Assembly: GCA_040752415.1 (NCBI GenBank)
Contig: JBFMGU010000224.1
Span: 1-17,222, forward strand
Direction of reading: 5' to 3'
DNA from: Myxococcota bacterium
Lineage (GTDB): Bacteria > Myxococcota > JACRCW01
Length of the DNA: 17,222 nucleotides
In this document: positions 1-17,222 of the stretch, one piece after another
How the letters are laid out: each line of letters starts with the position of its first letter
How positions within the stretch are numbered: position 1 is the first letter of the stretch
The notes under the pieces: generated by a model
Database searches by the model: none
What the model saw: only the letters and a program-made list of their open reading frames with translations
What the model was told of the DNA's origin: nothing
Position numbers and translations under genes: made by a program

Positions 1-15
1 CTCGCGGCGCCCGCA

Positions 16-48
16 CCTTTGGGAGTGCGGTCTGAAATACCGCTTTGG
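16..48. repeat. REP-like palindromic element (single copy)
   Basis: CCTTTGGGAGTGCGGTCTGAAATACCGCTTTGG is identical over 33 bp to 11579-11611; internal hairpin GCGGT-7nt-ACCGC preceded by GGAG; intergenic. Confidence 0.8.
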
Positions 49-162
49 CTCGGGCTGTCCGGGCTCAACCGGAGCTCCTCTGGGAAAGAGCTTCTGGCCA
101 GGTCCTTGGCTCAGCGCGACCATGTTTGCGGTCAACTGCAGCTGCCGGCAAGGTGCGGACCT

Positions 163-357
163 GTTTTCCGTCGTCATGACAGCGCCGCCCGGGGCTGACC
201 ATTGCCGGCCATGGGGCCTTTTCACGCAGTGCCGGCAACGGGCAGCCCCTACATTGCTGGCCGCTCCTCCGTCGCTTCGACAGGGTGAACGGGGCATGCG
301 TGGGCCGGTTTTCCCTCGTCATGAGTGCGCCGCCCGGGGCTGACCATTTGCCGGCCA
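163..357. repeat. Pair of ~49-bp imperfect direct repeats (163-211 and 308-357)
   Basis: GTTTTCCgTCGTCATGAcaGCGCCGCCCGGGGCTGACCATT-GCCGGCCA vs GTTTTCCcTCGTCATGAgtGCGCCGCCCGGGGCTGACCATTtGCCGGCCA: 3 substitutions and 1 indel, period 145 bp. Confidence 0.85.
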
Positions 358-496
358 CCTGCGGATGTGCTCACCCCTGCGGCCAAACGTCGTTTCAAAT
401 CCGGGATTGGGATTGGGAAACCGTCGCGTTGCCCATCCGCCTGGGAATGATGGTTCTGTCGGCGGGGGAATCTCACGACGGGGAGCTGGCAGCGCA

Positions 497-531
497 GGGT
501 GGGATGGCAGCAGGAACCCGCCACCCCACCC
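497..531 (-). terminator. GC-rich stem-loop just downstream of the 1960-aa gene; possible terminator or 3' stabilising hairpin
   Basis: GGGTGGGATGGC (497-508) pairs with GCCACCCCACCC (520-531) with 1 mismatch and an 11-nt loop, 10 nt after the stop codon; no U-tract. Confidence 0.4.
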
Positions 532-541
532 GGGAACTGCG

Positions 542-3500
542 TCAGCCTTCCACGCAGCCGCCGCCAGGCACGCAGACCGAGCCGCACCCGTCGGGGTCAC
601 CGCAAATGCGACAGAGACACTGCGGCGTGCACGGACCGCCACCACCGCAAATCTGGCCCGGTCCACACGCCTGACCATTGCAGCACGGACGGTTCGGGTC
701 ACAGGGCTCGCCGTCGGGCGCGCACTGACCGCCGCCGCCACAGTAGCCCTCGGGTGGGCACGCCTGGCCGTTGCAGCAGGGATGCGTCGGGTCGCATTGG
801 GCGCCGTCGGGAGCGCAGGCTCCACCGTCGGGGAAGCACTGCATGACAGCCGGGTCGCAGCGGTAGCCGGGGCAGCACTCGGCGTCGGCGGCACACGCGC
901 GTGCATCACACTGGTTCTGCGCACAGATGCCGTTGGCGCAGCTGCCACTGCAGCAGGGACGGTTCGGGTCGCACTGCGCTCCGTCGGAGATGCACTCGTT
1001 CTCGCAGATGCCCTGCGGACCGCAGTACCCGTTGCAGCACGGGATGCCGGCCTGGCACTGCGTGCCAATCGGTGTGCACTGGCTCTCGCAGATGCCGTTG
1101 GCGGAACAGGGCTGGTTGTTGCAGCACGGACGGTTGGGATCACACTGCGCTCCGTCGGGCGTGCAGGCGCCGCCGTCGGGGTAGCACTGCTGGGCCGCCT
1201 GATCACAACGGTACCCTGCACAGCACTCCGCGTCCGTGGCGCAGGGACGGTCGCACTGATTCGGCATGCAGGTGCCGTCGGTGCAGTTTCCGCTGCAGCA
1301 CTCGGTTGCCGCGTTGCACGCCTCACCCTCGACGCGACACTGCCCACCGCCGCCACAAGTCCCGTTGGCAGAGCACGACTGGCCGTTGCAGCAGGGACGG
1401 TTGGGATCACACTGCGCACCGTCGGGCGTGCAGCCTCCGCCGTCGGGGAAGCACTGCATGGCGGCCGGGTCGCAGCGATAACCCGCGCAGCAATCCGCGT
1501 CGGTGGCACAGGTCTGCGCGTCGCACTGGTTGGGTGAGCACACGCCGTTGGCGCAGTTCCCGCTGCAGCACTCCGCATTGACGGCGCACGCCATGCCCTC
1601 TGGGCCACACCCGCCGCCGCAAATGCCCTGTGCATCACACGTCAGACCGGCACAGCAGGTTCCATTGATGCACGGCTGACCCGCTTGCGCACAGGCTCCA
1701 CCGTCGGGGAAGCACTGCATGGCGGCCGGGTCGCAGCGATAACCCGCGCAGCAATCCACGTCGGTGGCACAGGTCTGCGCGTCGCACTGGTTGGGTGAGC
1801 ACACGCCGTTGGCGCAGTTCCCGCTGCAGCATTCTGCGTTGACGGCGCACGCCATGCCCTCTGGGCCACACCCGCCGCCGCAAATGCCCTGTGCATCACA
1901 CGTCAGGCCAGCACAGCAGGTTCCATTGATGCACGGCTGACCCGCTTGCGCACAGGCTCCACCGTCGGGGAAGCACTGCATGACAGCGGGGTCGCAGCGA
2001 TAACCGGCGCAACACTCGGCGTCGGTCACGCAGTTCCGACCATCACACTGGTTCTGCGCACAGGTGCCGTTGACGCAGCTGCCACTGCAGCAGGGAAGGT
2101 TCGGGTCGCACTGCGCTCCGTCGGGGATGCACTCGTTCTCACAGACGCCCTGCGGACCGCAGTACCCGTTGCAGCACGGGATGCCGGCCTGGCACTGCGT
2201 GCCAATCGGTGTGCACTGGCTCTCGCAGATGCCGTTGGCGGAACAGGGCTGGTTGTTGCAGCACGGACGGTTCGGATCACACTGCGCTCCGTCGGGCGTG
2301 CAGGCGCCGCCGTCGGGGTAGCACTGCTGGGCCGCCTGATCACAACGGTAGCCCGCGCAGCATTCCGCATCCGTGGCGCAGGGACGGTCGCACTGATTCG
2401 GCATGCAGACCCCGTCGGTGCAGTTTCCGCTGCAGCACTCGGTTGCCGCGTTGCACGCCTCACCCTCGACGCGACACTGCCCACCGCCGCCACAAGTCCC
2501 GTTGGCGGAGCACGGTTGGCCGTTGCAGCAGGGACGGTTGGGGTCACACTGCGCTCCGTCGGGCGTACAGCCTCCGCCGTCGGGGAAGCACTGCATCGCC
2601 GCTGGGTCACAGCGGTAGCCGGCGCAGCACTCGGCATCGGTCACGCAGTTCCGACCATCACATTGGTTCTGCGCACAGGTGCCGTTGGCGCAGCTGCCAC
2701 TGCAGCAGGGACGGTTCGGGTCGCACTGCACGCCGTCGGGGAGGCACTCATTCTCGCAGATACCCTGCGGACCGCAGTAACCGTTGCAGCACGGGATGCC
2801 GGCCTGGCACTGGGTGCCGATCGGGGTGCACTGGCCCTGGCAGATACCGTTGGAGCAGGGCAGCCCGTTGCAGCACGGACGGTTCGGATCACACGACGCG
2901 CCGTCAGGCCGGCAGGTTCCACCGTCGCCGCAGATGCCATTGACGCACGCTCCGCCACAGCACTCGTCGTTCACCGCGCACGGCTCGCCCGTCGGACGGC
3001 AGCCATTGGGCTCGCAGAATCCGTTGGCCGGACACGGCTGCCCGTTGCAGCATGGACGGTTCGGATCGCACTGCGCCCCGTCGGGGGTGCAGGCGCCGCC
3101 GTCCATGCACACGCCGTTGATGCACGCCAGGCCCGGTGCGCACGGAGCCTGCGCGGAGCACGGCTGACCCGGCCCTCCGCACATCACCACCACGCACTGC
3201 CGCGCCGCACCACACATCTCCCCGGCACGACACGTCCCACAATCCAGCACCTGCCCGCAGCCGTCGTCGACGACGCCGCAGGTGGCGCCCATCTGCTGAC
3301 AGGTGCGCGGCTGACACTGCGGCTGCTGACAGATGCCCTGCGTGCACTCCATGCCGGAGCAGCAGTCCGTTGCCGACGCACAGGTCTGCCCGGCGCTCCC
3401 ACACGCGTTGCACGAGGATCCCTGCAGCGGCACACACACCGTGCTCATCCGCGTGGCGCTGCACTCCAGGCGCCCGTCGATCTGGCACCCATCCCGCACC

Positions 3501-6424
3501 GTCACGCAGGGCTGTCCCACGCCCCATCCCTCGTCGACACTCGTGTTGCAGTTGTTGTCGCGCGCGTCGCACAGCTCGCTGTTGCCGGGGCGCACGGAGG
3601 GGTCGGTGTCATCGCAGTCACCGCCAGCGGAGGGCAGGCCGTCGCCGTCGTTGTCGCACTCCGCCGCGGAGGTGTCGGCGCCGGAGCAGTCCTGGTCCAC
3701 GCCGTCGCCGCACAGGTCGCGGGTGTTGGGGTGGATGGAGGGGTTGGTGTCGTCGCAGTCACCGCCCGCGCCCGGACCGGCGAAGTAGCCGTCGCGGTCG
3801 TTGTCGACGGGGTTGTCCGGGAGATCCACCACCATCAGGTGGACCTCCACGCCCGGTCCACGCTGATTGCTCGCGTCGGTGGCAAACACCACGAAGCGGT
3901 ACACGCCCTCCCCGCCCGGCGTCACCTGGAACGCGCGGCCGGGGAAATTCGCCGGCGGAGCAACCTCGACGAGGTCATGCTGCGGCGTGCCCGGAACCGG
4001 CTGCCACGTGAACGAGATCGCGCCCCCTTCGGGGTCCGTGGCGTAGGCCAGGTAGAGCTGGTGGGTGGCGCCGGTGCTGGGGTCCAGCACGCTGGACAGC
4101 GGGGAGACCAGCGGCTGTCCCGGCGGCAGGTCCGCGTTCTGCGCCACGACGAGAATCCGCGCCTCACCCGGCGAAGAATAGTCCGCACCGTCGTAGGCGA
4201 AGCAGGTCACCACGTACTCGCCGGGGGTGGACGCGGTGAACCAGGCGCGGCGTCCGTCGTGCTGGAGGGACGCGGGCTGCGTCACCGTCCAGGAGTAGGT
4301 GAGTCGAGCGGGATCGCCGTCGGGGTCGTGGGCAATGGCGTCCAGGAAGACCATCTCGCCCGCGCGCAACTCCACGGCGCTGGCGGCAACCTCGCAACGC
4401 GGCGGGATGTTGTCGGGCGGGGGCAGGAACGCCACCACCTCGAACGCGTACGTGATGGTGGCCGGCGCGTCCCCCACGGTGGCCAGGACGCGGTAGAGGC
4501 CCGGCTCCTGGGCGGTGACGTCGACGGAATCACCGGCCGGGACCAGCGTGACCGCGCCGTCGGCGCTCCACTGCACGGGCAGCGGGCCGTTCTCCACCAC
4601 CACCGACAACGACGCGGAGACCCCCACCGGCACCGCCACCACGTCGCCGGGAACGCCGAACACCACGGGGCGCGGCACGTCGAACTGCGGGTCAAACGAC
4701 GTGGCCAGTCCGTCGCAGTCGTCGTCGAGACCGTCGCGGTTGACCAGGTCCGTCACCACTACACGCTGGCCACCCAGCGGGGAGCCCGCCACCGAGGAGA
4801 CGCGGTCCGCCTCCTCCGCCGCCACCACCTGCACCACCACCTCCGCGGTGACCTCCAGCTCGGCGCCCGGCGCGGCGTCCACCCGACGAGCCACCACCAC
4901 CGCGCGCTCATTGCGCAGGTAGGAAGCCACCACGTCCAGCGCGCTGCCTTCCACGCTTTCCACGGCCAGCACGCGACCGCTCTCGTCGGCAACGGACAGG
5001 CGCAGGCGTCCACCGGCCTCCGGCACGGCGGAGGAAACCAACGCGTGCATCTCACGGATGCCGTCGGGCCCCGTCAGCGTCACCCGCGTCAACACCTGCA
5101 GCGCCCTTCCCTCGGTGAGGCTCGCCAGCACGTCGGCGGCATTGCTGGCGCCCGGCGGCGCACCCGCCACGCCGGAAGCGGGAATCTGCTGCAGCAAGGG
5201 AACGAGCAACGGCTGCACCAGCACATCCGAGGCGCAGGTGCTGTTGGCGCTGCCGTGGTCGACGTCAATGCTGACCAGCGTGGGGTCGGAGGAGGCCAGG
5301 TACGTGCTGAAGTGCTGCACCTCCGCCACGGCAATCCCCGCCGCGGTGTCGACGGAAACCAGCGGCACGGTCTCCCACCGCCCCGAGGCCTGGTCGAACG
5401 TCTGGACCTGGATGTTGCCCTGCGCCAGCACCGCAGCGGAGACGGGGATCTGGATGTGCACCGGCTGCGCGAACACCAGGCCGGAAGGGCCGAACTCCAC
5501 CGGGATCAGGTCGGTGGCCTGCAGGCCCGCCAGCAACGCTTCCGCGGGCGGCACCAGGTTCGCCACGGCGGAGATGGTGAGGTCCACGTCGCTCTCCAGC
5601 GCTCCTGGCGGAATCACCAGCGAGGTGCCGGCAATCTCGGAGAGCGGCGCGTCCACGCGAACCACGGCGCCGTCGGGGTCGGACGCGCTGACGGTCTGCT
5701 GCGTTTCCACCGTCACGCCCGCCACGCTCACCACGAAGGACTGGTCAATGACCTCGCCATCCAGCACCGCCTGCACGGTGAAGGAATGGGAACCCATCTG
5801 GTTGGCGCTGGGCGTCCAGGTGATGCGGCCGCTGGAATCCACCGCTGCACCCGTCGGAGCAATGGGCAGCGTCCAGGTGGCCACTCCCGAGCGCGAGAGC
5901 GTGGCCTGGTAGCTCCACGGCTGGTCCTGGAGGCCCTGCGGCACGGGGAGGGAGCGGAAGTACAAGCGCGCCGCCGGCTCACCCGAGCTGCTGCTTCCCG
6001 ACGAGGAAGTGGAAGAAGACGACGAGGTGGATGCCGCCCCGCTGGTGCTCCCGGACGTGGCCCCGCCCCCCGACGACGAGGACGCTCCGCTGCCGCTGCC
6101 CGCGCCCCCCGACGACGACGCGCCGCTACCCCCGCCCGAGGACGTAGCCCCATTGCCGCCCGACGAGCTCGACGCGTTGCCGCCCGAGGACGTGGAGCCG
6201 TTCGCCGCGGATGAGCTGGACACCACGCCGCTGCTCGACGACGATGACTGGCCCGAACCACTGCCGCCCGACGAGGAAGAACCCGTCTCCGCGGAGCTGG
6301 AGCCCCCGCCGGTCGACGAGCTGGTTGACGAGGAAGCGGGGTCGCCGCTGCTGGATGACCCGGTACCGCCGGAGCACGCAGCAAGGGACAACAACGTCAT
6401 GACGACGAGCGAGGAACGACGCAT
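542..6424 (-). CDS. Giant cysteine-rich surface lipoprotein (1960 aa): Ser/Gly linker, putative Ig (He_PIG/cadherin-like), ZU5-like, PKD/Ig-like domains, two MopE-type putative metal-binding motifs, long Cys-rich repeat array
   Basis: ATG with GAGGGGAG RBS 6 nt upstream; signal peptide MRRSSLVVMTLLSLAA-C (lipobox LAAC); Ser/Gly tract ~aa18-148; PTGAAVDSSGRITWTP (He_PIG-like); LVIPPGAL..FGPSGLVFAQPV..HFSTY (ZU5-like); DPDGD..LTYSW and DPEGGAISFTW (PKD-like); DCDDTNPSIHP..CGDGVDQDC and DCDDTDPSVRP..CDARDNNC (MopE-type); C-C-CC-C-C modules. Confidence 0.92.
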   Translation of the reverse strand: MRRSSLVVMTLLSLAACSGGTGSSSSGDPASSSTSSSTGGGSSSAETGSSSSGGSGSGQSSSSSSGVVSSSSAANGSTSSGGNASSSSGGNGATSSGGGSGASSSGGAGSGSGASSSSGGGATSGSTSGAASTSSSSSTSSSGSSSSGEPAARLYFRSLPVPQGLQDQPWSYQATLSRSGVATWTLPIAPTGAAVDSSGRITWTPSANQMGSHSFTVQAVLDGEVIDQSFVVSVAGVTVETQQTVSASDPDGAVVRVDAPLSEIAGTSLVIPPGALESDVDLTISAVANLVPPAEALLAGLQATDLIPVEFGPSGLVFAQPVHIQIPVSAAVLAQGNIQVQTFDQASGRWETVPLVSVDTAAGIAVAEVQHFSTYLASSDPTLVSIDVDHGSANSTCASDVLVQPLLVPLLQQIPASGVAGAPPGASNAADVLASLTEGRALQVLTRVTLTGPDGIREMHALVSSAVPEAGGRLRLSVADESGRVLAVESVEGSALDVVASYLRNERAVVVARRVDAAPGAELEVTAEVVVQVVAAEEADRVSSVAGSPLGGQRVVVTDLVNRDGLDDDCDGLATSFDPQFDVPRPVVFGVPGDVVAVPVGVSASLSVVVENGPLPVQWSADGAVTLVPAGDSVDVTAQEPGLYRVLATVGDAPATITYAFEVVAFLPPPDNIPPRCEVAASAVELRAGEMVFLDAIAHDPDGDPARLTYSWTVTQPASLQHDGRRAWFTASTPGEYVVTCFAYDGADYSSPGEARILVVAQNADLPPGQPLVSPLSSVLDPSTGATHQLYLAYATDPEGGAISFTWQPVPGTPQHDLVEVAPPANFPGRAFQVTPGGEGVYRFVVFATDASNQRGPGVEVHLMVVDLPDNPVDNDRDGYFAGPGAGGDCDDTNPSIHPNTRDLCGDGVDQDCSGADTSAAECDNDGDGLPSAGGDCDDTDPSVRPGNSELCDARDNNCNTSVDEGWGVGQPCVTVRDGCQIDGRLECSATRMSTVCVPLQGSSCNACGSAGQTCASATDCCSGMECTQGICQQPQCQPRTCQQMGATCGVVDDGCGQVLDCGTCRAGEMCGAARQCVVVMCGGPGQPCSAQAPCAPGLACINGVCMDGGACTPDGAQCDPNRPCCNGQPCPANGFCEPNGCRPTGEPCAVNDECCGGACVNGICGDGGTCRPDGASCDPNRPCCNGLPCSNGICQGQCTPIGTQCQAGIPCCNGYCGPQGICENECLPDGVQCDPNRPCCSGSCANGTCAQNQCDGRNCVTDAECCAGYRCDPAAMQCFPDGGGCTPDGAQCDPNRPCCNGQPCSANGTCGGGGQCRVEGEACNAATECCSGNCTDGVCMPNQCDRPCATDAECCAGYRCDQAAQQCYPDGGACTPDGAQCDPNRPCCNNQPCSANGICESQCTPIGTQCQAGIPCCNGYCGPQGVCENECIPDGAQCDPNLPCCSGSCVNGTCAQNQCDGRNCVTDAECCAGYRCDPAVMQCFPDGGACAQAGQPCINGTCCAGLTCDAQGICGGGCGPEGMACAVNAECCSGNCANGVCSPNQCDAQTCATDVDCCAGYRCDPAAMQCFPDGGACAQAGQPCINGTCCAGLTCDAQGICGGGCGPEGMACAVNAECCSGNCANGVCSPNQCDAQTCATDADCCAGYRCDPAAMQCFPDGGGCTPDGAQCDPNRPCCNGQSCSANGTCGGGGQCRVEGEACNAATECCSGNCTDGTCMPNQCDRPCATDAECCAGYRCDQAAQQCYPDGGACTPDGAQCDPNRPCCNNQPCSANGICESQCTPIGTQCQAGIPCCNGYCGPQGICENECISDGAQCDPNRPCCSGSCANGICAQNQCDARACAADAECCPGYRCDPAVMQCFPDGGACAPDGAQCDPTHPCCNGQACPPEGYCGGGGQCAPDGEPCDPNRPCCNGQACGPGQICGGGGPCTPQCLCRICGDPDGCGSVCVPGGGCVEG
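647..3091 (-). repeat. Intragenic array of 28 consecutive six-cysteine (C-C-CC-C-C) modules with block duplications
   Basis: Counted from the translation, e.g. CTPDGAQCDPNRPCCNGQPCSANGTC and CRVEGEACNAATECCSGNCTDGVC. DNA blocks 836-1450 and 1973-2587 (615 bp) are near-identical and flank two tandem 261-bp units (1451-1711, 1712-1972). Confidence 0.92.
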
Positions 6425-6575
6425 TGTGGACTCCCCTCGAGGCGCGCATCCGCATCACGCGCGCGAAACGGGCCCGAGGCTAGAACGCGAAGACAACACG
6501 AAACAACGCCTTTTTTCCCGGCGCGCGCGGCCAGCCGTGTGGGCCAAGGTGGTGTTGTGGCGGAGCACCCGTCCG

Positions 6576-6590
6576 TGGCGTCACGTTTGC
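6576..6590 (+). promoter_or_regulatory. Candidate sigma-54 -24/-12 promoter for pepF
   Basis: TGGCGTCACGTTTGC fits TGGC-N7-TTGC with exact GG-N10-GC spacing, ~70 nt upstream of the ATG in a divergent intergenic region. Confidence 0.4.
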
Positions 6591-6661
6591 GCCGGCTGGC
6601 GCGCGTGGGCTACCGAGCGCCGCGTTCCTGAGCGACCTGGAGAATTCCCGAAGGAGAAACC

Positions 6662-8593
6662 ATGCGCACCTTCCCTCGCCTCGCCTTGCTGTGCGGCCTG
6701 GTCCTTGTCCCCGCGTTTGGCGTGGCCGCCACCCAGGCCATCAAGGCCGCCTTTGTCCCCGACGCCAACCTCGAGCGCGCCAAGGTTCCCGAGCAGTACA
6801 AGTGGAAGCTGGACCCGCTCTTCAAGGACGACGCCGCGTTTGAAGCTGCGCTGTCCGCCATCCCCGGCGAACGCGCGAAGATGCGCGAGCTCAAGGGCAA
6901 GCTCTCCCAACCCGCCGAGCTCAGGAAGTGCCTGGACCTCTACTTCCAGACCCGCCTGGCGCTGAACAAGTTGACCCTCTACGCACACCTCCGCGTGGAC
7001 ACCGACCAGAAGAACGCCGCGCTGCAGGCCATGGACGAGAAGGCGCAGAAGGCCATGGCGGATTTCTCCGCGGACGCTTCGTTCATCCGCCAGGAGGTCC
7101 TCAAGCTGGACGAAGCGGCCATGAAGGACGCGCTAAACAAGGAGCCCGGCCTGGCGCAATACAAGCCGTACATTGACGAGATGCGACGTCGCCGCGCGCG
7201 GGTGTTGGATGAGCAGGCGGAGCGGGTGCTCTCCCTGGCCGGCGACAACCAATGGGCGGAGATCGACCTCAACGAGATTCCCTCCGACCACGAGAAGACC
7301 TTCAAGGCCGCGCTCGCGGACGTCCCGCTGCCCAGGATTGTCGACGAGCAGGGCAAGGAGGTGCAGCTCACGCTGGCCAACTACCCGCGCTTCCGCGGCT
7401 CCAGCGACCGCCGGGTGCGCCAGGACGCCGTGGCCAAGCTGATGGGCACCCTGCGTCAGTACCAGCACATCTTCGCCAGCACGCTCTCCGGTCAGGTGAA
7501 CTTCAACATCTTCCTGGCCCGCTCCCGCGGCTATCCCACGGCGCTGGCCGCGTACCTCGACAAGGACAACATCGACACCGCCGTCTACACGAACCTCATC
7601 CAGGCGGTGAACGCCAACCTTGCGCCGCTGCACCGCTACGTGGCGCTGCGCAAGCAACTCATGAAGCTCCCGGATCTGCACCTCTACGACCTCTACGTCC
7701 CCATGACCGCCGAGACGAAGATGGATTTCACCTACGAGGACGGCGCGCGCATCATCCCGGAAGCTCTGGCCCCGCTGGGTCCCGACTACGTGAAGGTGCT
7801 GAAGGAGGCCCTGGCGCCGGGCTCCGGTTGGGTGGACGTGTTTCCCAACAAGGACAAGGCCAGCGGTGCGTTCTGCGCCAGCGTGTTCGGCATGCACCCG
7901 TTCATGAAGCTCAACCACCTCAATGATTTTGACGGTCTCTCAACGCTGGCGCACGAGCTGGGCCACGCGCTGCACAGCCACCTGTCCATGAAGCACCAGC
8001 CGTACGTGACGTCGAGCTACGTGCCGTTCATCGCGGAGATTGCGTCCACCATCAATGAGAAGCTGCTCAGCGACCACCTCGTGAAGAAGGCCAGGACGCC
8101 GCAGGAGAAGGTTGCCGTGCTGACCAAGCTGGTGGAGTCCATCCGCACCACCATCTACCGGCAGACGCTCTTCGCGGAGTTCGAGCTGGCGGTGCACACC
8201 GCGGCGGAGAACGGCACGCCGTTGACGAGCGAATTCCTGGACAAGACCTACGGCGACCTGGTGCGCAAGTACTACGGTGCGGGCTTCACCGTCGACGAGA
8301 ATGACGGCATGGAGTGGGCGTACATCCCGCACTTCTATTACAAGTACTACGTCTTCGCGTACGCCAACGGCCTCTCCGCCGGCATCGCGCTCGCGGAGAA
8401 GATCCAGACGGGGAAACCCGCCGCGCGCGACGCATACCTGGGCATGCTAAAGGGCGGCTCCTCCAAGCCCCCGCTGGACCTCCTCAAGGGCGCCGGCGTG
8501 GATCTCACCCGTCCCGACGCCGTGGAGGCGGCCGCGCGCCTCATGGACAAGACGTTGGCGGAGCTGGAGAAGCTGCTGGCCGCCAAGAAGTGA
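6662..8593 (+). CDS. pepF: Oligoendopeptidase F (M3B zinc metallopeptidase) with predicted N-terminal signal peptide
   Basis: AAGGAG RBS 5 nt upstream; RAKVPEQYKWKLDPLF N-terminal motif, LHLYDLYVP, KASGAF, zinc motif HELGH (7952-7966), AEIASTINE, RQTLFAEFE, WAYIPHFY..YYVFAYA, LKGGSSKPP..LKGAGVD. Confidence 0.95.
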   Translation: MRTFPRLALLCGLVLVPAFGVAATQAIKAAFVPDANLERAKVPEQYKWKLDPLFKDDAAFEAALSAIPGERAKMRELKGKLSQPAELRKCLDLYFQTRLALNKLTLYAHLRVDTDQKNAALQAMDEKAQKAMADFSADASFIRQEVLKLDEAAMKDALNKEPGLAQYKPYIDEMRRRRARVLDEQAERVLSLAGDNQWAEIDLNEIPSDHEKTFKAALADVPLPRIVDEQGKEVQLTLANYPRFRGSSDRRVRQDAVAKLMGTLRQYQHIFASTLSGQVNFNIFLARSRGYPTALAAYLDKDNIDTAVYTNLIQAVNANLAPLHRYVALRKQLMKLPDLHLYDLYVPMTAETKMDFTYEDGARIIPEALAPLGPDYVKVLKEALAPGSGWVDVFPNKDKASGAFCASVFGMHPFMKLNHLNDFDGLSTLAHELGHALHSHLSMKHQPYVTSSYVPFIAEIASTINEKLLSDHLVKKARTPQEKVAVLTKLVESIRTTIYRQTLFAEFELAVHTAAENGTPLTSEFLDKTYGDLVRKYYGAGFTVDENDGMEWAYIPHFYYKYYVFAYANGLSAGIALAEKIQTGKPAARDAYLGMLKGGSSKPPLDLLKGAGVDLTRPDAVEAAARLMDKTLAELEKLLAAKK

Positions 8594-8601
8594 CCCGCCG
8601 A

Positions 8602-8655
8602 CGAGAACCAGGCAACCGATCGTCGGAGGAAGGGGGTCGGGATCCGCGGTTCTCG
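8602..8655 (+). terminator. Stem-loop downstream of pepF
   Basis: CGAGAACC (8602-8609) pairs with GGTTCTCG (8648-8655), with inner CCGATC/GGTCGG pairing; starts 8 nt after the stop codon; no U-tract. Confidence 0.35.
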
Positions 8656-8745
8656 AGGACACGTTGTCGGATTCCAACGCGCGTGGCATGAAAACCCGCC
8701 GGTGGGGATGCTGGACCTCCGCCCCACCCAGGACGCGCGGAATCC

Positions 8746-11511
8746 ATGCTCAACGTTCGCACTCTGCACACCTTGGCAGTGACGGCACTCGCACTCTCGT
8801 TGTGGGCATGCCCGACGCAACAGACGGATGACCCCGAGGTGGAAGGCGGCGCCTCGGAAGGCTCCCCGTGCGTGGCGGACACCGACTGCGACGGCATGCT
8901 GTGCATTGGCGGGACGTGCCAGCGACAGGGAGCGAGCACGTCGTCGGGAGGCTCGTCGGGGAACGCGTCCGGGTCGGGCGGGTCCAACACCTCCAGCACC
9001 AGCGGAGGCGGCGGGGACGCTGGCCCCACCGACGCGTACGTGCCCGCGGGATTCATCGAGCTGGACCCCGCCGAGGGACCGCTGGAATTCGGCGCCACAC
9101 GCGTGGGCGCTTCCGTCACGCTGAACGTCCTCGTCACCAACACCGGCAATGCCCCCGCCAGCCTCATCAGCCTGGCCTTCCGCAACAACCCCAGCGGCGA
9201 GTTCACGCTCAGCGTGGTGGGCGGGCAGCCCGCGGTGCTCAACCCCAATGAGCAGATCACCGTCCGCATCACCCACGCCGCCACCGACGCCGCCGCCGAC
9301 CACGCGTTCCTCAGTGTGGTGACCAATGCATCCAATCCGCTCGTCGAGCTGGAGCTGGTGGCGGAGTTCAAGGGTGACCCGGCCCTCTCCATCACGCAGA
9401 CTCCCGACGACACCACCGAGGTGACGACGTGGGCGCTGGATCCCACGCCGGTGGGCACCCCGGTGACGGGTCACCTCTACGTCAAGAACGTGGGCCAGGC
9501 GGACAGCGCGCTCACCATCTCCAGCGTCACGCTGGACCCTCCGGCCTCCGCGCTGTTCAGCGTCGCGGCGGGCCCGTTGCCGCGTGCCATCAGCTCGTGG
9601 TCGGGGTTGTGCGTGGACCTGGGCGGCTGCGACCCCACCGCCACCGAGTGCACCAACGGGCTGTGCCTGGGCAGCGGCTCGGGGGGAACGCTGTATCCGC
9701 GGGACGTCGTCGACGTGGCGCTGACCTTCAACGCGGGCGCCGGTGGCGAGGCCACCACGGAGGTGGTCATCGTCGCCGACGTTGCGGGCACGCCCACCAC
9801 GCGTCGCATCCCGGTGGCGGCGTTGGCGCAGGATTCCCGCCTCAACGTCAGCCCCAATCCCATTGCGTTTGGCAACGTCTTCGTCGGGCGCGACAAGACC
9901 CTGCAGGTCACGTTGGAAAACCCCGCCGACGCCACCAGCGTCCTCAACATCACCGACATTGGCATCCGCTTCACACCGAGCCCGTACGAGGTGCAGCTGG
10001 GTGGCGTGAGCTTCCCGTACCCGCTGACGCCGGGGAGCAGCGTGGTGGTGGCCGTGAAGTTCTCGCCGCAGAACCCGGGCAACTTCGGAAACAGCCTGGC
10101 CATCTCGCGTGAGGGCGGCCTGCCCATCTACGTGCCCATCACCGGCGTGGGCGCCAATGAGCCGGATGCCGACGTGCCCGCCAGCCTGGACTTCGGCGGC
10201 GTGGTGCCCGGCACCTCCAAGACGCTGCCGCTCACCATCGGCAACGTGGGGCTGGGGCCGCTCATCACGTCGCAGGCGGAGGTGACGCCCTCCGGGACGC
10301 CGTTCACGTTCACCCCCGCCACCATCCCCGACGTGGATGCCAACTCCAGCACCCTTGTGCAGGTGACCTACGCGCCTCCGCTCGAGGGCGTCACCGACGT
10401 GGCCACGCTGCTTCTGCAGACCAACGACCCCAATCAGCCGGTCATCCAGGTGCAGCTCTCCGGGCAGGGCGTCATCCCCGCCGCCGAGGTGACGCCGTCG
10501 GGGTTGGACTTTGGCAGCGTGCTGGTGGGCACGGCCAATCCCCCCACGCAGAACATCACCGTGCGCAACACCGGCATGGGGTACCTCAACGTCAACAGCC
10601 CGCTGCGCGTGGTGAACGCGGGTGGCGCGAACATCCCGGAATACACGGTGACGGCGTCACGCACGCTGCCTGCCGACGTGGCCAGCGGGGACGCCATGAC
10701 GCTCACGGTGCGCTTCGCGCCCAGCGCCGCCACGTCCTACAGCGGCAACCTCACCATCACCACCAACGACCCGAACCGCCCGGAGATCACCGTGCCCGTC
10801 ACCGGCAGCGGGAACAACTGCACGCCGCTGCCCAACACCAGTGTCACCGTCGTGAATGGCACGCAGTGCGCGTATCAGTGCGTCCCGGACGCGGTGCAGT
10901 GCGCGGACCAGAGCTGCGTGATTTGCCCGCAGCGCCACGGTGCCACGCCCTCGTGCACGTCGGGGAATGCGTGCCAGTACACCTGCCCCGCCAACAGCGG
11001 TGAGCCGATTGATCCGCCCGGCACGTGCAACAGCGGCACGGCGTACAACCTGGGCAACATCCAGGACGGCAGCACGCAGACCACCAGCAACTTCCGCGTC
11101 TACCCCGGCGGCGACAACGACTGGTTCAAGTTCGTGGCCGCGGACCGTCTGGGTGGCTTCTACGAGGGTGTCCCGTTCCGCGCCTTGCAGGTCTTTGTGC
11201 GGCTCTCCGGCGTGCCGCAGGGCGAGCAGCTGGCGGTCGAGCTGGTGCAGAACACCTGCGGCGGCGGTGGCACGCCGGTGGTGGTGGGCGCGGGACAGAC
11301 GGGAGAGGTGGAGAGTCCCCAATGGTGTGACACGTACAGCGTCAATGACAACGGCACACCGGACAACCCCGACGACGACTACACCGAGCCCATCGACGAC
11401 AGCCGCACGTTCTACGTGCACGTGTACCCGATTGGGGACAGCTACGCGTGCAACAGCTACACGCTGACGGTGGAAGTGGAAGAGCCGTTCTTCAGCGCGT
11501 TCTGCTTCTGA
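8746..11511 (+). CDS. Lipoprotein with five ASH/choice-of-anchor-D (Hydin-like Ig) domains, Cys-rich modules and a C-terminal PPC-like domain (921 aa)
   Basis: Signal MLNVRTLHTLAVTALALSLWA-C; repeated LxFGxVxVG...V/IxNxG motif (LEFGATRVG..VTNTG, IAFGNVFVG, LDFGGVVPG..IGNVG, LDFGSVLVG..VRNTG), two of them ending in TNDPNxP; C-terminal GDNDWFKF...FYVHVY...YTLTV resembles the bacterial pre-peptidase C-terminal domain. Confidence 0.88.
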   Translation: MLNVRTLHTLAVTALALSLWACPTQQTDDPEVEGGASEGSPCVADTDCDGMLCIGGTCQRQGASTSSGGSSGNASGSGGSNTSSTSGGGGDAGPTDAYVPAGFIELDPAEGPLEFGATRVGASVTLNVLVTNTGNAPASLISLAFRNNPSGEFTLSVVGGQPAVLNPNEQITVRITHAATDAAADHAFLSVVTNASNPLVELELVAEFKGDPALSITQTPDDTTEVTTWALDPTPVGTPVTGHLYVKNVGQADSALTISSVTLDPPASALFSVAAGPLPRAISSWSGLCVDLGGCDPTATECTNGLCLGSGSGGTLYPRDVVDVALTFNAGAGGEATTEVVIVADVAGTPTTRRIPVAALAQDSRLNVSPNPIAFGNVFVGRDKTLQVTLENPADATSVLNITDIGIRFTPSPYEVQLGGVSFPYPLTPGSSVVVAVKFSPQNPGNFGNSLAISREGGLPIYVPITGVGANEPDADVPASLDFGGVVPGTSKTLPLTIGNVGLGPLITSQAEVTPSGTPFTFTPATIPDVDANSSTLVQVTYAPPLEGVTDVATLLLQTNDPNQPVIQVQLSGQGVIPAAEVTPSGLDFGSVLVGTANPPTQNITVRNTGMGYLNVNSPLRVVNAGGANIPEYTVTASRTLPADVASGDAMTLTVRFAPSAATSYSGNLTITTNDPNRPEITVPVTGSGNNCTPLPNTSVTVVNGTQCAYQCVPDAVQCADQSCVICPQRHGATPSCTSGNACQYTCPANSGEPIDPPGTCNSGTAYNLGNIQDGSTQTTSNFRVYPGGDNDWFKFVAADRLGGFYEGVPFRALQVFVRLSGVPQGEQLAVELVQNTCGGGGTPVVVGAGQTGEVESPQWCDTYSVNDNGTPDNPDDDYTEPIDDSRTFYVHVYPIGDSYACNSYTLTVEVEEPFFSAFCF

Positions 11512-11548
11512 GCGGACGGCAGTACGAAGGAAAGCGTTTTTTTGTCGC

Positions 11549-11775
11549 CCTTCCGTCGTCGACGCTGCGGGCGCCAGCCCTTTGGGAGTGCGGTCTGAAA
11601 TACCGCTTTGGTTCGGCTCCGTCGTCGATTGGATGCACCACGGGAGTTGCGTGGCAACGCACACGTCGTGGGCGGGCGTCAGCGGGGAGAAGCGCTCCAC
11701 CGAGGAACCGAACCAAAGCGGTATTTCAGACCGCACTCCCAAAGGGCTGGCGCCCGCTGCGTCGACGACGGAAGG
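11549..11775. repeat. REPIN/BIME-like doublet: 72-bp inverted repeats (11549-11620 and 11704-11775) around an 83-bp spacer
   Basis: The arms are reverse complements with only 2 mismatches in 72 bp; each contains the GGAGTGCGGT-CTGAAAT-ACCGCTTTGG palindrome also present at 16-48; located between convergent genes. Confidence 0.9.
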
Positions 11776-11869
11776 ACTGCGCGCACCGCCCCATTGAAGT
11801 GCCGCTCTCGCTCGGACCAGCGCCGCGCATCCTGCCAGACCAACGGCTCGGCAGGAACGGGAACGCCGC

Positions 11870-12841
11870 TCAGTACTCGTACAGGTCCTTCGCCACCTTC
11901 ACCACGTCGTCAACCTGGGGGAGGAAGAACTTCTCCAGGCTGGGCGCGTAGGGCACCGGCGTGTCCGGCGCGGTGATGCGACGCAGCGGCGCATCCAGGT
12001 GCTCAAAGCATTCCTCGTTGATGATGGCCATGATCTCGCCCGCGGGACCGCCGGTGCGCGTGGCCTCGTGCAGGATGAGCACCTTGTTGGTCTTCTTCAC
12101 CGTCGCCACGATGGCCTCGCGGTCCATGGGCAGCAGCGTGCGCAGGTCCACCACCTCCACGTTGATACCGTCGGCGGCCAGCTTCTCCGCCGCGTCCAAC
12201 GCCACGTACACCATGGCGCCGTAGGTGATGACGCTGAGGTCGGTGCCCTCTCGCGCCACGCGCGCCTTGCCAATGGGCGTCAGCTCCTCCGTCACCTCGC
12301 CCTTGATGCGACGGTAGAGGAACTTGTGCTCCAGGTAGATGACCGGGTCGTCGTCCTGGATGGAGGCGCGGATGAGACCGTACGCGTCCTGCGCGGTGGC
12401 GGGCGCCACGATCTTCAGCCCCGGGATGTTCATGTAACAGGCCTCCGGGTTCTGCGAATGGTACGGCCCACCGCTCACGCCGCCACCACACGGCCCGCGA
12501 ATGACGATGGGAATGCCCACGCCCCAACGGTACCGGCTCTTGGCCGCGTAGTTGACGATGATGTCGTGCGCGCAGCCCATGAAGTCGATGAACTGCATCT
12601 CCGCCACCGGCCGCATGCCCGTGATCGCGGCGCCAATGGCCGCGCCCACAATCGCGCTCTCGCTGATGGGCGTGTCGACGATGCGGTCCGGACCGAACTC
12701 ATCCAGGAACCCCTTGGTCACGCGGAACGCGCCACCGTAGGTGCCAATGTCCTCACCCAGCATGAACACGCGCGGGTCCCGCACCATCTCCTCGTGCAGT
12801 CCCTTGGTGAGCGCCTCGATATAGGTCATCTGCGCCATCAT
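11870..12841 (-). CDS. 2-oxoacid (branched-chain/pyruvate) dehydrogenase E1 beta subunit
   Basis: GEDIG..GGAFRVTKG, DTPISESAIVG, VAEMQFIDF, GGPYHSQ, EHKFLY, EVVDLRTLLP, LDAP..DTPVPY motifs. TGATGATG junction with the upstream gene; GGAG spacing favours the second ATG (12838) as the start. Confidence 0.95.
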   Translation of the reverse strand: MMAQMTYIEALTKGLHEEMVRDPRVFMLGEDIGTYGGAFRVTKGFLDEFGPDRIVDTPISESAIVGAAIGAAITGMRPVAEMQFIDFMGCAHDIIVNYAAKSRYRWGVGIPIVIRGPCGGGVSGGPYHSQNPEACYMNIPGLKIVAPATAQDAYGLIRASIQDDDPVIYLEHKFLYRRIKGEVTEELTPIGKARVAREGTDLSVITYGAMVYVALDAAEKLAADGINVEVVDLRTLLPMDREAIVATVKKTNKVLILHEATRTGGPAGEIMAIINEECFEHLDAPLRRITAPDTPVPYAPSLEKFFLPQVDDVVKVAKDLYEY

Positions 12842-13938
12842 CAGCTCCGAATCCGGTAGTGCACCCCGGTCCTGGCATCACCCGTCAATTCCATCGCCGC
12901 GTACACGTCGGTCAGTCCGTCGACACCGGTGGCCGGCGCGCGCTTGACCGCTTCCTGCACGGCGTCACGCCACTCCGTCTCCACGCGCTCCTCCACCGCC
13001 TTCAAGCCGTTCTCGTCGAGGATGCCCAGCTCCGCCAGCCGGTGCTCCAGTCGGCACAGCACGTCCTCGTCGGACCGGCGACACCGACGCACGCGCTCCG
13101 CGTAGTCGTCGACCTCGTCGGTGGTGTGGCCGCCGGCGCGGATGGTCTTGCATTCCACCAGCGTTCCCCCGCCACCCGAGCGCGCGCGCTCAAAGGCCCG
13201 CTGGCACGCCAGGTACACCGCTTCCACGTCGCAGCCGTCCACGCTCTCGAACGGGACCCCATACGCCTCCGCGCGCGTGGCCAGGTCTGGGAGGAGGCAG
13301 TCCAGCTCCGTGGCGGTGCCGCCGGCAAAGCCGTTGTTGTTGCACAGCATGACGTAGGGCAGTCCCTGCGCCGCCACCAGGTTGATGGCCTCGTGCCAGG
13401 TGCCGGTGTTCATGACGCCGTCACCAAAGAACCCCAGCGCCACCTGCTTCTGCTTGCGCACGCGGAAGGACAGCGCAATGCCCGCGCCCACCGCGAAGTT
13501 GTCGGCGGTGGGACCGAGCGGCGGCGTGGTGTGGAGCGCCAGGCTGCCCAGGTGCGTATGCCCCGTGCGTCCGCGGCTGGGTGACTGCGCCGCACCCTGG
13601 AACTGCGCCACCACGTCGACGAGCGGCAGGCCCCGCATCAGGTGCGCGCCCAGCTCACGCTGCGTGGGACAGATCCAGTCATCCTTGGCGGTGTGGATCA
13701 CCGAACCCACCACCGCCCCTTCCTGTCCCAGCGCGGCGTGCAGCGGCCCCACCAGCTTCCCCTGCGCAATCCCTTCCGCCAGGTGCTGCTCGACGAGGCG
13801 CGTGCGCACCAGCGCGGCGTGCATGGCCCGCAGCTGCTCCACCGGCACCTGGCTGGGCGTCACGTCGGGAGCACGACCATTCCTGGCCTTGCGCGCACGC
13901 CCCGCGGACTCCGTGATGCTTTCCTTGCTCTTGGCCAT
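12841..13938 (-). CDS. TPP-dependent 2-oxoacid dehydrogenase E1 alpha subunit (second, more diverged copy)
   Basis: LGQEG, PTQRELG, TPP-binding GDG...HEAINL...NNNGFA, VDGCDVEAV, LVECKTIRAGGH; stop codon abuts the beta gene. Confidence 0.9.
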   Translation of the reverse strand: MAKSKESITESAGRARKARNGRAPDVTPSQVPVEQLRAMHAALVRTRLVEQHLAEGIAQGKLVGPLHAALGQEGAVVGSVIHTAKDDWICPTQRELGAHLMRGLPLVDVVAQFQGAAQSPSRGRTGHTHLGSLALHTTPPLGPTADNFAVGAGIALSFRVRKQKQVALGFFGDGVMNTGTWHEAINLVAAQGLPYVMLCNNNGFAGGTATELDCLLPDLATRAEAYGVPFESVDGCDVEAVYLACQRAFERARSGGGGTLVECKTIRAGGHTTDEVDDYAERVRRCRRSDEDVLCRLEHRLAELGILDENGLKAVEERVETEWRDAVQEAVKRAPATGVDGLTDVYAAMELTGDARTGVHYRIRS

Positions 13939-13947
13939 GGGCTCGCC

Positions 13948-14967
13948 TCACATCGGGGGGACGGCGGGACGCTTCTCGCCGGCGTAGACACCGCCCATGG
14001 CGCTCTCGCCACGCGGCTGGGGAACGGTGAGCGCGCGGTCCACGCACTCGGTGAGCAGGTCCTCGATCTTCGCGCGCATCGCCTCGCGCTCGGCGCGGCT
14101 GGGGGCGCCGGGGGTGGCGTCGCAGGTCTGCTCGAAGCGCAGCAAGGGGTCCCGCTGCTTCCACTCCTCGAAGAGCGCGGGCGGGACGTAGCCGGCGTCA
14201 TCATGTTCGGCGTGACCGCGCATGCGGAAGGTCACGGCTTCCAGCACCACCGGGCCCTTCCCCTCCCGGCACAACGCCGCCGCACGACGGGTGGCGCGCA
14301 CCGCCTCCAGCACGTCGTTCCCGTCGAAGCGGATGCCGGTGACGCCGTACGCCTTGGCCTTGAGCACGAACTCCTTGATGGGCGTCTCGCGCTGGTTGGG
14401 CGTGCTGTACGCGTAGCCGTTGTTCTCGATGACGCAGATGAACGGCAGGCGCTTCACGGCCGCCAGGTTCATGGCCTCGTGGAAGTAGCCGTTGGTCTGG
14501 CCGCCGTCGCCAATGTACGTGAGCGCCACCGCGTCCTGGCCGCGCATCTTGATGCTCATGGCCACGCCGGACATCACCGTCATCAGCGCGCCGAGCATGG
14601 AGGTGCAGCACACCAGGCCCTTGCTGAGGTCACCAAAGTGCGTGTTGACGTCGCGGCCCATGGTGGGTCCGGTGGCCTTGGCACAGTACTGCGCCATGAT
14701 GGCCTCCGGGCTGATGCCGCGGACCATGAACACGCCCAGGTTGCGGATCATGGGTCCCACGTAGTCGCTGGGACGGAGCGCATAGGCCGTGCCCACGCTG
14801 CACGCCTCCTGCCCCAGCGAGCGGTACAACCCGCCGACGATCTGGCCCTGCCGGTACAGGCGCGTGAGCCGCTCCTCGAGGAGACGGTTGAGGTTCATGA
14901 AGTAGTAGAGGTCCGCCAGCTCCTCCGGCGTGAACTCCACGGTGGTCTCAGGGGCGGGTTTCACCAC
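13948..14967 (-). CDS. TPP-dependent 2-oxoacid dehydrogenase E1 alpha subunit (canonical copy)
   Basis: GTG start with AAGGAG RBS 7 nt upstream; LYRQG, LGQEA, GDGG...HEAMNLA...ENNGYAYSTP, DGNDVL, FRMRGHAEHDD..Y...W..RDPL. Confidence 0.95.
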   Translation of the reverse strand: MVKPAPETTVEFTPEELADLYYFMNLNRLLEERLTRLYRQGQIVGGLYRSLGQEACSVGTAYALRPSDYVGPMIRNLGVFMVRGISPEAIMAQYCAKATGPTMGRDVNTHFGDLSKGLVCCTSMLGALMTVMSGVAMSIKMRGQDAVALTYIGDGGQTNGYFHEAMNLAAVKRLPFICVIENNGYAYSTPNQRETPIKEFVLKAKAYGVTGIRFDGNDVLEAVRATRRAAALCREGKGPVVLEAVTFRMRGHAEHDDAGYVPPALFEEWKQRDPLLRFEQTCDATPGAPSRAEREAMRAKIEDLLTECVDRALTVPQPRGESAMGGVYAGEKRPAVPPM

Positions 14968-15019
14968 GGGGCAGCTCCTTCCCGAGGGGCGAGGGTCCTA
15001 GGGCACCCCGGGTCCCGCC

Positions 15020-15034
15020 GCAAGGGCCTGGCCA
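15020..15034 (-). promoter_or_regulatory. Candidate sigma-54 -24/-12 promoter for the E1 operon
   Basis: The minus strand reads TGGCCAGGCCCTTGC (TGGC-N7-TTGC), ~50 nt upstream of the GTG start. Confidence 0.35.
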
Positions 15035-15114
15035 CGGGCATGCCCGCGCAGATGCTGCGGAATGACACCATGGGCGCCAATGGCCGCGCCGGAGCGGATC
15101 GTTAGGATTCCGAC

Positions 15115-15120
15115 GAGGAG
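15115..15120 (+). promoter_or_regulatory. Ribosome-binding site for the Pup-like ORF
   Basis: GAGGAG 8 nt upstream of the ATG at 15129. Confidence 0.7.
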
Positions 15121-15128
15121 ATAGGGCC

Positions 15129-15287
15129 ATGAACGTCCATCACGCTCCCAATGCGCCGCAGTCCCGCACCAGCACGTCCCAGGAAGAGCAGGACCTGGCC
15201 GCGCTCCTCAAGGAGATGGCGGACGACGCCCGTCACGCCGCGGCGGAGTACCTGGAGGACAGTCTGGTCCGTGAAGGCGGAGAATAA
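15129..15287 (+). CDS. pup: Pup/UBact-like prokaryotic ubiquitin-like protein (52 aa, C-terminal GGE); absent from the supplied ORF track
   Basis: Hand translation: MNVHHAPNAPQSRTSTSQEEQDLAALLKEMADDARHAAAEYLEDSLVREGGE*. Strong RBS, polar disorder-prone N-terminus, acidic helix-prone C-terminal half, terminal GGE, and 8 nt upstream of a PafA-family gene. Confidence 0.85.
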   Translation: MNVHHAPNAPQSRTSTSQEEQDLAALLKEMADDARHAAAEYLEDSLVREGGE

Positions 15288-15295
15288 GCCGTCCC

Positions 15296-16993
15296 ATGTT
15301 GCAGCGACTGCTGGGCCAGGAAACCGAATACGCCATCCGCTTCACCCCGCGGGATCGGTCACGTCGGCCCAGCAATGAGGTCGTGTACAACGCGCTGTCG
15401 GCTGCCGTGTCGTCGTTGGTGTCCACGCGGCCGGGTGAACGGCAGGCCGTGCGCAAGCAGTTCTTCACCGAGAACGGCGGCGCCTTCTGTTACGAGTTCT
15501 TCCCCTACGCCACCGACGCGGGCCTCATGGAAGGCGCCACGCCGGAATGTCGCGGGCCCGGCCAGCTCCTCCTCTACCAACGCGCGCAGGAAGCGCTCCT
15601 GCTGCAGGCCATCCCCATTGCCGAGCAGACGCTGGCCATGCAGGGCTACGGCGGCTCGCTCGGGCTCATCAAGAACTGTCGCGACGCCCAGGGCCACGTC
15701 TACGGCGCGCAGGAGAACTACGAGGTGGAGATTGCCCGCGGCGTGGGGCTGTGGCTCTACCGCGCGGGGCTGGTGCTGCTCATGCCGTTGCTGGCGCTCA
15801 CCGTGATGCAGATGTGGATGGGCGTGGCGCTGTTCTTGGTGGCGGCGGTGGCGGTGCTGTTGTCCTCGGTGGTGCTGAGCACGGTCATTCCGCCGCTGCG
15901 TCGGGTGCCGCTCATCCGCCAGCTCCGCGATGGCGACGACGATCTGGCCTCCGATCCCACCCTGGGGCGCCTGAGCTGCCTGGTGGAGCGGGTGCTGGGC
16001 TGGCCGGTGATGGCCCCGTTTGCGCTCTTGTTGCGCGCGTTGGCGTTCCGCCGGGTCCGTCGGGACGTGCTGGCGTTCCTGGTGAGCCGGCCCATCATCT
16101 CCGGAACCGGCACGGTGATGCCCGACGGGAGCTTCTGGCTCAGTGAGAAGGGCGTGGCCACGCTCCGCGTGATGCGCAGCAGCGTGAGCCCGGCGGACCG
16201 TCCCATCCTGGACACCGGGAACCTGTTCAAGGACCTGGCGGCGCCGGTGCTGGCGCGGGTGCCACCGCTGTTCAGCCTGTTTTCCCGTCGTCAGCGGCTG
16301 CAGCTGGGGCTCAGCGACTCCAACCGCGCGCAGGTGGCGGAATACCTCAAGGTGGGGACCACGTCGCTGGTGCTGGACATGATGCAGGCGGGCGCGCTGG
16401 CCGACGCACCGCGCTTCCGCGACCCGGTGGCCGCGCTCAAGACCTTCATCTCCGACGCCACGCTGCGCGCCACCGTGCGCACCACGGGCAACCGCGAGGT
16501 CACCGCCCTGCAGGTGCAGCGCTACTACCTGGAGCGGGCCCGCGCCTTCGTGCGCAGCTCCACCACCACGTCGCTGGAAGCGCACGAGATTGTCCGGCAC
16601 TGGGGTCAGGCGCTGGATGCGCTGGAGCAGGATCCCGGCACGCTCGTCGGGAAGATTGACTGGGTGACCAAGCGGCACCTGCTGCAGACGCTGGGGCGGG
16701 ACTCCCCGCATGAGTCGCTCAAGAAGATGGACCTGCGCTACCACGAGCTGGGCGTGGGCTACCTGGACCGGCTGGAGCGCGCGGGCCAGGCGCCGCGTCT
16801 CGTCGACGAGGAGCAGGTGCAGGAAGCCGTGCGCACCCCGCCTTCCGGGACGCCAGCGCGCCTGCGCAGTCGACTCATCCGCATGCTGCCCAACCCGGAT
16901 TCCATGGTGACCGTGTCGTGGAGCAGCGTGCGGGTGGGCGGTCCGGTGGGGGGCCAGGTCATCCGGCTGGACGATCACCGGCCGTGCCCGTGA
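15296..16993 (+). CDS. pafA: Pup ligase/deamidase (PafA/Dop) family protein with an internal hydrophobic, probably transmembrane, insertion (565 aa)
   Basis: Collinear PafA motifs: RLLGQETEY (GhExE), FTENGG, EGATPEC, LIKNCRD..G..YGAQENY, FLVSR..ISGTG, RPILDT, RLQ....DSN......LKVGTTSLVL, ALQVQR.Y, IDWVTKR.L, DLRYHE, PP..T.ARLR, VSW. Uncharged stretch at aa157-200. Confidence 0.88.
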   Translation: MLQRLLGQETEYAIRFTPRDRSRRPSNEVVYNALSAAVSSLVSTRPGERQAVRKQFFTENGGAFCYEFFPYATDAGLMEGATPECRGPGQLLLYQRAQEALLLQAIPIAEQTLAMQGYGGSLGLIKNCRDAQGHVYGAQENYEVEIARGVGLWLYRAGLVLLMPLLALTVMQMWMGVALFLVAAVAVLLSSVVLSTVIPPLRRVPLIRQLRDGDDDLASDPTLGRLSCLVERVLGWPVMAPFALLLRALAFRRVRRDVLAFLVSRPIISGTGTVMPDGSFWLSEKGVATLRVMRSSVSPADRPILDTGNLFKDLAAPVLARVPPLFSLFSRRQRLQLGLSDSNRAQVAEYLKVGTTSLVLDMMQAGALADAPRFRDPVAALKTFISDATLRATVRTTGNREVTALQVQRYYLERARAFVRSSTTTSLEAHEIVRHWGQALDALEQDPGTLVGKIDWVTKRHLLQTLGRDSPHESLKKMDLRYHELGVGYLDRLERAGQAPRLVDEEQVQEAVRTPPSGTPARLRSRLIRMLPNPDSMVTVSWSSVRVGGPVGGQVIRLDDHRPCP

Positions 16994-17096
16994 ATGGGTT
17001 GGCGGGAAATCCCGAGACAAGGAAGTCAGAAGTCAAGCGATGTCGGGGAATCCCCACAGGGAGTCACGAAGCGGGTGAGCGGAAGCAGCGGCGCCC

Positions 17097-17150
17097 TGGA
17101 GTGCGGTGCGAAGCGGATCAAGCGGTCGACGACGTGAAGCACCGCCCTGG
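17097..17150. repeat. Variant REP-like element with expanded loop
   Basis: TGGAGTGCGGTGC...GCACCGCCCTGG shares the GGAGTGCGGT head and ACCGC..TGG tail with the other copies; stem 17103-17109/17139-17145 with a 29-nt loop; downstream of pafA. Confidence 0.55.
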
Positions 17151-17222
17151 ATCGGGCCGTCCAGACGGCGCGGACGTCGTTCAGTCCCCCGGGTGCCTCG
17201 TGCTCTCGACGCTCCCCATGGC

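Follow-up and report, generated by a model that had tools for sequence, protein, structure and literature searches.

A conserved gene pair encoding a Pup-like modifier and a ligase with a predicted membrane insert: a probable proteasome-independent conjugation module

We report here a two-gene cassette from a myxococcotal genome, which probably encodes a self-contained, proteasome-independent module for Pup-like conjugation, working on the cytoplasmic side of the inner membrane. This reading is built on gene anatomy, protein family, conservation of the pair, active-site positions, the finding of no proteasome genes and a predicted complex of the two proteins, all of which were observed or computed. 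The window, that is, the whole stretch of DNA analysed, corresponds to the entire contig JBFMGU010000224.1 (17,222 nt) of the Myxococcota bacterium assembly GCA_040752415.1, and contains the following features:

15115..15120, plus strand: SD-like word GAGGAG, 8 nt ahead of the modifier ATG (direct sequence reading)
15129..15287, plus strand, stop codon included: modifier gene, encoding a 52-aa Pup-like protein with a GGE end (ORF list)
15180..15284, plus strand: C-terminal residues 18-52 of the modifier, conserved and carrying the family motif, with a predicted helical ligase-binding region and the GGE tail
15296..16993, plus strand, stop codon included: ligase gene, encoding a 565-aa protein of the Pup_ligase family (PafA/Dop-like) with a predicted membrane insert (Pfam PF03136, fold)
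15740..16087, plus strand: ligase insert, residues 149-264, which interrupts the catalytic fold after the QENY strand and ahead of the FLVSR segment
15764..15889, plus strand: uncharged 42-residue stretch, residues 157-198, predicted to form a two-helix membrane hairpin
15962..16066, plus strand: amphipathic helix (residues 223-251), followed by a basic RRxRR patch (252-256) (homologue alignment, model)

An earlier note, made from the letters of this DNA alone, had claimed a GGE-ended ORF of 52 aa placed 8 nt before a PafA-family gene, a divergent E1 operon at the left and non-coding DNA with a REP-like element at the right: all of this was recovered on rereading. The modifier ends in ...DSLVREGGE, followed by a TAA stop codon, and an 8-nt spacer (15288-15295) separates it from the ligase ATG. 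The left flank is a divergent operon on the minus strand, composed of two E1_dh genes and a transketolase-like E1 beta gene, while the right flank consists of 229 nt without a credible ORF, part of a dispersed palindromic repeat which produces 104 blastn HSPs across its own genome, itself counted. The contig, and the window with it, stops inside this repeat (16994-17222), leaving the real downstream neighbour out of sight. Contig C82 was considered as a downstream continuation on the basis of an exact 127-nt end overlap, but the join is untrustworthy, since the overlap lies in a multi-copy palindromic repeat. A sequence scan of positions 14800-17222 detected no sigma-70-like promoter and no intrinsic terminator. 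GC3 of the ligase gene (0.91) is in line with that of the neighbouring genes.

The pairing of modifier and ligase is not due to chance. Related loci amount to 86, and 72 of them include the ligase N-terminus: an ORF ending in [GD]GE lies upstream, on the same strand, in 62 of these 72. Homologous ligases had been expected to keep an upstream ORF ending in GG[EQ], and this holds, with GGE found in 60 cases, DGE in 2 and GGQ in none. As a background, 65 out of 9120 stop-terminated frames of at least 30 aa in the 86 loci end in GGE, and most of these are the modifiers themselves. Ten of the 72 loci contain an insert-bearing ligase without a recognisable modifier. ORFs ending in PDGS, PDGT or SDGP, which overlap the ligase start in modifier-less loci, were considered as a variant modifier and discarded as an artefact: DNA alignment shows them to be the conserved N-terminal region of the ligase, read in a shifted frame whose stop falls inside CTG ATG.

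No conserved third gene emerged from an all-against-all BLAST of the 2808 open frames of the 86 loci. The largest non-ligase clusters correspond to antisense or shifted frames of the ligase itself, and a low-complexity cluster, rich in R, G and P, comes from closely related loci; an aminotransferase, a NUDIX protein and three unannotated frames occur in at most 12 loci of one subgroup. None of these was retained as part of the system. The clade as a whole comprises at least some hundreds of sequences, assigned by their public names to Myxococcota, Acidobacteriota and Planctomycetota, with the cultivable Chondromyces crocatus and Paraliomyxa miuraensis among the carriers so named. A relative is carried by 346 metagenome stretches, and the best 119 database matches, besides the window's own protein, are about 540-720 aa long, with 48-56% identity. 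A single-sequence pattern scan of genome contigs mostly returned canonical Nitrospirota PafA/Dop loci, used as comparators only, along with one insert-type locus (L009, N-terminus missing).

From these data we infer the catalysis, acceptor, membrane topology and physiological role of the module as follows. The 52-aa protein would be a disordered modifier, whose C-terminal residues, about 30 in number, would bind in helical form to a groove of the ligase, the GGE tail reaching the active site. Like PafA, the ligase would be expected to activate the terminal Glu by ATP-dependent phosphorylation of its gamma-carboxylate, after which the modifier would be passed to an amine, lysine epsilon-amino groups being the likeliest acceptors; a Dop-type deamidase would not be needed, because every modifier seen already ends in Glu. 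A hydrophobic two-helix hairpin and a basic amphipathic helix, beside the active-site sheet, would tether the enzyme to the membrane, and tagging would thereby be limited to membrane or membrane-proximal proteins. The tag may either regulate its targets or pass them to another machine; the earlier note had favoured a regulatory purpose, with membrane proteins or lipids as possible acceptors.

The genome encodes one Pup_ligase gene and one modifier. It is a draft of 520 contigs, 96.8% complete, so that proteasome genes may have escaped detection. No 20S proteasome was found in this genome, HslV (264.9 bits, where the equivalog cut-off is 137) being the only match to the Proteasome family PF00227. 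Nor does any protein of the genome score above the cut-off for Mpa/ARC: the best match to TIGR03689, limited to the AAA domain, reaches 163.7 bits vs 504.75. No Dop-type deamidase was detected in the genome. The lack of proteasome genes next to the pair, already pointed out from the window, thus extends to the rest of the genome for both 20S and Mpa/ARC. Four more ligase-bearing genomes of the same phylum each contain one Pup_ligase match and one strong Proteasome-family match of HslV size, with an extra, weak Proteasome-family match (31 bits) in one of them. As neither 20S proteasome nor Mpa/ARC was found, the tag would be expected to regulate its targets or to hand them elsewhere.

A recipient of tagged proteins might be a non-proteasomal AAA+ machine, such as FtsH, HslUV or a 446-aa AAA ATPase, the tag acting as a degradation signal in membrane-protein quality control. 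We consider this unlikely, even if candidate machines are encoded in the genome: HslV itself, a 650-aa open frame of FtsH-like length, whose match to the Mpa model is confined to the AAA part, and the 446-aa protein, a stand-alone ATPase of the classical AAA clade, for which the best-scoring models are CDC48, PAN and FtsH, none of them reaching its cut-off. Canonical Pup, moreover, serves degradation (PMC2588565, PMC3511204). However, in no locus is any of those ATPases linked to the cassette, no ATPase reaches the Mpa/ARC model cut-off, and the N-terminal region of the modifier, the counterpart of which feeds the unfoldase in Pup, proves short and unconserved in the family alignment.

The membrane location of the proteasome-independent module that we favour is suggested by the ligase insert. 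This region (residues 149-264, about 115 residues) is found in all 28 aligned homologues and in none of 8 canonical PafA/Dop enzymes; as a query by itself, it matches proteins of about 550-620 aa, always at the same place, and otherwise nothing but fragments. Column-wise analysis of hydropathy and charge in the 28 homologues delimits 42 residues without charge (157-198), bordered by the conserved Arg156 and by a basic patch at 200-204, with a Kyte-Doolittle peak of 2.75. In the RRxRR patch, Lys or Arg is found at R252 in 93%, at R255 in 100% and at R256 in 86% of the same homologues, and the AlphaFold model places helices at 221-249 and 252-264, the amphipathic one of which may bind the membrane surface. 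The topology, as judged from sequence, would fit two membrane spans rather than four; the AlphaFold model features residues 149-197 as a single continuous helix, not as a hairpin. The hydrophobic insertion first noticed in this PafA relative is confirmed, as a predicted membrane segment.

The insert exits right after the active-site strand (residues 138-145) and returns at the conserved FLVSR segment, so that catalysis would be held near the bilayer. This would also suit a different acceptor, namely a membrane amine, phosphatidylethanolamine or another aminolipid, leaving the modifier lipid-anchored with an outcome like that of Atg8-PE. The neighbourhood, which contains no conserved protein partner or target gene, is compatible with such a lipid acceptor, and so are the weaker Foldseek matches of the ligase model, which fall in the glutamine synthetase and gamma-glutamylcysteine ligase families, fold relatives which ligate small amines. 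We nevertheless regard a lipid acceptor as improbable: a review regards the open sheet cradle of PafA as suited to protein substrates (PMC3511204), and a stalk of about 8 helical residues (149-156) separates the core from the first conserved interfacial Arg. As for the lysine acceptor of the preferred reading, lysine depletion, looked for in the modifiers as a hint in this direction, was not found (K/(K+R) 0.28, vs 0.21 in their ligases).

The ligase belongs to the PafA/Dop family, the earlier note having proposed a PafA-family gene: it matches the Pfam Pup_ligase profile (PF03136) with 280.5 bits (cut-off 25) and E 3.5e-83, residues 4-545 being aligned to positions 1-440 of 441, and it adopts a Dop/PafA fold. 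The AlphaFold model has a pLDDT of 90.6 and a pTM of 0.90, and its ten best Foldseek matches in the PDB consist of Dop and PafA structures only (E 2.2e-25 to 2.6e-17, target-normalised TM 0.69-0.85); a sequence search of the PDB also finds Dop and PafA (E 4.8e-34 to 3e-28).

In both searches Dop slightly precedes PafA, and some relatives are publicly annotated as 'PafA2 family' or 'Pup amidohydrolase', which would speak for a Dop-like amidase (a depupylase or deamidase) or an inactive scaffold. We deem this very unlikely. Being the product of the sole Pup_ligase-family gene in the genome, such an amidase would lack conjugates on which to act, and deamidation would be superfluous, with 62 out of 62 modifiers already ending in Glu. 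The Dop loop, about 45 residues in Nitrospirota Dop-like sequences, is absent from the insert-bearing ligases in the alignment, while active-site positions are kept. Finally, the NCBIfam PafA equivalog (TIGR03686) outscores the Dop one (TIGR03688), 198.6 vs 171.3 bits, both values being below the respective cut-offs of 551.3 and 492.3: the enzyme would work like PafA, yet it is no orthologue by the TIGR03686 model.

Across 6 insert-bearing and 8 canonical enzymes, 32 positions are invariant, including E9 and E11, near the N-terminus, E79, E84, N127, D130, R265, R302, R334 and D341, for which sequence conservation suggests catalytic roles. The invariant Glu67 of insert-bearing ligases occupies, within a longer loop, the column of the canonical catalytic-loop Asp, the residue proposed as catalytic base in the review (PMC3511204), and Q139 and Q336 replace two His conserved in the canonical enzymes. 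Because of these substitutions, the chemistry of the ligase could differ. In a quick IQ-TREE analysis, insert-bearing ligases separate from the sampled PafA/Dop with a branch support of 100.

Alignment of the relatives defines a modifier family motif, L..VL..I..DA...P..YL.ET.VP.GGE. The window's modifier agrees with the motif at D, A, Y, L, V and GGE, but features an Arg at position -5, occupied by Pro in 49 of 56 modifiers. The HMM of the family, whose training alignment includes the window's modifier as one row, matches this protein with E 2.5e-13, the sole match below E 0.6 in a six-frame search of its own genome. Small size, a C-terminal GGE and a gene beside that of the ligase are all Pup-like traits. 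At E<=10 the Pfam Pup model (PF05639) matches none of the 56 modifiers and nothing in the six-frame translation of the genome; more generally, none of the 56 matches any relevant NCBIfam or Pfam family, and no UBact model was matched. The modifier profile aligns weakly with 4 canonical Pups in hhalign (E 0.0056, probability 6.5%), over 31 collinear columns reaching the C-terminus.

The modelled complex of modifier and ligase scored an ipSAE of 0.86 in three runs, vs 0.00 for the best control. Among solved complexes, 116 of 157 attain this mark, as do 2 of 215 mismatched pairs, and here it may reflect likeness rather than binding, because PafA-Pup and Dop-Pup complexes have already been solved. 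The three runs have at least 95% of contacts in common, with a partner pLDDT of at least 76. In the model, the modifier tail contacts ligase residues 11, 13-17, 67-69, 130-132 and 139, and the helices contact residues 462-498; the part touching the ligase spans residues 18-48 of the alignment, corresponding to residues 22-52 of the protein. The GGE tail is thus predicted to lie in the ligase active site, mirroring the Pup-PafA arrangement. That the small ORF encodes a dedicated substrate or scaffold peptide, its terminal Glu being amidated with a small molecule, or an enzyme regulator, instead of a transferable tag, is scarcely credible: it would agree with the failure of the Pfam Pup model and with a family motif unlike the canonical Pup C-terminus, but in the related loci the pair has no conserved neighbours for tailoring, export or proteolysis, and the predicted binding mode resembles that of Pup and PafA, with the tail in the active site.

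To our knowledge, pupylation is known almost wholly as a proteasome-delivery signal of Actinobacteria; since no proteasome was found in this genome, a Pup-like tag must here have another use. With its Glu-ended modifiers, the two-gene module is a minimal system, which could be rebuilt in a heterologous host to learn which targets it tags at the membrane; E. coli, one of the control genomes, gave no Pup_ligase match. The lipid acceptor, if true, would amount to bacterial protein lipidation by a glutamine-synthetase-fold enzyme, through a gamma-glutamyl linkage.

By its published description, the class to which the window's pair belongs had already been predicted (PMC2588565). The earlier note had correctly cited the 2008 paper by Iyer, Burroughs and Aravind for the computational prediction of TM-containing PafA homologues beside Pup-like genes in Plesiocystis and Rhodopirellula; the paper describes Pup ligases with a TM insert, and an adjacent Pup, in Plesiocystis pacifica and Rhodopirellula baltica (PMC2588565). 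It knew of no experimental characterisation of this ligase class, and full-text literature searches found none; the prediction is 18 years old. As in the class described there, the gene of a Pup-like protein ending in G[EQ] adjoins one of the PafA family, core strand 4, with its (H/Q)ENY motif, leads into a hydrophobic insertion, and the genes are unlinked to those of the proteasome (PMC2588565). In contrast, the same description reports 4 transmembrane segments, vs one uncharged 42-residue stretch, sufficient for at most two spans, and an amphipathic basic helix here (PMC2588565). It also reports a linked membrane-protein gene (PMC2588565); no neighbour is conserved in the 86 loci analysed here, and the downstream side of the window is cut by the contig end. 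Beyond the 2008 prediction, the present analysis adds a modifier motif missed by current Pfam and NCBIfam models, modifiers among which no GGQ endings were seen, loci in which no third gene is conserved, active-site substitutions specific to the clade, a topology that would fit two spans and not four, and a group of related ligases without a recognisable modifier nearby.

The actinobacterial Pup-proteasome system shares with the present one the enzyme family and fold, a small modifier with a GGE end and a predicted helical segment docking in a groove, and, by analogy, the expected chemistry, a gamma-glutamyl phosphate intermediate followed by isopeptide formation, as outlined in the review (PMC3511204). 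In the canonical systems, as presented in the same sources, Pup is a degradation tag (PMC2588565, PMC3511204). Differences concern the enzymes, a PafA and Dop pair there and a single enzyme, predicted to be membrane-anchored, here; the degradation machinery, 20S PrcAB and Mpa/ARC, of which 20S and Mpa were not found in this genome; and the C-terminal motif of the modifier, unlike that of canonical Pup. Canonical PafA and Dop feature His at two sites and Asp in the catalytic loop, in place of the Gln, Gln and Glu seen here.

In Corynebacterium, pupylation occurs without a 20S proteasome, with a non-degradative or unfoldase-dependent role, and soluble PafA, Dop and the ARC ATPase are kept. The present module is similar in that no 20S partner was found, and differs in that neither Dop nor ARC was found and in a ligase predicted to be membrane-bound. 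In UBact, found in Gram-negative phyla, a Pup-like modifier lies beside PafA/Dop homologues, in loci which include proteasome and ATPase genes and encode soluble enzymes. UBact and the present module have in common a Pup-like modifier outside Actinobacteria, encoded next to a PafA/Dop homologue.

The two genes considered here lie on the same strand and encode a Pup-like protein with a GGE tail (the modifier) and a Pup_ligase-family protein (the ligase):

15129..15287, plus strand: modifier ORF, 52 aa, product ending ...DSLVREGGE
15296..16993, plus strand: ligase ORF, 565 aa, beginning 8 nt past the modifier ORF

We infer the catalysis, acceptor, topology and purpose of this pair, which probably represents a membrane-tethered, single-enzyme, proteasome-independent form of Pup-like ligation. 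The gamma-carboxylate of the modifier's terminal Glu would be activated by the ligase in an ATP-dependent step, and the activated modifier would then be passed to lysine residues on proteins lying close to the inner membrane. A GAGGAG word is read 8 nt 5' of the modifier ATG, while a GGAG word, lying inside the modifier GGE codons (GGC GGA GAA, 15274-15287), precedes the ligase ATG by 15 nt; the modifier C-terminus may double as the ligase ribosome-binding site. In relatives the two genes lie a median of about 18 nt apart, with an overlap in several pairs.

For comparison, 86 loci were assembled, 80 from metagenomes, 4 from other genomes within the window's phylum, one from a Gemmataceae genome and the window itself. 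The ligase N-terminus is present in 72 of them, and 62 of these 72 contain, at most 450 nt upstream of the ligase and on the same strand, an ORF ending in G[EQ]. The short GG[EQ] ORF which the earlier note expected upstream of homologous ligases is thus conserved, with endings GGE (60) or DGE (2) and no GGQ. By comparison, a GGE ending occurs in 65 of the 9120 frames of at least 30 aa that close with a stop codon in the same loci, and the modifiers themselves make up most of the 65. The motif L..VL..I..DA...P..YL.ET.VP.GGE is common to 58 distinct modifier C-terminal sequences, and the window's modifier departs from it only at position -5, where it has Arg, and Pro is found in 49 of 56. The modifier is not recognised as a Pup family member by current models: none of the 56 modifiers matches Pfam Pup or the relevant NCBIfam models at E<=10, and proteins of this kind are labelled hypothetical in public databases. 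A modifier profile compared with four canonical Pups gave 31 collinear columns to the C-terminus, a weak match (E 0.0056, probability 6.5%). By every structural sign, the modifier appears to work like Pup.

The genome of origin (11.0 Mb, 520 contigs) contains one Pup_ligase gene and one modifier, a six-frame HMM search giving no second match below E 0.6. Its sole Proteasome-family match is HslV, according to NCBIfam equivalog models, and Mpa/ARC was not found in this 96.8% complete draft, where the best match is a 446-aa AAA ATPase, aligned over the AAA domain only; within this draft, proteasome genes were found neither beside the pair, as in the earlier note, nor elsewhere. Four other ligase-carrying genomes of the phylum each have one Pup_ligase and one strong, HslV-sized Proteasome-family match, one of them with an extra weak match (31 bits). 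Handing over of tagged targets to another AAA+ protease, an alternative to be set beside these HslV and AAA ATPase genes, seems unlikely. In the Gemmataceae genome behind locus L009 (G406; contigs C1680, C1638 and C968) three Pup_ligase matches were found, and canonical and insert-type systems may coexist in this organism, because one of the three adjoins a Proteasome-family gene. Clustering of all open frames from the collected loci revealed no conserved third gene; the neighbours of the pair vary by locus, and include a GH57 enzyme, SecDF/YajC, an ECF sigma with its anti-sigma, and PilZ-DUF4388 with DnaK.

About 115 extra residues, the insert, separate the QENY strand from the FLVSR segment of the ligase in 28 out of 28 aligned homologues, and in none of 8 canonical PafA/Dop sequences of the alignment. 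Column-wise over the family, no charged residue occurs within positions 157-198, which have Arg156 (96% K/R) on one side and a basic patch (200-204) on the other. These 42 uncharged residues, kept family-wide, agree with the transmembrane-type insertion proposed earlier for this PafA-family gene, as a prediction. A charged loop, an amphipathic helix with conserved charges (223-251) and a RRxRR patch (252-256) follow. Since both catalytic halves must face the ATP side of the membrane, an even number of spans is required, and the simplest reading is that 157-198 contain a predicted hairpin of two helices, accompanied by a basic helix at the interface. In the AlphaFold model, by contrast, 149-197 form a single long helix and 221-249 return, likewise two spans. 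A search of 1.84 billion representative proteins with the insert by itself gave 36 matches at E<=0.001, always in the same position, whether the match was a protein of about 550-620 aa or a fragment; no other architecture was found among the 36. For an enzyme so inserted, a lipid, instead of a protein lysine, might be considered as acceptor of the modifier; we regard this as quite improbable, and retain ligation to protein lysines.

Membership of the ligase in the PafA family, also claimed earlier, is borne out by Pfam Pup_ligase, which covers it end to end (E 3.5e-83), by its PDB relatives by sequence (Dop, E 4.8e-34; PafA, E 2e-28) and by a confident AlphaFold model (28 homologues aligned; pLDDT 90.6, pTM 0.90), whose ten best Foldseek matches (E 2.2e-25 to 2.6e-17) are without exception structures of Dop or PafA. 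The ligase does not come near the NCBIfam equivalog cut-off for either PafA (198.6 vs 551.3 bits) or Dop (171.3 vs 492.3 bits). A quick maximum-likelihood tree was built from 31 insert-bearing rows, made up of 19 of the 28 aligned homologues and 12 translated loci, together with 8 canonical enzymes (39 rows in all); a branch with SH-aLRT 100 splits the insert-bearing rows from all 8 canonical ones. The ligase is therefore a member of the Pup_ligase superfamily, yet neither an orthodox PafA nor a Dop. Alignment of 6 insert-bearing and 8 canonical enzymes revealed 32 invariant positions, including E9, E11, E79, E84, N127, D130, R265, R302, R334 and D341. Three changes are specific to the family. 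Gln139 stands where the canonical (G)CHENY motif has His, and Gln336 where the RRLH motif has it. The column of the conserved Asp, proposed as catalytic base in a review (PMC3511204), is occupied throughout the insert-bearing enzymes by Glu67, and the loop after it is 7 residues longer. The Dop loop, of about 45 residues in Nitrospirota sequences, is absent from the ligase in the alignment with canonical enzymes, and an amidase role for this Dop relative is highly improbable.

The modifier-ligase complex was predicted by ESMFold2, both alignments being supplied, with an ipSAE of 0.86 in three runs, against 0.00 for the best control. In the tool's calibration, 116 of 157 solved complexes attained the ipSAE mark, as did 2 of 215 mismatched pairs; these figures are only roughly valid here because our own alignments were supplied. 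The three runs share at least 95% of contacts, with a partner pLDDT of at least 76. In the model, the last 15 residues of the modifier contact ligase residues 11, 13-17, 67-69, 71-72, 75-77, 125, 130-132, 134-137 and 139, and its helical part contacts residues 462-498. Solved PafA-Pup and Dop-Pup complexes exist among the Foldseek PDB matches, so the passing score may reflect likeness to those structures rather than binding by this copy. That the small ORF, with its predicted contacts to the ligase, is a scaffold peptide is barely credible.

Insert-bearing ligases without a modifier form a further group. In 10 of the 72 loci no upstream G[EQ] ORF, and no HMM match on either strand within the locus, was found. 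Eight of them (L105, L108, L109, L110, L113, L116, L131 and L140) belong to one low-identity group, 32-34% identical, with a GC content of 51-57%; the others are L118 and L062. The CHENY His is kept in this group except in L140 (GCQENY), and most members, L131 and L140 excluded, share a conserved, apparently non-coding upstream stretch. Six modifier-less loci included in the quick tree (five of low identity, and L118) nest inside the insert clade. An upstream ORF ending in PDGS or similar at modifier-less loci was rejected, since it arises from reading the conserved N-terminus of the ligase in another frame.

The best database relatives of the window's ligase are just 48-56% identical, with source names that include Chondromyces crocatus, Paraliomyxa miuraensis, Nannocystaceae, Thermoanaerobaculia and Vicinamibacteria; Planctomycetaceae is a name met among the modifiers. 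Within the phylum the ligase is found in 5 of 401 sampled genomes, its own included, 4 of the 5 being from one family (20 genomes sampled); it was not found in the single other genome of the window's own family. The GC3 of the ligase (0.91) equals that of neighbouring genes, so the ligase did not arrive recently. For a neighbouring housekeeping gene, the closest relative with a name comes from an uncultivated 'Deltaproteobacteria bacterium' (78% identity).

To the left, the opposite strand carries an operon at 11870-14967 (minus strand) in which two tandem E1_dh (E1 alpha-like) genes, encoding 339 and 365 aa, are followed by one transketolase-like gene for E1 beta; doubling of the alpha subunit within one operon is unusual. 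Farther left are a gene (8746-11511, plus strand) for a 921-aa protein built of ASH/HYDIN/Cep192-type Ig-like repeats, an adjoining oligopeptidase F (M3) gene (6662-8593), and a 1960-aa ORF (542-6424, minus strand) whose only matches, to Big_9, ZU5 and Cys-rich (conotoxin-like), are weak, and which probably encodes a giant secreted or surface protein. To the right, the 229 nt at 16994-17222 contain no credible gene and correspond to a dispersed repeat, with 104 blastn HSPs across its own genome, self included. Paired matches in opposite orientation on the same contigs suggest an element of MITE/REP-like type, palindromic and roughly 250-300 nt long. Since several of its copies lie where contigs end, it interrupts the assembly, also at the end of the window, which is an entire contig and limits the downstream view to these 229 nt.

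Experiments on the membrane-anchored type published after its prediction were not found in the full-text literature searched, which covers subscription journals only in small part. The prediction in Plesiocystis and Rhodopirellula, cited in the earlier note, is indeed present in Iyer, Burroughs and Aravind 2008 (PMC2588565), which describes a class of membrane-anchored Pup ligases, adjoined by Pup and without proteasome linkage, and proposes a possible regulatory role on membrane-associated proteins. The window's pair is a member of this class, already described by computation. Beyond that description, the present analysis gives a motif for the modifier, finds none ending in GGQ among those seen, and points to active-site changes peculiar to the clade. 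It further finds no conserved third gene, a topology compatible with two spans, and a ligase group with no modifier nearby. Pup-ligase adjacency, lack of proteasome linkage and an insertion past a strand are common to both; the 2008 class was credited with four transmembrane segments, inserted past core strand 4, whereas two spans fit the present family.

Follow-up and report, generated by a model that had tools for sequence, protein, structure and literature searches.

A reading frame of 52 codons located directly upstream of a Pup-ligase-family gene in a myxococcotal genome probably encodes a small modifier that works like Pup. The encoded peptide would be bound, activated and joined to an amine by the adjacent PafA/Dop-family ligase at the inner membrane, in a process that does not involve a proteasome. 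The module consists of two genes, the peptide gene and the ligase gene, and lies in a DNA stretch of 17,222 bases (hereafter the window) that represents one entire contig of an 11-Mb genome (520 contigs, 96.8% complete). The preliminary description of this DNA had postulated a hidden Pup-like modifier that ends in a directly ligatable glutamate and is served by a single ligase-family enzyme; this core reading is supported by the pairing of the two genes, the GGE terminus of the peptide and the predicted peptide–ligase complex.

The Shine-Dalgarno-like GAGGAG motif, the ATG start codon, the GGE-TAA end and the lack of an in-frame ATG downstream of the preceding TGA codon, all of which had been noted initially, are verified in the sequence (Table 1). 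Candidate-start scoring identifies no alternative in-frame ATG, GTG or TTG codon between the TGA and position 15129. The reading frame translates into MNVHHAPNAPQSRTSTSQEEQDLAALLKEMADDARHAAAEYLEDSLVREGGE. The N-terminal region of approximately 20 residues is variable, and the C-terminal block reads LL.EM.DDA....YLEDSLVREGGE and is immediately followed by the stop codon. The ligase gene starts after a spacer of 8 nt. In the window, the peptide–ligase pair and a neighbouring cluster of E1 dehydrogenase genes are transcribed away from each other, and the promoter of the pair is presumably located in the intergenic region between them. A sigma-70 consensus was not found in this intergenic region by a consensus scan, which tells little for this organism, and the promoter and terminator consensus scans gave no matches.

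Table 1. Features of the peptide–ligase locus, with positions numbered along the window
Feature	Position	Strand	Basis or remark
E1-dehydrogenase gene	13948..14967	-	divergent from the peptide gene
Intergenic region, E1-dehydrogenase gene to peptide gene	14968..15128	.	ORF map
Upstream in-frame stop codon of the peptide ORF (TGA)	15063..15065	+
Shine-Dalgarno-like GAGGAG	15115..15120	+	read from sequence; 8 nt 5' of the peptide ATG
Pup-like modifier gene, 52 aa (52 codons)	15129..15287	+	alignment, codon signature, profile searches
Final codons of the peptide ORF (GAA GGC GGA GAA TAA)	15273..15287	+
GGAG within the Gly-Glu codons	15279..15282	+	13 nt 5' of the ligase ATG; rather distant, possible ligase ribosome-binding site
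Pup-ligase-family (PafA/Dop-like) enzyme, 565 aa	15296..16993	+	Pfam PF03136, E 3.5e-83; single copy
Ligase insert, residues ~149-251	15740..16048	+	directly after ENYE; not in canonical Nitrospirales PafA/Dop

Is such a short reading frame a gene? The peptide is found next to the ligase in distantly placed genomes. When one genome per species was scanned with an alignment of 25 ligases, 230 places were confirmed, and the best 80 of them, corresponding to 78 loci, were kept. The ligase N-terminus is included in 75 of these loci, and the remaining three (L046, L060 and L072), which are C-terminal fragments, were left out. In this set, drawn from the best 80 of the 230 places, a + strand ORF that ends in G[GSA][EQ]-stop is located within 200 nt upstream of the ligase in 68 of the 75 loci. 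The peptide ORF is found 256 nt upstream of the ligase in L069 and approximately 410 nt upstream in L033, and the upstream peptide of L049 ends in ADGE, with DGE in place of GGE. Three members of the set (L079, L080 and L081) are canonical UBact/proteasome loci and do not contain the window's ligase type. Among the 72 loci that do contain it, again from the best 80 of the 230 places, a peptide precedes the orthologous ligase in 71. The exception is Novipirellula herctigrandis (L074), in which no recognisable peptide was found in the locus or in the genome (best E 0.55). The preliminary description had made its case depend on the persistence of the GGE-stop and the frame in relatives that keep the ligase, and both are indeed kept beside the ligase in 70 of the 72 loci, the other two being the one with DGE and the one without a peptide. 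In addition to these 71 loci, a relative from the window's own phylum (L002) carries the peptide–ligase pair. Close kin are otherwise of little use for assessing conservation because the ligase is present in only 2 of 61 genomes (the source genome and 60 relatives), that is, in a single relative.

The carriers belong to at least six phyla, namely Myxococcota, Acidobacteriota, Planctomycetota, Verrucomicrobiota, Spirochaetota and Bdellovibrionota. Carriers from Myxococcota include Plesiocystis pacifica, Chondromyces apiculatus, Paraliomyxa miuraensis, Enhygromyxa, Haliangium and others, and those from Acidobacteriota belong to Marinacidobacterales, Vicinamibacteria and Thermoanaerobaculia. The locus set also contains planctomycete members (e.g. 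L051, L059 and L062-L066), and further carriers are found in Leptospirales (Spirochaetota) and in a Pseudobacteriovorax. The spacing of the two genes differs among the carriers. The GGAG sequence in the last codons of the peptide gene had been suggested to serve as the ligase ribosome-binding site and thereby to couple the translation of the two genes. Such coupling is possible in the window, given the distance of 13 nt, but it is not conserved. In 70 loci from the best 80 of the 230 places, the median spacer between the peptide stop and the ligase start is 21.5 nt, and the spacer is 12 nt or shorter in 27 loci and longer than 30 nt in 23. GGAG-mediated coupling cannot be general because this spacer ranges from 2 to 256 nt.

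The conservation is concentrated in the C-terminal half of the peptide. An alignment was built from 71 peptides of 43-80 aa, the starts of which were picked by hand and are usually ATG codons with a Shine-Dalgarno motif. The last 32 residues follow the consensus L..vl.eI..DA......YL.ET.VPEGGE, and the N-terminal part is free in sequence and length. Residues D33, Y41 and V47 are conserved in at least 90% of the aligned peptides. The terminal tripeptide is GGE in 70 of the 71 peptides and DGE in one, so the C-terminal residue is Glu in every case and Gln in none. At the DNA level, the column entropy of the peptide alignment is 1.14, 1.10 and 1.62 bits at codon positions 1, 2 and 3, respectively, and the third position is thus the most variable. 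The dN/dS comparison that had been proposed as a check gave a mixed result for 18 pairs with 70-99.5% DNA identity across the last 33 codons: the ratio is below 1 in 15 pairs (0.06-0.87) and exceeds 1 in three (1.34, 1.98 and 3.32), and these values are noisy because only 33 codons are compared.

The family profile also singles out the peptide gene within genomes and recovers a large protein family. A leave-one-out profile, built from 70 orthologues with the window peptide omitted, was compared with all 184,813 six-frame stop-to-stop segments of at least 25 aa in the 11-Mb source genome and matched only the ORF at 15129-15287 (E 6.9e-10, 42.7 bits; next-best E 0.52). Two other genomes searched with the peptide profile gave one significant match each, adjoining the ligase. 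When the family profile was run exhaustively against 1.84 billion representative proteins, 836 of them matched at E <= 0.001, 56 of these at E <= 1e-10; among the 836, the 150 best are 46-86 aa long and are matched up to their C-terminus. Ten matched proteins were looked up, and the named ones, including WP_006972941.1 from Plesiocystis, are called 'hypothetical protein'. A word-index search with the 52-aa peptide returned the peptide itself only, and an ESM Atlas search gave no usable match. A search of sequencing runs listed no RNA run and one DNA run, with a 0.12 share of words. Judged by its conservation, the ORF at 15129-15287 is a real, conserved small-protein gene, far above chance, because the GGE-stop is retained, variation accumulates at the third codon position, the profile match is unique in the genome and 836 representative proteins belong to the family. 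The missing annotation of the gene is due to its short length and the absence of a family model.

The partner of the peptide is an enzyme of the Pup ligase family. Its Pfam PF03136 match extends over model positions 1-440 of 441, and more than 1,200 public relatives of approximately 560 aa exist, which, where named, go by 'PafA2 family protein' or 'Pup amidohydrolase'. An AlphaFold2 model based on 28 sequences (pLDDT 89.8, pTM 0.90) finds its best Foldseek matches in Dop (7oy3) and the PafA-Pup complex (4bjr), with target TM-scores up to 0.83; YbdK/GCS2 and gamma-glutamylcysteine synthetases follow far behind. In an alignment with the PafA and Dop sequences of the canonical Nitrospirales locus L079, the ligase clade retains the G.E.EY, TPEC and KN..D..G..YG..EN motifs, and the invariant residues include E9, E11, N127, D130 and E140. 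The Asp that follows the NG..Y motif in canonical PafA and Dop, which we take to be the catalytic Asp, is replaced by an invariant Glu (E67) in the ligase clade, a point that weighs against the Pup-like mechanism proposed below. The enzyme stays far below the curated cut-offs of both equivalogs, with 198.6 bits for PafA (TIGR03686, cut-off 551.3) and 171.3 bits for Dop (TIGR03688, cut-off 492.3), and the canonical L079 proteins reach 555.8 (PafA) and 542.7 bits (Dop).

The ligase clade is further characterised by two insertions. The larger insert of approximately 100 residues comprises a hydrophobic stretch of approximately 50 residues (about 150-202), a charged loop and an amphipathic helix, and the AlphaFold2 model contains helices at residues 149-197 and 221-249. 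All 28 ligases examined have a hydrophobic stretch, about 45-65 residues long. By its length, the stretch at approximately 150-202 could accommodate a two-helix membrane hairpin. The second insertion consists of approximately 24 residues.

By its sequence, the enzyme may perform ligation, hydrolysis or both. In an alternative reading, the peptide is a bound partner that is never conjugated, either as a regulatory or inhibitory subunit of the enzyme or as a substrate of Dop-like hydrolysis or processing. Consistent with such a function, Dop matches stand slightly above PafA matches both among PDB sequences (4.8e-34 versus 2e-28) and in Foldseek (5.5e-25 versus 4.1e-24), and single-copy planctomycete homologues, in the part of Hecht et al. 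(2020, Mol Biol Evol 38:761, PMC7947786) that deals with them, serve as an outgroup that is related to both PafA and Dop. However, the NCBIfam scores given above are higher for PafA than for Dop. Moreover, the free C-terminal GGE of 70 of the 71 peptides corresponds to the requirement for a ligation substrate, the Gln that would need deamidation is absent, and a hydrolase would have nothing to reverse in genomes with one family enzyme. A peptide that remains unconjugated is therefore, in our assessment, quite unlikely. The presence of a single enzyme gene, which the preliminary description had assumed for this locus, holds genome-wide: the source genome contains exactly one PF03136 gene, and so does each of five other carrier genomes from four phyla. 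Its corollary that no Dop-type deamidation is needed also agrees with the alignment, since the terminal residue is always Glu.

The conserved half of the peptide coincides with its predicted interface to the ligase. Complex prediction with a ligase alignment of 28 sequences and the peptide alignment of 71 gave ipSAE values of 0.87, 0.87 and 0.84 in three runs, and three controls (two unrelated peptides and one unrelated large protein) gave 0.00 each. The complex runs share at least 94% of their contacts, with a partner pLDDT of 72-74. The ipSAE mark is passed by 116 of 157 solved complexes and by 2 of 215 mismatched pairs, counts that are only rough here because custom alignments were used. 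The predicted peptide side of the interface consists of residues 22-23, 26-31, 33-35 and 38-52, which are exactly the conserved block. On the ligase side, the peptide is predicted to contact the active-site sheet (residues 11, 13-17, 67-77, 125-139 and 299, including the invariant E11, E67 and D130) and helices 462-498 of the C-terminal domain. A model of the two proteins had been suggested as a check, and it places the conserved half and the tail on the ligase as anticipated. The model supports, rather than shows, binding of the peptide to the ligase, and its high score may reflect likeness to known structures because PafA-Pup and Dop-Pup complexes have been solved.

Other components of a proteasome-linked pupylation pathway were not found in the carrier genomes searched. 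The only PF00227 match in the source genome is HslV (264.9 bits on the HslV equivalog) and not a 20S proteasome subunit, and the best score on the Mpa model TIGR03689 (pup_AAA) is 163.7, from a generic AAA ATPase, against a cut-off of 504.75. The 20S proteasome and Mpa are thus 'not found' in this genome rather than proven absent, because the assembly is 96.8% complete and divided into 520 contigs. Likewise, no bacterial 20S beta subunit over the cut-off was found in any of the five other carrier genomes. All-against-all clustering of the ORFs of 79 loci detected no conserved third gene: apart from the ligase and its antisense shadow, no ORF cluster is represented in more than 12 of them. Twelve downstream genes that were scanned, among them those for chorismate synthase, S13 peptidase, kinases and UvrD, show no relationship to one another. 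Across the clustered loci and the scanned downstream genes, the neighbouring genes give no conserved hint of targets.

How would the two proteins work together? We propose that the modifier is largely disordered, with a C-terminal half that can form helices, and that its conserved C-terminal region of approximately 30 residues docks in a groove of the adjacent single PafA/Dop-family enzyme. The tail would then place the free C-terminal Glu into the ATP-dependent carboxylate-amine ligase site, where the Glu would be activated, presumably at the gamma-carboxylate via an acyl-phosphate, and subsequently joined to an amine. The acceptor would most likely be a lysine side chain of target proteins. 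Given the hydrophobic membrane insert of the enzyme, the cytoplasmic face of the inner membrane is the expected site of tagging, and since neither a 20S proteasome nor Mpa was found in the genome, the tag would not feed a proteasome. A far-reaching extension of this scheme, speculative and unlikely to hold in full, is that the peptides constitute a third modifier family of at least six Gram-negative phyla, whose single membrane ligase serves no proteasome and attaches the tag either to proteins of the inner membrane, with a fate that is FtsH-type or independent of degradation, or to a membrane lipid amine, as with Atg8-PE.

The nature of the acceptor is the point at which another reading departs from the proposed one. 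The peptide may be real and enzyme-bound, with an acceptor that is not a protein lysine but a membrane amine, such as the phosphatidylethanolamine head group, or another small amine; the peptide would then be anchored or converted, with an Atg8-PE-like or glutathione-synthetase-like outcome. The enzyme has a carboxylate-amine ligase fold, other members of which use small amines, as illustrated by YbdK/GCS2 and the gamma-glutamylcysteine synthetases among the Foldseek matches. Furthermore, the conserved membrane insert would set the active site at the bilayer, and no conserved target or reader gene is found nearby. However, the closest characterised relatives, PafA and Dop, act on protein lysines, the predicted binding spans a long groove together with the tail as is the case with a protein modifier, and no data point to a lipid. 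We thus regard a non-lysine acceptor as distinctly improbable. It is scarcely credible that the ORF is untranslated and conserved merely as a regulatory leader or RNA element upstream of the ligase gene, a view that is contradicted by protein-level conservation over six phyla with DNA divergence mostly at third codon positions, by a stop codon placed exactly after GGE despite the variable spacer to the ligase, by the Shine-Dalgarno motifs usual at the start codons and by public gene callers that predict hundreds of such ORFs. Ligation of the translated peptide to protein lysines is accordingly the reading that we retain.

The relationship of the peptide to known modifiers is one of form rather than of detectable sequence similarity. 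The preliminary description had likened the C-terminal half, by eye, to the tail of mycobacterial Pup and had called for a profile comparison with the Pup and UBact models. This comparison gave no match. The Pfam Pup model PF05639 and the UBact model PF20513 match none of the 71 peptides, the window peptide included, at E <= 10, a limit at which HMMER filters already discard most matches above E ~0.1. The NCBIfam Pup models and the NCBIfam UBact model NF033388 also match none of the 71. A search of the six-frame translation of the source genome with PF05639 gave no match at E <= 10, and the same search in Corynebacterium glutamicum, as a positive control, yielded a match over the cut-off. No Pup chain was found at E <= 10 when the family profile was compared with PDB sequences; for Pup, the comparison relied on the Pfam model and the PDB chains rather than on aligned actinobacterial sequences. 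The hhalign comparison of the peptide family with 25 UBact sequences gave a probability of 1.25%, and control peptides from L081 (Nitrospira) and L080 (Poribacteria), which end in ...RYRQRTGE, score 74 and 83.8 bits, respectively, on NF033388. By sequence, the peptide would form a third family, in which size, position and C-terminus are as in Pup and UBact. It displays two functional traits of Pup, that is, a length of 50-90 aa with a C-terminal Gly-Gly-Glu/Gln (52 aa and GGE) and a gene that adjoins a PafA/Dop-family gene (at 8 nt). The term 'Pup-like' consequently rests on position, size, C-terminus and predicted binding because homology to Pup or UBact is undetectable by curated HMMs and by profile-profile comparison.

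To our knowledge, research on pupylation has been almost confined to Actinobacteria, in which the modification feeds the proteasome. In the present analysis, Pup-style modifiers paired with a dedicated ligase that is predicted to be membrane-bound turn out to be common in six phyla, with no proteasome found in the source genome and the five further genomes searched. The purpose of the module must differ from feeding a proteasome because none was found in the carrier genomes examined. The analysis adds the size and spread of the family, with 836 representative peptides and carriers in at least six phyla, and further the conserved VPEGGE tail, the lack of a curated model and the 'hypothetical' naming of the members, the absence of a conserved third gene and a complex prediction that passes the mark. 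No Pfam or NCBIfam model covers the peptide, and a family model derived from the 71-peptide alignment would annotate hundreds of genes. Experimental work on the membrane-ligase type was not found in the literature covered, which leaves out most subscription journals and in which only the papers of Iyer et al. (2008) and Hecht et al. (2020) proved relevant. For a specialist aware of the description published in 2008, the module is unsurprising; yet it is a well-defined, testable and neglected system.

The actinobacterial Pup system and the window share a modifier of similar size, the C-terminal Gly-Gly-Glu/Gln and a ligase of the same Pfam family and fold; in both, the C-terminal half and the tail occupy an active-site cradle, as predicted for the window. 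The actinobacterial system comprises PafA, Dop, Mpa and the 20S proteasome, whereas one enzyme and neither Mpa nor the 20S proteasome were found in the window's genome. The window also differs from actinobacterial Pup in the membrane insert of its ligase, in a terminal residue that is always Glu and in the lack of a PF05639 match. UBact (NF033388, PF20513), which occurs in Nitrospirota and other Gram-negative phyla, resembles the window's peptide as a small modifier outside Actinobacteria that is encoded beside PafA/Dop homologues and has a Gly-Glu/Gln end. Unlike the window, the UBact loci L079-L081 contain Mpa, Dop, PrcB, PrcA and PafA, the scores of which reach or approach the equivalog level. 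The planctomycete enzyme of Hecht et al. (PMC7947786) is of the same single-copy kind as that of the window and, according to the part of the paper concerned with it, is about 30% identical to PafA and Dop. That part does not discuss a cognate peptide, the membrane insert or the spread over Myxococcota, Acidobacteriota, Spirochaetota and Verrucomicrobiota.

The closest precedent is the work of Iyer, Burroughs and Aravind (2008, Biol Direct 3:45, PMC2588565). Their account of Plesiocystis pacifica and Rhodopirellula baltica describes Pup orthologues with a C-terminal G[EQ], related to Pup by PSI-BLAST and HMMer and encoded beside a Pup ligase. In the same account, these pairs are not linked to proteasome genes, the ligases have four TM segments inserted behind core strand 4 and such ligases are suggested to pupylate membrane-associated proteins. 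As far as this account goes, the window is of the same type, with a 50-90-aa G[EQ]-ending protein that adjoins a single Pup-ligase homologue without proteasome linkage and a ligase in which core strand 4 is directly followed by a TM or hydrophobic insertion. Three differences from that account are seen. Four TM segments were counted there, and a hydrophobic stretch of approximately 50 residues and one amphipathic helix are seen in the window; the linked membrane protein gene is not conserved here, as downstream genes vary by locus; and the peptides treated there as Pup orthologues are missed by current curated Pup models. The finding is a correct rediscovery of a kind predicted in 2008 from two genomes, since the pair had already been described in Plesiocystis and Rhodopirellula, and the prediction is directly testable because Plesiocystis pacifica, Chondromyces apiculatus, Paraliomyxa miuraensis and Roseiconus nitratireducens are cultured carriers. 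The Plesiocystis pacifica SIR-1 pair (L058) is orthologous to that of the window: its ligase is 48% identical to the window's over residues 1-562 (tblastn), and its peptide, WP_006972941.1, ends in ...YARETVVPEGGE and is a member of the 71-peptide alignment.

The pairing of a ligase of the window's type with a peptide ending in Gly-Gly-Glu is broken at a single locus (L074), that of Novipirellula herctigrandis CA13, the sole ligase of this type without a recognisable GGE peptide. No such peptide was recognisable in the L074 locus or in the whole N. herctigrandis CA13 genome (best E-value, 0.55). The L074 ligase is among the most divergent of its type (34% identity), and a single span is detectable in it by hydropathy. 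A second exception concerns the terminus itself: the peptide orthologue at L049:3690-3875 ends in ...IPADGE rather than GGE and is the sole departure from the Gly-Gly-Glu terminus among the 71 peptides. The Nitrospirales locus L079 (L079:1-5374), retrieved through the ligase alignment, has the canonical gene order Mpa, Dop, PrcB, PrcA and PafA. A simple scan for plus-strand ORFs ending in G/S/A-E/Q found none in L079, whereas such ORFs are present in the canonical loci L080 and L081. The UBact gene of L079 may have a different ending or lie on the other strand.

Coordinates of the window's other genes and of the unpaired ligase
Feature	Location	Strand	Description
1960-aa ORF	window 542-6424	-	short Cys-rich repeats, Big_9 and ZU5-like stretches
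921-aa protein	window 8746-11511	+	several ASH/HYDIN/Cep192-type Ig-like domains
E1 beta gene	window 11870-12841	-	transketolase-like
E1_dh gene	window 12841-13938	-	2-oxoacid dehydrogenase E1 alpha-like
E1_dh gene	window 13948-14967	-	2-oxoacid dehydrogenase E1 alpha-like
L074 ligase	L074, about 3893-5737		Novipirellula herctigrandis CA13

The 1960-aa ORF resembles a very large, repeat-rich protein of the secreted or surface type; its Cys-rich repeats number 11 and show a weak similarity to Pfam Conotoxin_I2 that stays under the cut-off (24.5 bits). ASH/HYDIN/Cep192-type families are best known in eukaryotic cilia and centrosomes and also occur in bacterial surface proteins. On the minus strand (11870-14967), two consecutive E1_dh genes are followed by a single E1 beta gene in a duplicated alpha arrangement. 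Downstream of the ligase stop codon, 229 nt remain before the contig end, and the 101-aa open-ended frame within 16918-17222 has no family match.

Residue E67 of the ligase (window 15494-15496) is Glu in all 28 aligned ligases of the window's clade. The canonical Nitrospirales PafA and Dop instead carry, at this column, the Asp of the NG..Y.D motif, presumably the catalytic residue. A conservative substitution at a site of this kind could be relevant to whether the enzyme acts as a ligase or as a hydrolase.

Follow-up and report, generated by a model that had tools for sequence, protein, structure and literature searches.

The window, a 17,222-nucleotide stretch of DNA from a member of the Myxococcota, carries near its end two adjacent genes on the plus strand (15129-15287 and 15296-16993) that we consider likely, on balance, to form a Pup-like tagging module, in which a membrane-held ligase of the PafA/Dop family would attach a small protein ending in Gly-Gly-Glu to membrane or membrane-proximal proteins in a non-proteasomal role. 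The pair and the ribosome-binding-site candidate in front of it are as follows.

15115..15121, plus strand: Shine-Dalgarno-like GAGGAGA, with 7 nt between it and the start codon (ATG) of the small ORF, by direct reading of the sequence
15129..15287, plus strand: acidic Pup-like ORF of 52 aa ending in EYLEDSLVREGGE, stop included, from its sequence and its pairing with the ligase in other sources
15296..16993, plus strand: PafA/Dop-family (Pup_ligase) gene, 565 aa, from its match to PF03136; it starts 8 nt past the stop of the small ORF

The window ends 229 nt past the ligase gene, and a scan of 14900-17222 for promoter and terminator consensus sequences gave no match. A minus-strand ORF of 553 aa (15359-17020) overlaps the ligase gene; because the Pfam match sits in the plus-strand frame, it was treated as an artefact of high G+C content.

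The 565-aa protein matches Pfam model PF03136 with 280.5 bits against a cut-off of 25 (E 3.5e-83), residues 4-545 aligning to profile positions 1-440 of 441. Scores against the NCBIfam equivalog models fall far below their cut-offs, at 198.6 versus 551.3 bits for PafA (TIGR03686) and 171.3 versus 492.3 bits for Dop (TIGR03688), so that the protein is neither PafA proper nor Dop proper. Dop (4B0R, 5LRT, 9CKU) is its best match in searches by both sequence and structure: Dop exceeds PafA in the PDB sequence search (120.8 vs 102.3 bits) and in profile-to-PDB alignment (201 vs 178 bits), and the AlphaFold2 (AF2) model of the protein (pLDDT 95.5, pTM 0.94) superposes best on Dop 5lrt (VIA Z 46.3, rmsd 2.7 A over 424 residues), with PafA 4bjr_B at Z 40.1 and 2.9 A over 422 residues. 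The superposition that the first-pass annotation had proposed as a check thus came out in favor of a common core, and the protein is predicted to have the full PafA/Dop three-dimensional fold, a beta-sheet cradle plus the C-terminal domain. The GCS2/YbdK carboxylate-amine ligases (1R8G, 1TT4) share the core over roughly 300 residues (Z about 21), but at 12% identity; they act on small-molecule substrates and have neither the C-terminal PafA/Dop domain nor the insert described below.

Not only the whole carboxylate-amine ligase fold of the PafA/Dop family but also most of its ATP/Mg2+ and catalytic residues are kept. The shared active-site residues that mark family membership align to their PafA and Dop positions in the profile-to-PDB alignment and do not vary, or vary in no more than 10% of sequences, in the family alignments; GxExE, ENY, F-L-[VI]-[ST]-R, the Arg of the RL strand and D-x-N are conserved with PafA of C. 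glutamicum (4B0T, 4BJR). The ATP-binding motif GxExE/GhExE is present as L5-G7-x-E9-x-E11, and E79 and E84 are retained, as is QENY, whose E140 is invariant in a 19-sequence alignment and conserved to at least 90% in a 110-sequence alignment. R265 (of FLVSR), G270, G272, R334 and D341 are invariant or nearly so in the family alignments, and N343 is nearly invariant. The TRDEPHAD loop is a defining feature of the PafA/Dop family; here it is not present before the RRLHV strand, and DTGNLxK plus a segment 13 residues longer is found instead, which agrees with the replacement first suggested for this region. Gln139 takes the place of the His of HENY. At the position of the PafA catalytic Asp (LYLDVG), which is Asp64 in C. 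glutamicum PafA and Asp94/95 in Dop according to Table 1 of PMC7947786, the protein has Glu67, with a 6-residue insertion directly after it in the alignment; this Glu never varies among the 19 sequences and is kept in at least 90% of the 110. Because of the substitutions at residues 67 and 139 and the missing RDEPHAD, the chemistry could differ from that of PafA.

Besides the 13-residue insert in place of RDEPHAD, the protein differs from PafA in a hydrophobic insert of about 100 residues, which Dop lacks as well.

15725..16024, plus strand: main insert, aa 144-243, about 100 residues without counterpart in solved PafA or Dop structures, from the profile-to-PDB alignment

The translated ORF has 118 residues between ENY (aa 140-142) and FLVSR (aa 261-265), just as had been counted, and the canonical spacing of 17 residues is borne out by the alignments, which give it from ENY to F[LF][IV]TR for PafA 4b0t, at chain residues 134-150, as well as for Dop 4b0r, at 159-175. 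Directly behind ENY the profile-to-PDB alignment is interrupted, to be taken up again at profile position 244-247, and the proposed insertion is confirmed at the coordinates above. Residues 244-260 are the canonical helix preceding FLVSR; the second hydrophobic segment, VLGWPVMAPFALLLRALAF (aa 233-251, followed by RRVRR at 252-256), is present as described but, for that reason, is partly canonical rather than wholly insert. No D, E, K or R occurs in aa 157-201, a charge-free run of 45 residues where 44 had been given, flanked by Arg on both sides (R156 and R202/R203) as originally noted.

To see how general these features are, we took 264 homologues, of which 232, from Myxococcota, Acidobacteriota, Planctomycetota, Leptospirales and others, show both motifs under the search pattern. 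The spacing from ENY to FLVSR is long in every one of the 232, ranging from 84 to 238 residues with a median of 117; none has the canonical 17. A 19-residue window with a Kyte-Doolittle mean of at least 1.8 occurs in 230 of them. In the 110-sequence alignment, columns 157-201 are nearly charge-free, while K or R occupies column 156 in 86% of sequences and column 202 in 72%. To judge from these sequences, the combination of long spacing and hydrophobic insert is beyond chance. The hydrophobic stretch varies in extent: the longest uncharged run is shorter than 35 residues in 39 of the 232 homologues, three close relatives (P0111, P0188 and P0229) have hydrophobic runs of only about 28-31 residues, and P0203 and P0204 have short, weakly hydrophobic inserts.

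In the AF2 model, the insert forms a two-stranded helical stalk, with the following parts.

15740..15886, plus strand: outgoing long helix, aa 149-197, by DSSP on the AF2 model (H149-197)
15887..15955, plus strand: tip or turn region, aa 198-220, with PP, RR and DGDDD, variable and charged, from AF2 and column statistics
15956..16042, plus strand: return helix, aa 221-249, antiparallel on the outgoing helix and taking in the second hydrophobic segment, from AF2 (H221-249) and covariation
16049..16063, plus strand: basic cluster RRVRR, aa 252-256, at the stalk base within the canonical helix before FLVSR, from the sequence
16208..16288, plus strand: second, smaller insert, aa 305-331 (DTGNLFKDLAAPVLARVPPLFSLFSR), replacing the TRDEPHAD loop and 13 residues longer, from alignment to Dop 9cku

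Residues 149-197 are modelled as one continuous 49-residue helix (pLDDT 93-98), which holds most of the charge-free run as well as the conserved Pro164 and, at position 174, an aromatic residue; the return strand comprises aa 199-249. Between the two long helices, the tip region contains short helices (H199-203, H205-212 and H215-219) at block-mean pLDDT values of 77-85, the lowest in the protein apart from the C-terminal tail. The antiparallel packing agrees with covariation, which links the outgoing and return helices through pairs 158-245, 162-245, 162-237, 154-233 and 172-223. Pair 158-245 scores 3.46, second-highest in a first covariation run (aa 120-300), and 2.57 in a second (aa 1-350), where it is again the top pair within the insert. 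Pairs 144-254 and 151-253, at the insert base, covary as well. Since the two ends of the insert lie side by side and the core superposes on Dop and PafA, both catalytic halves must be on the same side of any membrane, and this part of the earlier proposal holds. Basic residues cluster at the base (R148, R156, R247, R252, R253, R255 and R256), with a K/R share of 74%, 92% and 78% at columns 252, 255 and 256 of the 110 sequences. The second insert, in which NLFKDL starts at aa 309 (nt 16220), is modelled as helices H308-319 and H323-329 and covaries with the stalk base through pairs 329-160 (1.38), 325-233 (1.13) and 328-251 (1.08), in a run where the 99.9th percentile of scores is 1.04.

Membrane association is the natural reading of an insert so modelled, and the negative rough insertion energy of aa 176-194 fits it, but its exact topology is less straightforward. 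At about 70 A, the AF2 stalk far exceeds the thickness of a bilayer, and neither a simple two-TM nor a four-TM topology appears to fit it cleanly. Where four TM segments might be looked for, AF2 has a 49-residue helix and a 29-residue return helix, a judgement based on hydropathy and AF2 secondary structure; the four-TM model was set aside for this protein because aa 199-232 are highly charged, with 12 charges. A three-TM model was rejected too, as it would put parts of the catalytic domain on opposite sides of the membrane. The helical-hairpin anchor of the first-pass annotation survives as a conserved, hydrophobic, helical excursion with adjacent ends and a basic base, but the arms of the hairpin are the long helix and the return helix; its narrower form, with two TM helices inside the run of 44 or 45 residues, finds no support in the continuous helix of the model or in the short runs of the close relatives. 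We regard as possible, but doubtful, a version in which the chain of aa 157-201 crosses the membrane twice as a hairpin, turning very tightly in the periplasm near W174-G176 and leaving aa 202-251 cytoplasmic or peripheral. Basic residues at both ends of the run (columns 156 and 202) fit the positive-inside rule for such a hairpin, position 174 in mid-run is aromatic (W, F or Y) in 19 of the 19 sequences of alignment A1, and rough insertion free energies come to -2 over aa 176-194, against about +2 over aa 152-175. Covarying pairs 167-179, 175-185, 166-183, 167-183 and 173-181, with i+j of 346-360, would center a turn near 175, in a weak set of which two of the five exceed the 99.9th percentile. 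The block 146-175 by 176-201 is not enriched, however: 7.7 pairs beyond the 99th percentile would be expected there and 5 occur. The strong covariation instead sets aa 223-254 antiparallel to aa 144-172, so that the chain of such a hairpin would have to recross the membrane through the charged residues 199-222. The confident, unbroken helix of the model speaks against it, runs of about 28-31 residues are too short for a hairpin, and the 39 homologues with uncharged runs below 35 residues count against it as well. It is highly improbable, in our estimation, that the enzyme is instead soluble, with the stalk serving in oligomerisation or forming a buried helical bundle, a reading for which one could cite the excess length of the stalk over the bilayer, the covariation of the second insert with the stalk base as in a helical bundle, the weakly hydrophobic inserts of some relatives, and the pairs with i+j near 350, which could be antiparallel contacts between subunits. 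A 45-residue charge-free stretch that keeps its hydrophobicity but not its sequence across 110 homologues, between basic flanks, is a signature of lipid exposure, and the high Kyte-Doolittle window in 230 of 232 homologues points the same way. We therefore retain a membrane-held, two-stranded helical stalk as the preferred reading.

A partner gene accompanies the ligase in most of the sources compared. Under a pairing criterion of a same-strand frame ending in G[EQ] no more than 300 nt from the N-terminal motif of the ligase, 76 of 81 sources have such a frame just upstream, with termini GGE in 74, EGE in one and DGE in one; a terminal Q occurs in 0 of the 76. Of the remaining five, three have a more distant frame and two (L008 and L061) have none. 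Here the 52-aa ORF ends in GGE and lies, on the same strand, 8 nt from the ligase gene. PafA is likewise paired with a small protein ending in Gly-Gly-Glu. The protein is already a called sequence in the protein collection (P0285), and its relatives, including PPSIR1_01919 of Plesiocystis, are named only "hypothetical protein". Sequence models do not connect it to canonical Pup: the Pup models of Pfam and NCBIfam had no match at E<=10 among 24 of the small proteins, a PF05639 search of the genome had none at E<=1, a profile of the small proteins searched against PDB found no Pup chain at E<=10, and a profile search in a large protein collection brought up 37 small proteins, each without a name or labelled "hypothetical", with no canonical Pup among them. 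The 52-aa GGE protein does fall within the functional definition of Pup stated in PMC2588565, where the term covers proteins 50-90 residues long that end in G-[EQ] and whose gene lies beside that of a PafA homologue. As all 76 small ORFs end in Glu, no deamidase is needed, and the tag here, in contrast to one requiring the deamidation performed by Dop, is ready as encoded.

The genome, 96.8% complete, has a single match to PF03136 and so no second PafA/Dop homologue. A search for the 20S proteasome found HslV as the sole PF00227 match, and one for Mpa/ARC gave a best TIGR03689 (pup_AAA) match of 163.7 bits, far short of the 504.75-bit cut-off; the 20S subunits, Mpa/ARC and Dop that make up a Pup-proteasome system are thus lacking from this assembly, a further difference from PafA. 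With the query used, the ligase was found in none of the 30 relatives of the genome that were sampled. When ORFs of 70 aa or longer from the compared loci and the window were clustered all against all, no conserved third gene common to several phyla emerged: the widest cluster spans 19 loci but is heterogeneous in length and position, and other clusters reflect lineage-specific synteny in Acidobacteriota. Genes downstream of the ligase vary among loci, encoding DUF456 (in three planctomycete loci), MFS, DoxX, DUF2254, S13 peptidase (in Plesiocystis) or DUF5658 proteins, the last beside the ligase in L008 only.

A TM-inserted Pup ligase with an adjoining tag gene is a genuine and interesting kind of system, and one already published, on computational grounds, in 2008. 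In their passage on the Pup ligases of Plesiocystis and Rhodopirellula, Iyer, Burroughs and Aravind (Biol Direct, PMC2588565) describe a TM insertion after core strand 4, and infer from it an anchor at the cytoplasmic face of the membrane, with membrane-associated proteins as the targets of tagging. In Plesiocystis pacifica and Rhodopirellula baltica the insertion, as described there, follows immediately on core strand 4 (the ENY strand), just as it does here, and the Plesiocystis locus (L038) encodes a ligase with 48% identity to this one over residues 1-562 and an identical spacing of 118 residues. Those systems, as that passage presents them, also resemble this locus in having an adjoining small gene whose product ends in G-E and no proteasome linkage. 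By insertion site, orthology to Plesiocystis and the lack of proteasome linkage, the present protein belongs to the TM-inserted Pup ligase clade. The descriptions differ in that the passage counts four TM segments, where AF2 here gives a two-stranded stalk and a charged region at aa 199-232, and in that the linked membrane-protein gene mentioned there is not general across the loci we compared; we rejected it as a general partner because the downstream genes differ between loci.

Taken together, these features suggest the following scheme. The stalk of about 100 residues, leaving the fold right after the active-site ENY strand and with the 13-residue insertion packed on it, most likely tethers the enzyme to the inner membrane on the cytoplasmic side and keeps both catalytic halves in the cytoplasm. 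If the enzyme works like PafA, it would use ATP to phosphorylate its presumptive substrate, the 52-aa GGE protein, on the gamma-carboxylate of the C-terminal Glu, after which lysine amines of proteins in or near the membrane would receive the tag. As the 20S proteasome, Mpa and a further PafA/Dop paralogue are all missing from the genome, the role of the tag is probably regulatory or otherwise non-proteasomal.

Both the reaction and the acceptor could be read in other ways. We think it unlikely that the enzyme is mainly a Dop-like hydrolase (a depupylase), or a bifunctional ligase and hydrolase, rather than a dedicated ligase, even though Dop is slightly nearer to it than PafA, both structurally (Z 46 vs 40) and when the PDB is searched by sequence, and even though any removal of tags in a genome with this sole PafA/Dop homologue would have to fall to the same enzyme. 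Sections of Hecht et al. (2020) that place single-copy planctomycete homologues outside the PafA/Dop split, and report that about 20 substitutions switch PafA/Dop activity, lend this reading some further weight. Yet the Glu terminus of 76 of 76 small ORFs removes any need for a deamidase, a tag gene accompanied by a hydrolase alone leaves nothing to attach the tag, and the NCBIfam scores place PafA above Dop (198.6 vs 171.3 bits). As to the acceptor, canonical PafA acts on protein lysines, which speaks against a membrane amine, such as phosphatidylethanolamine or the headgroup of an ornithine lipid or other aminolipid, to which the GGE protein would become lipid-anchored by analogy with Atg8-PE. 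That scheme we hold to be very unlikely: it is purely speculative, and the proposal made in the relevant passage of the 2008 paper (PMC2588565) is for membrane proteins as targets. In its favor, the exit of the stalk directly after the ENY strand could bring the active site near the bilayer surface, the loops on the substrate side are unlike those of PafA (RDEPHAD replaced, Asp changed to Glu), and no conserved protein partner is encoded nearby. A ligase acting on protein lysines at the membrane remains the reading we prefer.

To our knowledge, pupylation has been studied almost solely as an actinobacterial path to the proteasome. The pairing of a Pup-like tag with a single, probably membrane-tethered PafA/Dop relative is, by contrast, widespread in Gram-negative phyla that lack the proteasome, with counts of at least 230 for genome loci and 363 for clusters (50% identity, E<=1e-30), and the literature we searched held no experimental study of such a module. 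The value of this particular window lies mainly in annotation, as the 52-aa gene and its relatives have neither a name nor a family in the databases. Were the acceptor a lipid, the system would be a bacterial counterpart to Atg8-PE lipidation, built from a ligase of the glutamine-synthetase fold; in a less radical variant, a single bifunctional enzyme older than the PafA/Dop split would tag inner-membrane proteins reversibly and independently of the proteasome. Knowing what is tagged would uncover a second use of Pup chemistry, one not aimed at degradation, and shed light on the ancestry of PafA and Dop.

The hydrophobic insertion is confirmed, and it lies in a PafA/Dop relative (hereafter the ligase) encoded directly downstream of a small protein, in the following setting.

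6662-8593, plus strand: M3-family oligopeptidase
8746-11511, plus strand: 921-aa protein of ASH/HYDIN/Cep192-type Ig-like repeats
11870-12841, minus strand: transketolase-like E1 beta gene (Pfam)
12841-13938 and 13948-14967, minus strand: tandem pair of E1_dh (alpha-type) genes (Pfam)
15129-15287, plus strand: small ORF of 52 aa ending EYLEDSLVREGGE, 8 bases upstream of the ligase and preceded by GAGGAGA
15296-16993, plus strand: ligase ORF, 565 aa

Pfam model PF03136 (Pup_ligase) matches ligase aa 4-545 with an E-value of 3.5e-83, while the NCBIfam scores fall below the equivalog cut-offs for both PafA (198.6 vs. 551.3) and Dop (171.3 vs. 492.3). An AlphaFold2 (AF2) model, built from an input alignment of 110 sequences, has a mean pLDDT of 95.5 and a pTM of 0.94; the ESM Atlas model of the identical sequence has a pTM of 0.85. 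Superposition on PafA and Dop structures, as the first-pass annotation had proposed, gives a fit to each (Dop 5lrt, Z 46.3, rmsd 2.7 Å, 424 residues; PafA 4bjr_B, Z 40.1, rmsd 2.9 Å, 422 residues), and Foldseek concurs. As modeled, the core fold is intact in spite of the insert.

Between the motifs ENY (aa 140-142) and FLVSR (aa 261-265) lie 118 residues, the approximate number first reported. The canonical spacing, put at about 17 at that stage, was taken from a 19-member family profile aligned to solved structures, and is 17 residues from ENY to F[LF][IV]TR in PafA 4b0t and Dop 4b0r alike. Because the profile-structure alignment breaks straight after ENY and restarts at profile position 244-247, aa 144-243 make up the net insertion, about 100 residues; aa 244-260 form the ordinary helix ahead of FLVSR. 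The region originally delimited, 15722-16063, corresponds to aa 143-256. The uncharged run described there, flanked by arginine, spans 45 residues (aa 157-201) with R156 before it and R202/R203 after it, and the second hydrophobic segment is found as VLGWPVMAPFALLLRALAF (aa 233-251), followed by RRVRR at aa 252-256.

Active-site residues common to PafA and Dop are mostly retained: G7-x-E9-x-E11, E79, E84, E140 (of ENY), R265, R334, D341 and N343. Three departures are conserved. Glu67 occupies the position of the catalytic Asp of PafA (LYLDVG), identified from Table 1 of Hecht et al. 2020 (PMC7947786); the His of the HENY motif is replaced by Gln139; and the TRDEPHAD segment found in Dop and PafA gives way, as the structure alignment bears out for the replaced loop suspected earlier, to DTGNLxK plus 13 extra residues (NLFKDL starts at aa 309). 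With Glu in place of Asp and the RDEPHAD loop replaced, the chemistry could be altered or the acceptor could differ.

A word-indexed search with the ligase scored 8000 candidates and found 1206 proteins at E<=0.001, the best 120 of which are 538-720 aa long with 49-56% identity over 93-100% of the query; an exhaustive search of 50%-identity representatives returned 3239 matches at E<=0.001, 363 of them at E<=1e-30. Both motifs were present in 232 of 264 stored homologs, the other 32 being fragments or motif variants. Across these 232, motif spacing ranges from 84 to 238 residues (median 117), a 19-residue window with a Kyte-Doolittle mean of at least 1.8 occurs in 230, and the longest uncharged run reaches at least 35 residues in 193. 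In the alignment of 110 sequences, columns 157-201 are essentially without charge, column 156 is K/R in 86% and column 202 in 72%, and P/G is found at Pro164 in 85% and at Pro237 in 89%, while the insert sequence between those positions is not conserved. Such a pattern typically marks lipid-exposed helices. A family minority (P0203, P0204, P0188, P0215 and P0229) combines a much weaker or single hydrophobic run with an amphipathic return helix and a spacing of 84-92 residues; these homologs, perhaps monotopic or soluble, would serve well as natural controls.

DSSP applied to the AF2 model assigns a continuous outgoing helix (aa 149-197), short helices at aa 199-203, 205-212 and 215-219, a return helix (aa 221-249) and the canonical helix (aa 252-264). 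Packing was checked by mean-field covariation with 317-321 sequences (Neff about 250-264), a method validated here by the known beta-sheet contacts, such as 128-138, 128-284 and 138-285, that top its ranking. The pair 158-245 ranks second in a run on aa 120-300 and is the top within-insert pair in a run on aa 1-350; it and the other strongest within-insert pairs (144-254, 151-253, 162-245, 162-237, 154-233 and 172-223) share an i+j close to 400. This places the outgoing and return helices antiparallel to each other, in a stalk that leaves the core and rejoins it at one spot. Covariation also ties the second insert (aa 305-331, helical at 308-319 and 323-329 in AF2) to the base of the stalk (329-160, 325-233 and 328-251, at or over the 99.9th percentile), and the two inserts probably form one helical module.

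The first-pass interpretation of the insert as a membrane hairpin was right in outline, but confining the hairpin to the 45-residue run is at odds with the continuous AF2 helix, with relatives whose runs are just 28-31 residues or so, and with the return-helix pairing, which in combination with a turn in the run would drive the charged aa 199-222 through the membrane. Weaker pairs, whose i+j is 346-360 (167-179, 175-185, 166-183, 167-183 and 173-181, within aa 160-190, about nt 15773-15865), are not accounted for by the continuous helix and would fit a turn near aromatic residue 174. These pairs could stem from such a hairpin or from an antiparallel homodimer, but as a whole the block shows no enrichment above chance. 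The four-TM arrangement proposed by Iyer et al. does not fit the ligase cleanly, since ligase aa 199-232 carry 12 charges.

Taken at face value, the antiparallel stalk of the AF2 model is about 70 Å long, more than a bilayer spans; it may sit in the membrane at an angle or monotopically, or only in part. All versions of the topology keep both catalytic halves on the same side. That side is probably the cytoplasm, to judge from the basic residues at the base of the stalk, and an ATP-dependent enzyme needs to be there anyway.

Pairing with the small gene was assessed in 81 sources (80 loci plus the window), in 78 of which the ligase N-terminal motif pattern was met. A same-strand frame ending in G[EQ], with its stop no more than 300 nt from that motif, occurs in 76 of the 81; 74 end in GGE, one in EGE, one in DGE and none in Q. 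In L011, L039 and L068 the frame is more distant or the motif pattern was missed, and L008 and L061 have no such frame. L008 has instead a DUF5658 membrane protein (7592-7975) directly upstream of the ligase. The small proteins share the C-terminal consensus D-[AS]-x6-Y-L-x-E-[TS]-x-V-P-x-G-G-E and fall within the working Pup definition of Iyer et al. (PMC2588565), namely a length of 50-90 residues, G[EQ] at the C terminus and an adjacent PafA homolog. Searches of 24 against Pfam and NCBIfam at E<=10 gave no match, their profile matched no Pup chain in the PDB, PF05639 found nothing in the genome, and a large protein collection holds them just as unnamed or "hypothetical" entries, including PPSIR1_01919 of Plesiocystis. 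The genome, 96.8% complete, has a single PF03136 gene; a search of it for proteasome families matched HslV only, and one for Mpa-type ATPases found none over the cut-off.

No third gene is conserved across the ligase loci, and neither the M3 oligopeptidase nor the Ig-like-repeat gene recurs beside the ligase elsewhere. A DUF456 membrane protein comes after the ligase in three loci from planctomycetes (L057, 6094-6636; L065, 3423-3986; L067, 2616-3158); neither DUF456 nor DUF5658 is general. In the window, the minus-strand genes at 11870-14967 form a cluster for a 2-oxoacid dehydrogenase E1, its alpha subunit duplicated, and are transcribed divergently from the Pup-like pair. A 1960-aa ORF (542-6424, minus strand) matches no Pfam family at E<=1e-5, and a 1422-aa ORF (1946-6214, plus strand) runs antisense to it.

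Ligase loci, sampled as 279 pattern matches, 230 confirmed and 80 kept, come from Myxococcota (including Plesiocystis pacifica, Chondromyces apiculatus and Paraliomyxa), Acidobacteriota, Planctomycetota, Leptospirales, Oligoflexales and others. In 30 relatives sampled around the window's genome (one from the same family, two from the same class, 27 from the same phylum), the ligase query did not find the gene, which makes its distribution patchy. This absence, with closest homologs just 56% identical, suggests patchy retention or lateral acquisition.

The gene pair, a predicted tagging system, is real, widespread and already described in print. The paper of Iyer, Burroughs and Aravind (2008, PMC2588565) reports the same insert feature in Pup ligases of Plesiocystis and Rhodopirellula, without proteasome linkage, and places them probably at the cytoplasmic face, modifying membrane-associated proteins; the ligase of Plesiocystis locus L038 is 48% identical to ours, with identical 118-residue spacing. 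In the available portion of Hecht et al. 2020 (PMC7947786), single-copy planctomycete homologs are an outgroup to PafA and Dop, and that portion does not mention a membrane insert. Searches of the literature outside most subscription journals turned up no experimental work on the clade. Added here are the geometry of the stalk, the way in which the two insertions pair, the Glu67 and Gln139 substitutions with their conservation, the terminal Glu of all tags, the breadth of the family and the lack of a conserved third gene.

By homology with PafA, we infer that the ligase would use ATP to activate the gamma-carboxylate on the terminal Glu of the tag and then move the activated tag onto an amine. 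With a single enzyme and a terminal Glu on every tag, no deamidase step would be needed; because neither proteasome nor Mpa was found, a role for the tag in degradation is unlikely. Tethering to the membrane would point to membrane or membrane-proximal proteins as the acceptors.
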